Shown here: piece by piece, positions 1 to 64,000 of the stretch
Position numbering within the stretch: position 1 is the stretch's first letter
How the letters are laid out: the number at the start of each line of letters is the position of its first letter
Origin: an uncultured Thermoleophilia bacterium
GTDB lineage: Bacteria > Actinomycetota > Thermoleophilia > Solirubrobacterales > 70-9
Assembly (NCBI GenBank): GCA_963824245.1
Contig: CAWGON010000002.1
Coordinates: 1,436,887-1,500,886, forward strand
Length of the DNA stretch: 64,000 nt
Reading direction: 5' to 3'
Translations under genes and position numbers: made by a program
The notes under the pieces: generated by a model
Database searches by the model: none
The model's input: the letters and a program-made list of their open reading frames with translations, nothing else
Told to the model about the DNA's origin: nothing

Positions 1-381
1 GGGACGCGGCGCCGGCACCACCGACCAGAGGCAACGCCCGGTAAGAACGGGTCCAAGCGGCAAGGGCAACGGCAAGGCCAGAGGCGATGGCACCGCGAGC
101 CTCGGCCGCGGCAAGGTCGGGCCCGGCCGGCGTGCGCGCCACCGTGCGCGGCACCAACGGATCAAGAAGGTCACGTTCACCGTCAACGGCAAGCGCGTCG
201 AGAAGCGGCTCCGCCTCCTCCGCGCCACGTGCCCGTCCCGGCGACCCCCGGCAGCCCACCTCGTCGTCGCCCACGTCACCTTCGACGACTCGACCACGCC
301 GAAGACGGTTGACGTTCCGCTTCCGCGTTCCCTACCCGGTGCTGCAGCCCGCCCAGCGGCCCCTCGCAGTTCACCGGATGA
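1..381 (+). CDS. 3' end of an upstream gene, partial (secreted or Ig-like hypothetical protein); frame ambiguous
   Basis: The peptide ...IKKVTFTVNGKRVEK...HVTFDDSTTPKTV..FRFRVPYPVLQP is readable across two frames. There is a possible ATGA overlap with the next gene at 378-381. Confidence 0.2.
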
Positions 382-1096
382 CCTCTCGCGTCGCCCTGCC
401 GCTGGCTCTGCTGGCGCGCGGCGGTCAGCCTCGCGACCGCGGCGCTTCCCGCCCCGGCTTCGCGCCGGGGCAGCGCCGCGCTCCGCAGGCGCTGGTCGTC
501 GTGCTCGGCGACCACGTCGCCCGGCGCCGCGCCGCAGCGCCACGGCCCGCCGGGTCGAAGCGGTCGCGGCGCGGCGGCCGCTGACCCGGGTGCGGACCGT
601 CCTGCCGGTGCTGGCGAGCGGCGGCCGGGACGACGCCTGGCTGCGGGTCCGGCTGCCGGGCCGGCCCAACGGCCACTCGGGCTGGATCGCGGCCAACGCC
701 ACCAGGCGCACCTCGACCGGCTGGCGGATCCGGGTCTCGCTCGGCCAGCGCCGGGTCATCGTCTACCGCGAGGGCCGGCGCGTCCGCGGCTTCCGCGGCC
801 ATCGATCGGCAAGCCCTCGACCCCGACCCCGCGCGGCAGCTTCTTCGTCGAGGAGGCGCTGGCTCTCTCCTCCCGCGAACCGGGCGCCCCGTATGCGCTC
901 GCGACCAGCGCCCGCTCCAACGTCCTCCAGGAATTCGAGGGTGGCCCGGGACAGATCGCCCTGCACGGGACCGGAAACATCCCGGGCGCGCTCGGGCAGC
1001 GCCGCCTCGCACGGCTGCGTCCGGCTCAGCGCGTCACGCGATCTCCTGGCTGGCGAGGCGGATCGGCGCCGGCGTCCCGCTCAGCATCGGCCGTTG
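378..1096 (+). CDS. L,D-transpeptidase (YkuD family); frame-interrupted as given
   Basis: Joining three frames gives MTSRVALPLALLA (signal-like), LRVRLPGRPNGHSGWI, GKPSTPTPRGSFFVEE, GQIALHGT and SHGCVRL (YkuD His/Cys motif). There are at least 3 frame breaks. Confidence 0.6.
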
Positions 1097-1100
1097 AGGC

Positions 1101-1106
1101 GATACT
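1101..1106 (+). promoter_or_regulatory. -10-like hexamer GATACT, 6 nt upstream of the corA GTG (possible leaderless start)
   Basis: The sequence reads GATACT-gagcgg-GTG(1113). It belongs to the recurrent hexamer-N6-8-start pattern in this window. Confidence 0.3.
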
Positions 1107-1112
1107 GAGCGG

Positions 1113-2083
1113 GTGATCGTCAACTGCGCCGTCTACGAGGCCGGGCAGCGCCGCGAAGGCGAGCTGCCGCTCGGCGAGGCGGGCAGGGCGGCGCGCGGCG
1201 CCGGCTCGTTCGTGTGGCTCGGGGTGGTCGAACCCTCGGCCGAGGAGTTCGAGGCGATCGCCGAGCGAGTTCGGCCTGCACGAGCTCGCGGTCGAGGACG
1301 CGGTCAAGGCCCATCAGCGGCCGAAGGCCGAGCTCTACGGGGACACGCTGCTGGTCGTCGTCAAGACCGCCCGCTACGTCGACACCGACGAGGTGATCGA
1401 GGTCGGTGAGCTGCTGCTGTTCGTCAACCCCGCCTTCGTCATCAGCGTCCGCCACGGGGCCGGCGAGCTGAGCGCCGTGCGCAAGCGGGTCGACCAGCGC
1501 CCCGACCTGCTGCGCCACGGGGCCGGCGTGGTCCTCTACGCGATCGTCGACCACGTCGTCGACGACTACGAGGAGGCCGCCCAGGGGTCGACGTCGACAT
1601 CCAGGAAGTCGAGCGTCAGGTCTTCTCGCCCGACGGCCACAACCCGGCCGAGCGCATCTACAAGCTGGAGCGCGAGGTGCTCGACTTCCACACCGCGGTG
1701 GCGCCGCTCTCGGAAGTCGTCGACCAGGTGGCGCGCGGGCACTACGAGGTGGTCGCCGGAGGGGCTGGCGGAGTACTTCCGCGACGTCCACGACCACCTG
1801 CGCCGGGTCGAGCGGCCGGATCCGCGGCTTCCGCGATCTGCTCGGCAGCGCCCTGCACGCGAACCTGACCCAGGTCTCGGTGCGCCAGAACGAAGACATG
1901 CGGAAGATCTCCGCCTGGGTCGCGATCCTCGCCGTCCCGACCTTGATCGCCGGCATCTACGGGATGAACTTCGACAACATGCCGGAGCTGCACTGGCACT
2001 TCGGCTACCCGATGGTGATCGCGCTGATCCTGGTCGTCTGCTCGCTGCTCTACCTGCGCTTCAAGCGCTCCGGCTGGCTGTAG
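1113..2083 (+). CDS. corA: Magnesium/cobalt transporter CorA; frame-interrupted as given
   Basis: N-terminus MIVNCAVYEAG..., then HELAVEDAVKAHQRPK and LLLFVNPAFVISVRHG. The C-terminus reads AILAVPTLIAGIYGMNFDNMPE (GMN motif) plus a second TM helix. The pieces lie in three frames. Confidence 0.8.
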
Positions 2084-2120
2084 GGCGTTCGCTCACCGGC
2101 CCGGCGCCGATCCGCCACGG

Positions 2121-2144
2121 GCGCCACGGGGCCGTGGCGGCGCC
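2121..2144. terminator. Short GC-rich imperfect hairpin between convergent corA and the 2147-2509 gene
   Basis: The arms are gcgccacgg / ccgtggcg(g)cgc. There is no U-tract. Confidence 0.25.
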
Positions 2145-2146
2145 GC

Positions 2147-2509
2147 TCAGCGCTGGTGCGTCGGCGCCGGCAGGTCGAGCCGGCGGCGCGCCGCGGCGAC
2201 CGCGGAGACGGAGGAGCGGCAGGCCTTGGCGATGATCCCGTCGCCGTGGTCGGGCCGGCGACTGACCTCGAACTCGATCAGCGCCGCCCGTCGCAGTTTC
2301 GCGCGGGCGTCGATCGTCGAATCCTCCGGAGCCGCGTCGAGCGCGGCCTGGGCGGCGCGCTCGCGGCGGCAGATCAGGCAGTAGGTGCCTTCGCTGGAGT
2401 TGTCCCAGGTATTGGGCAGCTCGACCTTCTCGCCGTTCATCTGGCTGATCGAGACGCCGCAGTGGTCGCAGGTCCACTTCTTGGCGGTGGTGCTGGTTGC
2501 AGTGCTCAT
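2147..2509 (-). CDS. Small zinc-ribbon protein with a possible C-terminal HTH; hypothetical
   Basis: Intact 120-aa ORF with CDHC...CLIC (CxxC...CxxC) and an IAKACRSSVSAVAAARRRL helix-like segment. Its start overlaps the helicase stop (ATGA at 2506-2509). Confidence 0.55.
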   Translation of the reverse strand: MSTATSTTAKKWTCDHCGVSISQMNGEKVELPNTWDNSSEGTYCLICRRERAAQAALDAAPEDSTIDARAKLRRAALIEFEVSRRPDHGDGIIAKACRSSVSAVAAARRRLDLPAPTHQR

Positions 2510-3747
2510 GCGGGTGCCTTCGTTCGGTTGCGATTGCGGTTGCGGTTGCGGCGCCGGCGTTTCTGGGCGGGCGCGCCTCCGGAGCTGTCCTCGCTGTTGC
2601 CGTTCATCTTCACGTTGGCGCCGGTCGACGCCGCGGTGCTGCCGCCGCGCCCCTGCTCGAACTCGCGCGAGAGGCCGAGGTCGCGGGCGATCCGGCGCAT
2701 ATCGGCTGTCTGGTCGGCGAGCACGAAGCTGATCCCGGTGCCGCGGCTGCCGGCCCGGCCGGTGCGGCCGATCCGGTGCACGTAGGCGTCCTGGTCGCCG
2801 GGGGCGTCGAAGTTGATCACGTGGGTGACCCCGGCGACGTCGATCCCGCGGGCGGCGACGTCGGTCGCGATCAGGGTGTCGACCTCGCCGCGCTCGAAGC
2901 GGGCCAGCGCCCGTTCGCGCTGGCTCTGGCTCTTGTCGCCGTGCATCGCCACCGACTCCAGCGACTGTTTGCGCAGTCGTTTGACCAGCCGGTCGGCGCC
3001 GCGCTTGGTGCGGACGAAGACCAGGGTGCGGCCGCGGTCGGCGTCGCGCAGGCTGCCGACCAGGAGGTCGAGCTTGGCGGCGGGGGACTCGACGTGGACG
3101 AAGCTGTGCTCGATGTCCGCCTTCTCGTCGACCGCCGGCTTCTGGGTGTGGCGGCGCGGGTTCCTGGTGTAGGCGGCGGCGAGCTCGCCGGTAGCGCCCT
3201 CCAGGGTGGCGGAGAAGAAGAGCGTCTGGCGGTCGTCGGGCGTCTGCTTGACGATCCGGCTGACGGCCGGCTTGAAGCCCATGTCCAGCATCCGGTCGGC
3301 CTCGTCGAGGACGAGGATCTCGACCTGGGCGAGGGAGAACACGCCGCGGGCGATCAGGTCCTCGAGCCGGCCCGGGGTGGCGACGACGATGTCGGCGCGG
3401 CGGGCGGCCTTGGTCTGGGGGCCGAAGCCGACGCCGCCGTAGACGGCGGCGATCTCGAGCCCGCGGGCTCGGCAGATCGAGGAGAGCTCGTCGACGATCT
3501 GGCTGGCCAGCTCGCGGGTCGGGGCGAGGACGAGGCCGCCGACGCCGGCGGCCGGCTCGATCAGGTCGACCATCGGGATCCCGAAGGCAAGCGTCTTGCC
3601 GGATCCGGTCGGGGACTGGACGAGCAGGTCATGACCGTCGAGGGCGTCGTCGACGACCATCTCCTGGACGGGGAAAGGTTGGGTGATGCCGCGCGACGCG
3701 AGCGCGTCTACGACAGACTCGGAGATGCCGAGATCGGCAAATGACAT
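2506..3747 (-). CDS. DEAD-box ATP-dependent RNA helicase with an Arg/Asn-rich C-terminal tail
   Basis: Motifs SPTGSGKT, DEAD, SAT and HRIGRTGRAG are present. The ATG at 3747 (MSFADLG) is preceded by AAGGAG. The tail reads ...KRRRRNRNRNRNRTKAPA. Confidence 0.9.
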   Translation of the reverse strand: MSFADLGISESVVDALASRGITQPFPVQEMVVDDALDGHDLLVQSPTGSGKTLAFGIPMVDLIEPAAGVGGLVLAPTRELASQIVDELSSICRARGLEIAAVYGGVGFGPQTKAARRADIVVATPGRLEDLIARGVFSLAQVEILVLDEADRMLDMGFKPAVSRIVKQTPDDRQTLFFSATLEGATGELAAAYTRNPRRHTQKPAVDEKADIEHSFVHVESPAAKLDLLVGSLRDADRGRTLVFVRTKRGADRLVKRLRKQSLESVAMHGDKSQSQRERALARFERGEVDTLIATDVAARGIDVAGVTHVINFDAPGDQDAYVHRIGRTGRAGSRGTGISFVLADQTADMRRIARDLGLSREFEQGRGGSTAASTGANVKMNGNSEDSSGGAPAQKRRRRNRNRNRNRTKAPA

Positions 3748-3918
3748 GAAAGTTCTGTGCTCCTTATGTGTGCAGCGAGTGGGGAGATCCAGCAGCCCCA
3801 AAACGCCTTCAGCGCACAGAGGAAACGGAACCTCTCGGGTGGCGTTGAGCCGAACCCGACCCACACAGAGTAGCAGCCCCCCGCTTTTGGCCTGCTAACC
3901 AGCCTCTTTTCGCTCGTT

Positions 3919-3956
3919 TCCGAGCTTGGGCTGTCCCTGGCGAGCCCAAGCTCGGA
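3919..3956. other. 14-bp-stem hairpin in the region between the helicase start and the TPR gene
   Basis: tccgagcttgggct - 10 nt - agcccaagctcgga, read directly from the sequence. Confidence 0.3.
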
Positions 3957-4375
3957 GGCGCGGAGCGGGGGATGCGGGCATGTCGGGTGCCTACACTTCT
4001 CCAATGCCTTCCGATGCGGTCGCCGTCCCCACCTACACGCTGTACAGGCGTGGGATCGAGCTGCTCGAAGACGGCGATTTCGAGCACGCGACCGAGCCCC
4101 TGGCCGAGGCGGCGCGGCGGGTGCCGGAGAAGGCCTCGGTGCGCGAGGCGCTCGGCCGCGCCTACTTTCGCTCCGGCCGCTTCGCCAAGGCCGCGGTCGA
4201 GTTCGAGGCGGTGGTCGAGGCCCACCACGTCAACGACTTCGCCCACTTCTGTCTCGGCCGCGCGCTCTCCCGCACCGGCCAGAAGTCCCGCGCCCGCCAC
4301 CACCTGGCGCTGGCCTCGAACCTGCGCCCGGACCGGCGCGACTACCGCTACTACCGCCGTCTGCTCGACGCCTAG
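3926..4375 (+). CDS. TPR-repeat protein (start uncertain; possibly ATG at 3980)
   Basis: Intact ORF with TPR-like helices: ALGRAYFRSGRFAKAAVEFEAVVE and HFCLGRALSRTGQKSRARHHLALA. Confidence 0.55.
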   Translation: MGCPWRAQARRRGAGDAGMSGAYTSPMPSDAVAVPTYTLYRRGIELLEDGDFEHATEPLAEAARRVPEKASVREALGRAYFRSGRFAKAAVEFEAVVEAHHVNDFAHFCLGRALSRTGQKSRARHHLALASNLRPDRRDYRYYRRLLDA

Positions 4376-4393
4376 CTAGCGCGGCGCCGGCCG

Positions 4394-4562
4394 CTAGGAG
4401 GGCTTGGCGAAACTCCCCGGCCGCACCCGGCGGCGGCGGACATAGCGCGGTGCGGCGTCCTCAGTCGGCCAAATAGCTCTGCTATTCGGCCTCCCTGCGT
4501 CCTTGCCCCGCTTGGTCCGGCGCTCGCCGGCCGCAACCGCGAGTTTCGCCAAGCCCTCCTAG
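4394..4562. repeat. 169-bp element bounded by perfect 22-bp inverted repeats, between convergent genes
   Basis: ctaggagggcttggcgaaactc (4394-4415) pairs with gagtttcgccaagccctcctag (4541-4562). There is an inner hairpin ggccaaatagc/gctattcggcc. The right arm contains the peptidase stop codon. Confidence 0.6.
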
Positions 4563-5614
4563 AGCCCGCGGACCAGCTTGCCGACGGTCTCTTCGCCGAA
4601 GTAGGGCCCGTAGGTGCGCTTCTTGTTGTCGAGGTGCAGGTAGGAGTTGACCCCGTTGATCTGGCTGCCGTCTCCGATCAGCCAGCCGCCGCCGCTGGCG
4701 CCCGGCGCCCAGCGGCAGCCGATCGCCAGGGTCGGCGGGCCGGAGAAGCGGTAGGTGAGCGGGTCGTCGCCGAGGTAGTCGGCCTGGCAGCCCTGCATCC
4801 GCTTGGTCTCGCCGGGATAGCCGAAGGTGAGGAACGTCTGGTCGCGCGGCAGCTCGGTGACGATCGTGGCGCCGCCGCCGACCGCGTCGGCGAGGTTGAC
4901 CCCTTCGGGGTTCGGCTTGACGAGGAAGGCGCCGAGGTCGAAGTCGGGGTTGCCGTGCTTGGTCCACTGCTTGGGGGCGAAGATCTTCTCGGAGCGGGCG
5001 ACGAAGGCGCCGAACGGGGCGAGGTCGCCGCTGTAGGCGGGGACGAACTCGAGGAAGTCCGACCAGACCGCGCGGTGCCCTTCTTCGGGGCCGCTGTTGA
5101 CGCAGTGGCCGGCGGTGAGGACGAGCTGGCGGGTGGGGGTGTTGATCGCGGTTCCCGAGCAGAAGCCTTGGAGCTTGCCGCGGCGGATGAAGATGCGGCC
5201 GTTGACCGAGTAGGGCGGGACTTCGGGGGTCGGCACGCGGGTGAAGCTGGCGGCCGCCTTGGCCGGGGCGGCGATGCCGACCCGCAGCCGCGTCTCGCCG
5301 CCGCTGTCGACGACCAGGTCGAGCGGGCGCGCCGCCGCCATCCGCTGCGGCGTCCAGTAGTCGAGGACCCGTTGCGCCGGCGCCGCGGAGGCGCTGGCGC
5401 CGTTGCCCGCGGGGCCCGGCGCGTGGGTCCGGAAGCCGGCGTCGGCGCTGAGCGGGAAGGCGAGCAGGGCAAGGGCAACCAGCGCGAGCAGGCTCGCGAT
5501 CGTTACCGAGGGGCCCCCTGCCGGGCGAACGGGATCCGCACCCATCGCCCCGGAGAATAGAGATCGGGGGGCGGCGGCCGACGCATGTCCGAGCCGGGTC
5601 GCCGGGCGGGTCAT
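4559..5614 (-). CDS. Secreted trypsin-like (S1 family) serine peptidase
   Basis: Signal-like VTIASLLALVALALLAFPLSADA. The catalytic context is LTAGHC, DFDLGAF and PGASGGGW. The ORF is intact. Confidence 0.75.
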   Translation of the reverse strand: MTRPATRLGHASAAAPRSLFSGAMGADPVRPAGGPSVTIASLLALVALALLAFPLSADAGFRTHAPGPAGNGASASAAPAQRVLDYWTPQRMAAARPLDLVVDSGGETRLRVGIAAPAKAAASFTRVPTPEVPPYSVNGRIFIRRGKLQGFCSGTAINTPTRQLVLTAGHCVNSGPEEGHRAVWSDFLEFVPAYSGDLAPFGAFVARSEKIFAPKQWTKHGNPDFDLGAFLVKPNPEGVNLADAVGGGATIVTELPRDQTFLTFGYPGETKRMQGCQADYLGDDPLTYRFSGPPTLAIGCRWAPGASGGGWLIGDGSQINGVNSYLHLDNKKRTYGPYFGEETVGKLVRGL

Positions 5615-6287
5615 CCGACGAGGGGGAAGACGCAGCGGAAGTTTCTGTTTTCGGTCGAGACGACGAAATCGATCTCTCCCTCCGCGGAAACGGTGACTAC
5701 CGAGTACGCATCGAGGCCCGCCACGTTCGTGAGATCTCCGCTCCACTCTCCTCCAACCGCCAGAACCACCCCGGGTTGCAGTGCGAACGCCGACAGTGCC
5801 AGCGCCTCGGGCAGTTCCCCGCCCGCCGCCGCGCACGCTTCCGCCGCCTCCGGCGCGGTCGCCGCGGCGCTTTCGCCGAGCTGCCAGCAGGCGCCGGCGA
5901 AGTCGCGGGTGCCCTCCCCGCAGCCGGCGCTGAAGCCGTTCAGGCGCTCGGCGTCGGCGGCGCGCTCGGCGCTGCAGCGCCGGCCCCGCCTCGCGGGCGC
6001 TGCCGGCGGTCTCGGCGTGGGCCGCGCTCGGGACCTGGCCGAGGGTCGCGGCGTTGACCTGGGTGCCGACGATCGCGCCCGGGGCCAGCCGGTCGGTCGG
6101 GACCGATCCCGGCCGCAGCCGGTTGCCGGGGACCGAGCCGGGAACCAGCCGGTTGCCGGGCAGCGAGCCGGTGCGGATCGAGTGGCCGTCGATCTTGGTC
6201 GCGGCCCAGACGCTGCCGCCGAGCGCGACGAACAGCGCCAGCGCAGGCGATCGGCAGTGCCGGCGAATGTCGGCGCAATCCCCTCAC
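5611..6287 (-). CDS. Secreted hypothetical protein with short GS(L/V)PGNRL-type repeats; frame-interrupted as given
   Basis: The GTG at 6287 has GGAGGGG upstream. Signal-like SPALALFVALGGSVWA is followed by GSLPGNRLVPGSVPGNRLRPGSVPTDRL. The stop overlaps the peptidase start (5611-5614). Confidence 0.35.
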
Positions 6288-6326
6288 AGTTCCCCTCCAC
6301 CGGCCAGCTTAACCAGGTCCCTCAAG

Positions 6327-6371
6327 CGCGGCAGACCTTTGTCCCGGAAACCGGGACAAAGGTCTGCCGCG
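6327..6371. repeat. 45-bp perfect palindrome (21-bp arms, 3-nt loop), copy 1 of 2
   Basis: cgcggcagacctttgtcccgg-aaa-ccgggacaaaggtctgccgcg. A near-identical copy lies at 49260-49304. Confidence 0.85.
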
Positions 6372-6382
6372 GGCCGTGGGGA

Positions 6383-6388
6383 TAGACT
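6383..6388 (+). promoter_or_regulatory. -10-like TAGACT upstream of the cobalamin riboswitch
   Basis: TAGACT lies exactly 11 nt downstream of the palindrome. The spacing is the same as at the trpS copy. Confidence 0.3.
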
Positions 6389-6389
6389 C

Positions 6390-6575
6390 GCCGGCGTAAA
6401 TACGGTCGGTGGTCAAGGGAAGTCCGGTGCGAAGTCCGGCGTGGTCCCGCCACTGTGACCGGGTCAAGGAAGTCGCAGGCGCCTCGCGCGCCGGCCACTG
6501 GGGAGGACACAGATCCCCCGGGAAGGTGCGGCCAACCAACCCCGGAAGCCAGGAGACCTGTCCCCGGCCAGCCAA
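6390..6575 (+). promoter_or_regulatory. Cobalamin (B12) riboswitch
   Basis: ggtcaagggaagtccggtgcgaagtccggcgtggtcccgccactgt matches the conserved core. GCCACTGGGGA...GGGAAGG is also present, and the B12 box gaagccaggagacctgtcc lies at 6545-6563. It sits directly upstream of the ATG at 6604. Confidence 0.85.
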
Positions 6576-6603
6576 TACAACCCTCGAGGAAAGGGTGGCT
6601 TAA

Positions 6604-7359
6604 ATGCCAAGAACCATTCCAGTAAGGCTGGCTGCCGCGTGCGCGCTGGTAGTTGCCATGTCCCTGACGATCGCCGCCGGTGCATTTGCGAAGAGCTCAG
6701 CCGACCTCCGCGTCGTCGGTTCCGGCGGCAAGATCCTCAGCGAAAAGACGCTCGCCACCGCGACCACCTCGGTCAAGACCAGCTCGAAGGCGACCTGCTT
6801 CGGCAAGGGCACCGGCGGCAGCGGCGACTCCGTCTCGATCAAGGGCAACACGGCGCTCGGCCTGCTGGCCCGGGCCTCGCTCTCGACCTCGGCGTTGGAG
6901 CCGCTGCTGATCAGCGACAGCTTCGACTTCGGCCTCGCGCTCTGCGGGGTCGGCGGCAGCGTCGCCAAGGGCGGCACTTCCTGGTACCTGAAGGTCAACC
7001 ACAAGGGCGCTCTCGGTGGGCGCCGACGAGGCGAAGATCAAGGCCGGCGACGAAGTTCTCTTCGCGCTGGCCGAATCGGACCCGAAGACGTTCGTCTACC
7101 CGGAAGAGCTGGCGCTGACCGCGCCGGCGAAGGCGACCGCGGGGATGGCGTTCACGGTCCCCGCCTACACCTACGACGAAAAAGGCAAGCGCAAGCCGGT
7201 GGCCGGCGTCGAGGTCAGCGGTGCCGGCGCGGTCACCGCCGCCAACGGCAGGACCACGGTGACGCTCCGAAGCCGGCACAGCTGCTGGCGACGAAGGGCG
7301 ACCTGATCCCCGCCCGGGCGGCTGGTCTGCATCGGTGGCAAGTGCCCCGCCGGTAGCTA
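6604..7359 (+). CDS. Secreted DUF4430 (transcobalamin beta-domain-like) protein with a C-terminal Ig/CarboxypepD_reg-like segment; frame-interrupted
   Basis: Signal-like LAAACALVVAMSLTIAAGAFA. The sequence ...GGTSWYLKVNHKGA/VGADEAKIKAGDEVLF matches the DUF4430 pattern. There is a frame break near 7010 and another near 7265. Confidence 0.6.
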
Positions 7360-8305
7360 GGGCCGTGCGCCGGAGCCGTGGCACGGCGGTCGCGACGGCG
7401 CTGCTTCTGGCAGCGCTCGCGGCCGCCGGCTGCGGCCTCGGCCCCGGCGCCGACGTCGGCTCGGTCGAGCTGACGGTGACGCGGGAATTCGGGAGCCAGC
7501 CGGTGCTCTCGAGCTCGGTCGAGGCGAACGAATCCGACACCGTGATGCGCGTGCTCGAAGGCGAGGCCGAGATCGAGACCCGCTACGGCGGCGGCTTCGT
7601 GAAGTCGATCGAGGGCACCGAGGAAGGCCGTCGCGGCGGCCGTCCCTACGACTGGTTCTTCTTCGTCAACGGGGTCGAGTCGCCGATCGGCGCCGCCGAT
7701 GTACGAGCTGCACGGCGGCGAGCGGATCTGGTGGGACTACCGCGACTGGGCGGCGACCAACCGGGTCCCGGCCGTGGTCGGCTCCTGGCCGGCGCCGTTC
7801 AGCGACGGCTACGAAGGCAGGCGCACCCGGTGGCGGTCGAATGCCTCGGTGGCGGCGGGGCCTGCGCGGAGGTGCGGGCGGCGCTCGACGGCGAAGGCGT
7901 GGCGCTCGCCGCGGGCGACCCCGAGGGCGCGATCCGCGTCCTGGTCGGGCCCTGGGCGCAGGTGCGCGAGGACCCGGCCGCGGCGCTGATCGAGGACGGT
8001 CCGGAAGAAAGCGGCGTCTACGCGGAATTCGAGCAGGGGAGCGGCGGCCAGGGCGTCGGCGGCGGCTTCGGCTGGTCGGGCTCGGCGTAGACGGCGAGCC
8101 GGCCCGCGAGCTCGGTCCCGACGCCGGCCTCGTCGCCGCCACCAGGCGCTACGAAGCGCCGCCGGTCTGGGTCGTCACCGGGGGGACGCCAGCGGCGGTG
8201 CAGGCCGCCGCCGAAGCTGCTCGACCGCGACAGCCTGCGCGACCATTACGCGGTGGCAAGCGAAGCAGGGAAGGAGACGCCGCTGCCGGTGCTCGGGTCC
8301 GATGA
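7335..8305 (+). CDS. DUF4430 lipoprotein; frame-interrupted
   Basis: Lipobox LAALAAAGCG. The sequence RYGGGFVKSIEGTEEG..RPYDWFFFVNGVESPIGAAD / YELHGGERIWWDYRDW is a typical DUF4430 core. There are several frame breaks. Confidence 0.6.
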
Positions 8306-9254
8306 GGTCGCCGTTCGCCTACATCCCGCGGCCGGGGCCGCTCCAGGCCGCTTCGCCGGGCGCCGCGGTCGCCTACCTCGGCGCGCTGGTCGTCGTCGCC
8401 TTCCTCTACTCGAGCCCGCTGGTGCTGGTCGCCGCCGGGCGCCGCGGTGACGATCGCCGGGCTGCTGGCGGGGGCGCGGACGGCGGTGCGGGCGGCGCTG
8501 CGGATGGGCCTCGGCCTGGCGCTGCTGATCGTCGTCGTCAACGCCCTGGTCGTCAGCCGCGGCGAGACGGTGCTGGCGCGGCTCGGCGACTGGCCGCTGT
8601 TCGGCCAGGTCGACGTCACCCTGGAGGCGATCGTCGCCGGCCTCTCGATCGGCCTGCGGGCGGCGGTGACGATGGTCGCCTTCGCCGTCTACTCGGCCTG
8701 CGTCGATCCCGACCGGGTGCTGCGGGCGCTGCGGCCGCTGGCCGGCCGCTCGGCGCTGACCGCGACCCTGGTCTCGCGGCTGGTCCCGGTCGCCGCCGCC
8801 GACGCCGCCCGCCTGCGCGACGCCGCCCGCCTGCGCGGCCCGGGTGCCGCCGAGGTCGGCAAGGCGGCGCTGGCCCGGCGCCTGCTCGCCGGCTCGCTCG
8901 ACCGCGCCGTCGACGTCGCCGCGACCCTGGAGCTGCGCGGCTACAGCCTCGAGCGCCCGCGCCGACGCGCGTTCCGTCTTTGGGCGCCCCAGCGCCCGAA
9001 ACGACGGAAGCGCTCGCGCTTCGACCAGCGCTTCTACCTCGCCGGGGTGGTCCTGGTGGCGGCGATCGTCGGCAAGGCGCTCGGCGCCGACGACTTCCAC
9101 ACCTACCCGCGGATCGAGCTCGGCCCAGGGACCGGCGGCGCTCGCGCTCTCGGCGCTGCTGGTCGCGAGCGGGCTGGTGCCGCTGCGTCGCCGCCCGCGG
9201 CGGTCGCCGGCGTCGTGTCGCCCTCGCCGGGCTCTGGAGGCGTCCCGTGTCTGA
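8302..9254 (+). CDS. ECF transporter transmembrane (T) component, EcfT/CbiQ-like; frame-interrupted
   Basis: Multi-TM protein: MRSPFAYIPRPGPLQ..., then ...LLIVVVNALVVSRGETV..., VTLEAIVAGLSIGLRA and RALRPLAGRSALTATLVSRLVP. The ATGA overlap at 8302 links it to the previous gene. Confidence 0.6.
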
Positions 9255-10920
9255 GCTGGCGATCCGCCGCGGCGCCGCTCCCGCGCTCGCCGTCGAGGGG
9301 CTCACCTACGCCTATCCGCGAGGCCACCGGCCCGGCGCTCTCCGGCGTCTCCCTCGAGGTCGCCGCCGGGGGAGTTCGTCCTGCTCGCCGGCCGCTCGGC
9401 CTCGGGCAAGTCGACGCTGCTGAAGCGCGGCCTGCGGCCTGGTTCCGCACTTCCACGGCGGCGAGATCGAGGGGACGGTCGCGGTGGCCGGGATCGACGC
9501 GATCGCCGCCGGCCCGGGCGAGCTGCCGGCCGCGGTCGGCTACGTCGCCCAGGACCCGGAGACCCAGGTCGTCTCGACCACCGTCGCGGCGGAGATCGAG
9601 CTGCCGCTGGAGATGCGCGGCGACGCCGCCGGCCGACCGCGCCCGGGCGGTCGAGGAGGTGGCGCTGGCGCTGGCGATCCCGCACCTGCTGGGCCGCACC
9701 GTCGACACCCTCTCCGGCGGCGAGCTGCAGCGGGTGGCGCTGGCGGCGGCGCTGGTGACCCGGCCCGCGGCTGGTGCTGCTCGACGAGCCGACCTCGCAG
9801 CTCGACCCGGTCGCCGGCGACGAGCTGATCTGGCTGCTGCGGCGGCTCAACGAGGAGTGGGGGGTGGCCGTCCTGCTCGCCGAACACCGGCTCGAGCGCT
9901 GTCTCGCCGCCGCCGACCGGGTGGTCGCGATGGTCGCGGCGGGCGGATCGCCTTCGACGGCGCCCCGCGCGAGTTCCTCGCCTGGTCCCAGCGCGCCGAC
10001 CCGGCCCTGAGACGCCCGGCCGCGCGCCTCTTCTCCCTGGCCGGGATCACGCCGCTGCCGGTCGGCGTCCGCGCCGCGCGCCGCAAGGCGCTCGAGGAGC
10101 GGGCCCGGCCACCGCTGTCCCCCACCCGGGGAAGGGTCCGGGGCGGCGAAGTCTCCCCGCCCGCTCCGCCCCGCAAGCGCAACGCCGCGTCGACGCCGCG
10201 AAGGGCCTCTGGGTCGAGCTCGAGCGGCGACGAGCGGCCCCACGACGTCCTCCGCGGCATCGACCTCGAGATCCGCCGCGGCGAACGGGTCGCCCTGATG
10301 GGCCGCAACGGCGCCGGCAAGAGCACCCTGCTGCGCGCCGCCGCCGGGCTCGTCGACCCGGCCGCCGGCAGGATCGAGGCCGCCGAGCGGGATCGCGCTG
10401 CTGACCCAGAACCCGAGCGACTACCTGGTCCGCGAGCGGGTCGGCGACGAGCTGCCGGGCGAGGCCGGGCGCGGCGGCGCTGCGCGCGGTCGGCCTCGAG
10501 CACGCGATCGACGCCGACCCGCGCGACCTCTCCGGCGGCGAGCGGCAGCGCCTCGCCCTGGCGATCGCCCTCGCCGGCCGCATCGAGGGCGAGCGGCTGC
10601 CCGGCCTCGTCGCCCTCGACGAGCCGACCCGCGGCATGGACCGCGGCCGCAAGGACGAGCTCGATCGCCCTCATCGGCCGCCTCGCCGGCGCGGGGCGCC
10701 GCGCGTCGTCATCGCCACCCACGACGTCGAGTTCGCCGCCGCGTTCGCCGACCGCGTCGTCCTGCTCGGCGACGGCGTGGTGATCGCCGACGGCGCCGCC
10801 GCCGAGGTCCTCTCCGGCGGCTGGTACTTCGCCACCGAGGTCGCCCGCGTCCTCGACCTGCCCGGCGTCGTCACCCCCGAGCAGGGCGCCGCCGCGCTCG
10901 CCGCCGAGGGGCCGGGATGA
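9247..10920 (+). CDS. Duplicated ABC ATPase (fused EcfA1-EcfA2 / CbiO-like); frame-interrupted
   Basis: Two ABC cassettes. The first has GEFVLLAGRSASGKSTLL, LSGGELQRVALAAAL and LLDEPTSQLD. The second has LMGRNGAGKSTLL, LSGGERQRLALA and ALDEPTRGMD. There are many frame breaks. Confidence 0.7.
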
Positions 10921-11500
10921 GCTGGCAGCTGGTCAGCTTCCTGATCCTCGGCGCCGTCCTGCTCGGCGGCTTCGCCTGGTACGAGCGCTCGCGGCCGCCG
11001 GCGCAGGTCGTCGCCCTGGTCGCCGCGCTGGCGGCGCTGGCGATCGCCGGCCGGATCGCCTTCGCCGCCTTCCCCAACGTCAAGCCGACCACCGACATCG
11101 TCATCTTCGCCGGCTACGCGCTCGGCCCGGCGCCGGGCTTCGCGGTCGGCGCCCTCGCCGCGCTGGTCTCCAACTTCTGGTTCGGGCAGGGACCGTGGAC
11201 CCCGTGGCAGATGGCGGGCTGGGGCCTCTGCGGGGTGCTCGGCGCGGCGCTGGCGCTCGGCGGTCGCAACGCCGGCCGCTTCAGCCTCGCCGCGGTCTGC
11301 GGACTTGGCGGCGTCGCTTTACGGCGCTCTGCTGAACTTCTCTCTGATGGCGACTTATGGAGGCGAGCTGTCGCTGGAGCGCTTCGGCGTGCTCTCGAGC
11401 GCGGGCGATCCCGTTCGACGTCGCCCACGCGGTCGGCAACGTCGCCCTGGCCCTGGTCGCCGGGCCGGCGATGGTGCGGATGCTCGCGCGCTTCCGCCGA
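10917..11500 (+). CDS. Putative ECF substrate-capture (S) component; frame-interrupted, 3' boundary approximate
   Basis: Hydrophobic multi-TM sequence: MSWQLVSFLILGAVLLGGFAWYE..., FPNVKPTTDIVIFAGYALGP, GPWTPWQMAGWGLCGVLG and IPFDVAHAVGNVALALVAGP. The ATGA overlap with ecfA is at 10917. Confidence 0.5.
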
Positions 11501-11559
11501 CCGCTTCGAATGGGAGCGGGGCGGAGGGGCCGCGCCGGAGCCGCCGCGACCGCCCGAGC

Positions 11560-12912
11560 CCCCGCCCCGGCGCCCGCGGCCCGCCCTGCGCGGCGCCGGC
11601 ATCGCCGCCCTGGTCGTCGTCTCGGTCGGGCTCGGCGCTGCTGGTGCCGGGACGCGCCGCGGCCGCCGGCGCCGACAGCGCCAAGCAGTGGCTGGTCTCG
11701 GTCCAGAACGAGGACGGCGGCTTCGGCAGCTCCCCCGAAGACCGGTCGGGGGTCGAGATGACCGCCTGGGCGATGCTGGGGCTGGAGGCCGCCGGCCGCA
11801 ACCCCCACGACGTCGCCCGCGGCGCCAACGACCCGGTCACTTTCCTGCGCGCCCATGTCGGTCAGCTGAGGAACCCCGGCGACCTCTCCCGCACGATCCT
11901 CGCCCTGCTCGGGGCCGGTGCCGACCCGCGCCAGTTCGGCGGCCGCGACCTGGTCGAGGAACTGCGCGGCTTCCGCTTCGACAACGGCTCCTACGAACGC
12001 TGGCCCAACTGGACCGCCTACGCGGTGATCGCCCTGCGGGCCGCCGACTCGGCGGGCGGCACGGAGAAGTCCCTGGAATGGCTGCGCAACGTCCAGAACG
12101 ACGACGGCGGCTGGGGCAACCAACCCGGCAGTCGCAGCGACGCCGAGGCGACCAGCTCGGTCCTGCAGGCGCTCTCGCCCGACTCGAAGGCCTCCGGCCG
12201 CGGGCTGAAGTACCTGCGCGACACCCAGCAGTCCAACGGCGGCTACCGGGTCGGCGGCAACGGCGCGATCAACACCCAGGCGACGGCCTGGGCGATCCAG
12301 GGGATCCTCGCCGCGGGCGGCGACCCCGGCTCCTTCGAGAAGGGCGGCTCGACCCCGTTCGACTACCTCGCCGCCAATCAGGCCGCCGACGGCCACTACC
12401 GCTACTCGAAGTCCAGCGACCAGACCCCGGTCTGGGTGACCGGCCAGGTCCTGGTCGCCGTCTCCCGCGACTACCTCCCGGTGGCCGCGCCGCCGCGCCA
12501 GAAGCAGAGCACGCCGCCGGCCTCCAGCACCGGCACGGCCGCGGCGCTGCCGCCCCTGCCCGCCGCGTCGGTCTCCCCGGCTCCGCAGCCGGAAGCCCCG
12601 CAGATCCCCTCCGGCTCGACCGGCGGCGTCCCGTCCGGCGGCGGCCCGCCCCCGTTGGGATCCGCCGCGCCCGGCGGCTCGACCGGCGCCCTCCCGCCGC
12701 AGGCGGGCCGCGACGAACCCGAGCCCTCGACCGCCGAACCGGAGCCGGAGGTGAGCACCGCGGACAGCGAATTGGCGCAGTCCTCCAGCGACGAGGGCTC
12801 CGAGGCCAGCGTCGGCGGCTCGATCGCCGCCGGGCTGCTCGCCGGCGCCGTCCTCTTCGGCCTCGGCCTGCTCGCCCGCAAGGGTTGGATGCGCTGGCGC
12901 TACGGTCTATAG
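11560..12912 (+). CDS. Prenyltransferase/squalene-cyclase-repeat (alpha/alpha toroid) protein with a Pro-rich linker and C-terminal TM anchor; 5' boundary approximate
   Basis: Four repeats: QWLVSVQNEDGGFG, EWLRNVQNDDGGWG, KYLRDTQQSNGGYR and DYLAANQAADGHYRY. The C-terminus reads ...GGSIAAGLLAGAVLFGLGLLARKGW. It may be fused to the S component, because no stop separates them once frames are corrected. Confidence 0.6.
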   Translation, partial: PRPGARGPPCAAPASPPWSSSRSGSALLVPGRAAAAGADSAKQWLVSVQNEDGGFGSSPEDRSGVEMTAWAMLGLEAAGRNPHDVARGANDPVTFLRAHVGQLRNPGDLSRTILALLGAGADPRQFGGRDLVEELRGFRFDNGSYERWPNWTAYAVIALRAADSAGGTEKSLEWLRNVQNDDGGWGNQPGSRSDAEATSSVLQALSPDSKASGRGLKYLRDTQQSNGGYRVGGNGAINTQATAWAIQGILAAGGDPGSFEKGGSTPFDYLAANQAADGHYRYSKSSDQTPVWVTGQVLVAVSRDYLPVAAPPRQKQSTPPASSTGTAAALPPLPAASVSPAPQPEAPQIPSGSTGGVPSGGGPPPLGSAAPGGSTGALPPQAGRDEPEPSTAEPEPEVSTADSELAQSSSDEGSEASVGGSIAAGLLAGAVLFGLGLLARKGWMRWRYGL

Positions 12913-13422
12913 ATGGACGTCGAGACCGCGATCCGCACCCGCCGCACCCACAAGGCCTTCGCGCCGGAGCCGCTCGGCCCGGAGCTGCTCGGGGAGCTGC
13001 TCGAGCTCGCCGACTGGGCGCCCAACCACCACCTCACCGTCCCCTGGCGCTTTCGCGTCGTCGGCCCCGCCGCGCTGGCGCGGCTGAAGGAGGCGGCCGG
13101 GCCCGAGGGCGCCGCCAAGCTCGACCGCTGCCCGACCCTGGTCGTCGTCTCCTGCCGGCTCGGCGGCGATCCCATCCAGGACGAAGAGGACCTGCACGCG
13201 ACCGCGGTCGCCTCCTACATCGTCCTGCTCGCCGCCCACGCCCGCGGCCTCGCCGGCTACTGGCGGACCCCCGGGCTGCTGCGCTCCGAGCAGGGGCGGG
13301 CCGCCGTCGGCGTCGCCCCCGGGGAGCGAATCGTCGGCCTCCTGCACCTCGGCCACCCGCGCCAGGAGCGCCCGGTGCCGCCGCGACCGCGGACCGAACC
13401 GACCGTCCTCTTCCTCGATTAG
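12913..13422 (+). CDS. Nitroreductase-family protein
   Basis: Intact 169-aa ORF with AIRTRRTHKAF...APNHHLTVPWRF, which fits the nitroreductase fold signature. Confidence 0.7.
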   Translation: MDVETAIRTRRTHKAFAPEPLGPELLGELLELADWAPNHHLTVPWRFRVVGPAALARLKEAAGPEGAAKLDRCPTLVVVSCRLGGDPIQDEEDLHATAVASYIVLLAAHARGLAGYWRTPGLLRSEQGRAAVGVAPGERIVGLLHLGHPRQERPVPPRPRTEPTVLFLD

Positions 13423-13424
13423 GT
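13419..13424 (+). promoter_or_regulatory. -10-like TTAGGT, 6 nt upstream of the glpD ATG
   Basis: The sequence reads TTAGGT-gacctg-ATG(13431). Confidence 0.3.
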
Positions 13425-13430
13425 GACCTG

Positions 13431-15112
13431 ATGCTGACCCGCGGACGCGCAGCTCGAGGAGATCGCCGGCCAGCACTTCGAGGTGGTGGTGATCGGCGGC
13501 GGGATCACCGGCGCCGGGGTCGCCCTCGACGCCGCCTCGCGCGGCTACTCGGTGGCGCTGCTGGAGCGCGGCGACTACGCGGTCGGCACCTCCAGCCGCT
13601 CCTCGAAGATGGTCCACGGCGGCCTCCGCTACCTGCAGAACTTCGACCTCGGCCTGGTCCGCGAGGCGCTGCTGGAGCGCCAGCTGATGGTCCAGCTGGC
13701 GCCGCACCTGGTCTACCCGACGCCTTTCCTGGTCGCCGCCCTCGGCGAGGAGCGCCGCGACCGCAAGCTCGGGGTCGGGCCTGGACATGTACGACGTGAT
13801 GGCGACCACGCCGGGTCGGCCGCGTCCAGCCGCGAGCTGCGCGCCTCCAAGGACGAGGACGAGCAGTTCTCCTGGTCGCCGGACCGCCACCGCACGATCG
13901 ACCGCGAGGAGGTGCTGGAGCTGGTCCCGGCGCTGGCCCCCCGCGACCCCAAGGACGCCTACCTCTTCTACGACTGCCAGACCGACGACGTGCGGCTGGT
14001 CCTGACCGTGCTCGGCGAGGCCGAGCGCTTCGGCGCGGTCAGCCTCAACGGCGCCGACGTGGTCGAGGTGCTGACCAGGGACGGGCGCGCCAACGGCGTC
14101 GCCTTCGTCGAGGCCGACTCCGGCGAGCGGCTCGAGGTCGGCGCCGACCACGTCGTCAACGCGACCGGCGTCTGGGCCGACCAGATCCGCCCCGAGGTGG
14201 TCGAGGAGGAGGACGTGCCGCGGATCGCGCCCAGCCGCGGCACCCACCTGCTGCTCGACCAGGCCGACCTGCCGATGGGCAGCGCCGCCTGCATCGTCCC
14301 GGCCGGGGAAGGGCGGATGATCTTCTCGCTGCCCTGGTACGGGCGGACGCTGATCGGCACCACCGACAACGACTTCGACGGCGACATCACCCACCCGCGC
14401 CCCGGCGAGGACGACGTCGAGTACCTGCTGGACGCGGTCAACGAGTTCTTCGGCGACGCCGCTCGGCCGAGTCCGACCTGGTCGGCGCCTACGCCGGCGT
14501 GCGGCCGCTGATCTCCAGCGGCGACCCGCGCAAGTCGGTCGACATCTCGCGCAAGGCGGAGCTGTACGAGACCTCCTCGGGGATGCTGACGATCACCGGC
14601 GGCAAGCTCACGACCTGGCGGCGGATGGCGAAGCAGACCGTCGACCGCCTGGTCCTGCGCGAGGGCCGCGAGGCGCCCTGCCACACGGCCGAGATCCCGC
14701 TCGGGATGGAGGCCCGCCCGGGCGACCTCGAGGCGCCCGAGGGGGTGGGGGAGGAGGCGGTCGACCAGCTCGCCTTCCGCTACGGCCACGCCACGCGCCG
14801 CGTCCTCGACCTCGCCCGCGAGCGACCCGAAGCTGGCGCGCGCCGATCGTCCCCGGCCGTCCCGACCTGCTGGCCGAGGTGGTGCTCGCGGCTCGCCACG
14901 AGCAGGCCCGCAGCGTCGCCGACGTGCTGCTGCGGCGGACCCGGCTGGGGATCCTGGCGGCGCCGGAGCTGCGCAGCGCCGCCGCGGTGCGGCCGGTCGC
15001 CGAGCTGCTCGGGGCCGAGCTCGGCTGGGACGAGGCCCGGGTCGGGCGCGAGTCCGAGGCCTGGCTGGAGGCAGCGGCGGCGGAGGGAATCGACCCCGCA
15101 AAGAGCCGTTGA
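13431..15112 (+). CDS. glpD: FAD-dependent glycerol-3-phosphate dehydrogenase; frame-interrupted
   Basis: FEVVVIGGGITGAGVALDAASRG (FAD fold), SSRSSKMVHGGLRY, ...YDCQTDDVRLV..., GVRPLI and the C-terminal VADVLLRRTRLG. There are about 4 frame breaks. Confidence 0.8.
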
Positions 15113-15113
15113 A

Positions 15114-15119
15114 TAACCT
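15114..15119 (+). promoter_or_regulatory. -10-like TAACCT, 6 nt upstream of the ATG at 15126
   Basis: The sequence reads TAACCT-gcgccg-ATG. Confidence 0.3.
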
Positions 15120-15125
15120 GCGCCG

Positions 15126-16019
15126 ATGACCAAGGCCGAGCTGGAATCCAAGCACCTGTCCGACCTCCACGCCCTCGCCGCCGAGGCCGGCGTCGAGCGC
15201 TTCCGGATGCTGACCCGCAACGAGCTGATCGCGAAGCTGAGCGGCGGCAACGGCGGCGGTGGAGGCGGAGGTCGCCAGGCCCAGCCCGCCGGCGAGCGTG
15301 GCGAGCGCCCGGCACGCCGGCGCCGTCGCAGCCGCGGTGGTGGCGGCGGAGGCGGCGGGGGCGGTCGCGAGCGCACCGGCGGTGGCGAGAGCTCCGACGA
15401 AGTCTCCGGTCGCGGCGACGACCTCCGCAAGGAGGCCCTGGGGCAGGAGGGCCAGCGCGAGCCCGCCGCCCCGACTCCGACTCCGACCCCGGCCCCGACC
15501 CCCGCGACCCCGGCCGCGGGGTCCGAGCGCCCGCGTCGCCGCCGTCGCCGCCGCTTCGGCCGCCGTGGCAAGGAGGGTGTGACGATCCAGGACCTGCTGC
15601 TGCCGCCCGAGGCCGGGCGCCAGGCGATCCTCTGCGCCGAGACCCGCGAGGGCTGCACCGAGCTGCTGCGCGGCGTCGCCGCCGACCTCGCGGCCGACTC
15701 CAAGGGTCCCGACCCGGTGGTCCTGCTGATCGACCCCAGCCCCGAGGAGCTGGCCGACTGGAAGCGCGAGGCGCCGCAGGCGGAGATCGTCGCCGCCGGC
15801 CAGGCCCGCCACGCCACCGACGCCCTCGCCCAGGCCGGCGAACCGCGCCGGCGAGCGGCGAAGACGTGATCCTCCTGGTCGACTCGCTGACCCGCCTCGC
15901 CGAGCGACTTCGGCGACACCGACACCGCCAAGGAGCTCTTCGACGCCGGCCGCGCCCAAGGCCCCGCCGGAGGCGGCTCGCTGACCGTCGTCGCCGCCCT
16001 AGAGCGCCCCGCCAACTAG
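15126..16019 (+). CDS. Rho_N-domain protein with an R/G-rich linker and a Rho ATPase-core remnant lacking the P-loop; frame-interrupted near 15865 and 15905
   Basis: MTKAELESKHLSDLHALAAEAGVERFRMLTRNELIAKL matches Rho_N. The sequences VVLLIDPSPEELADW, DVILLVDSLTRLAE and GGGSLTVVAALE parallel Rho LLIDERPEEV, DVVILLDSITRLAR and EGGSLTIIATAL. The Walker A position reads AETREGCT. Confidence 0.5.
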
Positions 16020-16029
16020 CCGCTCTCCC

Positions 16030-16224
16030 GAGCTGCGCCGCATCGCCTACCGGCGTTCCGGCCTCAGGGGAGGTCCGGGGGTGGGGCTGAAGCGTCTTGT
16101 GGCTTTTCGCGGGGCTCGCCCGCCGCAAGGCCGGGACTCGATCCTCGAAAAGACTAAGCGGAAGCCCCACCCCCGGGCCTCCCGTGGCTCCGCCTACCGC
16201 CGGTAGGCGATGCGGCGCCAGCTC
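16030..16224. repeat. 195-bp element made of long imperfect inverted repeats, between convergent genes
   Basis: gagctgcgccgcatcgcctaccggcg (16030-16055) pairs with cgccggtaggcgatgcggcgccagctc (16198-16224). The arms continue inward: ggaggtccgggggtggggct pairs with agccccacccccgggcctcc. The right arm overlaps the 3' end of the minus-strand gene. Confidence 0.6.
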
Positions 16225-16677
16225 GGCTCTTTGGAGAGCTCGATCAGCTCGTCGGCTGCGGTCCGGCTGGACGTAGCCGAAGGTCTGGGTGCGCTCGTCG
16301 AAGACGACGTCGAGCTCGCCCTCCTTGACCCGCTGGTCGAGCCAGGCGCCGCGGAAGACGAGGCGGCGGATCCAGTGGACGAGGCTGCGGTTGGAGGGAC
16401 CGACCAGGTCCTCCCAGTTCTCGTTGATGTGCTCGCCGAGGGGGGAGCTGGGCTCGGCGATCTCGCCGCTGACGGCGAGGTCGAGGAGGTCGTCGAGCTC
16501 CTCCTGGCTGAGCCCCTGGTCGACGAAGGCGAGCTTCACCGCGGCCTGCTCGACCCGCTGGCCGAAGTCCTCCTCGTTGAAGGCGAAGCGGAGCTCCCCG
16601 TACTCGAGCACGTAGTCGGAGCCAGACTCGTAGTTCCCTCTGCGGGTCGTTTTCTTTTCCATGAAGTTGAAGCCCAT
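16194..16677 (-). CDS. Acidic hypothetical protein; one frame break near the 3' end
   Basis: MGFNFMEKKTTRRGNYESGSDYVLEYGELRFAFNEEDF...HWIRRLVFRGAWLDQRVKEGELDVVFDE. The frame-corrected C-terminus is ...ELIELSKEPSWRRIAYRR*. I recognise no family. Confidence 0.45.
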
Positions 16678-16853
16678 CTGCCTTCGCGGAGCCCGGCGTC
16701 AGCAGGTGCATGATCTTGCCGATCATCGTAGTCCCGTGCCTGCTCGGGACAGGTCGCTGAACGCGGGGTTGCACCCGTGACGGGCTTTCGGGAGGGCGCC
16801 GGTTCGCCCGGCAGCCCGGGGGAGAGGATCGCCACGCCGGCCCTTTGCCGGGG

Positions 16854-17194
16854 ATGGAGGAGCGAGGACTGGCGAGGCGACTGGCGCGGCTGCCCCGGCA
16901 GCTGGCGCTCGGGCGCGAGGTCCCGGTCGCCGCCGGCCTCCGCGCCCGCCTGCTCGGGCTGGCCGGCCTCGACGCGCGAGGAGGCCGGCGCCGGGCTGCT
17001 GATCCCGCGCTGCGCCGCGCGTCCACACCTTCGGCATGCGCTTCGCGCTCGACCTCTACTTCCTCGACCGCGAAGGGGCGACGCTGGCGGTCCGGCGCGG
17101 GGTGCCGCCGCGCCGCTTCGTCGCCCACCGCGGCGCCGCCGCGGTGCTCGAGATCCCGCCGGCGGGGGGAGAGTTCGCCGCGCCCCGCCCTTAG
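16854..17194 (+). CDS. DUF192-family protein; frame-interrupted
   Basis: The sequence ...GLLIPRCA / VHTFGMRFALDLYFLDREGATLAVRRGVPPRRFV...AAAVLEIPPAGG matches the DUF192 pattern. Confidence 0.5.
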
Positions 17195-17202
17195 GCCCGT
17201 CG

Positions 17203-17922
17203 ATGCTGCCCCGGAGAGAAGAGATCGCCAGCGTCGTCGTCTGCGAGGACGACGACGTCACCCTCGACCTGCTCTGCGATCACCTCGCCGCCGACCGCTT
17301 CGGGGTCCTGCCCGGCGCCGAGCGCCTCCGACGCGCTGCGCCTCTGCCGCTACAACCAGCCCGACCTGCTGCTGCTCGACCTCTCGCTGCCCGACGCCTC
17401 CGGCCTCGACGTCCTGCGCGAGATCCGCGAGGCCGACGGGGTCGAGTCGCGCTTCGACCCGCGCCTGCCGGTGATCGTCCTGACCGGCCGCGGCGCCGAC
17501 GACCGACCGCGTCCGCGGCCTCGACTCCGGCGCCGACGACTACGTCGCCGAAGCCGTTCTCGATACGCGGAGCTGCGGGCGCGGATCGGCGCCGTCCTGC
17601 GCCGCCGCGCACAGCCGCCGCGAGGGCCCGAGCCGGGTCGGCGAGCTGATCGTCGACCCGATCCGCCGCCGGGTCACGGTCGGCGGCCGCGAGGTCGCCC
17701 TGGCGAAGAAGGAGTTCACCCTGCTGCGCGTCCTCGCCACCGACCCGACCCGGGTCTTCACCAAGGAGGAGCTGCTGCGCGACGTCTGGGGCTTCAGGGC
17801 GCCCGAGCAAGACGCGGACCCTGGACTCCCACGCCAGCCGGCTGCGCCGCAAACTCGACCCCGAGCACGGCCGCTACGTGGTCAACTGCTGGGGGATCGG
17901 CTACCGGCTGATCGACGGCTGA
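17203..17922 (+). CDS. OmpR-family response regulator; frame-interrupted
   Basis: The receiver domain has VVVCEDDDVTLDLL, PDLLLLDLSLPDASGLDVLREIR and VIVLTGRG. The winged helix has ELIVDPIRRRVTVGGREVALAKKEFTLLRVLA and TLDSHASRLRRKL...GIGYRL. Confidence 0.75.
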
Positions 17923-17946
17923 GGGTCCTGCCGGGTCCTGAAACGA

Positions 17947-17983
17947 CGACGCCCCCGGGCGATCGCTCGCGTCGGGGGCGTCG
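17947..17983. terminator. Bidirectional hairpin terminator between the response regulator (+) and the ArsR-family gene (-)
   Basis: cgacgcccccg - 15 nt - cgggggcgtcg (11-bp stem). On the minus strand it is followed by tcgttt. Confidence 0.5.
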
Positions 17984-18009
17984 GAAGCTCGGCGGCCGGG
18001 GTTGGCGGG

Positions 18010-18604
18010 CTACTTGGCTGCTTCGCCTCCGGCACCTCGAAGTGGAGGATCGCCGAGCTGGTCGGGATGCCGTCGGCGTTGTCCTTGGCGAGGCGGCTGG
18101 CCGACTCCTCCTGGATCTCGCATCGCCCGCTTCGAGCGTCTCCGCGAGCAGCTTGGTGAGCTCGCTCCAGCCCTGCTCGTCGAGGACCAGCGGGGTGCGG
18201 CAGATGTGGGAGTCGGTGCGCGAGTCGATCGTGCCCTCGATCATCGCCGCGGTCGCGTCCTGGCCGATCGCCTCGAGGATCACGCCGTCGATGCCCTTGC
18301 GGGCCGAGGCCGGGATCTTCGCCCAGTCGGCGTCGCTGAAGAAGGCGCGCTCGGTGGCCCGGTAGAAGTGCTCGACGGCACCGCGGCGGGGCTCGGTTTT
18401 GACCAGTTCGACGCAGTCGTATTCGAGCAGCGTTTTGACGTGGTAGCTGACGTTGCCGAGCGGCTCGCCGAGTTCCTGCGAGAGCTGGTTAGGGCTCGAG
18501 ATGCCCTTGTGCAGAGAGGTGAGGATGCGCACGCGCAGCGGGTGGGCAAGCGCCTTCGCGAGCTGCTGGGTGATGCCCTCGGGGGAGGTTCGGGTCTGAG
18601 CCAA
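18010..18604 (-). CDS. ArsR-family winged-helix transcriptional regulator; one frame break near 18110
   Basis: The TTG at 18604 follows GGAGG. LAKALAHPLRVRILTSLHKGISSPNQLSQELGEPLGNVSYHVKTLLEYDCVELV is a typical ArsR HTH. Confidence 0.7.
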
Positions 18605-18809
18605 GGGGGAGGCCTCCGTTCGAGAATTGGTGGGATGCCGGGCGGCGGGGGCGCCCTGTCTAATCCCGGCTTTCACATCAAGTATTCCAAAATGCGCAGT
18701 GGATTACCCCGCTAAGCGTCCTTTTCAAGCGAAATCCACAGAGCGGGTTATAGGCCCGCCACCGGTCGGAGCGGCGACCCGGAACCCGATTGGAGGCTCG
18801 CGGGGTCCT

Positions 18810-19555
18810 ATGCAGGCGACCCCGTCGTCCCGAGCGCCTGGCCGAGACCGCATTGGGGCGGCGGGCTCGCGTTCCGCCGCCGGCGGGAGAGATCGGCTCG
18901 CCGGCGCCTTAGCCGCGCATGACGCGGACGGCGGCGGACGGCCCTGAACGAGGCGCTGCACGAGCTGCGCCGGCCGCTGCAGGCGCTGGCCCTGGCCGGC
19001 GGCGACGGCGGCGCCGGAGGCCGATCGAGGCCCTGCTCGCGATGGCCGCCGCGGCCCTGGAGCGGCTCGACCGCGAGATCAACGGCGGCCGGCCGCCGAG
19101 TCCGGGCGCCGCTGCGGTGCGGCCGCTGCTGGAGGCGGCGGTCGGGCGCTGGCGCCGGCGCGCCGACCTCGCCGGCGGCTCGCTGGAGCTGCGCTGGCGG
19201 GCCGGCGAGGCGGTCGTCGACGGCGATCGCTGCGGGATGCTGCAGGCGCTCGACAACCTGGTCGCTCAACGCGCTCGAGCACGGCGGGCCGCGGATCGTC
19301 GTCGACGGCGACCAGCGGCGACGCCGGCGGTCCGGGTCGCGGTGCGTCGACTCCGGCACGTGCCGCTGCGCGGGAGCCGCGGCGCCGCGCTGCGGCTGGC
19401 GGCGCGGATCTCCGGGCGCCGGCCGCCACGGCCACGGCCTGCGGGTGGTGCGCCGGACCGCCGCCGCCCACGGCGGCAGCTTCGCCCTGCGCCGCTCGGA
19501 GGCCGGCACCGAGGCGGTCCTCGAGCTGCCGCTGCTCGCCGGGGCGCCGGCATGA
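18810..19555 (+). CDS. Small soluble histidine kinase (HisKA + HATPase_c); frame-interrupted
   Basis: ALNEALHELRRPLQAL is an H-box. LDNLV(A)NALEHGG is an N-box. HGHGLRVVRRTAAAHGGSF is a G-box. No TM segment is seen. Confidence 0.55.
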
Positions 19556-20206
19556 GCCGGCGCCGGCGCGCGCTCGCCTTCCTGCTCGCGGCGGCGCTGG
19601 CGGCGGCGACCGCGGCGGCGATCGCCGACGGCTACGGCGAGCAGCGTCGCCCGCGGCTACGGCGAGCTGCGGCCGGTGGTCGTCGCCGCGGCGACCGCTG
19701 GCGGCCGGCAAGCCGGTCGACCCGAGCGGCCGAACGGCCTGGAGGTGCGGCGGGTGCCGGTCCGCTTCGCCCCGCCGGGGCGCTGCGCGGCGCCGGCCGA
19801 AGCGCTCGGGCTGGAGGCCGCGGCGCCGATCCCGCGCCGGCTCCTACCTGCTCGCCGCGCAGCTGCGCCCGCCGCGTGGCGACGGACGCGCTCGGCGGCG
19901 GCGCTGGGCGCCGGCCGGCGGCCCGGTGGAGATCGCGGTCAGCGGCGCCGACGCGCTGATGGTCGCCGGCAGCCAGCCGGTCGGGGCGCGCGGTCGACGT
20001 CGTCGTCACCACCGAACCGAGCGGCGGCGGCGCCGGGCGCACCTACGTCGCCGCCAGCGGCGTGCCGCTGCTGGCGCTCGGCCCCGGCGAAGAAGCGGGC
20101 GGGCGGGACCGCGGCGGCGACCCTGGGGCTGACCCGGGCGCAGGCGCTGCGGCTGATCGCCGCCGAGAGCTTCGCCCGCCGGGTGACGATCCTGCCGGCC
20201 GGTTGA
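19552..20206 (+). CDS. cpaB: Flp pilus assembly protein CpaB/RcpC-like; frame-interrupted
   Basis: N-terminal [26 protein letters not shown], then ...[28 protein letters not shown]...[15 protein letters not shown] and [23 protein letters not shown]. Confidence 0.55.
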
Positions 20207-21310
20207 GCGTGGGCGCGCGGGAGCGAAACGTCGCCGCGCTGGCCGCCGACGCTGCGCGGGCGCCTGGTCGAGCGCCGCCGGGCCGAGGCGGCGGCCGGCC
20301 GGGCGCCGGCGGGCGAGCTGCGCGAGGCGGTGCGCGAGCTGGTCGACGAGGAGGCGGCGCTGCTCGGCGCCGGCCGAGCGCGAGGAGGTGGTCGCGCGGA
20401 TCGTCCGCGACAGCGTCGGCCTCGGCCCGCTCGAGGTCCTGCTCGCCGACCCCGCGGTCGAGGAGGTGATGGTCAACGGCCCCGACCGCGTCTACGTCGA
20501 GCGCGGCGGCCGGATCGAGCCGACCGCCGTCGCCTTCGCCGACGAGGAGGAGCTGCGCAACGCGATCGAGCGGATCCTGGCGCCGCTCGGCCGCCGGGTC
20601 GACGAGCTCAGCCCGATGGTCGACGCCCGTCTCGCCGACGGCTCGCGGGTCAACGTGGTGATCCCGCCGCTGGCGATCGACGGGCCGGCGATCTCGATCC
20701 GCCGCTTCGGCGCCCGACCGGCCCGGGCCCGACCGAGCTGGTCGAGCTCGGCACGCTCGACGCGGGCGCAGCGCGAGCAGCTCGAGGCGGCGGTCCGCGC
20801 GCGCCGCAGCATCCTCGTCAGCGGCGGCACCGGCTCCGGCAAGACGACGCTGCTGAACGCGCTCTCCAGCTTCGTCGACCCGGCCGAGCGGGTGGTGACG
20901 ATCGAGGACGCGGCCGAGCTGCGGCTGCAGCAGCCGCACGTGGTGCGGCTGGAGAGCCGGCCGGCCGGGGTCGAGGGCACGGGGCGAGGTGACGATCCGC
21001 GACCTGCTGCGCAACGCCCTGCGGATGCGCCCCGACCGGATCGTGATCGGCGAGGTCAGGGGGCCGGAGGCGCTCGACCTGCTGACCGCGCTGAACACCG
21101 GCCACGACGGCGCCCTCTCGACCGTCCACGCCAACTCGCCCGCCGACGCCCTGAGCCGGCTGGAGACGCTGGCGCTGATGGCCGGGGTCGGCCTGCCGCA
21201 CGAGGCGATCGCCGAGCAGGTGCGGCGCGGGATCGACCTCGTCGTCCACCTGCGGCGCGAGGCCGACGGCTCGCGCCGGGTCAGCGAGATCGCCGAGGTG
21301 GAGCGTGACC
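20203..21310 (+). CDS. cpaF: Tad/Flp pilus assembly ATPase CpaF/TadA; frame-interrupted, 3' end approximate
   Basis: [49 protein letters not shown] (Walker A), [52 protein letters not shown]. Confidence 0.8.
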
Positions 21311-22154
21311 GCGGTCCTGCATCGCCGCGCGCTGGCCGGCGGCGCTGCTGGCGCTGGCGGCGCGCGAGGCGCTGCTCGCGAGCCCGGCGCTCGCCGGCCT
21401 GGCTGCGGCTGGCGCTGGAGCCGCTGCGCCGGGCCGGGCAGCGAGGGCTACGCGCCGATCGACCTGGAGCGGCGGCGGCTGGCGGCGCTCGGCGACCGCG
21501 GCGGTCGTGCTCGGCGGCTGGCTGCTGGGCGGGCCGGTGCTGGCGCTGCCGCTCTCGGTCGCCGGCCCGGCCGCGGCGGCCTGGGCGATCTCCAGCCGCC
21601 GCCGGCGCTACCGGGTCGCGGTCGAGCGCTCGCTGCCGGAAGTCGCGACCGCGGTCGCCGACTCGCTCAGCGCCGGCCGCTCCCTGCGCGCCTCGCTGCC
21701 GGCCGCCGCCGGCTACCTGGACGGCCCGCCGGCGGCCGAGCTGGCCCGGCTCGGCGCCGAGCTCGACCTCGGCGCCGCGACCGGCGGCGACGGTCGAGGC
21801 CTGGCGGCGGCGGATGCGCTCGGAGCGGGTCGACGCCTTCGCCGCGGCGCTGCTCAGCCAGCGGCTGGCCGGCGGCGACCTCGCCGGCCTGCTGCGCCGC
21901 TTCGCGGCCGGGGCGGCCGAGCGCGACCGGGTCGCCGAGGACGCCAGCTCGGCGACCGCGCAGGCGCGCTTCACCGGCCTGCTGGTGGTGGCGATGCCGA
22001 CCGGCGGCGCGCTCTTCGCCGAGCTGGTCGCAGCCCGGCTTCCTCGCCAAGCTGCTCGGGCTCGCCGGCCGCGGCGGTCCTGCTGGCGCTCGCCGCGGGC
22101 CTGCAGCTGGTCGGCTTCGTCGCGATCAGGCGCCTCTCGCGGGTGGTCGAGTGA
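21305..22154 (+). CDS. tadB: Tad pilus membrane protein TadB-like; frame-interrupted
   Basis: [23 protein letters not shown], ...[23 protein letters not shown]..., and the C-terminal [25 protein letters not shown] (T2SSF-like). Confidence 0.55.
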
Positions 22155-22974
22155 GGTCGGCCGGACTGGCCGCGGCGGTCGCCGTGCTCTGCGCCTTCGC
22201 CGCCGGCCGCGAGCTCCTGGCCGCCCGCGGCGGCGCCCGGCTGCCGGCCCTGCCCTTCGGCCTCAGCCGGCGCTCGGCCGGCGCCGCGCTGCGCCTCGGC
22301 CTGCCCGAGCGGCTGCGCCGCTCCGGCCTCGAGGCGCGCTTGCCGCTGGCCGCGGTGCTCCTCGGCCAAGGCGGTCGCTGCCATCGCCGGCGCCCTGGCG
22401 GCGCTGGCCGCGGCGCCGGCGGCGCCGGGCCGGACGGTCCTGCTGGTCGCGCTCGCGCTGCCGGCGGCCGGCTTCTTCGCCCCCGACGCGCTGCTCGAGC
22501 GCGAGGCGCGCCGGCGGCAGCGGCGCCTGGTCGCCGCCCTGCCCGACGCCCTCGACCTGCTCGCGGTCAGCGCCGGCTCCGGCCGCGGCCCCGCCGCCGG
22601 GCTCGAGCAGCTGGCGCGGGCGGGGGAGGGCCCGCTGGCCGAGGAGCTGCGGATCGCCGTCGCCGAGCTCTCCTGCGGGCGGCCGCTCAGCGCCGCCCTG
22701 CACTCGCTGCGCGCCCGCGTCCCCGGCAGCGAGCTGGCGACCCTGGTCGCCTCGATCGAGCGCTCGCGCCGCTTCGGCTCGCCCGCTCGCCGAGCAGCTG
22801 CGCCGCCAGGCCGGCGCCCTGCGCCGCGACGGCCGCCGCGCGGTCGAGGAGCGCGCCGCCCGCGCCGCGCCGAAGATCCAGCTCGTCGTCGCCCTCGTCC
22901 TCGTCCCCTCGGTCCTGCTGATGATCGCCGCCGGCCTGATCGCCAACGCCGGCACCCTGCTCGCTGGCATCTGA
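22151..22974 (+). CDS. tadC: Tad pilus membrane protein TadC-like; frame-interrupted
   Basis: [45 protein letters not shown], ...[13 protein letters not shown]..., and the C-terminal [26 protein letters not shown]. Confidence 0.55.
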
Positions 22975-23098
22975 ATGGATCTATTGTTTAGGCATCACTG
23001 AGTACGCAATCTCGACCAACCTGATCAGCTGGGTTCCGGCGAAGGAAGGCATCTTCGGCTGGCCCCTCGACGGGCCGGAGGCCGAGGCGGTCGAACGG

Positions 23099-25024
23099 AT
23101 GCGCCCGGAGGATCTGCTGATCCCCAAGTTCTCGCAGAACCCCGACTACGCGCGGGCGGGCGGGTCGCAGGCGGACTACGTGAAAGCGATCTGCGAGTTC
23201 TTCGGGCGCGACTACGAGCGTGAGCGGAGCGATTACGAAGAGCGGGTCGCGGGCGGCGGCGCGGCGGTGCCGTTCGTCTGGAGGGTCGAGCGCCAGTACC
23301 GGTTCGGCCCCCGCGACGGGTTGCCGTGGGCGGCGGTGAAAATCGAGCAGGTCGAGTTCGAGCACCCCTTCTCGACCAGCGAGTTCCTGCGCCTGCGGGC
23401 GATCCCGATCGAGCTCGCCCGCCAGTTCAAGGCGACGGCGGCGCAGGGCCGGCACATCCAGCGGGTGCCGGAAGAGACCGTGGCAAAGCTCTTCGAGGCG
23501 AGCTCCGGCCCCGCCGGCCGCAGGGCGGCCCTGCGAAACCTGCTGCTGGTCAAGGCGGCGGACGGAGCCGAGGCGCTGGACCGGATGGTCGACGAAGGGA
23601 TCGAGCCGCGGGAGGGCGATTACCTCTTCCTCGTCACCCCACAGGGGTTGCCGGGCTTCTACGCGGTCGAGGACTCAGACGGCGACCTCGTCGCCACCCG
23701 CCATGGGCGGGCGATCGGGCAGTCGCCCTGGGAGCTGGGCGAACTGGTCGCGGAGGCGGTCAGCAAGGCGCTCCCGGCCGACGACTTCAAGCCCGGCAAC
23801 CCGCGCCGCGCCGGCATCGAGCTGCGCGAGTTCGCGGAGTCCGAGCAGACGGTCCGGGCGGTCGAGGAGTTCGGGCACTTCTACGACCGCTACGTGAACC
23901 TGCCGCAGAAGGTCAGCCAGGCGCTGGAGATCGCCGGCCGGACGGTCGCGGCGCCACCGGGCCCCGAGCCGCCACTCGACGAGGAGGAGGACGAAGGGGA
24001 GGGCGAGGACAGCGAGCAGCTCGAGCACGACAGCCTGCAGGGGCTGACGGTCGCCGCCGTCGAGGCGGGGCTGGCCGAGCTCGAGCTGCCGCGCTCGGTC
24101 CTGGCCGAGGCGGTGACGGCGCTGCGCTCCGGCAAGCACCTGATGCTGTCGGGACCGCCCGGCACCGGCAAGTCGACGGTGGCGACGGCGCTCTGCCGGG
24201 CGGTGATGGAAGACGAATTCGAGACCGCGACGGCGACCGCCGACTGGACGACGTTCGACACGATCGGCGGCTACATCCCCCAGGCCGGCGGCGCGCTCGA
24301 GTTCGAGCCGGGGATCGTCCTGCGCAGCCTCGAGCGCGGGCGCTGGCTGATCATCGACGAGCTCAACCGGGCCGACATCGACAAGGCCTTCGGGCCGCTG
24401 TTCACCCTGCTCGCCGGCTCCGGGCAGGAGACCGGCGACGTCGACGTGATGCTGCCCTTCCGCAAAGACGACAAGAACGTGCGGATCGTCTGGTCGCGCC
24501 GCCGCGGAGAGGCCGACTCGCCGTATGCCGTGACCCCCACCTGGCGGATCATCGGCACCCTCAACGCGCGCGACAAGGCGTCGCTGTTCCAGCTCAGCTT
24601 CGCCTTCCTGCGGCGCTTCGCGGTGATCGACGTGCCGCTGCCGGCGCGCCGGGAGTTCAAGGACCTCTTCTCGGGCTGGGTCCAGAAGGTCGAAGAGCCG
24701 GTCCGCGGCCAGCTGGCCGAGGCGGCGATGGCGCTCGCCTTCGGGCAGCGGCCGCTCGGCCCGGCGATCCTCAAGGACGTCGCCGGCTTCACCAGCATCG
24801 GCCTCACCGCCACCGAGACCGCCTCCGTCTCCGCTGCCTACGGGGACCCCGTCGAGGCCTTCCTCGCCGCGATCCGCCTCTACGCGGTGCCCCAGTACGA
24901 GGGCGCCACGCAGGCCGAGGTCGACGGGCTCCTGCACGATCTCGGCGCGGCCCTGGCGGGCCCGCCGCCGGAGCAGGCCTGGGCGGCGCTGGAGGCGGCG
25001 ATGAAGGACGTCGTCCTGCGGTGA
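23099..25024 (+). CDS. McrB-like AAA+ (AAA_5) NTPase with an unassigned ~330-aa N-terminal region; the ORF stays open upstream to 22975 with no in-frame start
   Basis: LMLSGPPGTGKST is Walker A. WLIIDELNRADIDKAFGPLFTLL matches the McrB-type DExNRA. WRIIGTLNARDKASLFQLSFAFLRRFAVIDV matches the McrB NxxD/RRF segment. The ORF is intact at 641 aa. Confidence 0.75.
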   Translation: MRPEDLLIPKFSQNPDYARAGGSQADYVKAICEFFGRDYERERSDYEERVAGGGAAVPFVWRVERQYRFGPRDGLPWAAVKIEQVEFEHPFSTSEFLRLRAIPIELARQFKATAAQGRHIQRVPEETVAKLFEASSGPAGRRAALRNLLLVKAADGAEALDRMVDEGIEPREGDYLFLVTPQGLPGFYAVEDSDGDLVATRHGRAIGQSPWELGELVAEAVSKALPADDFKPGNPRRAGIELREFAESEQTVRAVEEFGHFYDRYVNLPQKVSQALEIAGRTVAAPPGPEPPLDEEEDEGEGEDSEQLEHDSLQGLTVAAVEAGLAELELPRSVLAEAVTALRSGKHLMLSGPPGTGKSTVATALCRAVMEDEFETATATADWTTFDTIGGYIPQAGGALEFEPGIVLRSLERGRWLIIDELNRADIDKAFGPLFTLLAGSGQETGDVDVMLPFRKDDKNVRIVWSRRRGEADSPYAVTPTWRIIGTLNARDKASLFQLSFAFLRRFAVIDVPLPARREFKDLFSGWVQKVEEPVRGQLAEAAMALAFGQRPLGPAILKDVAGFTSIGLTATETASVSAAYGDPVEAFLAAIRLYAVPQYEGATQAEVDGLLHDLGAALAGPPPEQAWAALEAAMKDVVLR

Positions 25025-26301
25025 GCAGGACCGTCGACTCCGCCTTCTCGCCGCAGCTGCGGGAGCGGCTGTTGAGCGAGATCCGCAACTACCTGCCCGC
25101 CTTTCTCAGCGGCAGCGCCAGCGAGCGCCACGACCCGGCCGGCGACGTGCGCGAGCTGCTCAACCTCGAACCAGGCGACCTCGAGCAGGTGGTCTCGGTC
25201 CACCGCTGCCTCGACGAGCGGGTGCTGGAGCTCGGGCGGGCGCTGGGGCAGGGGCTGCGCTATCCGATCGGCTCGAGCGACCGCCGCCGGGAAGTCCGCC
25301 AGAGCGTGCGCGGCCCCGTCGACTGGTCGGCCACCGTGGCCGGCCGCTCGCTCGAGGGCGGCAACCCCTCGCTCTTCGTCACCCGGGGCGCCGCCCGCGT
25401 CTTCGACACGCCGGAGGCCCGGGCCCTGGTCTGGTTGCTCGACCGCCTGCGCGACTCGGCCAAGCTGGCGCTGCAGGAACTGAGGAACGTCGGGCCCGTG
25501 GACGCGGAGGGCCCGCTGCCGACGGCCTGGGCGGAGAAGATCCAGGCGCTCTCCCAGCAGGTCCGGGCCGCGCGCCAGGTCGAGTGGCTGCGCGGGGTCG
25601 AGCCGCAGGCGCCGACCGCGGCCACGCTGCGGCGCCTGCGCGCCTACCGCGGCGGCGGCTTCTACGCCGAGCGGGTCGCGCCGGCGCTGCGCGCGGTCCT
25701 CGACCTCGACTCACCCTCCGATCGGGTGCTGGCCGAGATCCTCAGCCGGCGCTACTTCGAGCCGGCTGAGAACTGGGTGATCTTCGAGGTCCACGTGGCG
25801 CTGTCGCTGGCCCGGGCGTTCGCGATCGCCAGCGGCCACCCCCGCAAGACCCGCCTGCTGATCGGCAGCGACCGCGCCTCGTTCGCCAGGTACGGATTCG
25901 ACGACGGCAGCGAGGTGGCGCTGATCCGCCAGGGCTGGCCGCCGCACAGCGGCTCCTCCTTTCGCGAGGCGGTCTGTGCTCGCCACGGGCTCGGCACGCA
26001 GCCACGGCGCCCCGACATCTTCATCGTCCGCAGCGGGCCCCGGCCCGACGCGGCGGTCCTGGAGCTGAAGGCCTCGTTCAACCGCTCGACCCTGGTCGGC
26101 GGCCTCTCGCAGATCCTCGCGTACATGGCGGAAAGGCCGAGCGCCTGGAGCGGGCCGCCGGCGGGCTGGTTGGTCGCCCCGGACCCGACCAGGTTCGCCG
26201 CCCACGCGGCGGTTGCGGGCGAGCCCCTGTGGATGGTCGGCGCGGACTCGGTCGCCGCCGCCGCGGTCGAGCGCTTCGCCCCGGCGGCGGGCCCTAGCTA
26301 G
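25021..26301 (+). CDS. McrC-like partner with a PD-(D/E)xK nuclease motif
   Basis: The GTG at 25021 overlaps the McrB-like stop (GTGA). The C-terminal RPDIFIV...AAVLELKASF fits D...ExK. It is intact (426 aa) in the 23326..26301 frame. Confidence 0.6.
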   Translation: MSRTVDSAFSPQLRERLLSEIRNYLPAFLSGSASERHDPAGDVRELLNLEPGDLEQVVSVHRCLDERVLELGRALGQGLRYPIGSSDRRREVRQSVRGPVDWSATVAGRSLEGGNPSLFVTRGAARVFDTPEARALVWLLDRLRDSAKLALQELRNVGPVDAEGPLPTAWAEKIQALSQQVRAARQVEWLRGVEPQAPTAATLRRLRAYRGGGFYAERVAPALRAVLDLDSPSDRVLAEILSRRYFEPAENWVIFEVHVALSLARAFAIASGHPRKTRLLIGSDRASFARYGFDDGSEVALIRQGWPPHSGSSFREAVCARHGLGTQPRRPDIFIVRSGPRPDAAVLELKASFNRSTLVGGLSQILAYMAERPSAWSGPPAGWLVAPDPTRFAAHAAVAGEPLWMVGADSVAAAAVERFAPAAGPS

Positions 26302-27137
26302 CTCGTCTCGGCCGCCTCGTCGCGCAGGCGCTTGGCGACGGCGGCGCTGGCGGCGGCGATCGTGTCGAGGTCGGCGGCCTTCTCCTTGTGGCCGCTGACG
26401 TAGCAGCAGAGGTTGCCGCCGACCAGCTCGAAGGCGAACTTCGGCGGCGCCGCGTCGGTCAGCCAGACGATGAAGGTGGGCGAGAAGAGGCGGCGCAGCC
26501 AGACCGGGTCCTGGGACTTGCCGGCGAAGATCTCGTACTTGTCGTCGAGCACCTCGCTCTCCAGCTCGACCCGCTCCTTGGAGCGGCGGAAGACGTCCTC
26601 GAGCTTCTCCAGGGCGCGGAGGCCGAACTTGCGCTGGCAGTAGAGCTCGGGCAGGTGGTCACCGCTCTCGGGGACGTGGACGAGGCCGACCGTGTAGCGG
26701 TAGTAGTTGGTCTGGCGGTTGCCCTTGCTGTCGGTCGACTCTTCCTCGTAGGTGTAGAGAGCGAGGATTCCCTCGAAGCCCTCGCCGATCGGGCCGGAGA
26801 GGGTGCGCTCGGCGTAGCGGTCGTCGCCCTTCTCCAGCAGCGGCGTCGCCGGCGGCAGCGGCGCCCGGCCGCCGAGCTCGAGCCCGCGTTCCCTCGCGTA
26901 GGCGCCGAAGAAGGCGTCGGCGGCGCGCGAGTCGGCGATCGCGAAGACGATCAGGACGCCGGCGATCGCCACCCCGGCGGCAACGGCGCCGCCGATCGGG
27001 GCGCTGAGGAAGATCGCGCCGGCGGCGGCGCCGGCCAGCGCGAAGCCGCCGATCAGGAACCAGGTCAGCGGCCGCCCGATCAGCAGCCGGAAGTGGTGGC
27101 CCCGGAGGTCGTTGGCGTCGTCGATCGGCTCGCTCAC
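26298..27137 (-). CDS. Two-TM membrane protein, DUF3137-like (family assignment from memory only)
   Basis: The TM pair is LTWFLIGGFALAGAAAGAIFL and GGAVAAGVAIAGVLIVFAI. The soluble domain reads ...YTYEEESTDSKGNRQTNYYRYTV...ELESEVLDDKYEIFAGKSQDPVWLRRLFSPTFIVWL. The GTG at 27137 lies 7 nt after TAGGTT. There is a 4-nt CTAG overlap with the convergent McrC-like gene. Confidence 0.5.
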   Translation of the reverse strand: MSEPIDDANDLRGHHFRLLIGRPLTWFLIGGFALAGAAAGAIFLSAPIGGAVAAGVAIAGVLIVFAIADSRAADAFFGAYARERGLELGGRAPLPPATPLLEKGDDRYAERTLSGPIGEGFEGILALYTYEEESTDSKGNRQTNYYRYTVGLVHVPESGDHLPELYCQRKFGLRALEKLEDVFRRSKERVELESEVLDDKYEIFAGKSQDPVWLRRLFSPTFIVWLTDAAPPKFAFELVGGNLCCYVSGHKEKAADLDTIAAASAAVAKRLRDEAAETS

Positions 27138-27193
27138 CCCGCGCAACCTACCGCGAGCGGGGGCGGATGCAAATGGGGTTGCAGAGGGAGGGT

Positions 27194-27228
27194 GTGTTGC
27201 AAAGTGGGGGAGTGTGGGTTATTGTGGC
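27194..27228 (+). promoter_or_regulatory. MraZ operator: four GTG(G/T)N boxes in exact 10-nt phase
   Basis: GTGTT (27194), GTGGG (27204), GTGGG (27214) and GTGGC (27224). This matches the known MraZ-box arrangement upstream of mraZ. Confidence 0.65.
27197..27225 (+). promoter_or_regulatory. Candidate Pmra promoter overlapping the MraZ boxes
   Basis: TTGCAA (27197-27202), a 17-nt spacer, then TATTGT (27220-27225). Confidence 0.45.
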
Positions 27229-27330
27229 GATCGAGTTGAAGCCCAGGACCGGGGTGGTGAGGCTCCTCCCACCTCATCACTCCGGTCCCAACTCTTTCCG
27301 GCCCTCCCGCTCTAGAAAGGACTCGCCGAG

Positions 27331-27771
27331 GTGGCATTTCGGGGTCTCTACGAGCACAGTCTCGACTCCAAGGACCGACTCACGGTTCCTTCGCGCTTCC
27401 GCGCATCGCTTGCCGATGGAGTGGTTCTCTCCAAGGGCTTCGACCCCTGCGTCTGGGTCCACACGACCGCCGAGTTCGAGCAGCTCTCCGACCGCTTCCT
27501 CTCCCCGCACAGCCCGTTCGGGCACGACGCCCGCCAGCTGCGCCGCCGCTTCCACGGCGGCTCCTTCGACGAGAAGCTCGACTCCGCCGGCCGCATCCGC
27601 ATTCCCAGATCGCTGCTCGAGCACGCCGGGCTCGACGGTGACTGCGTGGTGATCGGCGCCGGGGAGTACCTGGAGATCTGGGACGCCGACGCCTGGGCCA
27701 AGCAGGAGCTGGAGCTCGACGCCGCCGCCCCCGAGATCGCCGAGGGCCTCGCCGCCTCCGGGACTGCGTGA
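27331..27771 (+). CDS. mraZ: Transcriptional regulator MraZ
   Basis: MAFRGLYEHSLDSKDRLTVPSRFR and ...LDSAGRIRIPRSL are the two SpoVT/AbrB-like DxxGR motifs. This is the first gene of the dcw cluster. Confidence 0.9.
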   Translation: MAFRGLYEHSLDSKDRLTVPSRFRASLADGVVLSKGFDPCVWVHTTAEFEQLSDRFLSPHSPFGHDARQLRRRFHGGSFDEKLDSAGRIRIPRSLLEHAGLDGDCVVIGAGEYLEIWDADAWAKQELELDAAAPEIAEGLAASGTA

Positions 27772-28823
27772 TCATGAGACTGCATGCCACCCGCCAACCA
27801 CACACCCAGCCGCTGCCGACGGGCCGGTATGTCGACCCCTCCTCCGCGAATCGGCCGATCGGCCTGGAGGCCTTCGTGACCGAGCACGCGCCGGTGCTGG
27901 TCGACGAGCTGACCTCTTTGATGGCTCCCGAGCCCGGGCAGACCGCGGTCGACTGCACCTTCGGCGGCGGCGGCCACGCGCGCCGGATCGCCGCCCAGCT
28001 CGGCTCCTCGGGGACCCTGATCGGGATCGACCGCGACCCCGCCGCGGCCGCCCGTTTCGCGGCCTTCGCCGCCGAGGCCCCCTGCCGCACCCTCTTTATC
28101 CCTGCAAACTTCGCAGAAGGGCTGGAGGCCCTGCGCGGCGAAGGAATACGCCCAGACATGGTCTACATGGATCTAGGGATGTCCTCGATGCAGGTCGATG
28201 CCTGGGAGCGCGGGTTCTCCTACGCCTACGACGCGCCGCTCGACATGCGGATGGACACGCGCCAGCAGTTCGACGCCGCCGACCTCGTCAACGAGTGGCC
28301 GGAGGCGCGGATCGCGCAGGTGCTGCGGCGCTTCGGCGAGGAGCGCTACGCCGGCGGGATCGCCCGCGAGATCGTCCGCCGCCGCCCCCTTCGCACCACC
28401 TCCGAGCTGGTCGCGGCGATCAAGGCCGGGATGCCGGCCTCGGCCCGCTTCGGCGCCGGCCATCCCGCCAAGCGCAGCTTCCAGGCGATCCGGATCGCCG
28501 TCAACGGCGAGCTCGACGCGCTCAACGAGGCGCTGCCGCTGGCCTGGGACCTGCTGCCGCTGGGCGGCCGCTTCGGCGCGATCTCCTTCCACTCGCTCGA
28601 GGACCGGCCGGTCAAGCAGTTCCTGGCCGGCAAGGCACGTGGCTGCGTCTGCCCGCCGGAGCTGCCGGTCTGCGTCTGCGGGCACGAGCCCGAGGCCGAG
28701 CTGCTGACCCGGCGCGCCGTCTCGCCCGGACCCGAGGAGGTCGAGGCGAACCCGCGCTCGCGCTCGGCGCACCTGCGGGTGGCGATGAAGATCGCCCTGG
28801 AGAACGGGAAGGCGACCGGCTGA
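27768..28823 (+). CDS. rsmH: 16S rRNA (cytosine1402-N4)-methyltransferase RsmH
   Basis: HAPVLVDE, VDCTFGGGGHA, GIDRDP, DLGMSSMQVD and SFHSLEDRPVK. The GTGA overlap links it to mraZ. Confidence 0.9.
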   Translation: MIMRLHATRQPHTQPLPTGRYVDPSSANRPIGLEAFVTEHAPVLVDELTSLMAPEPGQTAVDCTFGGGGHARRIAAQLGSSGTLIGIDRDPAAAARFAAFAAEAPCRTLFIPANFAEGLEALRGEGIRPDMVYMDLGMSSMQVDAWERGFSYAYDAPLDMRMDTRQQFDAADLVNEWPEARIAQVLRRFGEERYAGGIAREIVRRRPLRTTSELVAAIKAGMPASARFGAGHPAKRSFQAIRIAVNGELDALNEALPLAWDLLPLGGRFGAISFHSLEDRPVKQFLAGKARGCVCPPELPVCVCGHEPEAELLTRRAVSPGPEEVEANPRSRSAHLRVAMKIALENGKATG

Positions 28824-29365
28824 TGGCCGTCGCCGCACCGAAGCGACGGACCGCGCCGGCGCCCCCGCCCTCGCGGACGACGCCGCCGAAACGCCGCAAA
28901 AGAGCTGTCGCGCCGGCCCCAGTCCGCCGCGCTCCGGCCCGCGCCCCGCAGCGGGCGCGGCCGAAGACCCGCCGCAGCCCCGGCGCCCGCGTCATCCCGC
29001 TCGCCGGCCGCACCGCGGTCGCCGTCCGCGATCTGCCCGACTCCGGCCTGATGGTGCGGATGACCCAGGGCCGGCTCTGGATCGGCGTGCTCGGGGTGCT
29101 GCTGGTCGGGATCGTCGGCCTCAACGTCGTCACCCTCAGCTTCGCCGCCTCCAACGGCGGCATCGACGAGCAGATCACCGCGCTCGAACGCGAGAACGGG
29201 ATCCTCAAGGTCCGCGACGCCCAGAAGTCGGCGACCGGCCGGGTCCGCTCGGGCGGCGGCGAGCTCGGGCTCGCGATGCCCTCCAGCGAGAGCATCAGGT
29301 TCATCGACTTCGACCGCGACACGATCGCGACGGCGGCCGCCCGGATGGCCGCCGCTTCACCCTAG
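28823..29365 (+). CDS. FtsL-like septal protein with an Arg/Pro-rich N-terminus
   Basis: The position between rsmH and ftsI fits FtsL. There is a single TM LWIGVLGVLLVGIVGLNVVTL followed by a coiled-coil-like ITALERENGILK. The ATGA overlap is at 28823. Confidence 0.6.
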   Translation: MAVAAPKRRTAPAPPPSRTTPPKRRKRAVAPAPVRRAPARAPQRARPKTRRSPGARVIPLAGRTAVAVRDLPDSGLMVRMTQGRLWIGVLGVLLVGIVGLNVVTLSFAASNGGIDEQITALERENGILKVRDAQKSATGRVRSGGGELGLAMPSSESIRFIDFDRDTIATAAARMAAASP

Positions 29366-29378
29366 GAACCGCCCGCCG

Positions 29379-31031
29379 ATGCGCCTGATCGAGCGCCGGA
29401 TCGGCCTCCTCTTCGCCGCCTTCCTGCTCTGCTTCCTCGTCGTCGTCGGCCGCGCCTTCTGGCTGCAGGGGGTGCAGGGGTCCTCGCTCGCCTCGCAGGC
29501 GGTCTCCCAGCAGACCGAAACGATCACCGTTCCCGGCCTGCGCGGCAGCCTGCTCGACCGTCGCGGCAGCGAGCTCGCCGCCTCCGAGGACGCGGCGACG
29601 ATCTACGCGACCCCCTACCAGGTGAAGAACCCGCCGCAGGCGGCGGAGGAGCTGGCCCGGGTGCTCGACCTGAAGCCGGCCGACGTGCTCGCCGACCTGA
29701 CCGTGGAAAGCGGCTTCTCCTACATCGCCCAAAAAGTCTCGCTGGAACAGGCGGGGCGGATCGAACGGCTCGACCTGGAAGGGATCGGCGAGCTGCCCGA
29801 CAGCCGCCGCACCTATCCACAGGGCGAGATGGCGGGCCAGGTGATCGGCTCGATCGGGTCCGAGAACCAGGGGCTCAACGGGCTCGAGATGGGCGAGGAA
29901 GAAGTGCTCGGCGGCAGCGACGGCGAACGGCGGATCGTCACCGACGCGCTCGGCGACCCGATCCGGCTGGAAACCGTGCAGGAATCCGAGGACGGCGAAG
30001 ACGTCCAGCTGACCCTCGACCCGCTGATCCAGGAACGGACCGAACAGGCGCTGGCCGAGATCGGCGAAACGTACACGCCGAAGGGGGCGACCGCGATCGT
30101 CGTCGACCCCCGCAGCTCGCAGGTGCTGGCGATGGCGAACTGGCCGCCGGTCGACCCGAACGACCTCTCCGAAGCCAGCGACGAAGATCTGATGAACCGC
30201 GCGACCGGCTTCAACTACGAGCCCGGCTCGACCTTCAAGGCGTTCACCGTCGCGGCGGCGCTGGAGGAAAAAATGGTCACCCCGGCGAGCACCTTCACGC
30301 TGCCGCCGACGATCCAGGTCGCCGACCGCACGATCGAGGAGTCGCACCCGCGGGGGACCGAAAACCTCAGCGTCGGCGAAATCCTCGCCCACTCCTCGAA
30401 CGTCGGCGCGGTGACTATCGGGCTCAAAGTCGGCAGCGAGAAATTCGACCGCTGGATCCACCGCTTCGGCTTCGGCAAGCCGACCGGGGTCCAGTTCCCC
30501 GGCGAGGAACAGGGGATCGTCCCCGCCCTCGACGAATACTCGGGCTCGACGATGGGCAACCTGCCGATCGGCCAGGGGCTCTCGGTGACGCCGATGCAGA
30601 TGGTCGCCGGCTACTCGGCGATCGCCAACGGCGGCATGCTGCGGCCGCCGCAGCTGATCAAGCGGATCGGCGACGAAGTGATCCACGAGCCGAAGGGCAG
30701 GCGGGTGATCGACCCCGACGTCGCCGCCGAGCTGCGGGAAATGCTCGAGGGCGTGCTCGCCCCCGGCGGCACCGCCTCCGAGGTCAGCGTCCCCGGCTAC
30801 ACCCTCGCCGGCAAGACCGGAACCGCCCAGGTGGCCGAAGAAGGTGGCTACTCGGACACCAAGTACGTCGCCTCCTTCATGGGCTTCGCGCCGGCCCAGA
30901 ACCCGCAGCTGCTGGCGGCGGTGATCGTCGATCAGCCGCAGGGCGAAATCTACGGCGGCTCGGTCGCGGCCCCGGCCTTCGGCCAGATCGCCTCCTTCGC
31001 CCTGCCCTACCTCGGCGTGGCGCCCGAATAG
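29379..31031 (+). CDS. ftsI: Penicillin-binding protein 2/FtsI (class B transpeptidase)
   Basis: N-terminal TM, then STFK, SSN and KTGTA motifs. It is intact at 550 aa. Confidence 0.9.
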   Translation: MRLIERRIGLLFAAFLLCFLVVVGRAFWLQGVQGSSLASQAVSQQTETITVPGLRGSLLDRRGSELAASEDAATIYATPYQVKNPPQAAEELARVLDLKPADVLADLTVESGFSYIAQKVSLEQAGRIERLDLEGIGELPDSRRTYPQGEMAGQVIGSIGSENQGLNGLEMGEEEVLGGSDGERRIVTDALGDPIRLETVQESEDGEDVQLTLDPLIQERTEQALAEIGETYTPKGATAIVVDPRSSQVLAMANWPPVDPNDLSEASDEDLMNRATGFNYEPGSTFKAFTVAAALEEKMVTPASTFTLPPTIQVADRTIEESHPRGTENLSVGEILAHSSNVGAVTIGLKVGSEKFDRWIHRFGFGKPTGVQFPGEEQGIVPALDEYSGSTMGNLPIGQGLSVTPMQMVAGYSAIANGGMLRPPQLIKRIGDEVIHEPKGRRVIDPDVAAELREMLEGVLAPGGTASEVSVPGYTLAGKTGTAQVAEEGGYSDTKYVASFMGFAPAQNPQLLAAVIVDQPQGEIYGGSVAAPAFGQIASFALPYLGVAPE

Positions 31032-31059
31032 GCCACCCGGGCCCCTCCGGAGACCCGCC

Positions 31060-31065
31060 TAGAAT
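31060..31065 (+). promoter_or_regulatory. -10-like TAGAAT, 7 nt upstream of the murE ATG
   Basis: The sequence reads TAGAAT-cgcggcg-ATG(31073). Confidence 0.3.
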
Positions 31066-31072
31066 CGCGGCG

Positions 31073-32521
31073 ATGAGGCTGGACGAGCTTGTCGCGGGCG
31101 ACCCCGGGGCCCGGATCCTGGGCGATGCCGGCACCGAGATCGCCGGCCTCGCCTACGACAGCCGCCGGGTCGGTCCCGGGACCCTGTTCTTCTGCGTGCC
31201 GGGGGAGCGGGCCGACGGGCACGAGTTCGCGGCGGCGGCGCTCGCCGCCGGGGCGGCGGCGCTGGTGGTCGAGCGCGAGCTCGACCTGGAGGTCCCGCAA
31301 GCGGTGGTCGCCGACGCGCGGGCGGCGATGGCGCCGGCGGCGGCGCGCTTCTGGGGCGACCCGACCGCGGCGCTGCGGGTGCTCGGCGTGACCGGGACCA
31401 ACGGCAAGACCACCACCGCCTTCCTGGTCCGCGAGATCCTCGAGGCGGCCGGCATCCGGTGCGGCCTGCTGGGGACCGTGAAGCAGGTCGTCGGCGGGGC
31501 GGAGGAGCCGGTCGAGCGGACGACGCCAGAGGCGATCGAGCTGCAGGCGACCTTCCGCCGCATGCTCGACGGCGGCGACGAGGCCTGCGTGATGGAGGTC
31601 TCCTCGCACGCGATGGTCCTGCACCGGGCCGACGCGATCCACTTCGAGGTGGCCCTCTTCACCAACCTGACCCAGGACCACCTCGACTTCCACCGCGACA
31701 TGGAGGACTACTTCCAGGCCAAGCGGCTGCTCTTCGCCGCGGCCGGGGCGCGGGTGCGGATCGTCAACGTCGACGACCCCTACGGGCGGCGCCTGGCCGA
31801 GGAGTTCGAGTGCGTGACCTTCTCGGCCGAGGGCGCGGAGGCCGACTACTCGGCCGGCGGGGTCGAGTTCGACGCCGGCGGGGCGAGCTTCACGGTCAAC
31901 GGCGAGCTGGCGGTGCGGACCGGCCTGCCGGGCCACTTCAACGTCGCCAACGCGCTGGGGGCGCTAGCGGCGGCGCGGGCGCTCGGGGTCGAGGCGGAGA
32001 CCGCGGCCGCCGGCCTGGCCGCGGCGGCGCGGGTGCCGGGGCGCTTCGAGCCGGTCGACGAGGGCCAGGGCTTCGCCGTCCTGGTCGACTACGCGCACAC
32101 CCCCGACTCGATGGAGAACGTCCTGCGGGCCGCCCGCCGGCTCACCGCCGGCCGGCTGATCGCGGTCTTCGGGGCCGGCGGCGACCGCGACCGCGACAAG
32201 CGGCCGAAGATGGGACGGGCCGGGGGGGAGCTCTCCGACCTCGCCGTCGTCACCTCCGACAACCCGCGCTCGGAGAATCCGGCGACGATCGTCGCCGAAG
32301 TCGCCGCCGGGGCGCGCGGGCAGGCCGCCGAGGTCGAGGTCGAGGTCGACCGCCGCGCCGCGATCGCCCTCGCCCTCGCCCGGGCGGCGGATGGCGACAC
32401 CGTGGTGATCGCCGGCAAGGGCCACGAGCAGGGCCAGGAGTTCGGGGGCGGCCGCAAGGTCCCCTTCGACGACCGCGACGTCGCCCGCGAGGAGCTGCGG
32501 GCGCTGGGCGGCGCGCCGTGA
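31073..32521 (+). CDS. murE: UDP-N-acetylmuramoyl-L-alanyl-D-glutamate--2,6-diaminopimelate ligase
   Basis: GVTGTNGKTTT, Mur ligase middle and C-terminal domains, and a DNPR-type motif (TSDNPRSE). Confidence 0.9.
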   Translation: MRLDELVAGDPGARILGDAGTEIAGLAYDSRRVGPGTLFFCVPGERADGHEFAAAALAAGAAALVVERELDLEVPQAVVADARAAMAPAAARFWGDPTAALRVLGVTGTNGKTTTAFLVREILEAAGIRCGLLGTVKQVVGGAEEPVERTTPEAIELQATFRRMLDGGDEACVMEVSSHAMVLHRADAIHFEVALFTNLTQDHLDFHRDMEDYFQAKRLLFAAAGARVRIVNVDDPYGRRLAEEFECVTFSAEGAEADYSAGGVEFDAGGASFTVNGELAVRTGLPGHFNVANALGALAAARALGVEAETAAAGLAAAARVPGRFEPVDEGQGFAVLVDYAHTPDSMENVLRAARRLTAGRLIAVFGAGGDRDRDKRPKMGRAGGELSDLAVVTSDNPRSENPATIVAEVAAGARGQAAEVEVEVDRRAAIALALARAADGDTVVIAGKGHEQGQEFGGGRKVPFDDRDVAREELRALGGAP

Positions 32522-33891
32522 ACCTCTCCGCGGCGGAGATCGCCGCCGCGCTCGGCGCCGAGGTGCTGGCAGAAGGCGCTTCCGGCCCGCCGCGGCGGGC
32601 GTCGATCGACTCCGGCGCCAGCGGCGAGGGCGACCTCTTCTTCGGCCTCCCCGGCGCCAACCGCGACGGCGGCGAGTTCGCCCCGTCCGCGCTCGCCGCC
32701 GGTGCCTGGGGCGTCGTCGTCGGCCCACCATCGCGTGGTTCCTTTGTCAGGCATGAGACGACAAAGGAACCACGCGATGGTGGGGGTGGCTGGGTGTTTG
32801 CGGTGGAGGATCCGCTGAGCTCGATGCAGGCGCTGGCGCGGGCCTGGCGGCGGGCGCTCGGCGCCCGCGCGGTCGGGGTCACCGGCTCGGTCGGCAAGAC
32901 CTCGGTCAAGGACATCGCCCGCTCGATCCTGCCCGGCCGCGTCCACGCCAACCGCGAGAACCTGAACACCGAGATCGGGCTGCCGCTGACCATCCTCGAG
33001 GCGCCCGAGGGCATCGAGACGCTGGTCCTGGAGATGGCGATGCGCGGGCGGGGGCAGATCGCCGAGCTGGGGGAGATCGCCGAGCCCGACGTCGCCGTGA
33101 TCACCAACGTCGGCCCGGTCCACGTCGAGCTGCTCGGCTCGGTGGCGGCGATCGCCGCGGCAAAGGCGGAGATCCTGGCGGCGCTGCCGGCCGGCGGGAC
33201 CGCCGTGGCCCCGGTCGAGGCGGGCGAGCTGGAGCCGCACCTGGAGGCCGCTCCGCGGCTGCTCCGCTTCGGCCCCGGCGGCGACGTGCAGGTGCGCTCC
33301 TCGCGCCTGGTCGAGGGCGTCACCGAGGCCCTGGTCGCGACCCCGCTGGGCGAGCAGCTCTTCCACTTCCCCTTCGCCGAGGCCCACAACCTGACCAACG
33401 CCCTGGCCGCGATCGGCGCCGGCGTCGCCCTCGGCATCGGCCCGGCGGAGATGGCCGACGGCGCTGCGAGCATAGGCTTCTCCCGGTTCCGCGGAGAGCG
33501 CTTGGAGCTCGGCGACGGGATCGTCCTCGTGAACGATTGCTACAACGCCAACCCGGTGTCGATGCGCGCGGCGCTCGACCATCTCGCGACCCTCGGGGCC
33601 CCGCGCACGCTCGCCGTGCTCGGCGAGATGGGCGAGCTCGGCGCCGACACCCCCGCCTACCACCGCGAGGTCGGCGAGCACGCCCGCGCCCACGGCGTCG
33701 ACGTCCTCGTCGGGGTCGGCGAGCCGGCCCGCGACTACGACCCCGACGAGCTCGTCGCCGACCCCGGCGAGGCCGCCGAATGGCTCGCCGCCCAGCTCGA
33801 AGCGGGGGACGCGGTCCTTGTAAAGGGATCGCGCTCGGCCGGCCTGGAGACGGTCGCCGAGCTGCTGCCGGAGCTGCGGGAGGCCGGCTGA
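32518..33891 (+). CDS. murF: UDP-N-acetylmuramoyl-tripeptide--D-alanyl-D-alanine ligase
   Basis: GVTGSVGKTSVKD, NDCYNANPVSM, and synteny. It carries the in-frame palindromic insert at 32724-32784. Confidence 0.9.
   Translation: MNLSAAEIAAALGAEVLAEGASGPPRRASIDSGASGEGDLFFGLPGANRDGGEFAPSALAAGAWGVVVGPPSRGSFVRHETTKEPRDGGGGWVFAVEDPLSSMQALARAWRRALGARAVGVTGSVGKTSVKDIARSILPGRVHANRENLNTEIGLPLTILEAPEGIETLVLEMAMRGRGQIAELGEIAEPDVAVITNVGPVHVELLGSVAAIAAAKAEILAALPAGGTAVAPVEAGELEPHLEAAPRLLRFGPGGDVQVRSSRLVEGVTEALVATPLGEQLFHFPFAEAHNLTNALAAIGAGVALGIGPAEMADGAASIGFSRFRGERLELGDGIVLVNDCYNANPVSMRAALDHLATLGAPRTLAVLGEMGELGADTPAYHREVGEHARAHGVDVLVGVGEPARDYDPDELVADPGEAAEWLAAQLEAGDAVLVKGSRSAGLETVAELLPELREAG
32724..32784. 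repeat. 61-bp palindromic element (25-bp stem, 11-nt loop) lying in frame inside murF
   Basis: cccaccatcgcgtggttcctttgtc-aggcatgagac-gacaaaggaaccacgcgatggtggg. It is translated as PPSRGSFVRHETTKEPRDGG. Confidence 0.85.
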
Positions 33892-34865
33892 TGGGCGAAG
33901 TCCTGATCGCGGGCATGGCGGCGATGCTGATCTGCATCTTCCTCGGGCCCAAGTTCATCGAATACCTGCGGGTCCGCGAGTTCGGGCAGCACATCCGCGA
34001 GGACGGCCCGCAGGAGCACCACGCGAAGGCCGGGACGCCGACGATGGGCGGGCTGATCATCTTCCTGGCGATCTGCGTCCCCTACCTGGTCCTCTCCGAG
34101 CGCGACCCGCAGAGCCTGACCGTCTTCGGCGTCGCCCTCGGCTGCGCCGGGCTCGGCTTCGCAGACGACTTCATCAAGATCGTCAAACGCCGCTCGCTCG
34201 GCCTCTCGGCCCGCTACAAGATCCTCTTCCAGGTGCTGCTGGCGCTGATCCTCTGGTGGGTCGCCCGCCACGAGGTCGGGCTCGAGCCGATCCTCTACTT
34301 CCGCATCGGCGACGCCAGCCTCGACCTCGGCCCGGTCCTCTACTTCGTCCTCGTCTTCCTCGTCCTCTCCGGCTTCTCCAACGGGGTCAACCTCACCGAC
34401 GGCCTCGACGGCCTCGCCGCCGGCTGCTGCGCGATCGTCCTCCTCGCCTACACGGCGATCTCCTTCGTCGCCAACGAGCAGCAGGACCTGGCGCTGCTCT
34501 CCGCCTGCCTGGTCGGCGCCTGCATCGGCTTCCTCTGGTTCAACGCCTTCCCGGCGTCGATATTCATGGGGGACACCGGCTCGCTCGGCCTCGGCGGGGC
34601 GATCGGCGCCCTCGCGGTGATGACCCAGACCGAGGTCCTGCTGCTGATCATCGGCGGCATCTTCGTGATCGAGGCGCTCTCGGTGGCGATCCAGGTCTTC
34701 TCCTTCAAGACCTTCCGCCGGCGCGTCTTCCTGATGGCCCCGCTGCACCACCACTTCGAGATGATGGCCTGGTCGGAGACGAAGATCATGCTCCGCTTCT
34801 GGATCATCGCCGCGGTCTGCTCGGGGATCGGCTTCACGCTGTATCAGCAGTCGATCGGGCGCTGA
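33891..34865 (+). CDS. mraY: Phospho-N-acetylmuramoyl-pentapeptide transferase
   Basis: GTPTMGG, NLTDGLDGLA, FMGDTGSLGLGG and PLHHHFE. The ATGA overlap links it to murF. Confidence 0.92.
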   Translation: MGEVLIAGMAAMLICIFLGPKFIEYLRVREFGQHIREDGPQEHHAKAGTPTMGGLIIFLAICVPYLVLSERDPQSLTVFGVALGCAGLGFADDFIKIVKRRSLGLSARYKILFQVLLALILWWVARHEVGLEPILYFRIGDASLDLGPVLYFVLVFLVLSGFSNGVNLTDGLDGLAAGCCAIVLLAYTAISFVANEQQDLALLSACLVGACIGFLWFNAFPASIFMGDTGSLGLGGAIGALAVMTQTEVLLLIIGGIFVIEALSVAIQVFSFKTFRRRVFLMAPLHHHFEMMAWSETKIMLRFWIIAAVCSGIGFTLYQQSIGR

Positions 34866-34898
34866 GCGCGTTCCCGGCGCACAGGGTCCGCGGCCCCG

Positions 34899-36281
34899 GT
34901 GGAGAACAAGCGTTATGTGAACGTGCCGCCCGCCAAGGAGATCCGCCCGCCGCTGCCGCGGGGCCCCTTCCTGGTCGTCGGCCTGGCCCGCTCGGGCCAG
35001 GCGGCGGCGCGGATGCTGGCCGCCCGCGGGGAGCTCGTGCGCGGGGTCGACTCTGGCCATCCCGAGGGCGCGGAAGGGCTCGGGGGGGTCGGCGTCGAAG
35101 TGGTCCTGGATACGGATGGTCTTGCACAGCTCGAGGGGACGCGGACGGTCGTCAAGAGCCCGGGGGTTCCCCGGGAGGCGCCGGCGATCGCGGCCGCTCT
35201 GGAGCGCGGGATCGAGGTCGTCGGCGAGCTCGAGCTGGCCTGGCGGGCACTGCCCAACCGGTTCCTCGCGGTGACCGGGACCAACGGCAAGACGACCACC
35301 GCCGAGCTGCTCGGCCACGTCTACCGCGGTGCCGGCGAGCCGGTCGCGGTCGCCGGCAACGTCGGCACCGCGCTCTCGGAGCTGGTCGGGACGGTCGAGC
35401 CGGAGGCGACGATCGTCTGCGAGTGCTCCAGCTTCCAGCTCGAGGACACGAGCCTGTTCGCCCCCGAGTGCGCGGTCTTCCTCAACCTCGCCCCCGACCA
35501 CCTCGACCGCCACTCCGGCCTCGACTCCTACCTGGCCGCGAAGCTGCGGATCTTCGCCAACCAGGGCAACGACGACGTCGCCGTCTACAACGCCGACGAC
35601 CCGGCCCTGGCCGGCGACCTCGGCGGCTGCGCCCGCCGCGTCGCCTTCTGCGCCGGGGCCGACCCCGACTGCGAGGTGGCCCTGGCCGGGGGGACGATCT
35701 TCTACGACGGCGAGCCGCTGGTCGAGGTCGCCGAGCTCGGCCTGTTCGGCGACCACAACGTCGCCAACGCGATGGCCGCCGCGGCGGCGGCGCTCTCGAT
35801 GGGCCTGGGCCGGGAGGCCGTGCGCGCCGGCCTGCGCAGCTTCGCCGGCGTCGCCCACCGGCTCGAGCCGGTCGCCGAGGTCGGCGGCGTGCGCTACGTG
35901 AACGACTCCAAGGCGACCAACGTCGCCGCCGCCAGCGTCGGCCTGCGCGCCTTCGCGGGCGGCGTCCACGCGATCCTCGGCGGCAGCGAGAAGGGCGAAG
36001 CCTTCGCGCCGCTGCTGGAGCCGGTGCGCGAGCGCTGCGCCGCCTGCTACCTGATCGGCGACACGGCCGAGCGCCTGGCCGCCGAGCTGGCGCCGGCCGC
36101 CGCGGCCGGGATCGCGCTGCACCGCTGCGAGGGCCTCGCCGCCGCGGTTGCCCGCGCCGCCGCCGCGGCCGCGCCTGGCGAGGTCGTCCTGCTCTCTCCC
36201 GCCTGCGCCAGCTTCGATGCCTTCGCCGACTACGAAGCGCGCGGCGAGCGCTTCCGCGAGATCGTCGGGAGACTGGCGTGA
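34899..36281 (+). CDS. murD: UDP-N-acetylmuramoylalanine--D-glutamate ligase
   Basis: VVGLARSG, VTGTNGKTTT, and synteny. It is intact at 460 aa. Confidence 0.9.
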   Translation: MENKRYVNVPPAKEIRPPLPRGPFLVVGLARSGQAAARMLAARGELVRGVDSGHPEGAEGLGGVGVEVVLDTDGLAQLEGTRTVVKSPGVPREAPAIAAALERGIEVVGELELAWRALPNRFLAVTGTNGKTTTAELLGHVYRGAGEPVAVAGNVGTALSELVGTVEPEATIVCECSSFQLEDTSLFAPECAVFLNLAPDHLDRHSGLDSYLAAKLRIFANQGNDDVAVYNADDPALAGDLGGCARRVAFCAGADPDCEVALAGGTIFYDGEPLVEVAELGLFGDHNVANAMAAAAAALSMGLGREAVRAGLRSFAGVAHRLEPVAEVGGVRYVNDSKATNVAAASVGLRAFAGGVHAILGGSEKGEAFAPLLEPVRERCAACYLIGDTAERLAAELAPAAAAGIALHRCEGLAAAVARAAAAAAPGEVVLLSPACASFDAFADYEARGERFREIVGRLA

Positions 36282-37636
36282 GCACCCTGGCGCTGCGGCG
36301 CTTCGGCGGCTCCGGCAAGGCGAAGGGCCGCAAGAAGAAGACGGCCAAGCGCCGCGCCGCCGCCGTCTCCGCCGAGTACAGCCTGCTGCTGACCGCGACC
36401 CTCTGCCTGCTTGCGCTGGGCGCGGTGATGGTCTTCTCGGCCAGCTCGACGACCCGGATCCTGCAGAACGGCGGCCTCTCCGACAGCGCCTTCTACCTGA
36501 AGCGGACGCTGCTGTTCGGCGCCGTCGCGCTGCTGATCATGCACGTGGTCGCGCGCACCGGCCTGACCGCGATCCGCCGTCTCACGCCGATCTTCCTCGG
36601 TGGCTCGATCTTCCTCCTGGTCGTCGTCCTCGGCGCCGGCAACAGCGTCAACGGCGCCAGCCGCTGGATCGGCTCCGGCTTCCTGCAGATCCAGCCCTCC
36701 GAGGTCGCCAAGGTGGCGCTGATCCTCTACGGGGCCGATCTACTTTCTCGCAAGCCGGTGAGCGTGCGCTCGATCGAGGGGATGATGCCGTTCCTCCTCG
36801 TCGTCGGCGCCAGCTGCCTGCTGATCATGCTGCAGCCCGACATGGGGACGACGATGGTGATCGCCTTCTCCGTCGGGGCGACCCTGGTCGCCGCCGGGGC
36901 GCGACCGCGCGACCTCGGGATGCTGGCGCTCGGGATCGGCGTCCTGGCGCTGCTGCTGACGATCGTCGAGCCCTACCGGATGGCCCGCCTGACCGGCTTC
37001 CTCAACCCCGGCGACGACGTCCACGGGGCCGGTTTCCAGGCCGCCCAGGCGAAGATCGCGCTCGGCTCCGGCGGTCTCTTCGGGGTCGGGATCGGCAACG
37101 GCGTGCAGAAGGCCTTCTACCTGCCGGAGGCCCACACCGACATGATCTCGGCGGTGATCGGCGAGGAGCTCGGCCTGGTCGGGATCGTCGGCGTCGTCGG
37201 GCTCTTCGCGATGTTCGGCTACGCCGGCCTCAAAGTCGCCCAGAAAGCGCGCGACAACTACGGCAAGCTGCTGGTCTCCGGGCTGACCTCGCTGGTCCTC
37301 GTGCAGGCGACGATCAACCTCTTCGCGGTGATGGGGCTGGCGCCGCTGACGGGGGTGCCGCTGCCCTTCGTCTCCTACGGCAACAGCAGCCTGATGGCCT
37401 CGCTGTTCGCGGTCGGGCTGATCCTCAACGTCGCCCGCGGGGGCACCGCCTCGGCGGCGCGCGCTTCTACGGGGTCCCGCGCTGGCAAACTGCGCGTCGT
37501 CGAAGGCGGCCGTGGGCCCGCCCGTGAAAGGAGTCGATCGAGCGGTGCCAGGAAAGCCAAGAGTGGTGGTGGCGGCGGGGGGAACCGCGGGCCACGTCGT
37601 TCCCGCCATGGCGGTCGCCGACGAGCTTCGGGCTAG
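36278..37636 (+). CDS. ftsW: Cell-division glycosyltransferase FtsW (SEDS family) with an R/G-rich C-terminal tail
   Basis: Multi-TM protein with FLQIQPSEVAKV, QPDMGT, EAHTDMI and PLTGVPLPFVSYGNSS. The GTGA overlap links it to murD. The tail overlaps the murG start by about 90 nt. Confidence 0.88.
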   Translation: MSTLALRRFGGSGKAKGRKKKTAKRRAAAVSAEYSLLLTATLCLLALGAVMVFSASSTTRILQNGGLSDSAFYLKRTLLFGAVALLIMHVVARTGLTAIRRLTPIFLGGSIFLLVVVLGAGNSVNGASRWIGSGFLQIQPSEVAKVALILYGADLLSRKPVSVRSIEGMMPFLLVVGASCLLIMLQPDMGTTMVIAFSVGATLVAAGARPRDLGMLALGIGVLALLLTIVEPYRMARLTGFLNPGDDVHGAGFQAAQAKIALGSGGLFGVGIGNGVQKAFYLPEAHTDMISAVIGEELGLVGIVGVVGLFAMFGYAGLKVAQKARDNYGKLLVSGLTSLVLVQATINLFAVMGLAPLTGVPLPFVSYGNSSLMASLFAVGLILNVARGGTASAARASTGSRAGKLRVVEGGRGPARERSRSSGARKAKSGGGGGGNRGPRRSRHGGRRRASG

Positions 37637-38636
37637 CGGCGCCGCGGTCAGCTTCCTCGGCACGCGCGAGCGGATCGAGGCCGAGCTGGTCCCCGCGGCC
37701 GGCTACGAGATCGACTTCGTCAAGGTTCGCGGGATCGACCGCGGCAACCCGCTGCGGGCGGCCCGGGCGGGCCTGGAGGCGCTGGCCGCGGTCGGCGCGG
37801 CGCGCAAGGCCCTGCGCCGGCGCGGCGCCGACGTGGTGATGGGCGGCGGCGGCTTCGTCGCCGGTCCGGCCGGCCTGGCCGCGGTGGCGGCGCGGACGCC
37901 GCTGGTGCTGACCGAGGCCGACAGCCACATGGGCCTCGCCAACCGCCTGCTGGCGGCCCGCGCGCGGCGGGTCTGCCTCGCCTTCCCGATCCCCGGGCGC
38001 GAGGGCGGGCGCTACGAGCTGACCGGGCGCCCGGTCCCGGCTGCGGTGCTCGGGGCCGACCGGGCGGCGGCGCGGGAGCGCTTCGGGATCGCCCCGGGGG
38101 CCGGCTGCCTGCTCGTCTTCGGCGGCAGCCAGGGCGCCCGCTCGATCAACTTCGCCGCGCTCGAGGCCTTCGCCGAGCGGGCGGGCCGCGACTTCGACGT
38201 GATCCACCTCAGCGGCCGCCGCGACCACGAGGAGCTGGCGGCGCGGCTGGCGGCGGCGTCGCACGGCGAGCGCTACCGGCTGCTCGCCTACGAGCCCGGC
38301 CTCGGCGAGGTCCTGGCGGCGTCCGACCTCGTGCTCGGCCGCTCCGGCGGCTCGATCTTCGAACTGACCGCGGCCGGGCGGCCGTCGATCCTCGTGCCCT
38401 ACCCGCACGCGACCGCCGACCACCAGGCCGCCAACGCCGAGTGGATGCGCGAGCAGGGGGCGGCGAGCGTGATCGCCGACGCCGAGCTCAGCGCCGACCT
38501 GCTGCAGCGCCAGGTCGGCCGGCTGCTCGGCGATCCCGGACGGCTGGAGGAGATGGCGGCGGCGGCGCGGCGGATCGCCAGGCCCGACGCCGCCCGGCGG
38601 ATCGCCGACCTGGTTCTGGAGGCGGCGGATGTCTAG
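37545..38636 (+). CDS. murG: UDP-N-acetylglucosamine--N-acetylmuramyl-(pentapeptide) pyrophosphoryl-undecaprenol GlcNAc transferase
   Basis: AAGGTAGHVVPAMAVA, FGGSQGA, and synteny. The GTG at 37545 lies 11 nt after AAGGAG. The ORF is open from 37512. Confidence 0.88.
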   Translation: MPGKPRVVVAAGGTAGHVVPAMAVADELRASGAAVSFLGTRERIEAELVPAAGYEIDFVKVRGIDRGNPLRAARAGLEALAAVGAARKALRRRGADVVMGGGGFVAGPAGLAAVAARTPLVLTEADSHMGLANRLLAARARRVCLAFPIPGREGGRYELTGRPVPAAVLGADRAAARERFGIAPGAGCLLVFGGSQGARSINFAALEAFAERAGRDFDVIHLSGRRDHEELAARLAAASHGERYRLLAYEPGLGEVLAASDLVLGRSGGSIFELTAAGRPSILVPYPHATADHQAANAEWMREQGAASVIADAELSADLLQRQVGRLLGDPGRLEEMAAAARRIARPDAARRIADLVLEAADV

Positions 38637-39975
38637 CGACTGGAGCGGGCGCCGGCTGCACTTCATCGGCATCGGCGGTGCCGGGATGAGCGGGCTGGCG
38701 CTGGTCTGCGCCCGGCTCGGCGCCGCCGTGACCGGCAGCGACCGCAGCGAGTCCTCTTATATGGAGCGCCTGCGCGCCGCCGGGCTGGAGCCGGCGGTCG
38801 GCCACGACGCCGCCAACCTGCCGGCGGGGGCGGAGGTGGTGGTCTCGACCGCGATCGGCGCCGAGAACCCGGAGCTGGCGCTGGCCCGCGAGCGCGGCAT
38901 CGAGCCGATCCACCGCGGCGCCCTGCTGGCCGAGCTCTGCGCCGAGAAGCGGCTGATCGCGATCGGCGGCACCCACGGCAAGACGACGACGACGGCGATG
39001 GCGGTCTGGGCGCTGCGCGCGCTCGGCGCCGACCCCGCCTTCTTCGTCGGCGGCGAGGTCCCCGGGCTCGGCCCGGGGGGAGAGGCGGCGAACGCCGGCT
39101 GGGGCGAGGGCGAGTGGGTGGTCGCCGAGGCCGACGAGAGCGACGGCAGCTTCCTCGACCTGCGTCCCGAGGTGGCCGTCGTCACCAACGTCGAGATGGA
39201 CCACCACGCGCGCTGGGGTTCGCTGGAGGAGCTGCGCGGCGCCTTCCGCCAGTTCGTCGCTCCGGCCGCGGCGGTGGTCGCCCCGGCAAGCGGCGAGGGA
39301 CACGAGCTCGGCGCCGGCAAGCGCCGGGCCGGGTTCGACGAGGCCCAGCCCGGCCCCCGGCAGCTGCCGCTGGCGGTCCCGGGCGATCACAACCGCCGCA
39401 ACGCCCGCGCCGCCCTGGCCGCGATCGGGTTCGCGCTCGGGACCGATTCCGAGCCCGGCCCGGAGGGCCTGATGGCCGCGGCGGCTCCGGCGCTCGCCGA
39501 CTTCCCCGGGGTGCGGCGCCGGCTGGAGCTGAAGGGCCGCTTCGGCGAGGCCCGGGTCTACGACGACTACGCGCACCACCCGACCGAGGTCCGCGCCGCC
39601 CTCTCGGCCCTGCGCGAGCTCGATCCCGAGCGCCTGGTCGCCGTCTTCCAGCCCCACCTCTACTCGCGGACCAAGGCGTTCGGCGAGGAGTTCGGCGCCG
39701 CCCTCGCCCTCGCCGACGAGGCCGTCGTCCTCGACGTCTACCCGGCCCGCGAGGAGCCGGTCGGCGAGCTGGCCGGGGTCAGCGGCCTGCGGGTCGCCGA
39801 GGCGGCGGCCGAGCGGATGGGTGGCCGCCGGGTCGCCTGGCTGCCCGGCGCCGGGTCCGCCGAGCGCTACCTGGAGGCCCGGCTCGACCGCGGCGCCGGC
39901 ACGGTGCTGGTCACGCTCGGCGCCGGCGACGTCTTCCGGCTCGGCGAGGCGCTGGTCGCGCGGGGCGGCCCGTGA
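38629..39975 (+). CDS. murC: UDP-N-acetylmuramate--L-alanine ligase
   Basis: HFIGIGGAGMSGLA and GGTHGKTTTT. It is intact at 448 aa. Confidence 0.9.
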   Translation: MSSDWSGRRLHFIGIGGAGMSGLALVCARLGAAVTGSDRSESSYMERLRAAGLEPAVGHDAANLPAGAEVVVSTAIGAENPELALARERGIEPIHRGALLAELCAEKRLIAIGGTHGKTTTTAMAVWALRALGADPAFFVGGEVPGLGPGGEAANAGWGEGEWVVAEADESDGSFLDLRPEVAVVTNVEMDHHARWGSLEELRGAFRQFVAPAAAVVAPASGEGHELGAGKRRAGFDEAQPGPRQLPLAVPGDHNRRNARAALAAIGFALGTDSEPGPEGLMAAAAPALADFPGVRRRLELKGRFGEARVYDDYAHHPTEVRAALSALRELDPERLVAVFQPHLYSRTKAFGEEFGAALALADEAVVLDVYPAREEPVGELAGVSGLRVAEAAAERMGGRRVAWLPGAGSAERYLEARLDRGAGTVLVTLGAGDVFRLGEALVARGGP

Positions 39976-40886
39976 GCGCGCCGCCGCCCGGGCTGCGCCA
40001 GGGGGAGCCGCTGGCGCCGCTGACCAAAGTCCGCACCGGCGGCGCCGCCGACTGGTTCCTCGCCGCCGGCGACGCCGAGGCCGTGGTCGCGGCCTTGCGC
40101 TGGGCCCGCGAGGAGGGCCACGCCGTAGGACTGGTCGGCTCCGGCTCGAACCTGCTGGTAGCCGACGATGGATTCCACGGGCTCGCGATCAAGCTGGAGG
40201 GCGACCTCGCCGCGTTTACGCGCGAGGGCGAGCGCGTGCTTGCCGGCGGCGCCGCGCGGCTGCCGTCGGTCGCCGCGAAAACCGCTGCCTGGGGGCTCAC
40301 CGGGCTCGAGTTCGGCGTCAACATCCCCGGCACGGTCGGCGGCTCGGTGCGGATGAACGCGAACGCCTACGGCGGCCAGCTGGCCCGGGTGCTGGAGTGG
40401 GTCGAGGTCTGCACCGCGGCCGGCAGCGAGCGCCGCGGCCCCGACCGGCTCGGCTTCGCCTACCGCGAGTCGAACCTGGGGGAGGGTGAGGTGGTCAGCC
40501 GCGCCGGCTTCCGCCTGCGCCCGCGCGACCCCGACGAGATCCGCGCCACCCTGGCGACGATGCGGGCCCGCCGCCGCGAGGACCAGCCCTCGGGGATCAA
40601 GACCTTCGGCTCGACCTTCAAGAACCCCGACGACCCGGGCGCCGGGGGGCGCAGCGCCGGCCAGCTGCTCGACGCCGCCGGCTGCCGCGGCCTCGCCCGC
40701 GGCGGCGCCCGCTTCTCGCCCGTGCACGCCAACTTCGTCGAGAACTTCGACGGCGCCAGCACCGCGGACGTGCTGGAGCTGATGGCCGAGGGCCGGCGCC
40801 GGGTCCACGAGCGCACCGGCGTCGTCCTCGAACCGGAGGTCCAGGTGCTGGGCGAGGTGAGCTGGCCCGGCGGCTGGGAGCTGTGA
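39972..40886 (+). CDS. murB: UDP-N-acetylenolpyruvoylglucosamine reductase
   Basis: GSGSNLLV, GTVGGSVRMNANAYG, GSTFKNP, and synteny. The GTGA overlap links it to murC. Confidence 0.88.
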   Translation: MSAPPPGLRQGEPLAPLTKVRTGGAADWFLAAGDAEAVVAALRWAREEGHAVGLVGSGSNLLVADDGFHGLAIKLEGDLAAFTREGERVLAGGAARLPSVAAKTAAWGLTGLEFGVNIPGTVGGSVRMNANAYGGQLARVLEWVEVCTAAGSERRGPDRLGFAYRESNLGEGEVVSRAGFRLRPRDPDEIRATLATMRARRREDQPSGIKTFGSTFKNPDDPGAGGRSAGQLLDAAGCRGLARGGARFSPVHANFVENFDGASTADVLELMAEGRRRVHERTGVVLEPEVQVLGEVSWPGGWEL

Positions 40887-41410
40887 GGCGCGCGCTCGCG
40901 GTCCTCGCCGCGATCCTGGTCGTGGCCGCCGCCGGCTACTACCTGGTGGTCCGCGACACCGTGGTCACCCCGCGGCTGCAGGGCCTCGGCTTGGCGGCGA
41001 CGATCGGCGAAGGCGAGGACGCGGTCGCGGTCAGCTCCAGCGGCGAGGTGCTGACCTGGCTGGACCTGCCGGAAGGCTTCGCCCTGCCGCGGCTACCGCT
41101 CGAGCAGCCGCCGAAGGGTGGCCGGTTGAAGGGGCCGGCGCTGGACCAGGCGCGGGTGCTGGGGTCGGTGCCGCCGGCCTTCCGTCCTTATGTGGTCGGC
41201 AGCCACTATGGCGAGAACGGGGTCGAGGTCGAGCTCGACAACGGGATCGAGCTGATCTTCGGCGACGCTTCGCAGGCCGCGCTGAAGTGGAAGGGCGCCG
41301 CCACGGTCCTCGCCGATCCGGAAATCGAAGCGCTCGATTATGTGAACCTGCTCTCTCCGGGCCGGCCCACGTACGGAGGCGAAGGGCACCTGCTGCCGCC
41401 GCTTCCCTGA
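40883..41410 (+). CDS. ftsQ: Short FtsQ/DivIB-like protein
   Basis: The position before ftsZ fits FtsQ. It has an N-terminal TM ALAVLAAILVVAAAGYYLVV plus a small extracytoplasmic domain. At 175 aa it is shorter than typical FtsQ. Confidence 0.5.
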   Translation: MRRALAVLAAILVVAAAGYYLVVRDTVVTPRLQGLGLAATIGEGEDAVAVSSSGEVLTWLDLPEGFALPRLPLEQPPKGGRLKGPALDQARVLGSVPPAFRPYVVGSHYGENGVEVELDNGIELIFGDASQAALKWKGAATVLADPEIEALDYVNLLSPGRPTYGGEGHLLPPLP

Positions 41411-41511
41411 GCCCAAAGAGCGCTCACGGCCAAGGCTCGACCTTAGAGTGAGAGTGGCCAAAGTCTCAAGTCATGGTCGAGACTCTGGGCTGCACGATGC
41501 CGTTCGGCCGT

Positions 41512-41540
41512 TTGACAGAGGCGCCAGAATGCCCTACGTT
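41512..41540 (+). promoter_or_regulatory. Candidate sigma-70-type promoter in the comparatively AT-rich ftsQ-ftsZ spacer
   Basis: TTGACA (41512-41517), a 17-nt spacer, then TACGTT (41535-41540). The GGGAG RBS precedes the ftsZ ATG. Confidence 0.45.
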
Positions 41541-41684
41541 GAGCGCAATTTCCGTGCTTGAAGCGAATGCCTGAACCCTTGAGCATCGCTGAAGGCTCGG
41601 ACAGAACTAGGGCTCAACTCAAAACCAAGACTTGGCTATAGCGCCGCTTCCCCCCCGGAGTGGCGCAGCTGGAGAAATCGGGAG

Positions 41685-42764
41685 ATGGAATCCACTTACC
41701 TCGCGGTCATTAAGGTCGTCGGCGCCGGCGGCGGTGGCACCAATGCGGTCAGCCGCATGATCGATGCCGGCATTCGCGGCGTCGAGTTCGTCGCCGTCAA
41801 CACCGACGCGCAGGCTCTGCAGGCCTGTGACGCCGACATCAAGCTCTCGATCGGGCAGGAGCTGACGCGCGGCCTCGGCGCCGGCGGCAACCCCGAGGTC
41901 GGGGCCGGCGCCGCGGCGGAGAGTCGCGACGAGATCAAGGAGGCGCTGAAGGGCGCCGACATGGTCTTCGTCACCGCCGGCGAGGGCGGTGGCACCGGCA
42001 CCGGCTCGGCGCCGGTGATCGCCGAGATCGCCAAGGAAGAGATCGGCGCCCTCACCGTCGGCGCGGTCACCAAGCCCTTCGAGTTCGAGGGCAAACGGCG
42101 GATGCAGCAGGCGCTCGAGGGAATCGAGAAACTGCGCAACAACGTCGACACCCTGATCATCGTCCCGAACGAGAAGCTGCTGCAGGCGGTCGAGCGGCGG
42201 ACCAGCGTCCTCGACGCCTTCCGCCAGGCCGACGACATCCTCCGCCAGGGCGTCCAGGGCATCACCGACCTGATCACGATCCCCGGCCTGATCAACCTCG
42301 ACTTCGCCGACGTGCGCACGATCATGCGCGACGCCGGCTCGGCGCTGATGGGGGTCGGCACCGCCTCCGGCGAGAAACGCGCCCTGGATGCCGCCAAACT
42401 GGCGATCACCTCGCCGCTGATCGAGGAGTCGATCAAAGGCGCGACCGGGATGCTGCTGAACATCACCGGCCCCGAGGACCTCGGCCTGTTCGAGGTCAAC
42501 GAGGCCGCGCAGCTGGTCCAGGCCGAGGCCGACGACAACGCCAACATCATCTTCGGCTCGGTCGTCGACCAGTCGATGGGCGACGAAATCCGGGTCACCG
42601 TGATCGCCACCGGCTTCGAGGGCTTCGAGCTCCTCGCCCGCTCGCCGCAGCGGGTCCGGCGTCGCTACGAGAGCCGCCCGCGGGTCTCGGCGGAGGACAC
42701 CGACATTCGGAAACTCCGGGTTTCGGATGACGACATCGACGTGCCCGGCTTCTTGAAGGAATAG
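41685..42764 (+). CDS. ftsZ: Cell division protein FtsZ
   Basis: [10 protein letters not shown] and [13 protein letters not shown] (tubulin signature), NTDAQAL, and the C-terminal [10 protein letters not shown]. Confidence 0.95.
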
Positions 42765-42782
42765 CTCCGATCAGGTGGCGGA

Positions 42783-42852
42783 GGGACCGGGTGTGGGTCC
42801 CTCCTGCCGCTGCTTCGCAGGAGTTCGTCAGGAGGGACCCACGCCCGGTCCC
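42783..42852. repeat. Nested inverted repeat downstream of ftsZ and upstream of gcvT (possible dcw terminator)
   Basis: gggaccgggtgtgggtccctcctg (42783-42806) pairs with caggagggacccacgcccggtccc (42829-42852) with 1 mismatch. Each arm is also itself a GGGACC/GGTCCC hairpin. Confidence 0.55.
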
Positions 42853-42882
42853 ACGGCACGCCTGCCGGTGCTCGCGCTGAAA

Positions 42883-42888
42883 TAGGCT
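42883..42888 (+). promoter_or_regulatory. -10-like TAGGCT, 7 nt upstream of the gcvT GTG (possible leaderless)
   Basis: The sequence reads aaTAGGCT-gggacgc-GTG(42896). Confidence 0.35.
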
Positions 42889-42895
42889 GGGACGC

Positions 42896-43978
42896 GTGAG
42901 CGACTCCGCGAGCCGACGCACGCCTCTCTACGAGCAGCATGTTGACCTTGGGGCGAAGTTGGTCCCCTTTGCCGGGTGGGAGATGCCGGTGACGTATGAG
43001 GGGATTCGGGAGGAGCACTCGGCGGTCCGCACCCACGTCGGGATGTTCGACGTCTCGCACATGGGCGAGGTCGAGGTCGAGGGCCCGGGCGCGCTCGCCT
43101 TCCTCCAGCGCACGCTCTCCAACGACGTCGCCGCGATCGCGATCGGCGGCGCCCAGTACTCCTGTCTCTGCAATGAGGACGGCGGGGTCATCGACGATCT
43201 CTTCGCCTACCGGCTCGGCGGCGACCGCTACCTGATCGTCACCAACGCCGCCAACCACGCGACCGACCTCGCCTGGCTCGGCCGCCACAGCCGCGAGTTC
43301 GACGTCAGCGTCCGCGACGTCGCCGACCGCTACGCGATGCTCGCCGTCCAGGGCCCGCACGCCCGCGCGGTGCTGGGGGCGGCGCTGCGGATCGAGTTGC
43401 CGCCGCGCTTCCACGTCGCCGCCGTGAAGATCGGCCGCCGCCCGGCGCTGGTCGCCGGCACCGGCTACACCGGCGAGGACGGGGTCGAGGTCATGATCGA
43501 CCCCGAGGTCGCGGCGCCGATCTGGACCGAGCTGCTGGACGCCGGCGTGGTCCCCTGCGGGCTCGGCGCCCGCGACACCCTGCGGCTGGAGGTCTGTTAC
43601 CCGCTGCACGGCAACGAGCTCTCGCCCGAGCGCAGCCCGATCGAGGCCGGGCTCGGCTGGTGCTGCAAGGAGGCGACGGGGTTCGTCGGCTCCGAGGCGG
43701 TCGCCGCCGCCCGCGCCGGCGGCACCGCCGAGCGGCTGGCGCCGTTCCTGATCGAGGGCGCCGGCATCCCCCGCGACGGCAACCCGGTCCTGGCCGGCGG
43801 CGAGGCGGTCGGCGCGGTCAGCAGCGGCACCTACTCGCCCTCGCTGGAGCGCGGCGCCGGGATGGCCTACCTCCGCAGCCACCTCGCCGAGCCGGGGGCC
43901 GAGGTCGAGATCGACGTCCGCGGCAAGCATCGTCCCGCCCGGATAGCTTCCAAGCCCCTCTACCGCAAAAGGAGCTGA
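42896..43978 (+). CDS. gcvT: Glycine cleavage system aminomethyltransferase T
   Basis: GWEMPVTYEGIREEH, MFDVSHMGE, GYTGEDGVE and ARDTLRLE. Confidence 0.92.
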   Translation: MSDSASRRTPLYEQHVDLGAKLVPFAGWEMPVTYEGIREEHSAVRTHVGMFDVSHMGEVEVEGPGALAFLQRTLSNDVAAIAIGGAQYSCLCNEDGGVIDDLFAYRLGGDRYLIVTNAANHATDLAWLGRHSREFDVSVRDVADRYAMLAVQGPHARAVLGAALRIELPPRFHVAAVKIGRRPALVAGTGYTGEDGVEVMIDPEVAAPIWTELLDAGVVPCGLGARDTLRLEVCYPLHGNELSPERSPIEAGLGWCCKEATGFVGSEAVAAARAGGTAERLAPFLIEGAGIPRDGNPVLAGGEAVGAVSSGTYSPSLERGAGMAYLRSHLAEPGAEVEIDVRGKHRPARIASKPLYRKRS

Positions 43979-43979
43979 A

Positions 43980-44372
43980 TTGGCCGAGCCGAGCTACCCA
44001 GAGGATCTGCGCTACCACGACCAGCACGACTGGGTCCGCCTGGACGGCGACGAGCACGCCTACTTCGGGGTCACCTGGTACGCCCAGGACTCGCTCGGCG
44101 AGGTCGTCTTCTACGAGGCGCCGGAGCTCGGCGCGACGGTTCAGAAGGACGCCTCCTACGCCGAGGTCGAGTCGGTCAAGGCGGTCTCCGACGTGATCGC
44201 GCCGATGTCCGGTGAGATCGTCGAGATCAACGAGAGCCTCGGCAAGACGCCGGAGAAGATCAACGAGGACCCCTACGGCGAGGGCTGGATGGTCAAGGTC
44301 AAGCTGACCGCGCCGGAGGAGGCCGAGGCGCTGCTCTCCGCCGCCGAGTACCGCAAGTTGCTGGATTCCTAG
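43980..44372 (+). CDS. gcvH: Glycine cleavage system protein H
   Basis: The lipoyl-lysine context is EVESVKAVSDVIAPMSGE. It also has NEDPYGEGWM. The start is TTG. Confidence 0.9.
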   Translation: MAEPSYPEDLRYHDQHDWVRLDGDEHAYFGVTWYAQDSLGEVVFYEAPELGATVQKDASYAEVESVKAVSDVIAPMSGEIVEINESLGKTPEKINEDPYGEGWMVKVKLTAPEEAEALLSAAEYRKLLDS

Positions 44373-44412
44373 GCCGGCGCCCCGGCACCCGCTTCCGTAG
44401 CCTTATGACGCA

Positions 44413-45836
<1,424 letters not shown>

Positions 45837-45837
<1 letters not shown>

Positions 45838-47356
45838 TGGCGCTGACCGAGACCCCGATGCAGCGCGAACGCGCGACGACGATCTACGAGAAGTCGAAGC
45901 CCGGCCGCCGCGCCGCGGTGCTGCCCGAGGCCGGGGTCCCGGAGGCGCCGCTGGAGGAGCTGATCCCGGCCCGCCTGCTGCGCGCCGAGGGGCCGAACCT
46001 GCCGGAGATCGCCGAGCCGGAGATCGTCCGCCACTACAACAAGCTCTCGCGCCGCAACTTCGACCTCGACAGCGGCTTCTACCCGCTCGGCTCCTGCACG
46101 ATGAAGCACAACCCGCGGCTCAACGAGCGGGTCGCGGCGCTGCCCGGCCACGCCCGCCTGCACCCCGCCCAGGACCCGCGCCGCGCCCAGGGGGCACTGG
46201 AGCTGATGTGGCTGCTGCAGGAGAGCCTGGGCGAGATCTGCGGCCTGCCCCACGTCAGCCTGCAGCCCTCGGCCGGCTCCCACGGCGAGCTCGCCGGCCT
46301 GCTGCTGACCCGCGCCTACCACGCCGACCGCGGCGAACAGCGGACCAAGGTGCTGGCCCCGGACACCTCCCATGGCACCAACCCGGCTTCGGTGACGATG
46401 GCCGGCTACGAGGTGGTCAAGGTCGCGACCAACGAGCGCGGCGGGGTCGAGATGGACGACCTGCGGGCGAAGATCGACGCCGATCCCGACCAGGTCGCCT
46501 GCCTGATGCTGACCAACCCGAACACGCTCGGGCTGTTCGACGAGAACATCGCCGAGATCGCCGGCCTGATCCACGCGGCGGGGGGGACGCTCTACTACGA
46601 CGGCGCCAACCTCAACGCGGTGATGGGCCAGTCGCGGCCCGGCGACATGGGCTTCGACATCGTCCACGTCAACCTCCACAAGTCGTTCAGCCAGCCGCAC
46701 GGCGGCGGCGGTCCCGGGGCCGGCCCGATCGCCGTCTCCGACCGCATCGAGCCCTTTCTGCCGCGCCCGCAGGTGGTCCGCCGCGAGGCCGACAACGGCC
46801 ACGGGCCGAGTTTCGACCTCGACTTCGACCGGCCCCAGTCGATCGGCCGCCTGCGCGGTTTCCAGGGCAACTTCGGCGTCTTCGTCCGCTCCTACGCCTA
46901 CATCCTCAGCCTCGGCGCCGACGGCCTCGCCGAGGCCTCCGAGACCGCCGTCCTCAACGCCAACTACCTGAAGGCCCGGCTCGCCGAGGGCCGCGCCGGC
47001 GAGCGCCTGCCGGTCGCCTTCGAGCGCCACTGCATGCACGAGTTCGTCCTCTCCGGCAAGCCGATGAAGAAGGAGCTGGGCCTGCAGACCCTCGACCTCG
47101 CCAAGCGCCTGCTCGACTTCGGCTTCCACCCGCCGACCGTCTACTTCCCGCTGCTGGTCGACGAGGCGCTGATGATCGAGCCGACCGAGACCGAGACCAA
47201 GGAGAGCCTCGACGCCTTCGCCGAGGCGGTCGAGAAGATCCTCGAGGAGGCCGAGTCCGATCCCGGGATCGCCAAGCGGCCCCCTACACGACCCCGGTCC
47301 GCCGCCTCGACGAGGTCCGGGCGACCCGCCACCCCGTGGTGCGCCAGCCCCTCTAG
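45837..47356 (+). CDS. gcvPB: Glycine dehydrogenase (decarboxylating) subunit 2; one frame break near 47275
   Basis: GSCTMKHNP and NLHKSFSQPHGGGGPG (PLP-lysine context). The frame-corrected C-terminus is ...APYTTPVRRLDEVRATRHPVVRQPL*. Confidence 0.88.
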
Positions 47357-48270
47357 AGCTCCGGCAATTCTTGTTCGAGCTCCAGCACCGGCGCGAAGAG
47401 GTCGCCGTGGCGCTCGATCCGCTCCAGCACCTCGCCGGCCTCGAAGACCAGCGCCGAGCCGTCGCCCGAGTCCGCCGCCGCCTCGACCTCCTCCCAGGTC
47501 AGCGGGGTGGAGGCGGTCGGCCGCTCGCGCGCCCGCAGCGAGTAGACGGCGATCGTCGTTTTGCTGCGGTGGTTCTGGGACCAGTCGACGAACACCTTGC
47601 CGCCGCGTTCGACCTTTTTCATCTTCGAGACGACGAGGTCGGGGGTCTGCTTTTCGAGCAGCTGGGCGATCGCTTTGGCAAACGGTTTGGTGAGGTCGTA
47701 GGAGACGTCCTTGCGGTTCAGCGGCACGTACACCTGCATCCCCTTCGAGCCCGAGGTCTTGGGGAAGCTCTCGACTCCGAAGTGGCCGAACATGTCGCGC
47801 AGCCGCAGCGCCACCCGGCAGCAGTCGACGACGTCGGCCGGCGGCCCCGGGTCGAGGTCGAAGGCCAGCACGGTCGGCCGCGTCGGCGCCCGTCCCAGCG
47901 AGAGCGAGGGGTGCAGCTCGACCGCCGCCAGCTGCGCCATCCAGACCAGGGTCGGGCGGCCGTCGCAGACGCAGAAGTCGATCTTGCCGGCGTTCGGGCC
48001 GGCGCGCACGCTCGTCGTCTTCACCCATTTGGGCCGGTGCTTGGGGCAGCGCTTCTCGAAGAAGGCGGAGTCGAGGTCCTCGACCCCTTCCGGGAAGCGG
48101 CGCAGGGTCACCGCGCGCCCCTTCAGGTGGGGGACCATCGCGTCGGCCACCTTGGCGTAGTAGTCGACCATCTCGCCCTTGCTGAACCCGACCTCCGGGT
48201 ACAGCACCTTGTCGAGGTTGGTGAGCTTCAGCTCACGCCCGTCGACCTCGACCGTCTGGCTCTCGGCCAC
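47353..48270 (-). CDS. ligD: LigD-type primase-polymerase (PolDom), stand-alone
   Basis: VDGRELKLTNLDKVLYP, LAFDLDP, KTSGSKGMQVYVPL and FVDWSQN. No ligase or phosphoesterase domain is attached. Confidence 0.85.
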   Translation of the reverse strand: MAESQTVEVDGRELKLTNLDKVLYPEVGFSKGEMVDYYAKVADAMVPHLKGRAVTLRRFPEGVEDLDSAFFEKRCPKHRPKWVKTTSVRAGPNAGKIDFCVCDGRPTLVWMAQLAAVELHPSLSLGRAPTRPTVLAFDLDPGPPADVVDCCRVALRLRDMFGHFGVESFPKTSGSKGMQVYVPLNRKDVSYDLTKPFAKAIAQLLEKQTPDLVVSKMKKVERGGKVFVDWSQNHRSKTTIAVYSLRARERPTASTPLTWEEVEAAADSGDGSALVFEAGEVLERIERHGDLFAPVLELEQELPEL

Positions 48271-48273
48271 GGC

Positions 48274-49182
48274 CTATTTCGAGGCTTTGGTTTTTTTGGG
48301 CTTGGTCGACTTCGCTTTTTTGGCTTTGGCTTTTGGTTTCGCCTTGGCCTTGGAAGTCGATTTGCGTTTCGCGGGAGTCCTTTTGGCGCCGCCCTCGCCG
48401 CCCTTGACGGCGGCGATGCTCTCCTCCAGCGCGGCCATCAGGTCGGGCGCCTTGGTCGCCTTCGCCGGCTCGGCCCCGGAGGCGACGATCTCCTTGCCTT
48501 CTGCCTTGCGTTCGATCAGCGCCAGCAGTTCCTCGCGGTGCTCGTCGCGGTAGCTGCTCGGGTCGAACTCGGTGGAGAGCGACTCGATCAGCGCTTCCGC
48601 CATCTGCTGCTCCTTCTTCTCCACCTTGCTCCTGCTCTCGGGGAAGGCGTCGTCGAGCTCGGCGGCGGGCACGACCTCGTCGGCGAAGCGCATCGTGGTC
48701 AGCGTCAGCACCCCGTCGGCGGCGCGGATCGCGGCCAGGTGCTGTTTGTTGCGGAAGACGAAGCGGGCGATCGCGGCCTTGCCGGAGGACTCCATCGCGC
48801 TGGCCAGCAGCGAGTAGGCCTTCTCGGCGCCGTCTTTGGGTCCCAGGTAGTAGGGGCTGTTGAAGTACATCGGGTCGATTTCCTCGATGTCGACGAAGTC
48901 GAGCACGTCGATCGCCTTCGAGCGCTCCGGCGCCAGCGCTTCGATCTCGCCCTTCGTCAGCGGCACGTACTGACCCTCCGCGAGCTCGTACGCTTTGACG
49001 ATCTGGTCGCGGGAGACTTCCTCGTCGGTGCCGTCGGCGAAGAGGCGGTGTTTGATCCGGGCGCTGTCGGACTCGCGGATTTCACGCAGGGCGATGTTGC
49101 GCCGCGCGACCGCGCTGTAGAGCTTCACGGGCACGTTCAGGAGCCCGAAGCTGATCGAACCGCTCCATATGGATCTCGCCAT
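48274..49182 (-). CDS. ku: Non-homologous end-joining protein Ku with a Lys-rich tail
   Basis: MARSIWSGSISFGLLNVPVKLYSA and the C-terminal KRKSTSKAKAKPKAKAKKAKSTKPKKTKASK. It lies immediately upstream of PolDom. Confidence 0.9.
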   Translation of the reverse strand: MARSIWSGSISFGLLNVPVKLYSAVARRNIALREIRESDSARIKHRLFADGTDEEVSRDQIVKAYELAEGQYVPLTKGEIEALAPERSKAIDVLDFVDIEEIDPMYFNSPYYLGPKDGAEKAYSLLASAMESSGKAAIARFVFRNKQHLAAIRAADGVLTLTTMRFADEVVPAAELDDAFPESRSKVEKKEQQMAEALIESLSTEFDPSSYRDEHREELLALIERKAEGKEIVASGAEPAKATKAPDLMAALEESIAAVKGGEGGAKRTPAKRKSTSKAKAKPKAKAKKAKSTKPKKTKASK

Positions 49183-49259
49183 CAGCGCATCACCTACCCG
49201 GATTGTTCCAGTCAATCCTCGGCTGCCCTGCCCGCCGTCGCCGGGCGAGAGCCATCTTG

Positions 49260-49304
49260 CGCGGCAGACCTTTGTTCCGGTATCCGGGACAAAGGTCTGC
49301 CGCG
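49260..49304. repeat. 45-bp palindrome, copy 2 of 2 (one mismatch in the stem)
   Basis: cgcggcagacctttgttccgg-tat-ccgggacaaaggtctgccgcg. It lies in the divergent ku/trpS intergenic region. Confidence 0.85.
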
Positions 49305-49315
49305 CGCGGCGTCAA

Positions 49316-49321
49316 TAGGCT
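49316..49321 (+). promoter_or_regulatory. -10-like TAGGCT, 8 nt upstream of the trpS ATG and 11 nt after the palindrome
   Basis: The sequence reads aaTAGGCT-gagaggac-ATG(49330). Confidence 0.35.
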
Positions 49322-49329
49322 GAGAGGAC

Positions 49330-50319
49330 ATGAGCGACGCCCCGATCGTCTTCTCCGGCATCCAGCCGACCGGCCGCAAGCACCTCGGCAACTACATCGG
49401 CGCGATCCGCCAGTACGTCGAGGCCCAGGAGCGCGGCGAGCCGGCGATCTTCTGCATCGTCGACCTGCACGCGATCTCGATCGCCTACGACCCGCAGGAG
49501 CTGCGCGAGCGCCTCTACGACACGATCGCGATCCTGCTCGCCGCCGGGCTCGACCCCGAGCGCTGCATCCTCTTCCGCCAGTCCGACGTGCGCGAGCACA
49601 CCGAGCTGACCTGGCTGCTCTCCGCCGTCACCTCGCACGGTGACCTCAACCGCATGCACCAGTTCAAGGACAAGTCGGCGCGCCAGCGCGAGCTGGTCTC
49701 GGCGGCGCTCTTCTACTACCCGGTGCTGATGGCCGCCGACGTGCTCGCCTACCGCGCCACCGAGGTCCCGGTCGGCGACGACCAGCGCCAGCACGTCGAG
49801 CTGATGCGGGAGATCGCCCGCCGCTTCAACGATCGCTTCGGCGAGCTGCTGGTCGTGCCGGAGCTGCTGGTCCCCGAGGTCGGCGCCCGGATCATGGACC
49901 TGCAGGAGCCGGAGCGGAAGATGTCCACCTCCAACGCCAGCGAGGCCGGCACCGTCTACGTGCTCGACCAGCCCGGCGCGATCCGCAAGAAGTTCGGCAG
50001 CGCCGTCACCGACTCCGGCCGCGAGGTGGCGCGGGCGCCCGGCAAGGCCGGGATCTCGAACCTGATCGACATCCTCGCCGTCGCCCGTGGCGCCGACCAG
50101 TCGGCGGTCGAGGCGGAGTTCGCTGGAGCCGGCTACGGCGACTTCAAGAAGGCGGTCGCAGAGGGTGTGATCGATCTGCTGGAGCCGGTCCAGGAGCGCT
50201 ACGCCGAGCTGCGCCCCGACGAGGCGGCGCTGGAGGCCGTGCTCGCCGCCGGCGCCGGCAAGGCGCGCGCGCTCGCCGCCCCGACCGTCGCCGCGGTGCG
50301 CGACCGCATGGGCTTCTAG
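49330..50319 (+). CDS. trpS: Tryptophan--tRNA ligase
   Basis: FSGIQPTGRKHLGNYIGA (HIGH-class motif), GDDQRQH and KMSTS. Confidence 0.93.
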   Translation: MSDAPIVFSGIQPTGRKHLGNYIGAIRQYVEAQERGEPAIFCIVDLHAISIAYDPQELRERLYDTIAILLAAGLDPERCILFRQSDVREHTELTWLLSAVTSHGDLNRMHQFKDKSARQRELVSAALFYYPVLMAADVLAYRATEVPVGDDQRQHVELMREIARRFNDRFGELLVVPELLVPEVGARIMDLQEPERKMSTSNASEAGTVYVLDQPGAIRKKFGSAVTDSGREVARAPGKAGISNLIDILAVARGADQSAVEAEFAGAGYGDFKKAVAEGVIDLLEPVQERYAELRPDEAALEAVLAAGAGKARALAAPTVAAVRDRMGF

Positions 50320-50322
50320 TCT
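50317..50322 (+). promoter_or_regulatory. -10-like TAGTCT, 7 nt upstream of the scpA ATG
   Basis: The sequence reads TAGTCT-gggctgg-ATG(50330). It overlaps the trpS stop. Confidence 0.25.
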
Positions 50323-50329
50323 GGGCTGG

Positions 50330-51073
50330 ATGGCGGTCTCCGAACTCGACCTCGATCTCGACCTCGACATCTTCGCGGGGCCGTTCGACCTGCTGCTGGC
50401 GGTGGTCCTGCGCGAGGAGGTCAGCCTGCTCGACCTGCAGCTGGGTGAGGTCGTGGTCTCCTACGTCGAGCACCTGGAGCGCGAGGGCGAGCTGGAGCTC
50501 GAGGTAGCGACCGAGTTCCTGGTCCTGATCGCGGCGCTGCTGGAGCTGAAGTCGCGGCTGATGCTGCCGGGGCCCGAGGACGGCCTCGAGGAGCTGGCGC
50601 CCGAGGAGGCGGTCGAGGAGCTGCTGGCGCGGATGCTCGAGTACCGCCGCTACCGCGACGCCTCGGCGGTCCTGGCCGACCGCTTCGAGTCCCAGCGCGG
50701 CTACCTCTACCGCTCGGCGCCGCTGCCGCCGCAGCTGCGGCGGGTCGAGGTCGACGCGGCGGTCGCCGTCTACGACCCGGAGCTGCTCGGCACCGCGATC
50801 GGCGACCTCCTGGTCGAGCCGGAGGAGATCGACCTCAGCCACATCCGCCCGACCGTCTCCCTGGAGCGCCGCCTGCGGGCGCTGCGCGACGCGCTCGGCC
50901 GCCGCACGAACTTCGACTTCGACGACGAGTTCGGCGGCGAGGACCGGCTGACCCAGGCGGTCACCGTGTTCGCCCTGCTGGAGCTCTACCGCAAGGGCGA
51001 GGTGACCTGGGAGCAGTCCGAGCCCTTCGGCCCGATCACGGTGAAGAAGACGAGCCCGGGGGCGGCCGCGTGA
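50330..51073 (+). CDS. scpA: Segregation and condensation protein A
   Basis: FAGPFDLLLAVVLREEVSLLDLQLGEVV and EFLVLIAALLELKSRLMLP. Confidence 0.88.
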   Translation: MAVSELDLDLDLDIFAGPFDLLLAVVLREEVSLLDLQLGEVVVSYVEHLEREGELELEVATEFLVLIAALLELKSRLMLPGPEDGLEELAPEEAVEELLARMLEYRRYRDASAVLADRFESQRGYLYRSAPLPPQLRRVEVDAAVAVYDPELLGTAIGDLLVEPEEIDLSHIRPTVSLERRLRALRDALGRRTNFDFDDEFGGEDRLTQAVTVFALLELYRKGEVTWEQSEPFGPITVKKTSPGAAA

Positions 51074-51642
51074 GCGACCTTGCCCGCACGGTCGAGGCGC
51101 TGCTCTTCCTCTCCGCCCAGCCGGTCAGCGCCGCCGACCTGGCGCTGGCGACCGAGGCGACCGAGGGCCAGGTCGAGGAGGCGATCGACCTCCTCCGCGA
51201 GGACCTCGGCGAGGGCCGGCGCGGGGTGGTCCTGCGCGAGGTCTCGGGCGGCTTCACCCTGGCCAGCGACCCGGCCAGCGAGGAAGCGGCGCGGCGGCTG
51301 CTGGCGAAGCCGCGGACCCCGCCGCTGACCCAGGCGCAGGCGGAGACGCTGGCGATCGTCGCCTACCTGCAGCCGGTCTCGCGGCCGGAGATCGCCCGCA
51401 TCCGCGGGGTCAGCGGCGAGTCGGCGGTGCAGACGCTGGCCGAGCGCGGCCTGATCGAGGAGTCGGGCCGCTCGCGCTTCGGCGCCGCGATCTTCAAGAC
51501 TTCGGAGCTGTTCGAGCGGCTCTTCGGGCTCTCCGGCCTCGACCAGCTCCCCGACCCGGCCCGCTTCGACCCCAGCCCCGAGGACGAGCGCGAGCTGCGC
51601 GAGCGCCTGCTCAAGGCCGGCGAACAGCGCTCGGACTCATGA
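51070..51642 (+). CDS. scpB: Segregation and condensation protein B
   Basis: VEALLFLSAQPVS, LTQAQAETLAIVAYLQPVSRPEIARIRGV and FKTSELFERLFGL. Confidence 0.88.
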   Translation: MSDLARTVEALLFLSAQPVSAADLALATEATEGQVEEAIDLLREDLGEGRRGVVLREVSGGFTLASDPASEEAARRLLAKPRTPPLTQAQAETLAIVAYLQPVSRPEIARIRGVSGESAVQTLAERGLIEESGRSRFGAAIFKTSELFERLFGLSGLDQLPDPARFDPSPEDERELRERLLKAGEQRSDS

Positions 51643-51644
51643 GG

Positions 51645-51716
51645 CGGGAGAGCCGGGCGAAGACTCGCCGTCGCAACAGCGGGGAGGCTCCGTCGAGTCA
51701 TCCCCCGGCTCTCCCG
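51645..51716. other. Long interrupted hairpin between scpB and rluB
   Basis: cgggagagccggg (51645-51657) pairs with cccggctctcccg (51704-51716). An inner pair is gactcg / cgagtc. It ends 2 nt before the rluB GTG. Confidence 0.45.
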
Positions 51717-51718
51717 AC

Positions 51719-52420
51719 GTGAGGCTGGCGAAGTACCTCGCCCACGGAGGGGTGGCCTCGCGGCGCAAGGCCGAGGAGATCATCGCCAAGGGCGTCGTCA
51801 CGGTCGACGGCAAGGTCGTCACCGATCCCGCCCGGGACGTCGGCCACGAGGACGATGTCCGCGTCAACGGCAGCGAGATCGGCACGGAGAAGCTCGAGGT
51901 CTGGGCCGTGAACAAGCCGGTCGGCGTCGTCTCCACCGCGAAGGAGCCGGGAACCCGCCCGGCGGTGGTCGATCTGGTCGATTCGCCGGCCCGGCTCTAC
52001 CCAGTCGGGCGCCTCGACGCCGACTCGACCGGCCTGCTGCTGCTGACCAACGACGGCGAGCTCGCCAATCACCTCACCCATCCCCGCTACGGGGTCGCCA
52101 AGACCTACCTCGCCCGCCTCGGCAAGCCGCCCACCGACCGCGACCTCAGCCGCCTGCGCAACGGCCTGAAGCTGGAGGACGGCCCGACCGCGCCGACCGA
52201 GGTGACGCGGGTCAGCCGCCAGGAAGTCGAGATCGTCATGCGCGAAGGCCGCAATCGGCAGGTCCGCCGCATGGTCGAAGCGGTCGGCAACCGGGTGGTG
52301 GCGCTGAAACGAACCGGCTTCGGCCCGCTGCGGCTCGGCAGGCTGACGGGGGGCGGCAGCCGTCGCCTCACCGAGCAGGAGATCGCGGCGCTCCGGAAGA
52401 TCTCGGGCCAGGACCGCTAG
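51719..52420 (+). CDS. rluB: Pseudouridine synthase (RsuA/RluB family) with an S4 domain
   Basis: RLAKYLAHGGVASRRKAEEII is an S4 domain. GRLDADSTGLLLLTNDGEL is the catalytic Asp motif. It also has EGRNRQVRRM. Confidence 0.85.
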   Translation: MRLAKYLAHGGVASRRKAEEIIAKGVVTVDGKVVTDPARDVGHEDDVRVNGSEIGTEKLEVWAVNKPVGVVSTAKEPGTRPAVVDLVDSPARLYPVGRLDADSTGLLLLTNDGELANHLTHPRYGVAKTYLARLGKPPTDRDLSRLRNGLKLEDGPTAPTEVTRVSRQEVEIVMREGRNRQVRRMVEAVGNRVVALKRTGFGPLRLGRLTGGGSRRLTEQEIAALRKISGQDR

Positions 52421-53385
52421 GCCCTCCACGCGCATCCAGCTCGCGCAGGATCGCGTCGAGCACCAGCTCCGGCTCGCGTTCGACCTGGCGCCAGGTGGGT
52501 CTGAGGGTCTTGTATCCGGCGCGCATCAGTTCGCGATCGCGCCGGCGATCGCGCTCGAAGGCGATCTCGGTGCCGTGGTGGCGGCGGCTGTCGGCCTCGA
52601 CTACGAAGCGGTGGTCGGGCCAGAGCAGGTCGACCTCGAGCCGGCCACCGGGGGTCTGGACGGGGGCGTTGACCTGGGGCGCCGGCAGGTCGGTCGCCGC
52701 GAGCAGCGGCAACAGCCGCGCCTCGAACGGGCTGCGGAGCCGCGCTTTCGGCACCAGCTCGGTCGCCGCCCGCCACTCGGCCGCGATCGCCAGCACCAGC
52801 GGCGTCCCCGGCCGCGGTCGCTGCCGCGCCGCCGCTTCGACCGCATCGAGGTCGAGCGCCCCATCCGCCGCCGCCCGCTCGAACCCGGCCCGCAGCGTCC
52901 GCCCCCGCACCGTTCCCGCGAGATCGACCAGCGTCCGCGCCGGGCTGGTGCAGGGGATCCCGTCGGCCGACCCGCGCTCCGCCGGCGTCGGGACCGGCAC
53001 GCCATGGGCGCGGACCCCGTCGATCTTGCGGCCCCGGCCCGGCGCCGAGGCGATCGCGTCGACCACGACCGGCGCCCGGTCCGCCAGTCCCAGCAGGACC
53101 GCGGCGCTGCGGTGGGAGACGACGCTTCCGTCCCCGCAGGCCAGCACCGCGGCCATCATCCGCCCCCGCTCGCCGATCCGGCCGTGCCCGACCGCGAAGA
53201 CGCCCCGAAAGACGGGGTGCAGGCGCCCGGCGGCCCGGGCTCTGTCGATCGCGTCGTCGCTCAGTCCAAGTGCCCGCAACTGATGGCGAGAGACGACACC
53301 GTGCTGGCTCTCGGCGAGCTCTGCGACCCGCCAGCCGATTCCGCTGTTCCTTTTCCGCGCTATCCGCGGATAAGGCGCAGCGCAT
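52368..53385 (-). CDS. DUF559 endonuclease-domain protein (Vsr-like fold) with an N-terminal winged-helix-like region; one frame break near 53325
   Basis: LAESQHGVVSRHQLRALGLSDDAIDRARAAGRLHPVFRGVFAVGH and the C-terminal EVDLLWPDHRFVVEADSRRHHG...RDRRRDRELMRAGYKTLRPTW. Confidence 0.65.
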
Positions 53386-53411
53386 CGAGTTCCTCCCCCG
53401 GCTTTGGGAAG

Positions 53412-53822
53412 ATGGGGGGCATGGAGATGGAGCGAGGCAGGTACGAGGGGGGCGAACAGCGGCTGTTCGCGGTGCGCGGCGCCGTGCAGGCCGAGGTCAA
53501 CGAGGGCGACGCGATCCTCGACGCGACCGAGGAGCTGCTGCGGACGCTGATCGACCGCAACCGGCTCGAGCCGGCCGACATGGTCAGCTGCCTGTTCACG
53601 ACCACAGACGACCTCGACGCCGAGTTCCCCGCTGCCGCCGCCCGCCGGCTCGGGCTCGACCAGGTGCCGCTGCTCTGCTGCCGGGAGATCCCGGTGCCGG
53701 GCTCGATGCCGCGGGTGATCCGGGTGATGCTCTACTTCTACGCGCCGGTCGGCCACAGCCCCGCGCACGCGTACATCGGCGAGGCGCAGAAGCTGCGCGC
53801 CGACCTCGAAGCGGCGCAATGA
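53412..53822 (+). CDS. aroH: Chorismate mutase, AroH class
   Basis: LFAVRGAVQAEVNEGDAILDATEELL, DMVSCLFTTTDDLDAEFPAAAARRLG and IRVMLYF. Confidence 0.8.
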   Translation: MGGMEMERGRYEGGEQRLFAVRGAVQAEVNEGDAILDATEELLRTLIDRNRLEPADMVSCLFTTTDDLDAEFPAAAARRLGLDQVPLLCCREIPVPGSMPRVIRVMLYFYAPVGHSPAHAYIGEAQKLRADLEAAQ

Positions 53823-54913
53823 CGGTCACCTTCGCCGAGAAGCTGGCGCGGATGCCGGGCTACAAGGCCGGCGTCCCGACCGGGCAGTCCTCCGAGGAGG
53901 TCGCCTCGGGCGGGATCGCCCAGCTCGCCTCCAACGAGTCCTCGTTCCCGCCGCACCCGGCGGTGGTCGAGGCGATCCAGCGCACCGCCGCGGCGATGAA
54001 CCGCTACCCGGACCCCGACGCGACCCTGCTGCGCCAGCGCCTCGCCGAGCGCTACGAGACGGAGCCGGGCCGGGTCGCCGTCGCCAACGGCTCCTGCGAG
54101 ATCCTCCTCGCCGCCGCCGAGGCGCTCTGCGAGCCGGGGGCCGAGATCGTCTACGCCTGGCCCTCGTTCTCGATGTACCCGTACCTGCCGGCGCTGACCG
54201 GCGCCCGCGAGATCCGCGTCCCGCTCGCCCCCGGCGACGTCCACGACCTCGAGGCGATGGCCAACGAGGTGACCGCGGCGACCCAGCTGCTGATCGTCTG
54301 CAACCCGAACAACCCGACCGCGACCCACATCCCCGCGGCCGAGATCGCCGAGTTCTGCGAGCGCATCCCGCCGCACGTGACGGTGATCCTCGACGAGGCC
54401 TACATCGAGTTCCAGACCAACGACGACCCCGACGCCACCCTCGACCTGCTCGAGGACTTCCCGAACCTGGTCGTCCTGCGCACCTTCAGCAAGTGCTACG
54501 GCCTGGCCGGGCTGCGGGTCGGCTACGCGATCGGCTCCGCCGGCTTCCGCGCCGCGGTCGACGCGGTGCGCCAGCCGTTCAGCGTCAACGCCCTCGCGCA
54601 GGCGGCCGGGGCGGAGGCGATCGGCCACCAGGACGACGTCCTGCGCCGGGTCGAGAGCACCGTCGCCGAGCGGCTGCGGGTGCAGGAGGGCCTGGCCGAG
54701 CTCGGGCTGGAGACCTCCGAGTCGCAGGCCAACTTCTCCTGGGTCGATCTCGGCGACGCCGACGAGGGCGAGGTGATCGCCGGCCTCGCCGAGCGGCTGA
54801 TCGCCGTCCGCGCCGGAACCCCGCTCGGCGACCCCGGTCACATCCGCGTCACCTACGGCACTCCCGAGGAGAACGGCCGCTTCCTCGGCGTCCTGTCGGA
54901 ATTACTCGACTAA
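53819..54913 (+). CDS. hisC: Histidinol-phosphate/aromatic aminotransferase
   Basis: LASNESSFPP, NRYPDP, NPNNPT and RTFSKCYGLAGLRVGY (PLP lysine). The ATGA overlap links it to aroH. Confidence 0.85.
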   Translation: MTVTFAEKLARMPGYKAGVPTGQSSEEVASGGIAQLASNESSFPPHPAVVEAIQRTAAAMNRYPDPDATLLRQRLAERYETEPGRVAVANGSCEILLAAAEALCEPGAEIVYAWPSFSMYPYLPALTGAREIRVPLAPGDVHDLEAMANEVTAATQLLIVCNPNNPTATHIPAAEIAEFCERIPPHVTVILDEAYIEFQTNDDPDATLDLLEDFPNLVVLRTFSKCYGLAGLRVGYAIGSAGFRAAVDAVRQPFSVNALAQAAGAEAIGHQDDVLRRVESTVAERLRVQEGLAELGLETSESQANFSWVDLGDADEGEVIAGLAERLIAVRAGTPLGDPGHIRVTYGTPEENGRFLGVLSELLD

Positions 54914-54944
54914 TCGCCGGCAGCGTGGTACAAACAAGCGCAAG

Positions 54945-55034
54945 GTGAAGACGAAACGCACATCCGCGAACGGCCCCCGCGCGCTCCGCGCCGCCGTCGC
55001 CCCTGCGTATCTCACCTATTGGCGATTTAGCTAG
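54945..55034 (+). CDS. Candidate 29-codon leader peptide rich in aromatic residues at its 3' end
   Basis: Translation from the GTG gives MKTKRTSANGPRALRAAVAPAYLTYWRFS*. It has Tyr, Tyr, Trp and Phe in the last 8 codons and is followed by GC-rich pairing segments, upstream of DAHP synthase. Confidence 0.35.
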   Translation: MKTKRTSANGPRALRAAVAPAYLTYWRFS

Positions 55035-55156
55035 GCGTCCGGCCTGGCGGCGTTCCGCCGCGTGAGAAGACTCTTTTGGCCCGGGCGCCGAACCTCGTTT
55101 TCGTGGTCGTCGGCGCGCGCTGACGGTCAGCACCCAGGAAGTACGATTTCAGCGGC

Positions 55157-56259
55157 ATGGAGAAAGGCTCAGACAGAATGCACATCGGGATGGGGGGCGC
55201 CAAGAGAGACCAGGTCAGGGACCAGCGGATCGCCAAAGTGGTCGAGCTGTCCCCGCCGGAAAGACTGCTCGAGGAGCTCCCGCTCGGCTCCGAGCGGGCG
55301 CAGGCGGTCGTCAAAGGAAGGGAAGAAGTCGTCGAGGTCCTGCACGGGCGCGATCAGCGGCTGATGGTCGTGGTCGGGCCGTGCAGCGTGCACGACCCGA
55401 AAGCGGCGCTGGAGTACGCGACCAGGCTCAGCGCCCTGGCGAAGCAGATCGAGGACGAGGTGCTGATCGTGATGCGCGTCTACTTCGAGAAGCCGCGGAC
55501 GACGACCGGCTGGAAGGGACTGATCAACGACCCGCACCTGGACGGCTCCGGCGACGTCAACGCCGGCCTGCGGATCGCCCGCGAGCTGCTGCTGAAGGTG
55601 GTCGGGATGGGGCTGCCGGTCGGCTGCGAGTTCCTCGACCCGATCATCCCCGCAGTACATCTCGGACACGGTCGCCTGGGGCGCGATCGGGGCGCGGACG
55701 ACCGAGAGCCAGACCCACCGCCAGCTCGGCTCCGGCCTCTCGATGCCGATCGGCTTCAAGAACCGCACCGACGGCAACATCCAGGTGGCGGTCGACGCGG
55801 TCCGGGCGGCCGCGGCTCCGCACGCCTTCGCCGGCATCGACGACGCCGGCCAGCCGGCGATCCTGCACACGACCGGCAACCCCGACTGCCACATCATCCT
55901 CCGCGGCGGCCACGGCCAGCCGAACTACCACGTGCCCGAGGTCGAGGACGCGCTGGTCACGCTCGGCGTCGCCGGGCTGCCGGAGCGCCTGGTCATCGAC
56001 GCCTCCCACGACAACAGCGCCAAGGACCCCGAAAAGCAGTTCTTCGCGGCCGGCGAAATCGCCGACCAGATCGCCGACGGCAACAAGGCGATCGTCGGGG
56101 TGATGCTGGAGTCGTTCCTCAAGGAGGGCCGCCAGGACCTGCGTCCCGGGCGAGGACCTGGTCTACGGGCAGTCGGTGACCGACCCCTGCATCGACTGGG
56201 AGGACACGGTCACCGCGCTGGAGCGGTTCGCCTCGGCGGTCGAGGCGCGGCGCACTTGA
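55157..56259 (+). CDS. aroG: 3-deoxy-7-phosphoheptulonate (DAHP) synthase, class I; two frame breaks (near 55660 and 56140); start may be 55178 or 55190
   Basis: [53 protein letters not shown] and DASHDNS. Confidence 0.85.
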
Positions 56260-57350
56260 GCGAGGGCCCCAGAGTCGCGATCCTCGGGGTGGGCCTGATC
56301 GGCGGCTCGATCGGGCTCGCCGCGCGCCGCCGGCTCGGGGCCGAGGTGGTCGGCTGGGGCCGCAGCCCGGAGCGGATCGCCAGGGCGGTCGAGCTCGGGG
56401 CGCTCGATCGCGGCGCCGATTCGGTGGAGGCGGCCTGCGCCGGCGCCGACCTGGTCTTCTGCGCCGGCCCGGTCGGGCTGTTGCCGGAGCAGGCGGCCGC
56501 GGCGCTGGCGGCCAGCGGCGAGGACACCGTGGTCAGCGACGTCGGCTCGACCAAGGGGGAGCTGGTCGACGCCCGCGGCGGCGACGAGCGCTTCATCGGC
56601 GGGCACCCGCTGGCCGGGGCGGAGACGGCCGGGGTCGAGAACGCCCGCGAGGACCTCTTCGAGGGCGCGCGCTGGTACCTGACTCCGACAGAGCGCTCCA
56701 GCGGCCTGCTCTACGACCGCCTCCAGCGCGCCGTCGCCGGGCTCGGCGCCCGCCCGCTGGCGATCGACCCGCACGCCCACGACCGGATGATGGCGACGGT
56801 CAGCCACCTCCCGCACGTGGTCGCCAACGCGCTCGCCGCCGAGGCGTCCGAGTCGCTGACCAGGGACTCCGAGCGGCTGCCCGAGATCGGCCCGAGCTTC
56901 CGCGACACCACCCGCGTAGCCGGCTCCAACCCGGCGATCTGGGCCGACATCTTCGCCAGCAACCGCGACGCCGTCGCCGACTCGGTCGAGTCGGTGGCCC
57001 GGCGCCTGGAGGCGGCCGCGCGGCTGATCCGGGCCGGCGATCGCGACGCCGTCGCCGCCTGGCACGCCGCCGCCGGCGAGGACCGCCGTCGCCTGCTCGA
57101 GTCCGAGCTCGCCGCCGGGCCGCTGCGGGAGCTGCGGATCGTCGTCGCCAACCGGCCCGGGACGATCGCCGAGCTGGCCCTGGCGCTGGGCGAGGCCGGC
57201 GTCAACATCGAGGACATGGCGCTCTACCCCGCAGCCGACATGACCTCCGGCGCGGTCACCCTCTGGGTCGCCGGCGACGAGCAGGCGGCGCGGGCGGCCG
57301 ATCTGATCCACGGCCTCGGCCACACCGTCAGCGTCCTCGACGGCGAGTAG
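56256..57350 (+). CDS. tyrA: Prephenate dehydrogenase with a C-terminal ACT domain
   Basis: [29 protein letters not shown] and SHLPHVVA. The ACT-like part is [26 protein letters not shown]. The TTGA overlap links it to aroG. Confidence 0.85.
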
Positions 57351-57361
57351 GGGGCGCGAGG

Positions 57362-58658
57362 ATGCCGGACGCCCGCTTCGAGCCCTCGGGACCCCTGCGC
57401 GGCGGCCTGCGCCCGCCCTCGGACAAGTCGATCTCCCACCGGGCGGCGCTGATCGCGGCGATGGGGGAGGGGACGACGACGATCGACGGCTATCTCGACG
57501 CCGCCGACACCCACTCGACCCTGCGCGCCGTCGAGGCCCTCGGGGCCGGGGTCGAGAGCGCCGACGGTCTGCGGCCGGAGCTGCGGATCGAGGGGGTCGG
57601 GCTGCGCGGTCCGCGCCCGGCGGCGATCGACGTCGGCAACGCCGGCACCCTGCTGCGGCTGCTGCCGGGCTGGCTGGCCGGGCAGGAGATCGGCGCGTGG
57701 ACGCTCGACGGCGACGACTCGATCCGCAAGCGCCCGGTCGACCGGATCGCGATCCCGCTGCGGGAGATGGGGGCCAGCCTGAGCGCCCGCGAGGAGCGGC
57801 TGCCGCCGCTGCGGATCGATGCCGCGCCGCTGCAGGGGATCGCCTACGAGATGCCGATCGCCAGCGCCCAGGTGAAGTCCTGCCTGCTGTTCGCCGGACT
57901 GCTGGCCGAGGGCGAGACGAGCGTCGTCGAGCCGCACCCGAGCCGCGACCACAGCGAGCGGATGCTGGCCGCCGCCGGGGCCGAGATCGGCAGCGAGGGC
58001 GGGACCGTCACCGTGCGCCCGGCCGCGCGCCTGGAACCGGGCGAGATCGCCGTCCCCGCCGACATCTCCTCCGCCGCCTTCTTCGTCGTCGCCGGGCTGC
58101 TGGTCGCGGACAGCGAGGTGGTGCTGGAGGGGGTCGGCGTCAACCCAACCCGGACCGGCCTGCTGGCGATCCTCGAGCGGATGGGGGCCGAGATCGAGGC
58201 CGAGCCGGTGGGCGAACGCGGGGGCGAGCCGACCGCCCGCCTGCGGATCCGCCCGGCGCCATTGCGCGGGACCGAGGTCGGCGGCGCCGAGATCCCGCTG
58301 GCGATCGACGAGCTGCCGCTGGTCGCGCTCGCCGCCTGCTTCGCCGAGGGGACGACGACGATCCGCGATGCCGCCGAGCTGCGCCGCAAGGAGTCCGACC
58401 GGGTCGAGACCGTGAGCGCGGCGCTGCGAGCGCTCGGCGGCGAGGTCGAGCCGACCGCCGACGGGATGGTCGTCGACCGGGACCGGCGGCCTGCGCGGCG
58501 GCACGATCTCCTCCCACGGCGACCACCGGATCGCGATGCTCGGCGCGGTCGCCGGCCTCGCCTCCCGCGAGGGGGTCGAGGTCGAGGGGATGGACGCCGC
58601 CGCGGTCAGCTATCCGGGCTTCGAGGGCGACCTCGGCTCGCTGCTGGGCGGCGGCTGA
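57362..58658 (+). CDS. aroA: 3-phosphoshikimate 1-carboxyvinyltransferase (EPSP synthase); one frame break near 58480
   Basis: [27 protein letters not shown] and ELRRKESDR. The frame-corrected C-terminus is [15 protein letters not shown]...[10 protein letters not shown]. Confidence 0.88.
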
Positions 58659-58693
58659 GCGGCGGCGGGAATCGTCCTGAGCTTCCGCATCCA

Positions 58694-58699
58694 TACCCT
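58694..58699 (+). promoter_or_regulatory. -10-like TACCCT, 6 nt upstream of the cmk ATG
   Basis: The sequence reads caTACCCT-gagctg-ATG(58706). The same caTACCCT octamer precedes priA. Confidence 0.3.
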
Positions 58700-58705
58700 G
58701 AGCTG

Positions 58706-60680
58706 ATGGTCATCGCCATCGACGGTCCCGCCGGGGCCGGCAAGTCCTCCGTCGCTCGCGCGGTCGCCGCCGAGCTCGGCTTCACCTACCTCGACTCCGG
58801 GGCGATGTACCGCTGCGTGGCGCTGGCCGCGCTCGAGGCCGGCGCCGACCTCGACGACGGCGCGGCGCTGGACGAACTGGCCGCCGGGCTCGAGATCGAC
58901 CTCGACGGCCGCCGGGTGCTGCTCGGCGGGCGCGACGTCAGCACCGCGATCCGCGACCCGCAGGTGACCGCCGCCGCCTCCCGGGTCTCCGTCCACCCCG
59001 GCGTGCGCGAGGCGATGGTCGAGCGCCAGCGCCAGCTGATCGCCGCCGCCGACTACGTCGCCGAGGGGCGCGACATCGGCACCGTGGTCAGCCCCGAGGC
59101 GCCGCTCAAGGTCTTCCTCACCGCCTCCGACGAGGAGCGGGCGCGCCGCCGCGCGGCGGAGACCGGCGAGGACTTCGAATCGGTGCTCGACGCCCAGCGC
59201 CGCCGCGACGCCCGCGACACCGAGCGCGAGCACGGCGCCCTGCGCGCCGCCGAGGACGCGGTCGAGCTCGACACATCGTCGATGGGCTTGGAAGAGGTCG
59301 TCGGCCGGGTCGTCGCCGCGCGACTGGCCGAAGCGAGCGCGTGGCCTCGCATGAGCGCGCCGATGAGCCCGCTGGTCGCCGTCGTCGGCTTCCCCAACGT
59401 CGGCAAGAGCACCCTGGTCAACCGCCTGGTCGGCGGCACCGAGGCGGTGACCGCGGCCGAGCCGGGGGTGACCCGCGACCGCAAGCGGCTGGCGACCGAG
59501 TGGAACGGGCGTCGCCTTCGAGCTGATCGACACCGGCGGCATCGACCTCGAGGACGAGGCGGAGCTGGCCCGCGACGTGCAGGCGCAGGCGCGGCTGGCG
59601 ATCGCCGAGGCCGACGCGGTGCTGATGGTCGTCGACGGCCGCGCCGGGCTGCGGGCCGGCGACGCCGAGCTGGCCAGGACCCTGCGCGGCGGCGGCGTCC
59701 CGGTGATCGTCGCCGTCAACAAAGCCGACCGTCCCAACGACTACGCCGCCACCGCCGAGTTCCACGCGCTCGGGCTGGGCGAGCCACTGGCGGTCTCGGC
59801 CACCCACGGGCTCGGCACCGGCGACCTGCTCGACGCGATCGTCACCGCGCTCGGCGAGCGCGAGCCGCGCCCCGAGGAGCCCGACGCGGTCCGGGTCGCG
59901 GTGATCGGCCGCCCCAACGTCGGCAAGTCCTCGCTCGTCAACGCCTTCCTCGGCTCCGACCGGGTGATCGTCTCCGACCTCGCCGGCACCACCCGCGACG
60001 CGATCGACACCGAGCTCGAGGTCGACGGGCGGCGGGTGATCCTGGTCGACACCGCCGGCCTGCGCCGCCGCTCCAAGGTCGCCGGCACGATCGACTACTA
60101 CGCGCAGCTGCGCTCCGAACGGGCGGTCGAGCGGGCCGACGTCGCGATCGTCGTCTGCGACGCCGCCGAGGGGGTCACCGCCGAGGACCTGCGGATCTCC
60201 GAGATGGCGATGAAGGCCGGCTGCGCCAGCCTGCTGGCGATGAACAAGTGGGACATCACCGAGACCGACATCGACGACGCCCGCGCCCGGGTGACCCGCA
60301 AGCTGCGACTGCGGCCGGCGGTCATCACCCTCTCGGCCGAGCGCGGCCGCAACGTCCCGGCGCTGCTGCCCCGGGCGCTGCAGCTGGCCGACCAGGCCGG
60401 CAAGCGGATCCCGACGCCGGAGCTGAACCGCTTCGTCGGCGCCGTGATGGCGAAAACGCCACCGCCGGCCAAACGCGGCCGCCGCCTGAAGACTCTCTAC
60501 GCGGCGCAGGTCGGGGAGCGGCCGATCCGGGTCGCGATCCAGGTCAACGACCGCAAGCTGATCAGCCGCGACTGGGCCTACCACCTGGAGAACCGGATGC
60601 GCGAGAACTACGAGCTCGAGGGCGTGCCGCTGGTGATCGATTTCGTCCCCCGCAGCGGCTATCGCGGTCGCGAGGACTGA
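58706..60680 (+). CDS. der: Fused cytidylate kinase / GTPase Der (EngA); one frame break near 59510
   Basis: The Cmk part has [13 protein letters not shown] and GRDIGTVV. With no stop in frame, Der follows: [15 protein letters not shown], then the second G domain [19 protein letters not shown] and a KH-like C-terminus. Confidence 0.8.
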
Positions 60681-60705
60681 TCCGCCACCGGGCGCGAATT
60701 CCCTC

Positions 60706-60711
60706 TAGGCT
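60706..60711 (+). promoter_or_regulatory. -10-like TAGGCT, 6 nt upstream of the metK ATG
   Basis: The sequence reads cTAGGCT-tccccg-ATG(60718). Confidence 0.35.
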
Positions 60712-60717
60712 TCCCCG

Positions 60718-61953
60718 ATGCCTACGACCAAGCCGCTCGCCGAGAACGAGCACCTCTTCACGTCCGAGTCAGTAACCGAGGGTCATCCCGACAAGGTTGC
60801 CGACCAGATCTCCGACGGCGTCCTCGACGCGATCATGGCCGAGGACCCGGGCGGCCGCGTCGCCTGCGAGACGCTCGTCAACACCGGCATGGCGGTCGTC
60901 TCCGGCGAGATCACGACCGACGTCCACCTCGACATCCCCGAGATCGTCCGCGAGACGGTGCGGGAGATCGGCTACACCGGCAAGTACGGCTACGACTGCG
61001 ACCACATCTCGGTCCTCGTCTCGCTCGACAAACAGTCCCCGGACATCGCCCAGGGCGTCGACGTCGCCTTCGAGGCGCGCACCGACCCGGCCGACGACGA
61101 CGAGCTGGACATCGCCGGCGCCGGCGACCAGGGGATGATGTTCGGCTACGCCAGCGACGAGACCGAGGCGCTGATGCCGATGCCGATCCACATCGCCCAC
61201 CGGCTCGCCGAACGGCTCGCGGCGGTGCGCAAGGACGGCACCCTCGGCTACCTCGGCCCCGACGGCAAGACCCAGGTCAGCGTCCGCTACGCCGACGGCC
61301 GCCCGGTCTCGGTCGACAAGCTGCTGATCTCCACCCAGCACGACGAGGGGGTCGACTCGGCGACCCAGATCAAGCCCGACCTCTGGGAGCACGTGGTGCT
61401 GCCGGTGCTGGCGGCGGAGGTCCCCGGCCGCTACGACGAGGCCGAACTGCTCGACGGCTTCCTCGTCAACCCGACCGGCAAGTTCGTGATCGGCGGCCCG
61501 GTCGGCGACGCCGGCCTCACCGGCCGCAAGATCATCGTCGACACCTACGGCGGCATGGCCCGCCACGGCGGCGGCGCCTTCTCCGGCAAGGACCCGTCCA
61601 AGGTCGACCGCTCGGCCGCCTACGCCGCCCGCTACGTGGCCAAGAACGTCGTCGCCGCCGGCCTCGCCGAGCGCTGCGAGGTCCAGGTCGCCTACGCGAT
61701 CGGCGTCGCCCACCCGGTCAGCCTGATGGTCGAGACCTTCGGCACCGGCAAGCTGCCGGACTCGCGGATCTCGCAGCTGGTCGAGGCGGAGTTCGACATG
61801 CGCCCCGGCGCCTTCCGCGAGTACCTCGACCTGCACCGGCCGATCTTCCAGAAGACCGCCGCCTACGGCCACTTCGGCCGCGAGGACGGCGACTTCACCT
61901 GGGAGCGGACCGACCGCGCCGACGCCCTCCGCGACGCCGCCGGCCCCGCCTAG
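60718..61953 (+). CDS. metK: S-adenosylmethionine synthase
   Basis: [48 protein letters not shown]. Confidence 0.95.
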
Positions 61954-61960
61954 CCTTCGT

Positions 61961-62006
61961 CGTTTCCGACTTTTTGGGGCCTATGGCGCCCATAAAGTCG
62001 GAAACG
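61961..62006. terminator. Bidirectional hairpin between convergent metK and the bPH_2 gene
   Basis: cgtttccgacttt (61961-61973) pairs with aaagtcggaaacg (61994-62006). The inner bases pair partially and there is a short T-run in the loop region. Confidence 0.5.
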
Positions 62007-62013
62007 CGCGGGT

Positions 62014-62538
62014 CTAAACGTCCGGGTGTGCCGGCGGCTGGGCCTCGCCCAGGCCGTGCTCGCCGGCGGCGTGCACGCCGGTCGCCTGGTCGACCCGGTG
62101 GACGACTTCCTCGGGGCTGGCGACGCCGGCGAAGATGAAGCTGTTGTCGTCGGTCGCGGCGGTGTCGAAGTCGACGTCGCCGATCTGCATGATCCGCTGG
62201 TAGACCGACTGCTGGTAGTTGACGTTCTGGACCCGCTCCAGCCGCGTCTCCTGGATCTCCCGGGAGATGATCCCGCGCTTGATGTTGAGGCGGCGGTTGG
62301 TGATCGTGTACGTGGTCGCCACCCGTTTGACGAAGCCGATCAGCACGGTCAGGGCGATCGCGACGAGGACGACCAGGAAGGCGCTGCCGTTGCCGTCGAC
62401 GAGCTTGGCGATCACGCCGAGGATCGCCGCGACCACGACGCCCTTGAGGTAGAAGCCGAGGATCGCCCGCCAGGATGGGTGGCCCTCGAAGATCACCTGC
62501 TCCCCGGGGCTGAGATTGAGGCTCACGGGCGCCAGCAT
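62014..62538 (-). CDS. Membrane bPH_2 (YdbS/YdbT-like, DUF304) domain protein
   Basis: MLAPVSLNLSPGEQVIFEGHPSWRAILGFYLKGVVVAAILGVI, a second TM helix, then TYTITNRRLNIKRGIISREIQETRLERVQNV...IGDVDF. Confidence 0.7.
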   Translation of the reverse strand: MLAPVSLNLSPGEQVIFEGHPSWRAILGFYLKGVVVAAILGVIAKLVDGNGSAFLVVLVAIALTVLIGFVKRVATTYTITNRRLNIKRGIISREIQETRLERVQNVNYQQSVYQRIMQIGDVDFDTAATDDNSFIFAGVASPEEVVHRVDQATGVHAAGEHGLGEAQPPAHPDV

Positions 62539-62594
62539 AAGCGACCGGTCGGGCGCCCGCCAGGGGCGCTGGACACGGCGTCCCCGCGCGCCCA

Positions 62595-62600
62595 TACCCT
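62595..62600 (+). promoter_or_regulatory. -10-like TACCCT, 7 nt upstream of the priA GTG
   Basis: The sequence reads caTACCCT-cggcggg-GTG(62608). Confidence 0.3.
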
Positions 62601-62607
62601 CGGCGGG

Positions 62608-64000
62608 GTGTCCATCCTCAGGGTCGAGCCGCTGACCACCGCCCGCGCTCTGCGGGGCCCGTTCGACTACCGCCGCCCGGCGGCGATGGAGGGGCTGGAG
62701 GTCGGCAGCGTCGTCCGCGTGCCCTTCGGCCCGCGGCGCCTGCTCGGCGTCGTCGTCGAGCTCGCCGAGGCCTCCGAGCTGCCGCCGGAGCGGCTCGCCG
62801 AGCCGATCGAGGCGCTGGAGGTCGGGAGCCCCGGCGGAGCTGGTCGAGCTCGGCCTCTGGGTCGCCCGCGAGTACTGCTCGACGCCCTCGCGCGGGCTGC
62901 AGCTGGTGTTGCCGCCGGGGACCGGGACCGGCGGGCGCACCGTCCGCTCCAAGCTCGAGCTGCGGGCGGAGATCCTCCCGGCCGGCGAAGCGGCGCTCTC
63001 CGGCGGCGAGCGGCTCGGGGTCAAGCAGCGGGCGGCCCTGGAGGCGCTGAGCGCGGGGGAGATGTCGGGACCGGAGCTGGCCGCCGCGGTCGGCGCCGAC
63101 CGCGCGGCGCTGCGCCGGCTCGAGGCCCGCGGCCTGATCGCCACCCGCAGCTCGCGCCTGCGCCGCGCCCCCGGCGCCCCCGGCCTGCGCGCCCCCGCCG
63201 AGCGCCCGGAGCTCCTGCCCGAACAGCGCGCCGCCGTCGACGCCCTCGTCGCCGCGCTCGACGGCGAGCCCGGATCCCCCCGCGGGCAGCTCCTCCACGG
63301 AGTCACCGGCTCCGGCAAGACCGAGGTCTACCTGGCCGCCGTCGAGGCGGCGCTGGAGCGCGGGCGCGGGGCGATCGTGCTGGTCCCGGAGATCGGCCTG
63401 GCGCCGCAGGCGGTGGCCCGCTTCCGCGCCCGGCTCGGCGACCGCTTCGCGGTCCTGCACTCGGCCCTCTCGGCCGGCGAGCGCTACGACGAGTGGCGGC
63501 GCCTGCGCAGCGGCGAGGCGAGCGTCTGCGTCGGTCCGCGCTCGGCCGTCTTCGCCCCCGTCCGCGACCTCGGCCTGATCGTCATCGACGAGGAGCACGA
63601 CGCCTCCTACAAGCAGGAGGGCGACCCCACCTACGACGCCCGCGCGGTCGCCCGCAAACGCGCCGCCGACTGCGGCGCCGTGCTGGTCGCCGGCACCGCG
63701 ACGCCGCGTCCGGAGACCTGGCTGGAGCTGCCGCGGCTGGAGCTGCCTAGGCGGGTCGACGGGCTCGGGATGCCGCCGGTGAACCTGGTCGACATGCGCG
63801 AGGCCGACCCGCGCTCGGGCCCGCTGCACCCCGAGACCTGGGAGGCGCTGGAGGGGGTCCGTGCGGCCGGCGCCAAGGCGATCGTGATGATCAACCGCCG
63901 CGGCTTCGCCCCCTGGCTCACCTGCCGCTCCTGCGGGCACCACTGGGACTGCCCCAACTGCGACGTCTCGCTGATCGTCCACCGCCACAGCGGCCGCCTC
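62608..64000 (+). CDS. priA: Primosomal protein N' (PriA helicase), 5' part; continues past the window; frame-interrupted
   Basis: ILRVEPLTTARALRGPFDYR, LLHGVTGSGKTEVY (Walker A), VIDEEHDASYKQ, and the zinc motif CRSCGHHWDCPNCDVSLIVHR. There are at least 2 frame breaks (about 62830 and about 63740). Confidence 0.85.

Follow-up and report, generated by a model that had tools for sequence, protein, structure and literature searches.

A predicted riboswitch-controlled ECF-type corrinoid importer locus of Solirubrobacterales with two SLBB proteins and a CbrT–toroid gene fusion

The DNA analyzed here (the window) comprises 64,000 nt of the forward strand from an uncultured Thermoleophilia bacterium (Actinomycetota; Solirubrobacterales; 70-9), positions 1,436,887–1,500,886 of contig CAWGON010000002.1 in assembly GCA_963824245.1, and the locus under study lies at 6,327–12,912. 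Five co-directional, overlapping genes, designated A, B, EcfT, EcfA-A' and S–toroid, are preceded by a riboswitch 25 nt upstream, and start and stop codons overlap at the B/T, T/A-A' and A-A'/S junctions (ATGA or GTG...TGA). An earlier note on this DNA had described a co-directional, overlapping set of two DUF4430 genes, EcfT, a duplicated EcfA, an S component and a toroid protein, and had regarded frame correction as necessary. We mapped about 25 frame switches between 6604 and 11640, and Pfam searches with the frame-corrected proteins recovered the same set. The features, all on the + strand, were as follows.

6393..6579, +, cobalamin riboswitch aptamer RF00174 (cmscan, 66 bits, full model 1–189)
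6580..6603, +, expression platform ACCCTCGAGGAAAGGGTGGCTTAA, directly before the ATG at 6604 (sequence read)
6604..7360, +, gene A, secreted, about 250 aa (signal peptide, partial DUF4430/SLBB, C-terminal beta-rich domain)
7365..8305, +, gene B, lipoprotein, about 312 aa (lipobox LAALAAAG-C, DUF4430/SLBB, alpha/beta C-terminal domain)
8302..9254, +, EcfT, CbiQ-family transmembrane coupling subunit, about 317 aa (Pfam CbiQ 50 bits, gathering score 25)
9247..10920, +, fused EcfA–EcfA' ATPase, about 555 aa (two ABC_tran domains, frame-corrected)
10917–12912, +, whole S–toroid gene (ECF_trnsprt, SQHop_cyclase_C/N and Prenyltrans by Pfam)
10917..11520, +, CbrT-like S-component domain with six TM helices, N-terminal part of the fusion protein (phmmer against PDB)
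11598..11649, +, TM7, signal-peptide-like segment predicted to lead the chain outside (basic n-region, hydrophobic core, A-x-A)
11668..12483, +, predicted extracytoplasmic (alpha/alpha)6 toroid of the squalene-cyclase/prenyltransferase superfamily (Pfam PF13243, PF13249, PF00432)
about 12484–12819, +, Pro/Ser/Gly-rich disordered stalk (translation)
about 12820–12876, +, C-terminal TM anchor, followed by the basic tail RKGWMRWRYGL (translation)
12910–12912, +, stop TAG (translation)

The earlier note had recognized a B12 riboswitch from a core (6411–6456) and a B12 box (6545–6563, GAAGCCAGGAGACCTGTCC). The covariance search agreed: the RF00174 match, which encloses both elements, scored well above the gathering score of 31.5 (E 4e-14). 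The riboswitch is 92% conserved among 8 relatives and lies 25–31 nt upstream of gene A in 61 of 61 related loci; the Rfam search found it in all seven loci tested. The expression platform forms a small hairpin (ACCCT/AGGGT) that contains a Shine-Dalgarno-like GGAAAGGGTGG, and its sequence is nearly invariant across about 60 loci. Since no T-run was found in the platform (6580–6603), we infer that the riboswitch acts by translational control.

Genes A and B both carry DUF4430, the Pfam family of the C-terminal, B12-contacting (SLBB) domain of transcobalamin (PMC1796856; PMC4350170), so that the kinship with the transcobalamin beta domain proposed from the letters holds, as does the proposal of two secreted or lipid-anchored proteins. 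The signal peptide of protein A ends with ...AGAFA, followed by K. The match of this protein to DUF4430 is weak (25.5 bits against a gathering score of 23.8) and covers only part of the profile, positions 39–70, and hhalign against the DUF4430 domain of B recovered the same segment without significance. The orthologue in an intact relative with the same five genes (L001) is an unbroken 252 aa; the window copy has three frame breaks. Gene B, which has several breaks in the window, encodes a lipobox and a DUF4430 domain scoring 51 bits in Pfam, and it has more than 120 homologues of 305–313 aa. In the AF2 model of B, pLDDT was about 80 for the C-terminal domain and about 30 for the DUF4430 part; a fold search with the C-terminal domain gave no significant match and no recognisable relative.

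The energising module is encoded by the next two genes. When the L001 EcfT was compared with the window by tblastn, 88–91% identity was obtained over three frames. In EcfA-A', Pfam found ABC_tran in three stretches (E 3e-44), and the Walker A, signature and Walker B motifs are intact in both ABC domains once the frames are corrected. The best NCBIfam matches of the L001 orthologue were ECF_ATPase_1/2, both under their curated cut-offs.

A phmmer search of PDB with an orthologous S domain gave a single match, 6FNP chain A (E 3.5e-12, residues 26–200 against 6–180). This chain, a 182-aa 'Membrane protein', fits CbrT by length and alignment. Pfam ECF_trnsprt scored 26 bits, under the gathering score of 30.7, and the AF2 model of the domain was of low confidence. 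The alignment marks the S domain as homologous to CbrT, a proven vitamin B12 S component; ECF-CbrT transports cobalamin and cobinamide (PMC5997447). Together with the dedicated EcfT and EcfA-A' genes, this homology upholds the earlier proposal of an ECF importer locus.

The possibility had also been raised that the S component and the toroid form one polypeptide. At the level of the gene they do: the two share one reading frame, which is free of stops in 75 of 76 related loci, and the joined sequence is covered over its full length (100%) by more than 100 homologues of 650–680 aa. TM7 corresponds to helix 226–240 in the AF2 model of a relative, P0003, where residues 530–632 are disordered and residues 634–664 form a helix. 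The model and the translation thus agree with the Pro-rich stalk and C-terminal membrane anchor that had been read from the sequence; W659, Y664 and G665 are invariant in the C-terminal tail.

The toroid exceeded the gathering scores of Pfam SQHop_cyclase_C/N and Prenyltrans, and the AF2 model of a relative showed 12 helices with pLDDT 95–98. The top Foldseek matches were 8paj and 8pak (E about 7e-7), and the 50 significant ones were terpene cyclases, prenyltransferase beta subunits and glycosidases. The toroid profile matched squalene-hopene cyclase (SHC) in PDB at E 1e-39, and transcobalamin, intrinsic factor and haptocorrin chains were absent from the best 60 matches. Pfam Cobalamin_bind, compared with 18 toroid domains, gave E ≥ 0.088 at best, in 3 of the 18. 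Sequence and fold both place the toroid in the squalene-cyclase/prenyltransferase superfamily; with the alpha domain of transcobalamin it shares only its fold class. Of the 'split transcobalamin' proposed earlier, the likeness of an alpha/alpha toroid plus SLBB and the DUF4430 family therefore stand, whereas no specific similarity of the alpha half to transcobalamin emerged from the profile, Foldseek and Cobalamin_bind searches. DUF4430 and toroid do occur in one chain in 5 of the 150 nearest toroid representatives (Rosetta-stone links), and in one case that chain is followed by an overlapping gene for a BtuF/FhuD-type binding protein.

The complete gene set occurs in the same order in 61 of 62 Solirubrobacterales loci, and all related genomes that were examined show synteny of the toroid with the riboswitch and the ECF genes, as the idea of the earlier note demands. 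The association with the riboswitch extends to a lineage only about 40% identical (L082; riboswitch 66.9 bits), in which a PduO-type cobalamin adenosyltransferase gene adjoins the locus.

We consider it probable (roughly six chances in ten) that the locus encodes a dedicated (group I) ECF-type vitamin B12/corrinoid importer of Solirubrobacterales, repressed by the riboswitch and equipped with capture proteins. That B12 is the cargo is suggested also because Burroughs, Balaji, Iyer and Aravind (2007; PMC1796856) independently predicted that the SLBB and toroid proteins of CbiO/CbiQ operons scavenge B12. At high intracellular levels, adenosyl- or another cobalamin would bind the aptamer (6393–6579), which would probably hide the Shine-Dalgarno hairpin 3–20 nt downstream and block translation of the operon. 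When B12 is scarce, five proteins would be made: secreted A, lipoprotein B, the EcfT–EcfA-A' module and the CbrT–toroid as a single translated chain. The toroid would face outward, with TM7 tying one side of it to the membrane and the Pro-rich stalk and TM anchor tying the other. Outside the cell, an SLBB domain and the toroid may capture the corrinoid, plausibly sandwiched between both as in transcobalamin, and pass it to the adjacent CbrT domain. This domain would then topple in the membrane, and ATP hydrolysis would lead to release of the corrinoid into the cytoplasm.

The unusual density of frame breaks at 6.6–11.65 kb, together with a public gene call for this genome that gives a truncated 422-aa toroid (P0020), could mean that the roughly 25 frameshifts are real and that the locus consists of decaying pseudogenes. 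This is very unlikely, since the corrected frames contain no in-frame stop, GC3 is 0.9–1.0 throughout each segment, the catalytic ATPase motifs are preserved, and almost every break is an isolated +1 insertion. Breaks of the same kind also occur in GlpD, outside the locus, and elsewhere in the window, and they follow the same long-read MAG series (16 of 45 loci against 3 of 35 others). The frame breaks are thus assembly indel errors, not gene decay. Similarly improbable is that the toroid is a cell-surface enzyme (class II terpene-cyclase-like, prenyltransferase-like or corrinoid-modifying) rather than a passive binder, despite the fact that its nearest relatives in sequence and in fold are without exception enzymes (SHC, 8pak, 8paj, MstE, drimenyl-PP synthase), that 39 of 150 family representatives keep the DxDD[TS] acid motif, and that a PAP2 phosphatase domain has been added to the fusion in one lineage. 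The window toroid has SDAEAT in place of DxDD, which is kept in only 1 of 105 members of its clade; it contains no cysteine, and hence neither a prenyltransferase Zn site nor a thioester; and it consists of one toroid of 270 aa, lacks the second domain that SHC has, and lies at a predicted extracytoplasmic site remote from isoprenoid diphosphates.

It is also conceivable that the transporter and its accessory proteins handle another tetrapyrrole (heme), or only a B12 precursor or degradation product. An ECF operon of Lactobacillus sakei with separate alpha- and beta-like 'transcobalamin subunits' has been tied to heme uptake (bioRxiv 10.1101/864751), and CbrT also takes cobinamide. We nevertheless regard this as unlikely in view of the cobalamin riboswitch in every one of the 61 loci and in the distant lineage, the adjoining adenosyltransferase gene in the latter and the match of the S domain to CbrT; neither a heme-related gene nor a heme regulator was seen in the locus. 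A stronger alternative, with odds somewhat short of even, concerns the fusion itself. TM7 may carry a signal-peptidase site, and the fusion may be cleaved after it. TM7 would then be a retained signal peptide removed by signal peptidase I after translocation, leaving CbrT with seven TM helices and, apart from it, a toroid whose only anchor is the C-terminal TM helix, so that the fusion would secure 1:1 co-expression and co-insertion and not a covalent tether. Consistent with this, the S/toroid linker has an n-h-c signal-peptide layout with A-x-A abutting the toroid, both in 102 of 105 members of the clade and in divergent fusions, this linker resembles the N-termini of standalone toroid proteins, and the C-terminal anchor, superfluous for a covalently tethered domain, is conserved. 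On the other hand, A-x-A is common by chance in Ala-rich sequence, and internal signal-anchor helices behind multi-spanning domains often stay uncleaved.

The layout of the locus as a candidate B12 importer is real and conserved, and its import logic had been predicted in 2007. A toroid and a transcobalamin-like beta domain with CbiO/CbiQ as a B12 scavenger is therefore not new (Burroughs et al.), and a split alpha/beta ECF operon has a prior outline in L. sakei lsa1836-1840 (bioRxiv 10.1101/864751); what seems to be new is the CbrT–toroid fusion at the gene level.

In fold and profile searches the toroid was matched best by single-domain class II terpene cyclases (8pak, 8paj, MstE 6sbb) and the SHC family, which have the same (alpha/alpha)6 architecture and QW-like repeats; the window toroid differs by its clade lacking the DxDD acid motif, by the absence of cysteine, by its predicted extracytoplasmic position and by its place inside a transporter operon. 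Transcobalamin, intrinsic factor and haptocorrin (PF01122 + PF14478) follow the same two-module logic of an alpha/alpha toroid and an SLBB beta-grasp domain from the same beta Pfam family. However, the window alpha module is not a detectable PF01122 member and is not close in fold or profile searches, and the window modules are separate, membrane- or lipid-anchored polypeptides coupled to a transporter, whereas the eukaryotic proteins use receptor-mediated endocytosis.

By its description, L. sakei lsa1836-1840 combines in one operon an S component, ATPases, a T component and two separate transcobalamin beta- and alpha-like proteins, and so corresponds to the 'split transcobalamin next to an ECF importer' of the earlier note. 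Its alpha-like protein, which matches geranylgeranyltransferase by HHpred, is a separate gene product, whereas the window toroid is fused to the S component; the window also has two SLBB proteins and a B12 riboswitch, and for L. sakei the authors argued for import of heme, not B12. The systems of Burroughs et al. share with the window secreted or surface SLBB (DUF4430) proteins, often as two paralogues per operon, an alpha/alpha toroid, a CbiO-like ATPase and CbiQ-like membrane genes. Their toroids, described chiefly from low-GC Gram-positives, planctomycetes and some archaea, are fused to SLBB on either side; in the window an S component takes the place of SLBB as fusion partner, in a high-GC actinobacterial order. 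Their description includes neither an S component nor a riboswitch, both of which are present in the window.

The ECF-CbrT transporter of Lactobacillus delbrueckii (6FNP; Santos et al. 2018, PMC5997447) has an S component homologous to the window domain over its whole length (E 3.5e-12) and the same type of energising module, EcfT with two ABC ATPases; cobalamin or cobinamide would be the expected substrate here. L. delbrueckii CbrT is a solitary protein of 182 aa that draws on an ECF module shared with other S components and lacks an extracytoplasmic partner. In contrast, the window locus has a dedicated module in the same operon, with the two ATPases fused, two co-encoded SLBB proteins and one riboswitch over the whole set, and its S component continues, within one translated chain, into an additional TM helix, the toroid ectodomain, a stalk and then a second anchor.

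Comparison of the 64 kb with the Rfam covariance models gave a single match, a cobalamin riboswitch (RF00174) that covers model positions 1-189 of 189 with an E value of 4e-14. The earlier note had placed a riboswitch core and a B12 box here, both of which lie inside the match, and the leader that it took for a cobalamin riboswitch scored as one, at 66 bits against a gathering score of 31.5. Five genes follow on the same strand, and their stop and start codons overlap.

Features of the riboswitch-controlled operon (window coordinates; gene boundaries are frame-corrected).
6393-6579, + strand, cobalamin riboswitch RF00174 (Rfam, 66 bits, gathering score 31.5)
6604-7360, + strand, gene A, secreted protein with a partial DUF4430
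7365-8305, + strand, gene B, DUF4430 lipoprotein
8302-9254, + strand, EcfT
9247-10920, + strand, EcfA-A', fused ATPase
10917-12912, + strand, S-toroid (S component, TM7, toroid, Pro-rich stalk, C-terminal TM anchor)

The riboswitch lies 25-31 nt 5' of gene A in 61 of 61 related loci and was confirmed by Rfam in seven of seven; it was also found in L001, a related locus with intact genes, and in L082, a more distant one. The 24-nt spacer between the aptamer and the ATG (ACCCTCGAGGAAAGGGTGGCTTAA) is nearly invariant across the related loci and folds as a small hairpin that contains the SD sequence and lacks a T-run, suggesting that the operon is controlled at the level of translation. When the loop of the expression platform was compared by eye with the aptamer loops, no conserved partner for a kissing loop was seen. 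A riboswitch loop in the window carries an extra base (~6434), which is missing from all eight relatives.

A perfect 17+3+17 palindrome, GCAGACCTTTGTCCCGG-AAA-CCGGGACAAAGGTCTGC, is situated at 6331-6367, 25 nt 5' of the riboswitch, and a near-identical second copy is found at 49264-49300, between a Ku-like gene (- strand) and a tryptophanyl-tRNA synthetase gene (+ strand). The four arm matches were reached in none of 100 shuffles. There is no T-run at either copy, and the palindrome is missing at the equivalent position of L001. It represents either an operator shared by the two sites or an element of the REP type; a B12-related operator is unlikely, since the second copy sits between the Ku-like and tryptophanyl-tRNA synthetase genes.

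The window has a G+C content of 73%, and plain ORF calling downstream of the riboswitch gave a chaotic result. GC3 periodicity showed a single coding strand with approximately 25 frame changes over 6604-11640. The joined segments yielded coherent proteins devoid of in-frame stops, in which the Walker A, signature, and Walker B motifs are intact, and Pfam analysis of these proteins reproduced the domain list of the earlier note (two DUF4430, CbiQ, two ABC_tran, and SQHop_cyclase_C/N with Prenyltrans), the match to the ECF S component being sub-threshold. In the syntenic L001, with 82% DNA identity to the window, five clean genes of 252, 312, 319, 550, and 666 aa stand behind the same riboswitch, with genes for a nitroreductase and GlpD next in line, an order shared with the window. 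Relative to L001, the breaks in the window are mostly isolated +1 insertions outside homopolymers, one of them within the riboswitch. The GlpD gene (13453-15103), outside the locus, is interrupted by the same kind of break, and dense patches of frame switches occupy 1-2150, 6700-11650, and 14450-23000, with clean sequence beyond 23 kb, a pattern consistent with an unpolished long-read assembly. Split genes were found at 16 of 45 related loci in one long-read MAG series vs 3 of 35 in other series. We concluded that the frame breaks are assembly errors, and regard genuine pseudogenisation of the locus as very improbable. These breaks have left the publicly available gene call (P0020; 422 aa, 100% identical) for this genome truncated.

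A nitroreductase-family gene (169 aa, 12913-13422) begins on the first base past the stop of the S-toroid gene. As it recurs 3' of S-toroid in 69 of 81 related loci, it may be co-transcribed with the operon. Its best NCBIfam match was the YdjA-like NAD(P)H nitroreductase (41 bits, below the cut-off of 183). An assignment as BluB was rejected, the match being weak and N-terminal (34.6 bits vs a cut-off of 150).

EcfT matched PF02361 (CbiQ family) with 50 bits (gathering score 25), and EcfA-A' contains two ABC_tran domains in one chain, for which the best NCBIfam families were ECF_ATPase_1/2; the scores of 253 and 231 bits fall short of the respective equivalog cut-offs, 315 and 330. With EcfT, two ATPase domains, and an S component in one operon, the locus has the make-up of a group I (dedicated-module) ECF transporter. 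The S domain scored 26 bits with the generic Pfam family PF12822, under the gathering score of 30.7. In a phmmer search of PDB sequences, its sole significant match was 6FNP chain A (E 3.5e-12; residues 26-200 aligned with 6-180 of 182), from the ECF-CbrT complex of L. delbrueckii (PMC5997447). This 182-aa chain is entitled 'Membrane protein', and we take it as CbrT by its length and alignment; the homology runs over the whole S domain, which would place the latter in the CbrT family. Only for the L. delbrueckii ECF-CbrT is it documented that cobalamin or cobinamide is bound with high affinity and transported at the expense of ATP (PMC5997447).

The SLBB half of the split transcobalamin proposed in the earlier note was supported by Pfam. 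DUF4430 (PF14478), which corresponds to the C-terminal SLBB domain of transcobalamin (PMC4350170; PMC1796856), was recognized in B at 51 bits and in A at 25.5 bits vs a gathering score of 23.8, in the latter as the C-terminal half of the domain only. A has a signal peptide and B a lipobox. The hhalign comparison of the A family with the DUF4430 of B fell short of significance (E 0.012, probability 3.7%). In the AF2 model of B the DUF4430 half had a pLDDT of ~30; a fold search with the C-domain of B returned nothing significant (best, BcsB, E 8e-3), and the B-family profile did not reach transcobalamin among the PDB sequences.

The alpha half of the proposal was not supported. The toroid scored above the gathering scores of PF13243, PF13249, and PF00432 and has an (alpha/alpha)6 fold with QW-type repeats. 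Its profile matched SHC (1e-39), drimenyl-PP synthase (1e-36), farnesyltransferase beta (1e-10), and complement TED (1e-4), and by profile it belongs clearly to the squalene-cyclase/prenyltransferase superfamily. The closest folds to the AF2 model in Foldseek were single-domain class II cyclases (8paj and 8pak, E ~7e-7). Transcobalamin, intrinsic factor, and haptocorrin were absent from the 50 Foldseek hits with E <= 1e-3 and from the best 60 profile hits, and Cobalamin_bind (PF01122) was matched in 3 of 18 diverse toroids, with E >= 0.088 only.

At the level of the gene, the suggestion that the S component and the toroid may be one polypeptide proved right. The joined S and toroid parts are covered fully, with 60-75% identity, by more than 100 proteins of 650-680 aa, and at 75 of the 76 related loci the two parts share one stop-free frame, with a linker of 24-59 aa. 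In the AF2 model of P0003, an intact relative, a 12-helix toroid (residues 250-525, pLDDT 95-98) is preceded by a helix at 226-240 (TM7) and followed by a disordered Pro-rich stretch (~530-632) and a C-terminal helix (634-664); the S part is of low confidence.

The gene-level fusion leaves room for S and toroid being separated post-translationally. TM7 is built like a cleavable signal peptide: its n-region is basic, a hydrophobic core follows, and A-x-A stands directly before the toroid. This arrangement, which is also that of the N-terminal ends of standalone toroid proteins, was seen in 102 of 105 members of the clade as well as in divergent fusions, so that maturation may yield two chains, a view with which the conserved C-terminal anchor agrees. 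We hold this at somewhat less than an even chance, and it is compatible with the importer reading set out below. That the toroid is an enzyme is far less probable. The position of the DxDD motif reads SDAEAT in the window (~12120-12140), the motif occurs in one of 105 clade members, and the toroid lacks cysteine, so that neither a zinc site nor a thioester is possible. It is thus unlikely to be a catalyst, although DxDD[TS] is kept in 39 of 150 family representatives (P0241-P0390), including all DUF4430-toroid single chains. The domains bearing the motif are predicted to be extracellular, and the motif was lost in the clade of the window.

The reading with the best support is that of a dedicated corrinoid importer of the ECF-CbrT type, repressed by the riboswitch and equipped with a capture stage outside the cytoplasm. 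Of this, the gene content, the domain homologies, the S-toroid fusion, and the association with the riboswitch are demonstrated here. In the topology that we infer, a corrinoid would be bound outside the cell by the SLBB proteins together with the toroid, plausibly sandwiched as in transcobalamin, and would then pass to the CbrT domain next to them, which is powered by the EcfT-EcfA-A' module. A tetrapyrrole other than B12 as the substrate is improbable, as the strict coupling to the riboswitch favours corrinoids over heme. A wider claim is more tentative, and we regard it as rather doubtful: that ECF importers of a large lineage use a tethered three-part capture system, in which B12 is clamped by a membrane-fused toroid and a lipoprotein SLBB ('split transcobalamin') and handed to a covalently linked CbrT, and that animal transcobalamin descends from prokaryotic toroid/SLBB pairs of this kind.

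A scan of species-representative genomes revealed at least 586 stretches encoding a toroid relative, the best 80 of which, all from Solirubrobacterales MAGs, were used for the counts of locus conservation. As the earlier note expected, the toroid gene is syntenic with riboswitch and ECF genes: A, B (both domains), EcfT, EcfA-A', S, and toroid occur in the same order in 61 of the 62 loci with enough upstream DNA, and the riboswitch in 61 of 61. An exhaustive search of representatives gave 5198 toroid clusters, 266 of them at E <= 1e-30, with the architectures (i) S-toroid fusions, (ii) standalone secreted toroids, (iii) giants with three or four toroids, and (iv) five DUF4430(+PKD)-toroid single chains. 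The giants (P0282, P0295, P0298, P0331, P0344, P0358, P0363, and P0365) have 870-1800 aa, with the toroids in tandem.

In the lineage of L082, ~40% identical, the riboswitch, DUF4430, CbiQ, ABC-ABC, and S-toroid are found again. Instead of the simple TM anchor, its fusion (9001-11451) carries at the C-terminus an added PAP2 domain, a membrane domain of the phosphatase family, and an adjoining gene for a PduO-type cobalamin adenosyltransferase (11431-12030) converges on the S-toroid gene. Two other loci (L083, 3-4776, and L084) contain three consecutive overlapping genes, for a beta-propeller with DUF4430, a DUF4430-toroid single chain (756 aa), and a periplasmic binding protein of the BtuF/FhuD type. 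Since the BtuF/FhuD-type gene overlaps after the DUF4430-toroid chain, the predicted transcobalamin-like capture module also pairs with a non-ECF importer, namely a component of a type II ABC importer. The L083 contig stops short of any leader.

ECF transporters are textbook importers without an extracytoplasmic binding protein, and to our knowledge the extracellular capture of scarce B12 by Gram-positive and other single-membrane bacteria is poorly understood. The locus, from an abundant soil order and with relatives in the hundreds, bears on the possible use of accessory capture domains by ECF importers. Across these relatives the gene set is strictly conserved and under riboswitch control; a predicted B12 S component and a putatively outward-facing toroid are translated as one chain beside two transcobalamin-type beta-domain proteins. 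The package offers a clean, testable system and a good experimental handle for the prediction that toroid and SLBB form a bacterial transcobalamin. In the searchable literature we found no experimental test of that 18-year-old prediction, no CbrT-type S-toroid fusion, no report of its universality in Solirubrobacterales, and none of the strict riboswitch coupling of its operon. The capture concept for toroid and SLBB is already published, and only the fusion architecture appears to be undescribed; we consider the value of the locus moderate, given that its function is predicted and that it is not a new kind of system.

Among known systems, the bacterial transcobalamin-like SLBB clade was defined by Burroughs, Balaji, Iyer, and Aravind in 2007, with SLBB domains fused to alpha/alpha toroids on either side and frequently a second paralogous SLBB gene; CbiO-like and CbiQ-like genes were noted alongside them where the organism lacks B12 synthesis, and the proteins were concluded to scavenge B12 (PMC1796856). 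The window resembles those operons in its secreted or surface SLBB, two DUF4430 genes, CbiQ, ABC-ABC, and toroid. It shares the toroid fold with class II cyclases and prenyltransferase beta, but unlike them has neither DxDD nor an Asp/Cys/His zinc site. In transcobalamin, intrinsic factor, and haptocorrin, the alpha and beta domains of one soluble chain clamp one B12, whereas in the window the toroid and the SLBB domains sit on separate anchored proteins; single-chain versions of toroid and SLBB exist among its relatives.

Follow-up and report, generated by a model that had tools for sequence, protein, structure and literature searches.

We analyzed a 64,000-nucleotide stretch of DNA, referred to as the window, in which two overlapping genes on the forward strand lie between tadC and a conserved gene, here called gene3, that adjoins mraZ. 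The features of this locus are as follows.

22160 to 22974, forward strand: tadC (T2SSF family), left flank, outside the module; identified by tblastn with the TadC of relative L085, stop codon at 22972-22974
22975 to 22993, forward strand: AT-rich leader of 19 nt from the tadC stop to the first codon of the McrB-like gene; GC 0.37, without a Shine-Dalgarno sequence, containing the ATG of an upstream ORF (uORF)
22975 to 23001, forward strand: uORF of 8 codons (MDLLFRHH and stop), whose ATG abuts the tadC stop codon TGA
22994 to 25024, forward strand: McrB-like gene of 676 codons, with ATC 22994 taken as the first
22994 to 23470, forward strand: predicted EVE/PUA-like beta-barrel reader domain, aa 1 to ~160 (AF2 model and Foldseek)
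23471 to 23959, forward strand: second N-terminal subdomain, alpha/beta, aa ~160 to 322 (secondary structure of the AF2 model)
23960 to 24034, forward strand: acidic low-complexity linker (PGPEPPLDEEEDEGEGEDSEQLEHDS), seen in the sequence and as low pLDDT at the end of the model
24035 to 25021, forward strand: McrB-type AAA+ GTPase module (Pfam AAA_5, 68.5 bits; phmmer to McrB structures)
25021 to 26301, forward strand: McrC-like gene, 426 aa, GTG start (AF2 and Foldseek to E. coli McrC; conserved motif residues)
25309 to 25326 (RGPVDW) and 25408 to 25422 (TPE[NA]R), forward strand: motifs of the McrC-like N-terminal helical/stalk domain
25786 to 25788 (E256), 26011 to 26016 (P331-D332) and 26062 to 26070 (E348-x-K350), forward strand: residues of the McrC-like C-terminal PD-(D/E)xK nuclease
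26298 to 27146, reverse strand: gene3, encoding a conserved two-TM protein of 282 aa, right flank, outside the module, convergent on the McrC-like gene

The original prediction placed an AAA_5 core of the McrB type in the ORF 23099-25024, which encodes 641 aa counted from its first ATG. The motifs were present: Walker A (GPPGTGKS, 24152-24175), Walker B (IIDELNRAD, including DELNRAD, 24350-24376), NARD (24563-24574), corresponding to the NxxD signature of McrB (PMC11090510), and LRRF (24608-24619; RR(F) at 24611-24619). The AAA_5 score was far above the Pfam cut-off of 22 bits, and Walker A, DELNRAD, NxxD and RRF were invariant across 85 homologues. In a phmmer search of the PDB, the best McrB match was T. 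gammatolerans McrB (6ut3, 3.6e-8); E. coli McrB was also matched (E = 1.8e-7), with similarity restricted to the GTPase core. DELNRAD, NARD and RRF align with both McrB proteins.

The GTG start codon of the McrC-like gene overlaps the McrB-like stop codon as GTGA (25021-25024), as the prediction had described, and the same 4-nt overlap of the two genes was found in L001, L003, L004 and L087. The predicted PD-(D/E)xK motif is likewise present (RPDIF, 26008-26022; LELKAS, 26059-26076), and E256, P331-D332 and E348-x-K350 were invariant in 96-116 homologues. Searches of the PDB with the single McrC-like sequence and with a profile gave no match; fold search alone worked. The AF2 model (pLDDT 89.9) matched E. 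coli McrC (6ut6_G) as the top Foldseek hit (E = 1e-5, probability 1.0, 395 columns), followed by the PD-(D/E)xK nucleases Can2, VC1899 and Card1. Pfam DUF2357 matched the protein weakly (E = 0.2), and one homologue (P0161) has a precomputed match to this family (PF09823). A Hadarchaeota partner protein showed weak DUF2357 (1e-3) and VRR_NUC matches, and the partner family extends to Bacillus methanolicus (hhalign, 99.5%). Based on the model, the second protein appears to be a McrC-like partner with the stalk domain and intact PD-(D/E)xK catalytic residues of a McrC component.

The proposed pair of a McrB-type NTPase and a McrC-type nuclease was thus borne out, including the invariance of the nuclease residues among homologues. 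In this analysis we observed the folds of the domains, their catalytic and signature motifs, the organization of the operon and the conservation of the gene pair. Positions 22975 to ~26297 probably constitute a McrBC-family restriction cassette (Type IV, modification-dependent) of two genes with an EVE-like reader. By analogy with McrBC-type pairs, its predicted activity is the cutting of DNA with modified bases. PADLOC, which had been suggested as a check on the prediction, gave no support, as none of its models run on the pair matched McrB or McrC. The NCBIfam McrB equivalog NF008457 scored 27.7 bits with the McrB-like protein, missing its cut-off of 637. By this score and the lack of a PADLOC McrB match, the McrB-like protein does not count as an orthologue of the E. 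coli protein, and its membership holds at the family or superfamily level only.

We modeled the N-terminal region of the McrB-like protein using AF2 (pLDDT 94.7). The loose PUA/EVE resemblance guessed from the sequence proved right at the level of the fold: Foldseek matched the reader model to PH1033 (1.7e-5) and VcaM4I (3.9e-4), as well as Rpa0253, THYN1 and 2eve, and then to YTH domains. The EVE matches had probabilities of 0.99-1.0, with TMt of 0.50-0.58 for single-domain EVE targets, and the five significant matches (E ≤ 1e-3) were EVE-domain chains or the EVE-HNH enzyme VcaM4I. EVE, ASCH, YTH and PUA were not found in the McrB-like protein with Pfam at E ≤ 1, nor EVE in the precomputed Pfam domains of the 120 homologues listed, nor an EVE entry in the PDB with the domain-1 profile. 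NCBIfam, PADLOC and Pfam run on the whole protein gave no significant match to the N-terminus, and a BFVD fold search with the N-terminal model added nothing useful. A sub-threshold TruB_C/PUA match (E = 0.05-0.13) was seen in sequence searches of the N-terminus, which yielded nothing significant. Judged from the model, the reader is likely a very divergent EVE form, recognized by its fold (TM about 0.55-0.58 to targets). Its family-invariant residues are N9, F21, W23, P24, E29, K45, Y81, W112, R135, Q144 and K146, among them the aromatic and basic residues W23, K45, Y81, W112 and R135, which are candidates for a pocket that would take up a flipped modified base.

In the second subdomain, a GDxxFLV strand and an EFGxFYDRY helix are conserved. 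It had no PDB match by profile search, and no significant Pfam match was found among 28 domain-2 sequences. We rejected an internal duplication by which it would have arisen from domain 1 (hhalign probability 0.2%). The N-terminal module as a whole is uncommon: among 1.84 billion representatives it occurs in 38 clusters, which belong mainly to Solirubrobacterales and other Actinomycetota. EVE/PUA-like domains are the readers most often fused to McrB (PMC7641849, PMC11090510), and among EVE fusions in defence EVE-McrB is the most frequent (PMC7641849). Since no known EVE defence architecture is more common than EVE-McrB with McrC, the reader does not represent a new sensor class, and the cassette is a fairly ordinary defence module, a further member of the known EVE-McrB and McrC kind. 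The idea of a possibly new sensor domain, offered with the proviso that it would fail on a match to a known reader, largely gives way, since aa 1 to ~160 fall in the known EVE/PUA-like class and only aa ~160 to 320 are left without a family assignment.

The N-terminus extends upstream of 23099, as had been supposed. Homologues of the McrB-like protein are 663-683 aa long, align over 99% of the extended translation and start with M/V/L-x-[ED]-[YF]-[AT]-x-S-T-N-L. The absence of an in-frame ATG, GTG or TTG ahead of 23099 was confirmed, although the frame is open to 22940, beyond the limit of 22975 given in the prediction. ATG 22975 is out of frame, as predicted, and it opens the uORF, which ends 3 nt past ATC 22994. 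At the position of this ATC, ATG, GTG or TTG was found in 19 of 19 homologous loci, most of which have GGAGG 6-12 nt upstream of the start in leaders of 30 to >80 nt. A frameshift from ATG 22975 was rejected as the cause of the missing start, because the homologue starts coincide exactly with the ATC. Re-sequencing, proposed for settling the start, was partly replaced by a second assembly that differs by one SNP and carries the same ATC; sequencing error was rejected on this agreement. The public annotation begins at ATG 23099 and thereby drops 35 conserved residues, indicating that the public gene model in this genome is 35 residues too short.

Full-length expression of the McrB-like protein in this genome is doubtful. 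Since its first codon is ATC and no Shine-Dalgarno sequence precedes it, production of the full-length protein with its reader is probably very low or absent; in E. coli, AUC initiates at only 1-2% of the AUG level (bioRxiv 10.1101/063800). It is conceivable, though we do not favor it, that the pair is silenced or in early decay in this genome, the ancestral ATG, GTG or TTG having mutated to ATC and a leader with a Shine-Dalgarno sequence having been lost. At most a truncated protein would then be made from Met36 (ATG 23099, with GAGG 10 nt upstream), in which the reader barrel would miss its first two strands; the invariant N9, F21, W23, P24 and E29 all lie upstream of Met36. The canonical start at this exact codon in the homologous loci is consistent with such a loss, as are the decay of the pair in relative L088, where McrC is split into two ORFs, and the state of the adjoining tad genes, which are broken across frames (tadC in the window reads across three frames by tblastn with the L085 TadC). 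Against it, the two ORFs (3.3 kb) are unbroken and run collinearly with their homologues, all family-invariant residues are kept, and the 35 codons ahead of Met36 remain open and conserved. Low-level initiation at ATC is possible, and for a nuclease a low level of expression may be acceptable or even advantageous; the uORF abutting the tadC stop codon could bring ribosomes to the ATC. Silencing would bear on activity in this genome and leave the family identity untouched. We regard as speculative and unlikely the combined idea that the orphan EVE-like barrel with its ~160-aa subdomain reads a DNA modification, or one in a structural context, beyond those of characterized Type IV readers, and that the ATC with the tadC-coupled uORF is a genuine low-level initiation device curbing a self-toxic nuclease rather than a lesion.

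For the EVE-McrB/McrC cassette, we propose a mechanism by analogy with the McrBC systems of E. coli and T. gammatolerans. The EVE-like barrel of the 676-aa McrB homologue would bind a flipped-out modified base in DNA, and the AAA+ module would assemble into a GTP-dependent hexamer. The N-terminal stalk domain of the McrC homologue would enter the AAA+ ring and stimulate GTP hydrolysis, and its PD-(D/E)xK domain would cleave the DNA. GTP use, hexamer formation, DNA rather than RNA as the target and the identity of the modification are what we infer from this analogy. A modified RNA target, as proposed for CoCoNuT-type McrBC relatives, is very unlikely. Modified RNA, too, is read by EVE, YTH and PUA-like domains, the Foldseek matches include YTH domains as well as PUA-like proteins that bind RNA, and one McrBC branch is predicted to target RNA (PMC11090510). 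This CoCoNuT branch is defined by its NxD signature and its fusions to coiled coils, often along with additional or substituted nucleases (PMC11090510), whereas the signature here is NxxD (NARD), McrC is a plain stalk with PD-(D/E)xK, and the best-matching multi-domain enzyme, VcaM4I, is a modified-DNA endonuclease. We rejected membership in the CoCoNuT type on the NxxD signature and because neither AF2 model contains long coiled coils.

The prediction described three inserted genes between the tad locus and the dcw cluster. Comparison of the junction, which it had recommended, upheld the insertion for two of them but not for the convergent membrane-protein gene, which is present in the relatives that lack the pair. 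In three relatives (L084-L086), mraZ, gene3 and tadC are uninterrupted, with 4-49 bp between gene3 and tadC, and gene3 adjoins mraZ and tadC without the McrBC pair. The tadC/gene3 junction is occupied by the pair in the window and in two other MAGs (L007 and L012). Elsewhere the pair was found in at least four other contexts (L001, L003, L087/L088 and the P0016 contig), and in L003 it adjoins two DNA methyltransferases and a helicase. Therefore, the two-gene pair of ~3.3 kb is a variably present inserted module, and its insertion site is the short convergent spacer from tadC to the core membrane-protein gene next to mraZ. Relatives were found by an alignment-based scan of genome contigs; patterns of a single-protein scan were too specific and found none. 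Gene3 is a conserved core gene of the clade and no part of the module. Its stop codon does overlap the McrC-like stop codon in CTAG (26298-26301), as reported, but the label "DUF3137-like" did not hold: Pfam at E ≤ 1 gave no match to the protein, and the precomputed Pfam domains of the best 120 of 2650 homologues, which are 71-88% identical, contained none.

The composition of the module is not foreign (GC 0.726 against a window mean of 0.733; GC3 0.95). The AT-richer stretch noted at its start applies to the 19-nt leader and, mildly, to the first 500 bp (GC 0.69 vs 0.80 in the tad genes), but the insert as a whole equals the window mean. The module contains no mobility genes of its own, and no convincing target-site duplication, terminal repeats or homologous leader remnants were found at the insertion borders. 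A promoter and terminator consensus scan of 22000-27600 found none; for promoters it covered the sigma-70-type consensus, so that this part of the result is weak evidence in a high-GC actinobacterium. Among the three occupied loci, McrB identity is 61-62% and that of gene3 63-67%, values that do not decide between vertical inheritance and repeated insertion at the tadC/gene3 junction.

The position beside the mraZ/dcw cluster in the window, L007 and L012 could suggest a housekeeping role in cell division, with a precedent in S. aureus PcdA, an EVE-EVE-McrB-family protein positioning FtsZ (PMC10602043). We consider such co-option extremely improbable. PcdA has no McrC and degenerate Walker motifs, whereas the GTPase motifs and McrC nuclease residues are invariant here; relatives with more similar flanking genes (gene3 85-88% identical) do not have the pair at this junction, and the McrB homologues nearest in sequence (67%) are flanked by an ABC transporter and PhoD. 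JGI mostly annotates the homologues as "MoxR-like ATPase", the AAA_5 family also covers MoxR and midasin, and the top phmmer match is midasin, but a MoxR-type AAA+ chaperone with an unrelated partner is hardly credible, as the midasin score sums several weak repeats over the Walker A-B region only, the NxxD/RRF segment aligns solely with McrB proteins, the bpMoxR and AAA_3 matches fall below their cut-offs, and the partner is McrC-like and not a VWA protein.

The practical value of the restriction cassette is modest, and it opens no new class of system. It belongs to a sizeable actinobacterial McrBC branch, comprising hundreds of Solirubrobacterales proteins together with Mycobacterium, Mycolicibacterium, Nocardia and Cellulomonas. 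This branch escapes the models of PADLOC as well as Pfam's models for EVE and McrC, and public annotations call its members "MoxR-like ATPase" and "hypothetical protein". Its entry in defence-system catalogues would better annotate soil Actinomycetota, and its reader, depending on specificity, could add to the modification-dependent enzymes available as tools. The ATC start offers a concrete example in which either the start codon was lost or initiation is non-canonical.

Among known systems, the computationally defined EVE-McrB/McrC systems (Bell et al. 2020 BMC Biol, PMC7641849; Bell et al. 2024 eLife, PMC11090510) follow the same logic, with an EVE-superfamily reader, an NxxD McrB GTPase and an overlapping downstream McrC (stalk and PD-(D/E)xK), and they too are compact two-gene operons scattered among genomes. 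The present system differs in that its reader is missed by the EVE Pfam model and profiles and is followed by an extra subdomain of ~160 aa. E. coli K-12 McrBC (6ut6, 6hz4) shares the gene order and overlap, the aligned Walker A, DExNRA, NxxD and RR motifs and the McrC fold; its reader is DUF3578/ADAM, in contrast to the EVE-like reader here, and its McrC has no detectable sequence similarity to the McrC-like protein. The reader of T. gammatolerans McrB (6ut3/6ut5) belongs to the same PUA-like/EVE-like superfamily but is YTH-like and binds m6A DNA, whereas the reader here is closest to PH1033, 2eve, THYN1 and VcaM4I. VcaM4I (6yex) has a reader of the same EVE-type fold (probability 1.0 and E = 3.9e-4 in Foldseek) but is a single-chain EVE-HNH modification-dependent endonuclease without an AAA+ motor or McrC. 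Like the protein described here, S. aureus PcdA is an AAA+ protein of the McrB family that carries one or more PUA-like domains at its N-terminus, but it lacks McrC and its Walker motifs are degenerate, whereas the catalytic motifs of the present pair are all intact.

The window is a very GC-rich actinobacterial segment (73% GC), and its nearest relatives are uncultured Solirubrobacterales MAGs. The locus is arranged as follows.

22972-22974, + strand: TGA stop of a tadC-type gene, which ends just before the McrB-like gene
22940-25024, + strand: open frame of the McrB-like AAA_5 gene; first ATG, GTG or TTG at 23099; motifs GPPGTGKS, IIDELNRAD, NARD and LRRF
25021-26301, + strand: McrC-like gene, a 426-codon ORF whose GTG start at 25021 overlaps the preceding stop as GTGA
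26298-27146, - strand: convergent membrane-protein gene of 282 codons, sharing its stop with that of the McrC-like gene (CTAG, 26298-26301)
27331-27771: mraZ, followed by rsmH and ftsI (dcw cluster), to the right of the membrane-protein gene

The original prediction had described these frames, overlaps and motifs, and its sequence-level statements were all correct apart from the DUF3137 label given to the convergent protein. This 282-aa protein had 2650 homologues, and no Pfam family was matched among the best 120 listed, which were 71-88% identical.

We searched 5.8 billion proteins with the McrB-like protein, and 574 homologues were returned. The protein matched AAA_5 at 68.5 bits in Pfam. 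In the PDB, midasin gave the top score, followed by the McrB proteins of T. gammatolerans and E. coli; the midasin score is a sum of weak repeats across the Walker A-B stretch. When the C-terminal half was used as the sole query, only McrB proteins were matched. In the alignment with McrB, the Walker B segment IIDELNRADIDKAFGPLFTLL corresponded to IIDEINRGNISKIFGELITLL, the NxxD segment IIGTLNARDKASL to IIGTMNTADRS, and the arginine-pair segment FLRRFAVIDV to LRRRFAFIEV. These three motifs are the defining marks of McrB GTPases (PMC11090510; PMC10602043), and they were invariant across an alignment of 85 sequences. The curated E. coli McrB equivalog was far from reached (27.7 bits vs 637), and none of the PADLOC models gave an McrB match. 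Thus, the protein is predicted to be an McrB-type GTPase that is a family-level relative, not an orthologue, of E. coli McrB.

Residues 1-329 were modelled with AlphaFold2 from 85 sequences (mean pLDDT 94.7), and the model was compared with the PDB using Foldseek.

Foldseek matches of the N-terminal model in the PDB
PH1033: EVE domain, E 1.7e-5
VcaM4I: EVE-HNH endonuclease specific for modified DNA, E 3.9e-4
Rpa0253: EVE domain, E 4.1e-4
THYN1 with 5mC DNA: EVE domain, E 3.3e-3
2eve: founding EVE structure, E 4.8e-3
YTH domains: weaker matches

The EVE matches had probabilities of 0.99-1.0 and TM values, normalised to the single-domain EVE targets, of 0.50-0.58. Residues 1 to ~160 are therefore predicted to form an EVE/PUA-like barrel, so that the loose resemblance to a PUA/EVE-type barrel suspected earlier was borne out at the level of the fold. 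The barrel was undetected by sequence methods (Pfam, the precomputed domains of the best 120 homologues, and a profile search of the PDB). Residues ~160-322 make up a second alpha/beta subdomain in the model, with conserved GDxxFLV and EFGxFYDRY elements, for which no relatives were found in Pfam or the PDB. A sequence-profile comparison rejected the second subdomain as a copy of the first. An exhaustive phmmer search of 1.84 billion representatives recovered the 325-aa N-terminal module in just 38 proteins; the full-length ones have the same architecture, except for one longer protein (934-aa), and the remainder are fragments.

The McrC-like protein gave no significant sequence match in Pfam, PADLOC, NCBIfam or the PDB. 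Its structure model (pLDDT 89.9) had a single significant Foldseek match, E. coli McrC in the McrBC cryo-EM complex (E=1e-5, probability 1.0, 395 columns), and the next matches were the PD-(D/E)xK nucleases Can2, VC1899 and Card1. E256, P331-D332 and E348-x-K350 were invariant in 96-116 homologues, and so were the RGPVDW…T segment and the TPEN(R) motif of the N-terminal half. The modelled structure identifies this protein as McrC-like. Its family reaches a partner protein in Bacillus methanolicus (hhalign 99.5%, E=1e-22) and is also found in many pairs from archaea and Bacillota, in which the GTPases bear different N-termini. One Hadarchaeota partner matches DUF2357 (1e-3) and VRR_NUC, and one close homologue carries a precomputed PF09823 (DUF2357) match.

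In McrBC systems, the GTPase/McrC core typically stays constant while the readers are exchanged. We observed related GTPase and McrC-like pairs in Bacillus methanolicus, Hadarchaeota, Methanobrevibacter, haloarchaea and others (homologous loci L023-L083, including L044:9158-12327 and L052:8765-12200). Their N-terminal regions differ (about 290 aa for L044, about 420 aa for L052), and Pfam gave no match for these two, the ones examined. These pairs constitute a reservoir of unclassified readers attached to the same core.

The extent of the insertion was determined from pair-free junctions. In three related MAGs (L084-L086) the gene order is mraZ – membrane-protein gene – tadC – tadB – tadA, with 4, 15 and 49 bp between the membrane-protein and tadC stops, and the membrane protein is 88%, 85% and 72% identical to the window copy.

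Membrane-protein gene copies at the pair-free junctions
L084:7001-7876
L085:7001-7876
L086:7001-7831

The membrane-protein gene is therefore a core gene, and the insertion comprises just the pair, 22975 to about 26297 (~3.3 kb). Of the three-gene inserted block proposed originally, the insertion of the McrB- and McrC-like genes stands, as the junction is empty in the three MAGs, and the third gene drops out. In all Solirubrobacterales loci examined, this conserved two-TM protein is encoded between mraZ and the tad operon.

The pair occurs at the same tadC/membrane-protein/mraZ junction in two more distant Solirubrobacterales MAGs (L007:10001-14829 and L012:9121-14910), with leaders of 76-85 nt and canonical TTG/ATG starts. 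The pair may have long resided at this junction, or the junction may be hit by insertions repeatedly. Across the three loci that contain the pair here, McrB identity (61-62%) is similar to membrane-protein identity (63-67%), which fits an ancient insertion with later losses as well as several separate insertions. Elsewhere, the pair is flanked in L001 by P450/asparagine-synthase genes on one side and a phosphoesterase on the other; an ABC transporter and PhoD enclose it in the closest McrB relatives (L087 and L088, 67%), and in one further context its neighbour is a glycosyltransferase. In L003 its neighbours include two DNA methyltransferases and a helicase; over L003:2947-7826 the pair directly adjoins an N6_Mtase protein of 684 aa, an N6_N4_Mtase, a small ORF and a ResIII/DEAD helicase. 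Such a neighbourhood resembles a defence island, or else the association with methyltransferases noted for some McrBC branches. The insertion borders showed neither mobility genes (integrase or transposase) nor repeats or target duplications. The composition of the pair is fully host-like (GC 0.726 vs a window mean of 0.733; GC3 0.95-0.96). A scan that is weak for this phylum detected no promoter or terminator of its own, and the pair is presumably transcribed by read-through from the tad operon.

Most of the best 120 of the 574 McrB homologues have lengths of 660-690 aa and align over 99% of the upstream-extended translation, and nearly all share the N-terminal consensus M/V/L-x-[ED]-[YF]-[AT]-x-S-T-N-L-I-S-W. 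The coding sequence therefore includes the 35 codons that precede the annotated ATG, and the position homologous to the start of these proteins is 22994. Starting at Met36, as in the public model, would lose the invariant residues N9, F21, W23, P24 and E29. The window codon at 22994 is ATC; ATG, GTG or TTG occupies this position in 19 homologous loci, most of them preceded by GGAGG. Only 19 nt separate the tadC stop from the ATC, and this leader holds no Shine-Dalgarno sequence. The same ATC appears in a Logan assembly made independently from another run, with one SNP difference nearby, which rules out a simple consensus error. AUC initiation reaches ~1-2% of AUG in E. coli (bioRxiv 10.1101/063800). 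An out-of-frame ATG at 22975 directly abuts the tadC stop (TGAATG) and opens an 8-codon uORF (22975-23001, MDLLFRHH), whose stop lies 3 nt past the ATC. We infer that this uORF could bring ribosomes to the ATC; it may be a termination-reinitiation relay or an accident of insertion.

The tadA, tadB and tadC homologues in 20209-22974 read across several frames relative to the L085 proteins, and tadC runs in three.

tadA pieces in the window
20209-20247: frame 1
20252-20371: frame 2
20376-21068: frame 0
20968-21306: frame 1

The 3.3-kb pair and the dcw genes are intact. The GC content of 19000-22500 is 0.78-0.83, the top of the profiled 15-35 kb stretch and close to the maximum for 3.3-kb windows over the whole window, and the region yields long spurious ORFs in all six frames. 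Either the broken tad genes are true pseudogenes, or the long-read MAG contains indel errors in this 80%-GC stretch. In the sister MAG L084, murE-like and rsmH ORFs are truncated (1531-2901 and 5310-5849); MAGs of this kind may thus carry frameshift errors, which bears on judging the tad genes. In L088, the McrC homologue is split into 91-aa and 337-aa ORFs (8019-9316), which may point to a frameshift, to a decaying cassette or to an error in the assembly.

The ATC start without a Shine-Dalgarno sequence, the possible decay of McrC in L088 and the broken tad genes nearby would suit a pair that is silenced or decaying in this genome. However, the ORFs are intact and keep all invariant residues; we consider this reading, which concerns expression alone, possible but somewhat doubtful. 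RNA targeting of the CoCoNuT type is improbable, as the signature is NxxD and there are no coiled coils. Co-option for cell division, as for PcdA, is very improbable, as the catalytic motifs are intact, McrC is present and the distribution is patchy (compare PMC10602043). The MoxR chaperone of the public annotation is just as hard to credit against the McrB-specific motifs and the McrC partner.

The EVE-McrB/McrC reading combines a reader with an EVE-like fold, an McrB GTPase core of the NxxD type and an McrC-like partner whose nuclease residues are intact; the two genes overlap in an operon that is conserved as a whole. By analogy with E. coli and T. gammatolerans McrBC (PMC11090510 and its references), the reader would bind a flipped modified base, GTP would drive assembly of a hexamer, the McrC stalk would activate hydrolysis, and the PD-(D/E)xK domain would cleave DNA.

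EVE-McrB with McrC has been described as the most frequent EVE-containing defence architecture, often with extra domains (PMC7641849; PMC11090510). The Pfam and PADLOC models tried did not recognise the subfamily of the window pair; its description is useful for annotation and unsurprising to a specialist. Compared with the described systems, the window reader is recognisable by predicted structure only, and the protein has an additional subdomain without a family match. The locus is a divergent member of the already described EVE-McrB/McrC kind.

Follow-up and report, generated by a model that had tools for sequence, protein, structure and literature searches.

A dispersed palindromic repeat family of uncultured Solirubrobacterales, with an old in-frame copy in murF

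We conclude that the hairpin inside the murF gene studied here is a copy of a dispersed, previously undescribed family of palindromic repeats, found only in a clade of uncultured Solirubrobacterales. The copy occupies positions 32724..32784 of the window, the 64,000-nucleotide stretch of contig CAWGON010000002.1 that was analyzed, and, like the other hairpins described below, it is given without a strand. To judge from the orthologous sequences, it is the palindrome that is preserved at murF, and neither the encoded peptide nor the nucleotide sequence is kept. We consider it fairly probable that a copy of the family entered murF ancestrally, was tolerated as a disordered loop, and has had its palindrome kept by arm-to-arm templating, as selfish or neutral DNA.

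The murF element was defined by its arms, its fold, the family consensus, and a covariance model. Its two 25-nt arms (32724-32748 and 32760-32784) show 100% complementarity and enclose an 11-nt loop, which confirms the 61-bp hairpin with a 25-bp stem reported in a preliminary description of this DNA. The core is GGTTCCTTTGTC/GACAAAGGAACC. The left half consists, in order, of a C-rich tail (CCCACC), a 7-nt outer stem (ATCGCGT), and the 12-nt core GGTTCCTTTGTC; the loop (AGGCATGAGAC) and a mirror-image half with GGTGGG at its end follow. The predicted fold as single-stranded DNA is -35.5 kcal/mol, compared to -13.1 +/- 2.3 kcal/mol for 200 dinucleotide shuffles (z = -9.6; 0/200 match it), and the covariance model matches the element at 32728-32780 (45.7 bits, E = 9e-9). 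The 12-mer core occurs four times in the window (0.10 expected), and the identical hairpin site was recovered from dozens of independent assemblies. These observations refute the idea of a chance palindrome or an assembly artifact, to which we give virtually no credence and for which nothing speaks except that high G+C promotes spurious stems. Regarding an intrinsic terminator, the sequence downstream (GGGTGGCTGGGTG) has no T run, and the site lies inside an open reading frame. In an Rfam scan of the window, a cobalamin riboswitch (6393-6579) is the sole match, and the murF hairpin matches no family.

The host gene (32518..33891, + strand) encodes UDP-MurNAc-tripeptide--D-Ala-D-Ala ligase, as identified by Pfam (Mur_ligase_M, 2.9e-32; Mur_ligase_C, 1.4e-19) and by a structure match, the best solved structure being E. 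coli MurF (1gg4, 9.5e-44). As previously described, the reading frame remains open through the hairpin (translation GPPSRGSFVRHETTKEPRDGGGG), and the opposite strand yields a similar peptide, with the minus-strand ORF 32250..33473 reading PSRGSFVVSCLTKEPRDGG across it. The further suggestion, that insertion in either orientation would give a stop-free peptide, is right about the frames. It is not evidence of adaptation, because open frames in either orientation are roughly what chance gives in DNA of 73% GC (~77% for 16 codons), and we reject an adaptive origin of the stop-free frames; among intergenic copies, 73-91% of readings contain no stop codon. The element encodes MurF residues ~70-89 (PPSRGSFVRHETTKEPRDGG), which align to a gap in E. 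coli and T. maritima MurF and fall between two strands, GAWGVVV and WVFAVEDPL, in agreement with the proposed location in a normally short, variable loop. In an AF2 model of the protein (mean pLDDT, 85), residues 78 to 88 have a pLDDT of <50 and form a coil between strands 65-68 and 92-95. As modeled, the insert is a disordered surface loop, and its peptide is dispensable.

Further copies, as the preliminary description anticipated, do exist. A scan of metagenome-assembled genomes (MAGs) recovered the exact core in at least 112 stretches from ~35 uncultured Solirubrobacterales MAGs, with at least 6 to 8 copies per MAG, and the exact-core matches listed are nearly all from Solirubrobacterales, Conexibacteraceae, or "Actinomycetes" MAGs. 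The repeat unit is a single hairpin of ~49 to 63 nt that comprises a C-rich tail, an outer stem of 7 nt with a few variants, the invariant 12-nt core, a loop of ~11 nt (commonly with TATAG or GATAG at its center), and a mirror half that ends in a G-rich tail. The flank consensus of the family is [A/G][T/A][T/C]NCGT-GGTTCC..., with the C-rich tail. In 25 pairs, the units differ at no more than 3 of 49 positions though their flanks are unrelated, and some of these pairs come from a single MAG (L023/L035; L008/L046/L048). Six tandem doublets are spaced at 70 to 72 nt.

Genic and intergenic copies were distinguished by a crude gene caller (codon log-odds plus GC3). By this measure, ~73% of canonical copies lie outside ORFs, many of them adjoining stop or start codons, and 31 of the 114 copies listed (~27%) lie within ORFs, mostly with a GC3 of >0.9 on both sides. 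The genic copies are divided 24:5:2 among the frames, and the 24 read as RGSFV..TKEPR. Hosts of in-frame copies, according to Pfam, are MurF, GcvPA, FolP, IleRS, a UvrD-like helicase (UvrD/AddA), MMPL, and HAD proteins. The behavior ascribed earlier to the murF element, that of a Rickettsia palindromic element (RPE), is thus borne out by in-frame copies in unrelated housekeeping genes. We found no literature describing RPE-like in-frame palindromic repeats for the Solirubrobacterales lineage.

The window contains a second canonical copy, with an identical 12-nt core, at 45765..45831. Its host is gcvPA (44413..45837, + strand; Pfam GDC-P, 1.8e-116), where it is in frame close to the 3' end; the gcvPA stop codon overlaps the gcvPB ATG at 45837. 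The best stem of this copy (45776-45820) has 20 of 21 positions paired and a 3-nt loop, and the copy translates as SPSRGSFVVPRTTKEPRVGG. Orthologues of gcvPA have either no C-terminal extension or other co-varying hairpin stems at the identical place; in their DNA, L193 to L195 are filled and L196 is empty. Covariance model R1 (default filters, E <= 0.1) misses the gcvPA copy, and model-based counts are therefore lower bounds. A wider class of hairpins is represented by an intergenic member, CGCGGCAGACCTTTGTCCCGG AAA CCGGGACAAAGGTCTGCCGCG, at 6323..6375 (21-bp stem; 55.6 bits, E = 1.7e-11), located 18 nt upstream of the cobalamin riboswitch. An intergenic member of the same stem sub-type at 49256..49308 (22-bp stem, loop TAT; 47.8 bits, E = 2.4e-9) has divergent genes on either side and lies 22 nt before the start of a + strand gene. 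Matches are weaker for TTCCGCTGTTCCTTTTCCGCG CTATC CGCGGATAAGGCGCAGCG at 53336..53388 (28.7 bits, E = 5e-4), which is intergenic between divergent genes, and for CGTTTCCGACTTTTTGGG..CCCATAAAGTCGGAAACG at 61957..62010 (25.6 bits, E = 0.004), which has convergent stop codons on both sides, 4 nt from each.

By comparison among orthologues, the murF copy is old, positionally fixed, and common to most of the clade, and is neither recent nor specific to this genome. In 38 of 46 murF orthologues, the hairpin is centered exactly 32 nt past the GAWGxVV anchor, and most orthologues at 70 to 87% MurF identity have a hairpin centered on one common nucleotide, with differing stems. The 121 MurF representatives at <=72% identity have a short variable loop (mode, 13 to 20 amino acids) and lack such a segment, the exception being the closest, P0121. 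The segment is therefore not phylum-wide, as had been supposed, and of the proposed insertion into murF the lineage specificity holds; a recent event does not, as the hairpin is fixed across most of the clade. Within the clade, insert-free short loops make up ~20 of 191 distinct segments (~10% of orthologues), and some orthologues carry a decayed hairpin. Among very close relatives, no presence/absence difference that would capture the insertion event was found.

The fixed hairpin center settles positional homology. An exact 12-mer search for the variant murF arms elsewhere, in which most arms are private to murF orthologues, was overly strict for telling stem replacement from evolution in place. 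The neighbor-joining MurF tree (segment masked) is star-like, with segment types and empty sites interspersed, and does not distinguish a single gain followed by losses from several gains. Several murF lineages, dispersed over this poorly resolved tree, retain the canonical core without change, as do other orthologous sites. Such persistence is not accounted for by neutral drift in place and suggests sequence constraint or conversion between copies.

The stems at murF differ in a way that keeps them paired. Pairing is found in 87.6% of stem cells, compared to 60.5% with shuffled partners and 37 to 45% with a slid register, and without preselection for hairpins it is 71.7%, compared to 42.9 +/- 1.2%. 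Cells changed on both sides number 200, versus 57 +/- 6 in shuffles (0/500 reach 200), and such changes occur at 18 of 20 stem pairs. The non-Watson-Crick cells are 28 G.T and 35 A.C, without an excess of wobble. The loop also inverts: the stems of L122 and L140 differ at 1 of 34 positions, and their loops are GATAG and CTATC, respectively. At the peptide level, the two loop orientations appear as D-S (32 times) and L-S (20 times), both within several stem types. Near-invariant are two T-A pairs and the loop center (GGATAGC), which hints at some sequence-level constraint.

Because covariation is equal on the two strands, wobble is not in excess, and loops have flipped repeatedly, we infer maintenance at the level of DNA and not of a selected mRNA structure or peptide. 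Loop inversion together with multi-base compensatory change corresponds to published footprints of template switching (PMC8794818), and, going by these footprints, the upkeep probably proceeds through template switching inside the hairpin. Covariation would also be expected if a DNA or RNA hairpin were under selection.

It could be argued that the murF hairpin is a selected mRNA structure of the dcw operon and that its covariation stems from selection on RNA pairing, the role being that of a ribosome pause site at the boundary of the MurF N-terminal and central domains, or of a site for RNase processing or stability through which murF and mraY expression is tuned. Strong covariation, the fixed position, the depth of the clade, and the high stability of the hairpin are consistent with such a structure, as is the location of several genic copies at domain junctions: the copy in IleRS separates the catalytic domain from the anticodon-binding domain, and that in the UvrD-like protein separates the N- and C-terminal domains. 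However, G.U is not favored on the sense strand (28 G.T versus 35 A.C), both loop orientations occur, and no Rfam family matches. Similar hairpins are also found in intergenic DNA, where convergent stop codons meet, and in the promoter regions of divergent genes, and ~10% of orthologues do without the insert, which is decayed in others. We regard an mRNA role as improbable. A pairing of a Shine-Dalgarno and an anti-Shine-Dalgarno sequence (CCUUU on the left and AAAGGA on the right, 8 nt before an ATG) was also considered; we dropped it because the bias toward G after ...GAT is not significant (G in 17 copies, another base in 19) and a stem with a folding energy of -35 kcal/mol or lower would stay closed in any event.

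Selection on the protein is harder still to reconcile with these data. An adaptive, lineage-specific MurF loop with an incidental palindrome would fit the in-frame position and the similar length of the segment in most clade members. It is largely refuted, and we judge it highly improbable: the peptide is hypervariable, its halves co-vary as nucleotide reverse complements and not as a structural motif, the AF2 model gives it a pLDDT of <50 and no secondary structure, the RGSFV..TKEPR peptide recurs in unrelated proteins, and some orthologues are without the insert.

The strand-symmetric covariation and perfect Watson-Crick stems would also be expected if the hairpins were functional chromosomal DNA elements, either extruded as hairpins or cruciforms and bound by a host protein or active in replication or repair. 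REP/BIME elements, for instance, are bound by gyrase and IHF. The conserved T-A/T-A step and loop center (GGATAGC), the long positional persistence at two or more unrelated sites, and the doublets, which look like BIME clusters, point the same way. Against this, we found neither a cognate protein nor a positional logic; some lineages show loss or decay of copies, and members occur in many differing contexts. A simple operator for a dimeric protein is rejected, as the half-sites co-vary and are not conserved. Overall, we consider a chromosomal DNA function unlikely.

The course of events that we favor begins in the ancestor of the clade, where a copy would have entered, in frame, the DNA for a short, variable surface loop of MurF. 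From then on, the insert would have been translated as a disordered loop linking the final two strands of the N-terminal domain, tolerated in the same way as the in-frame copies in FolP, IleRS, GcvPA, and other proteins. In the DNA, one arm would have served as the template for the other, by template switching within the hairpin at replication or repair. The net result would be an element that acts as selfish or neutral DNA, RPE-like in genes and REP-like between them. As to how copies spread, direct repeats of 2 to 9 nt flank the element no more often than they occur at control offsets, giving no sign of a target-site duplication, and the 466 proteins encoded within 2.5 kb of copies include no recurrent transposase-like or RAYT family, only housekeeping families. 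A stronger version is possible, if rather doubtful: that the hairpins are a conserved heritable unit, held at exact positions in essential genes (murF, murE, folP, ileS, and gcvPA) through deep divergence by dedicated or unusually efficient templating, or as selected chromosomal DNA signals, with the peptide incidental.

Palindromic "selfish DNA" lying in frame within essential genes has mostly been regarded as peculiar to Rickettsia and a small number of other host-restricted bacteria under relaxed selection. The family described here extends RPE-like behavior to a new type of host, abundant, free-living soil Actinomycetota of very high G+C content. A further difference is the conservation of a palindrome at orthologous coding sites while its nucleotides and the encoded peptide turn over. 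With dozens of orthologues at each of several independent sites, covariation that is symmetric between the strands, and loops that have inverted repeatedly, the family offers a natural system in which to test whether hairpin covariation can arise from template switching instead of selection, a question that bears on the use of covariation as evidence of functional RNA structure. The inserts are also clade markers, and they may mislead protein alignments and RNA-structure screens.

Hairpins formed by template switching share multi-base compensatory changes, perfect stems, and exact loop inversions with those studied here (Monttinen & Loytynoja 2022, PMC8794818). Stem extension is a further footprint reported there, and the arms in the window are 25 bp, compared to ~20 bp in the family. 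That work concerned RNA genes (rRNA and microRNAs), whereas the hairpins here are a repeat family in protein-coding sequence, for which the mechanism is read from footprints. [quoted passage not shown] However, MITEs have terminal inverted repeats around a nonpalindromic interior, and target-site duplications, whereas the murF element is palindromic from end to end, is conserved centrally, and shows no duplication above the control level.

The murF family is closer in build to REP, BIME, and REPIN sequences, being a single GC-rich hairpin unit without terminal inverted repeats or target-site duplication; like REP/BIME elements, it is mostly extragenic near gene ends, forms doublets, and is lineage specific. 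REPs are ~20 to 40 nt long, imperfect, marked by a conserved 5' GTAG, and extragenic by definition, and REPs and REPINs are mobilized by RAYT (Y1/HUH) transposases. In contrast, the flanks of the murF family are without GTAG, and ~27% of its copies are intragenic and translated; no recurrent RAYT-like family was found among the 466 proteins encoded within 2.5 kb of copies.

To our knowledge, no transposase is known for RPEs or for the murF family. RPEs are palindromic repeats scattered through intergenic DNA and, unusually often, placed in frame within unrelated housekeeping genes (Ogata et al. 2000 Science, via PMC10969869, PMC1779305), and the murF family likewise has intergenic copies and in-frame genic copies that add a family-specific peptide. 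Some RPE insertions are ancient and clade-wide, as is the murF copy: RPE-7 is in PheT of all Rickettsia (PMC1779305). The differences are in size and setting. RPEs are 100 to 150 bp long and occur in Rickettsiales (PMC1779305), as about ten families in AT-rich, obligately intracellular Alphaproteobacteria; the murF family is one hairpin of 49 to 63 nt in Solirubrobacterales-type MAGs, that is, in ~73%-GC soil Actinomycetota known from metagenomes only. The murF family also has its palindrome kept up at orthologous sites through paired arm changes and loop inversions, for which we found no report in RPEs. From length and G+C content, homology to RPE-1 to RPE-10 is very unlikely. We conclude that, as these systems have been described, the murF element is RPE-like in behavior and REP-like in build and is a member of neither.

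The palindrome in murF is a real feature. At 32724-32784, two perfectly complementary 25-nt arms flank an 11-nt loop. This inverted repeat, with core GGTTCCTTTGTC/GACAAAGGAACC, lies in frame within an ORF on the + strand (32518..33891) that carries the Pfam domains Mur_ligase_M and Mur_ligase_C and for which E. coli MurF (1gg4, E = 9.5e-44) is the best-matching solved structure. As single-stranded DNA the region folds at -35.5 kcal/mol, compared to -13.1 ± 2.3 kcal/mol for 200 dinucleotide-preserving shuffles (z = -9.6). It is translated as PPSRGSFVRHETTKEPRDGG in the open frame, the opposite strand codes SRGSFVVSCLTKEPRDG, and when the protein is aligned with MurF of E. coli and T. maritima, the insert coincides with a gap that follows the GAWGVVV strand and precedes the next one. 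In all these respects (hairpin, in-frame position, peptides of both strands, and variable-loop site), we saw what the preliminary description had reported. Its appeal to stop-free reading carries no weight, because 16 codons of 73%-GC DNA are roughly equally open by chance; for intergenic copies, 73-91% of readings are free of stops, near chance.

The closest 120 MurF proteins (76-87% identity) are about as long as the query, and nearly all carry a segment at the insert site, the halves of which co-vary as reverse complements (RGSF/KEPR, WRSSF/KDER, LRQSF/KDCR, RLSF/KLNR, and VRRTF/KVRR). The possibility that this is a loop found throughout the phylum is answered by 121 MurF representatives at ≤72% identity, which, the nearest one excepted, have a short variable loop only. 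Since the loop is short outside the clade, the segment is lineage-specific, as expected of an insertion, but its gain was not recent. Among 191 distinct clade segments, about 20 are short loops without the insert (xPEHAAGLxGA), 22 are canonical (i.e., have the exact 12-nt core), including two tandem doubles, and the remainder are private or decayed hairpins. A double copy occupies the murF site in orthologues P0071 and P0084. At the DNA level (80 metagenomic loci, 69 genes analyzable), a hairpin of 12-25 bp was found in about 46 of the 69 genes, with widely different stems that are mostly private to murF orthologues, and in 38 of these 46 the symmetry center falls exactly 32 nt past the GAWGxVV anchor. 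The murF hairpins are positionally homologous. Where the preliminary description had simply an inserted element, the murF copy is ancient and clade-wide, has stayed at one fixed position, and has been maintained as a palindrome at the DNA level.

The arms co-vary strongly. In 44 distinct murF hairpins, anchored at the center and aligned without gaps, 87.6% of cells in the scored 20-bp stem are paired, versus 60.5% in shuffled sets and 37-45% in slid registers. Changes on both sides affect 200 cells (57 ± 6 in shuffles, 0/500 of which reach 200) and 18/20 pairs (16.1 ± 1.2, with 54/500 reaching 18), and the covariation score is 0.62 (control, 0.16). As these 44 had been picked for having a hairpin, the test was repeated with every orthologue whose segment reaches 54 nt (n = 55), the center being set by the protein anchor alone; Watson-Crick pairing was 71.7%, versus 42.9 ± 1.2% shuffled and 26-33% slid. 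Two neighboring T-A pairs and the loop center GGATAGC are near-invariant. Sense RNA would tolerate G.T as a wobble, and A.C would count as a wobble only in antisense RNA. Of the stem cells that are not Watson-Crick, 28 are G.T and 35 are A.C; G.T is not in excess, so the constraint is equal on both strands. An operator for a dimeric protein is unlikely, as it would keep its half-sites conserved rather than co-varying. The hypervariable sequence of the insert also counts against a selected peptide. In a confident AlphaFold2 model of MurF built with 111 orthologues (mean pLDDT 85, pTM 0.80), residues 78-88, which fall between strands 65-68 and 92-95 where the N-terminal domain ends, have a pLDDT of <50 and no secondary structure; the insert is thus predicted to be a tolerated, disordered surface loop.

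The murF copy belongs to a dispersed repeat family. The 12-nt core occurs 4 times in the window (0.1 expected), and at least 112 stretches match GGTTCCTTTGT-N9-15-ACAAAGGAACC when one genome per species is scanned; these, with a second palindrome in the window, are the further copies for which the preliminary description had proposed to look. Among the matches listed, every case with 13-nt spacing is from one of about 35 uncultured MAGs labeled Solirubrobacterales, Conexibacteraceae, or "Actinomycetes," with at least 6-8 copies per MAG. The consensus unit runs from a weakly C-rich tail (~7 nt) through a 7-nt outer stem with a few variants (GTTCCGT, ATCGCGT, AAGTCGT, GTTGCGT, and ATCCCGT) and the 12-nt core to a loop of ~11 nt, frequently with TATAG at its center, and then a mirror-image half that closes in a G-rich tail. 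Among the copies listed, 25 pairs of 49-nt units have ≤3 differences but lie in unrelated flanks, some within one MAG, and six loci (L004, L020, L032, L047, L090, and L094) have doublets 70-72 nt apart; both are evidence for dispersal. No target-site duplication above control was found at family copies, and no recurrent transposase-like family among their neighbor genes. We infer that the element originated by insertion.

Several canonical copies (L005, L013, L026, L031, L043, L052, L054, L059, L075, L080, L112, and others) end by forming an ATG (..ACGCG-ATG), with AAAGGA of the right arm 8 nt earlier; the left-arm CCUUU resembles an anti-Shine-Dalgarno sequence. An excess of G after ..GAT in canonical copies was not significant (17 versus 19 other bases). 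Low-GC Clostridia/Lachnospiraceae MAGs (L017, L029, L042, L074, and L111) have palindromes with the same 11-nt core, outer stems GGGGAC/GTCCCC, and spacers of 11-12 nt. By their sequences these appear to be a separate Firmicutes family, and the core may be common to both by coincidence.

A covariance model of the murF hairpins, run on the window and on loci of the dcw cell-wall/division cluster without selection for the core, detected the murF copy and a wider class of hairpins with other stems. In the window, these lie at 6323-6375 (E = 2e-11), 49256-49308 (E = 2e-9) and 53336-53388, the latter two between divergent genes, and 61957-62010, between convergent stop codons with 4 nt on either side. 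All four are intergenic; the genic members there are the murF copy and one in gcvPA, which the model missed. The first is 18 nt upstream of a cobalamin riboswitch (6393-6579, +; Rfam RF00174, 66 bits, E = 4e-14). About a dozen non-murF members occur in 0.93 Mb of other dcw loci, and 5/16 non-murF matches are read through in genes. Two further palindromes were noted. That at 42793-42842 (GTGGGTCCCTCCTGCCG ... CGTCAGGAGGGACCCAC), 29 nt downstream of a + strand gene, is of a different family, with relatives (L115:20673-20740, L179:8426-8503, and L191:8474-8549 and 12352-12429) that have arms of up to 30 nt and a 16-nt loop in common. A GC-rich inverted repeat inside a gene at 41872-41917 (14-16 bp, 18-20-nt loop), kept at orthologous positions (L116:20822, L133:18829, L144:19687, and L163:16242), is probably a conserved coding motif and not a class member.

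The palindrome at 45765-45831 occupies the 3' end of gcvPA, where it keeps the frame and is translated as SPSRGSFVVPRTTKEPRVGG; 17 nt separate it from the gene's stop codon, which overlaps the start of gcvPB. Some GcvPA orthologues are short (454-457 aa, finishing ..AAEAVTV*), and the others have a C-terminal extension with co-varying halves (RGSF/KEPx, RGAF/KAPx, and RGDF/KSPx). DNA of four complete MAG chromosomes bears this out: three have a hairpin there, each with its own stem, and the fourth has an empty site, with the stop/start overlap kept in every case. MurE, a second Mur ligase, differs in presence and absence: in six other lineages a hairpin of another sequence, GCCGACGGGCC..GGCCCGTCGGC, adds ~16 aa to it in frame (e.g., GPTGRKRRLYRRFRPVG; L137:9338-9386, L179:9347-9401, L187:9336-9388, L158:107-155, L188:739-787, and L184:6497-6541), and the window MurE is without it (..FTVN-GELAVRTGLPG.., equivalent site ~31840-31870). 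Another dcw gene, 4-7 kb downstream of murF, has an orthologous hairpin in four loci (peptide ..AVVPGMRG..; L143:17165-17217, L131:6963-7015, L134:12361-12413, and L166:7952-8004).

Loops have been inverted. The hairpins of L122 and L140 differ at 1/34 stem positions and have exact reverse-complement loops (GATAG versus CTATC), and in L131 the murF hairpin and the genic copy 5.4 kb away share one stem with opposite loops (CATAC versus GTATG). Both peptide orientations are common (P-D-S-G, 32; P-L-S-G, 20), and both are found within at least three stem types. The arms of the window murF copy reach 25 bp, versus ~20 bp for the family stem. Published footprints of template switching in replication are multi-base compensatory changes, longer stems, and inverted loops (PMC8794818). 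We infer that such switching maintains the hairpins and that the element would have no host function. One canonical copy, L064:826-874, has perfect arms of ~31 nt (CCCTCCTTCCCTTTCCAT-GGTTCC...), well past the family consensus, which is consistent with palindrome growth by templating. Other copies drift, but across many lineages and sites the canonical core has stayed the same; one possibility is conversion between copies until one is too diverged to convert.

Several housekeeping genes carry in-frame copies that are read through. Based on a self-trained gene caller (codon and GC3), 31/114 canonical copies are inside ORFs, most with GC3 of >0.9 on both sides, and frame usage is strongly skewed (RGSFV..TKEPR, 24; VPLS..QRNH, 5; RFLC..DKGT, 2). 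By their Pfam domains, the hosts other than MurF and GcvPA are an MMPL transporter, a HAD hydrolase, FolP (in L032, with a tandem doublet read as two RGSFV..TKEP repeats), a UvrD/AddA-type helicase-nuclease, a phosphodiesterase, and isoleucyl-tRNA synthetase, in which the copy lies between the catalytic and anticodon-binding domains. For Solirubrobacterales or Thermoleophilia we found no published account of such elements, in keeping with the preliminary description. Its comparison with Rickettsia is supported by these unrelated hosts: Rickettsia palindromic elements have likewise been reported as in-frame copies inside genes (PMC10969869, PMC1779305), and it is in this read-through behavior that the present family resembles them.

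Follow-up and report, generated by a model that had tools for sequence, protein, structure and literature searches.

The DNA analysed here, a stretch of 64,000 nucleotides from an uncultured bacterium of the class Thermoleophilia (hereafter the window), contains a short open reading frame at positions 54945-55034 that we regard, with a probability of about three in four, as the gene of a cis-acting leader peptide that senses the charging of tRNA-Tyr, tRNA-Trp and tRNA-Phe and tunes the expression of aroG-tyrA-aroA. The first gene of this group encodes DAHP synthase, the enzyme with which the shikimate pathway begins. To our knowledge, the control of this enzyme in high-GC soil Actinobacteria beyond the model genera is essentially unknown. 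A previous examination of the letters of the window on their own (the sequence-only reading) had already proposed an aromatic leader peptide at this place. The proposal is now supported by the recurrence of the reading frame in relatives, by a tail whose aromatic enrichment is specific to one frame, by a covarying helix (P1) that starts in the stop codon, and by target genes that are exclusively DAHP synthase genes. Judged from these comparisons, the reading frame, with its aromatic tail and invariant end, is conserved together with helix P1 as one module, and the element is classed as an undescribed representative of the known class of leader-peptide attenuators. All features described below lie on the + strand, and their coordinates are those of the window.

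A conserved reading frame upstream of aroG

The genes of the region are arranged in the order aroH-hisC-leader-aroG-tyrA-aroA, and the downstream succession is thus the same as in the operon that had been suggested as the target of control. Between the hisC stop codon (54911-54913) and the ATG at 55157 lies a spacer of 243 nt, the GC content of which (0.62-0.69) is lower than that of its flanks (0.72-0.79); both the length and the relative AT-richness given earlier were reproduced. The leader frame (54945..55034) opens with a GTG at 54945, comprises 29 codons and ends with a TAG at 55032-55034. Its translation reads (M)KTKRTSANGPRALRAAVAPAYLTYWRFS*, the full peptide being listed as MKTKRTSANGPRALRAAVAPAYLTYWRFS, and four of its final eight codons specify aromatic residues, namely TAT at 55008, TAT at 55017, TGG at 55020 and TTT at 55026, in agreement with the sequence-only reading, which had described a GTG-initiated frame of 29 codons with Tyr, Tyr, Trp and Phe in this position.

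Taken singly, the spacer carries little signal. The predicted fold of 54914-55200 was no more stable than that of shuffled sequences (z +1.06), so that single-sequence folding is uninformative. Across loci, the spacer as a whole was likewise no more stable than shuffles. Rfam covariance models returned nothing overlapping 54914-55177, even at E values up to 10, and searches of Rfam and of the literature within reach did not bring up the element. The significance of the element, which is at chance level in a single sequence, derives entirely from its conservation in relatives.

This conservation is extensive within one order. When the search was anchored on the DAHP synthase protein, an in-frame small open reading frame (sORF) with an aromatic-rich tail and the ending (W)RFx-TAG was found in 26 of 30 relatives, and a pattern search added at least 120 further species, all of them Solirubrobacterales-type MAGs. 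A sequence model applied to 401 genomes of the class matched 72, with a single match per genome; 71 of these 72 belong to the Solirubrobacterales, which corresponds to about 90% of the approximately 79 genomes sampled from that order, and none of the other orders of the class is counted as carrying the element. Conservation of the frame and of its Tyr, Trp and Phe codons, which had been named as the way to check the idea, is thus borne out both in the anchored relatives and in the genomes of the order. More than 190 sequenced examples of the element are at hand. At every locus with enough downstream sequence the next gene encodes a DAHP synthase, of type I-alpha or I-beta, and the upstream neighbours of the module differ among loci. 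Homologous frames measure 21-44 codons (mode 29-31), and the insertions and deletions that distinguish the leaders of relatives preserve the frame. Two congeners (L007 and L012) have lost the leader and retained aroG together with the TACGAT block described below, which indicates that the element is dispensable and may govern only part of the expression of the gene.

The tail of the frame consists of a variable, aromatic-rich part, TAT-CTC-ACC-TAT-TGG in the window (Y L T Y W; 55008..55022), which would be the sensing tract, and of an invariant end, CGA-TTT-AGC-TAG (R F S stop; 55023..55034). Across the family, Phe, Trp and Tyr account for 32-34% of the eight codons preceding codon -4 in frame 0. 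Their share is 1.8% and 5.5% when the same stretch is read in the two other frames, 2.7% over the remaining leader and 3.7% in the DAHP synthase proteins, and the last 12 residues include on average 4.65 aromatic ones. Codon choice is equally distinctive. In the tails, every second Tyr codon (50%) is TAT, compared with 2.3% in the DAHP synthase genes of related loci; TTT and CGA, both fixed in the leader end, represent 3.4% of the Phe codons and 9.2% of the Arg codons in the same genes. TAT and TTT, which had been called rare from the window itself, are therefore rare in related DAHP synthase genes too. The nucleotides fixed throughout the order are CGA, TTT, the A of the final sense codon and TAG, and CGATTTA..TAGGC is retained in 26/26 protein-anchored and 44/44 model-found true matches. 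Codon -4 varies (TGG in 65 cases, CCG in 5, TGC in 1 and TCG in 1), as does the final sense codon (AGC, ATC, ACC, ACG, AAC, ACT, AGT or ACA). Attenuators of this class are recognized by a short frame enriched in codons for the end products of a pathway and placed directly 5' of a biosynthetic gene, and by in-frame conservation of the frame and its regulatory codons in relatives; both were found here.

Two further roles for the invariant end were considered and rejected. On reading of the sequences, the alternative frames that +1 or -1 frameshifting at CGA-UUU-A would open lack conservation, and natural variants break the pairing of a small hairpin, UGGC/GCUA, flanking GAUUUA.

The distribution of conservation along the peptide also bears on the idea that the product acts in trans, as a micropeptide with the aromatic C-terminus ...WRFS that would, for example, modulate DAHP synthase or serve as a signal. 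We give this idea hardly any credence. The N-terminal half of the leader is unrelated between subfamilies, conservation is at the level of the codon and not of the residue, and rare codons suit slow decoding rather than efficient production of a peptide. What can be said in its favour is that the C-terminal residues are conserved and that the N-terminal half is partly so within the genus (..TSA..G..AAVAP).

Ten nucleotides 5' of the leader GTG lies a 9-mer, TGGTACAAA (54926..54934), with the consensus TG[C/G/A]TA[C/G]AA[A/C]. Of 146 distinct loci, 107 have it at a distance of 7-15 nt upstream of an in-frame start, and the genus alignment (A2) shows no variation at its positions T1, G2, T4, A5, A7 and A8. 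The 9-mer looks like an extended -10 element, yet the sixth base of its hexamer is never T (A 59, C 44, G 4, T 0); a canonical TANNNT 8-11 nt upstream of the leader is confined to the L028-type subfamily, and a scan for sigma-70-type promoters returned none. It may be the promoter of a near-leaderless transcript, or a site for translation or for a regulator. The leader has no Shine-Dalgarno (SD) sequence, the energy of the duplex with the anti-SD being -1.8 kcal/mol, as against -8.0 at DAHP synthase starts. Both reservations expressed earlier about the start of the peptide, that it lacks a good SD and a -10 element, consequently stand, the second in the sense that the conserved TGNTA(C/G)AA never ends in T.

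A helix joined to the stop codon

Helix P1 consists of 11 bp formed by a 5' arm at 55034-55044 (GGCGTCCGGCC), which opens with the G of the TAG codon, and a 3' arm at 55078-55089 (GGCCCGGGCGCC), in which C55082 is bulged. It encloses a hairpin, P2 (GCGGCG-TTC-CGCCGC; 55047-55052 / 55056-55061), read from the sequence, and a weak third hairpin. The sequence-only reading had indicated both P1 and the inner hairpin. The hairpin is present as described; the P1 pairing is likewise present, with its 3' arm one base away from the position first given, and is conserved in relatives with compensatory changes. At least five contiguous pairs starting from the stop-codon G can be formed in 147 of 148 loci (mostly 7-11), and 91.8% of the P1 cells are paired compared with 33-50% when slid, figures that should be read in the knowledge that the 3' arm was placed by its own complementarity. 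Double changes occur in five of eight pairs, and the covariation score was reached by none of 500 shuffles; in L185, for instance, the arms compensate as GGCA...UGCC. What P1 encloses varies by subfamily: some have two hairpins, some have hairpins of another kind, and some have an unstructured loop rich in C. Within the genus P2 is kept as GCGGC/GCCGC, with one double change (GCGAC/GUCGC in L035). Between P1 and the TACGAT hexamer there is a further hairpin, P4 (GGTCGTC-(10 nt)-GACGGTC; 55105..55128), which is kept in the three closest genomes by two-sided changes (GGCCGTC/GACGGCC in L002 and GGCCGC/GCGGCC in L003) and is not followed by a U tract. In the long I-beta type, CGUGAG/CUCACG is a further candidate pair.

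The geometry of this junction suggests how decoding of the tail could be coupled to RNA structure. As the stop codon contributes its G to the first pair of P1, a ribosome positioned at UAG would have to open P1 pairs, by our estimate about 8 of the 11. A ribosome waiting at a Tyr, Trp or Phe codon among the last ~10 codons would halt short of P1, which would then remain folded: with UGG in the A site its leading edge would be about 2 nt short of the helix, and with UUU in the A site it would cover the first 3-4 nt of P1 only. The position of the ribosome would therefore select between two RNA states, and the rare, wobble-read codons UAU, UUU and CGA would heighten the sensitivity of the pause to tRNA charging.

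The same junction could be read as a sensor based on arrest of the nascent peptide or of termination, in which the ribosome stalls at R-F-x-UAG, perhaps in dependence on free aromatic amino acids (as TnaC does with Trp), keeps P1 open and sets aroG. This reading draws on the nucleotide invariance of CGA-TTT-Axx-TAG across the order, next to codons that vary, on a stop codon that is invariably TAG and shares one base with P1 each time, and on the failure to find a classical terminator/antiterminator. It is nevertheless unlikely. Synonymous positions are conserved too, beyond the need of a peptide motif, and the invariant residues are only two (R and F), whereas the variable, strongly aromatic tract upstream and the rare codons fit the sensing of hungry codons. 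Moreover, known sensors of this type respond to plentiful ligand by activating their genes, and a biosynthetic gene would call for the opposite response unless P1 acts positively.

A still more remote reading holds that the sORF is incidental and that the block is a structured RNA, riboswitch-like or protein-binding, with P1 closing an aptamer, or else a DNA operator bound by a regulator of the aromatic pathway. We consider it very improbable, since subfamilies differ in what P1 encloses, since the reading frame, its start codon and its frame-specific aromatic enrichment are all conserved, with leader indels in frame, and since Rfam gave no match up to the E value of 10 mentioned above. These observations have to be set against the nucleotide-invariant GCGAUUUA..UAGGCG, which adjoins a covarying helix enclosing further hairpins, and against the upstream 9-mer and the TACGAT box, which are likewise fixed at the nucleotide level.

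Output and a probable proximal promoter

On the route by which the state of P1 would reach aroG, the comparison does not support a classical terminator/antiterminator logic, as there is neither a conserved partner for the 3' arm of P1 nor a U tract. Two segments put forward earlier as an alternative pairing, GCGCCGA (55086-55092) and TCGGCGC (55110-55116), are indeed both present in the window sequence, but the pairing is not preserved even in the two closest relatives, L002 and L003. On this ground, and with a mean z of -0.09 for downstream partners of the 3' arm across the family (about -0.85 in the genus), a classical 3:4 pairing was rejected. An anti-P1 pairing of mid-leader sequence with AGCUAGGCG was also discarded (mean z -0.15; convincing in few loci, such as L005), and among the pairings examined there was no conserved competitor helix to P1. 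The earlier caution that no clear U-tract terminator is visible proved justified: the T count in the 12 nt following P1 is at background (mode 2 of 12), a scan of the window for terminators picked up a single weak candidate where 0.4 would be expected, and a U-tract terminator 3' of P1 or elsewhere in the spacer was rejected.

Candidate effects on the ribosome-binding region of aroG fared variously. Fixing a ribosome at the W codon, the F codon or the stop gave equilibrium SD accessibilities of 0.53 vs 0.50, a negligible difference, and this candidate was dropped. Family-wide, complementarity between the tail and the pre-SD region has a mean z of -0.71, with 19% of loci below -2; against shuffled tails the p value is about 1e-6, and the pairing is striking in some subfamilies (for example, it is seen in L118, L063, L042 and L050). 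In addition, the complement of the cognate 7-mer occurs in 10% of loci, compared with 2% of non-cognate pairs. The family-wide signal vanishes against the SD regions of other genes, a control that is itself confounded by GC content. In the window clade, no such complementarity links the tail to the SD region of aroG (z +0.4 to +1.0), and the complement of the CTATTGG-type tail was found in 0/15 loci. Occlusion of the pre-SD region in the manner of mycobacterial Cys sORFs was therefore rejected, as absent in the window clade and unsupported by the control with other SD regions. In the same genome, the genes for chorismate-binding enzymes were also inspected, and no Trp-rich leader was seen upstream of them.

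Given the lack of a U-tract terminator, the output of the leader is probably something other than classical intrinsic termination. We would tentatively suggest that a folded P1, the starved state, favours read-through into aroG or its translation, and that an open P1, the replete state, lowers it. Termination within the spacer that is Rho-dependent or otherwise non-canonical may provide the link; in other subfamilies, though not in the window clade, the vacated tail may occlude the ribosome-binding region of aroG. It is also conceivable, if doubtful, that the element is a terminator-less attenuator of a new design, in which CGA-UUU-Axx-UAG and the stop-codon helix together make up a programmed slow-decoding or slow-termination device free of classical competing hairpins. 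Ribosome occupancy would in that case expose or hide an entry site for RNase or Rho, or keep P1 open, and Tyr, Trp and Phe would be integrated at fixed distances from the helix.

The hexamer TACGAT (55142..55147), 9 nt before the ATG at 55157, is the probable -10 element of a proximal aroG promoter. Its possible role as an independent promoter had been raised as a point against attenuation, and this caveat has gained weight, TACGAT being invariant in 28/28 sequences of the genus and 62-71% of loci having a TANNNT placed 24-34 nt upstream of their DAHP synthase start, compared with a frequency of 1.1% in coding-sequence windows. On account of this invariance and enrichment, an independent second promoter close to the gene is likely; transcription from it would start at about 55154-55156 and leave a 5' UTR of 22-24 nt. 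Complementarity of TANNNT to GAUUUA was examined as another reason for its conservation and rejected: about 20% of hexamers could pair in this way, which is near chance, so that RNA complementarity does not explain the motif and the promoter reading is preferred. The TACGAT promoter, probably constitutive, would provide basal expression of aroG, in which case the leader would control only transcripts arriving from upstream.

A promoter at this position also invites the view that the module does not regulate aroG at all, P1 (with or without P4) ending the aroH-hisC transcript, TACGAT driving aroG, and the sORF being a small protein or a relic. The fixed distance of TANNNT from the DAHP synthase start in about two thirds of loci, the invariance of TACGAT in the genus and its persistence in L007 and L012 without the leader are all compatible with such an arrangement. 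However, TANNNT is missing from about a third of the loci, which hence need transcription from upstream, the module accompanies two types of DAHP synthase and differing upstream genes, and an aromatic tract before the first gene of the aromatic pathway is unexpected in a mere terminator, from which, besides, the U tract is absent. We find this view decidedly unlikely and retain the leader peptide acting in cis as the preferred reading.

The start of aroG itself deserves revision. An SD sequence, GGAGAAAGG (55159-55167), is followed by an ATG at 55178 (together 55159..55180), and TGGAGAAAGG...ATG is kept in the genus. At 55157 most relatives have TTG or GTG, and the seven codons that follow change non-synonymously. 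The true start of aroG is, on these comparisons, probably 55178. The gene encodes an aroG-type (I-alpha) DAHP synthase (55178..56259), with the Pfam domain DAHP_synth_1 split over two frames; according to the alignment to L002, it is broken in the assembly by two single-base insertions, at ~55652 and ~56141. The intact homologue L002 matches TIGR00034 aroFGH with 499.6 bits.

Relation to known leader peptides

Compared by description, AroR of Corynebacterium glutamicum comes closest among known systems, and a Corynebacterium leader of this kind had also been invoked as a precedent by the sequence-only reading. The AroR leader, with Phe-Tyr-Phe, precedes aroF, a DAHP synthase gene, and ribosome stalling at these codons raises transcription of the operon (Neshat et al. 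2014, as summarised in PMC11802643). The likeness is one of function: both systems are actinobacterial and place a short frame with clustered aromatic codons directly 5' of a gene for DAHP synthase. The present element differs in belonging to the class Thermoleophilia and in its apparently unrelated peptide, a Y/F/W tract followed by the invariant (W)RFx. It also differs in its use of all three aromatic amino acids, its codon-invariant end, the start of its helix inside the stop codon and the absence of a U-tract terminator.

The classical ribosome-mediated attenuators of Enterobacteria, such as trpL, pheL, pheM and hisL, combine end-product codons with a G+C hairpin and a U tract. The element described here shares with them the end-product codons, the use of rare or sensitive codons and a stop codon so placed that the terminating ribosome would mask the next arm. 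In contrast, it has no terminator of that kind, no conserved 3:4 pairing and no leader SD, and a probable second promoter lies between the attenuator and the gene. Arrest peptides of the TnaC and SpeFL type sense a free ligand and activate catabolic or induced genes through Rho. They resemble the present leader in their conserved extreme C-terminal residues and in the inclusion of the stop codon in the conserved module, whereas the present leader has just two invariant residues, R and F, is conserved at the level of nucleotides and precedes a biosynthetic gene.

Among actinobacterial elements, the mycobacterial Ms5788A is a leaderless polycysteine sORF that acts as a translational attenuator, its 3' tract pairing with the downstream SD region (10.1101/834739). 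Like it, the present leader is an SD-less sORF, which would be the first cistron of a possibly leaderless transcript, with sensing codons at the 3' end and no intrinsic terminator, and in several subfamilies, those named above among them, the tail is complementary to the pre-SD region. The two differ in that pairing between tail and aroG SD region is absent from the window clade, and in the local helix abutting the stop codon, which is universal here and lacking in the mycobacterial element.

The element represents an order-wide cis-regulatory family for the uncultured Solirubrobacterales. Its recognition can improve the annotation of their genomes, in which the sORF and the regulon can be marked and the start of aroG corrected. 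Intrinsic terminators are scarce in these organisms, and the element provides a natural system in which attenuation that does without a U-tract terminator can be studied. Its two absolutely conserved rare codons, together with the junction between stop codon and helix, make for an unusually sharp and mutable prediction.

A conserved aromatic leader upstream of DAHP synthase

In the window, hisC ends at position 54913 and is followed by the GTG-initiated ORF that the sequence-only reading had proposed as a leader of aroG (54945–55034, product MKTKRTSANGPRALRAAVAPAYLTYWRFS*), with the codons TAT, TAT, TGG and TTT all among its last eight. The surrounding spacer has a lower GC content (0.62–0.69) than the sequence on either side (0.72–0.79). 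Taken alone, the window sequence contains no feature above chance: the fold of the spacer lies within the range of shuffled sequences (z +1.06), a consensus scan returned no promoter and one weak terminator-like site versus 0.4 expected, and no Rfam family matched at E values up to 10. The case for a leader module as a whole rests on comparative evidence.

Searching 40 related genomes with the N-terminus of DAHP synthase yielded 30 loci, and in 26 of them an in-frame small ORF lies upstream, with an aromatic-rich tract, the ending (W)RF[S/N/T/I]-TAG and GGCG... directly after. An invariant 18-mer has matches in at least 120 species (one genome scanned per species); among the matches listed, virtually all bearers are MAGs of the Solirubrobacterales, Solirubrobacteraceae, Thermoleophilaceae or Conexibacteraceae. 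Applied to 401 genomes from the class, a sequence-only model (R1) matched 72, exactly once each. The window's order accounts for 71 of these, out of about 79 genomes sampled from it, and the other orders among the 401 genomes gave none except one marginal match. In lower-scoring matches the codon preceding the fixed ending (codon -4) is CCG, TCG or TGC instead of TGG, and the last sense codon may be AGC, AGT, ACC, ACG, ACT, ACA, ATC or AAC; CGA-TTT-A..-TAG-GC is unchanged in all natural variants. One typical leader with an I-beta DAHP synthase (L075) occurs in a MAG labelled Chlamydiae, probably a mis-binned or mislabelled contig, and an 18-mer match at L148, with neither the downstream helix P1 nor a DAHP synthase gene after it, looks like a chance match.

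Coding statistics over 185 distinct leaders reveal a strong frame-specific signal. In frame 0, Phe, Trp and Tyr together account for 33.6% of the eight codons preceding codon -4 versus 1.8% and 5.5% in the other frames, 2.7% in the remainder of the leader and 3.7% in DAHP synthase proteins. Aromatic frequency is 41–61% at codons -5 to -8 and below 10% beyond codon -14, with a mean of 4.65 aromatic residues among the last 12. Codon choice in these tails is biased toward rare, wobble-read codons: TAT provides 50% of Tyr codons (2.3% in DAHP synthase genes), TTT reaches 22% in tails and 100% at its fixed position (3.4%), and CGA 100% at its fixed position (9.2%). The leaders span 21–44 codons, mostly 28–32, and start with ATG or GTG.

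Two doubts raised from the sequence about the leader start were borne out. The leaders have no Shine–Dalgarno (SD) sequence (-1.8 kcal/mol versus -8.0 at DAHP synthase starts), and the 9-mer TG[C/G/A]TA[C/G]AA[A/C] that 107 of 146 loci carry 7–15 nt upstream of the start (54926–54934 in the window) never ends in T (0/107), which rules it out as a canonical -10. A canonical TANNNT, 8–11 nt upstream of the leader ATG, is restricted to the L028-type subfamily. At locus L103 the 9-mer sits within the near-palindrome GCTACAAAGCTTGTAG.

Helix P1 and the position of the ribosome

The pairing originally drawn between GGCGTCCGGCC (55034–55044) and GGCCCGGGCGCC (55078–55089), here called P1, can form in the window and encloses the hairpin GCGGCG-TTC-CGCCGC (P2). 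All but one of 148 loci (147) have P1 beginning at the G of the TAG stop codon, and 7–11 contiguous pairs are usual. Across 38 distinct arm pairs, 91.8% of cells are paired versus 33–50% with the partner slid, and five of eight pairs show two-sided changes. The covariation score was reached by none of 500 shuffles, with the caveat that the 3' arm had been located by complementarity. At L185, TAGGCA stands opposite a matching ...GGGUGCC. P2 is kept within the genus, with one double change, and the interior of P1 varies by subfamily between two hairpins, other hairpins and a C-rich loop. The two closest genomes preserve a further hairpin, P4 (55105–55111/55122–55128), despite a U-A to C-G change and two G-U transitions. 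Long-type I-beta loci (L041, L047, L050, L054, L055 and others) carry a P1-internal hairpin with the conserved loop CGUGAGCGG, and CUCACG occurs 65–90 nt downstream of it in 19 of 28 loci versus 2 of 99 loci that lack the loop. The two are candidate partners in a pseudoknot or alternative pairing, in this subfamily only.

The leading edge of a ribosome usually lies at +11 to +16. A ribosome pausing with its A site on UGG would leave P1 intact, and one pausing on UUU would cover only the first 3–4 nt of the helix; a ribosome with UAG in the A site would force open about 8 of the 11 pairs. The module would thereby translate ribosome position into the state of P1, closed while the ribosome waits within the aromatic tract and open once it has reached the stop; this would account for the constant one-base overlap of stop codon and helix.

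The output step and a probable proximal promoter

The alternative pairing suggested between GCGCCGA (55086–55092) and TCGGCGC (55110–55116) is possible in the window; as a conserved feature it fails, being absent from the close relatives L002 and L003. The suspected lack of a clear U-tract also held, the T count after P1 being at background. No conserved downstream partner was detected for the 3' arm of P1 (mean z -0.09, about -0.85 within the genus), no conserved anti-P1 helix was found across leader loci, and predicted SD accessibility barely shifts with ribosome position. In a mycobacterial leaderless small ORF, the 3' sensing tract pairs with the downstream SD (10.1101/834739). Following this precedent, complementarity between tail and pre-SD region was compared with dinucleotide-shuffled tails, giving a mean z of -0.71 (p about 1e-6) and z below -2 in 19% of loci. 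Striking duplexes occur in some subfamilies, among them those in L118 (CCUAUUUCUACUUUUGGCGAUU with AUCGCCGAUCAGUAGAAAGAAGG) and L050 (CGCCUGG-C-GAUUU with AGAUCCCAGGCG), and a cognate 7-mer complement in 10% of loci versus 2% of non-cognate pairs. In the clade to which the window belongs the signal is absent: z ranges from +0.4 to +1.0, and none of 15 CTATTGG-type loci carries the complement. Nor is the signal stronger than against SD regions of other genes, a control confounded by GC content. Since such pairing is found in some subfamilies and not in the window's clade, the expression platform seems to vary between subfamilies. For the window, a high-GC actinobacterium, one may reasonably guess at putative termination that depends on Rho or is non-canonical in some other way.

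TACGAT (55142–55147), 9 nt upstream of the ATG at 55157 and already suspected of being an independent promoter, stands unchanged in all 28 sequences from the genus. Across the family, a TANNNT hexamer lies 24–34 nt (mode 28–30) upstream of the DAHP synthase start in 62–71% of loci versus 1.1% of coding-sequence windows. Within the hexamer all positions except A2 and T6 vary, and pairing with GAUUU would be open to only about a fifth of the hexamers, so an RNA complement of GAUUU fits worse than a -10 element. TACGAT is predicted to be the -10 of a second promoter before aroG, whose transcripts would start near 55154–55156, with the 5' UTR beginning just upstream of the SD GGAGAAAGG (55159–55167). 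Conservation puts the aroG start at ATG 55178 rather than at 55157: most relatives have TTG or GTG at the latter position, and the next seven codons change non-synonymously. With the proximal promoter serving aroG, the leader would modulate only transcripts coming from upstream. In the congeners L007 and L012 the leader and P1 are deleted and the block around TACGAT is kept; the junction runs from upstream TGCTAC through ..CCTAG.. to the GGCAGCGAGC..CCAG.AAGTACGAT block. As this natural deletion shows, the leader element is dispensable.

Target genes and known systems

Wherever the downstream sequence reaches far enough, the leader is followed by a DAHP synthase gene, either I-alpha, as in the window, or I-beta, often itself followed by an I-alpha gene. 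In the window the leader neighbours an AroH-type chorismate mutase (TIGR01796) and a histidinol-phosphate-type aminotransferase (TIGR01141, 292 bits, cut-off 277), and precedes an aroFGH-type (I-alpha) DAHP synthase, prephenate dehydrogenase, EPSP synthase, cmk and der. The window's DAHP synthase gene (55178–56259) is broken across three frames owing to two single-base insertions, at about 55652 (a CCCC run) and about 56141, relative to the intact gene of L002, its closest relative (93% identical). Since the assembly is a MAG of 2 contigs, 78% complete, these are most likely assembly errors, resembling long-read homopolymer errors, rather than marks of a pseudogene. Several chorismate-binding enzyme genes on contigs C1 and C2 of the same genome (L196–L201) are likewise frame-split, again pointing to indel errors in this assembly, and no Trp-rich leader was apparent ahead of these genes.

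Targets of both types open with ATGATGATCG.. or a close variant. Across L001–L150 the starts are nearly the same, ATGATGATCGT(G/C)ATG for I-beta and ATGATGATCGGGATG or variants for I-alpha. The I-alpha enzymes have an N-terminal extension of ~12 residues, and a short ORF remnant lies between leader and I-alpha gene in L053, L087 and L136. These features suggest that the regulatory region and first codons of an I-beta gene were retained when I-alpha replaced it as first gene.

Known elements of the same kind include the classical trpL, pheL and pheM leaders, the mycobacterial leaderless Cys small ORFs and the AroR leader that precedes aroF in C. glutamicum (PMC11802643). A 2005 comparative survey of actinobacterial attenuators leaves aro genes unmentioned (PMC1262725), and a full-text search found no paper on leader peptides in Solirubrobacterales or Thermoleophilia. 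The kind of element is already known and the Solirubrobacterales example is new; the absence of a terminator, the invariant CGA-UUU-Axx-UAG and a helix beginning within the stop codon are features that could make this leader a variant.
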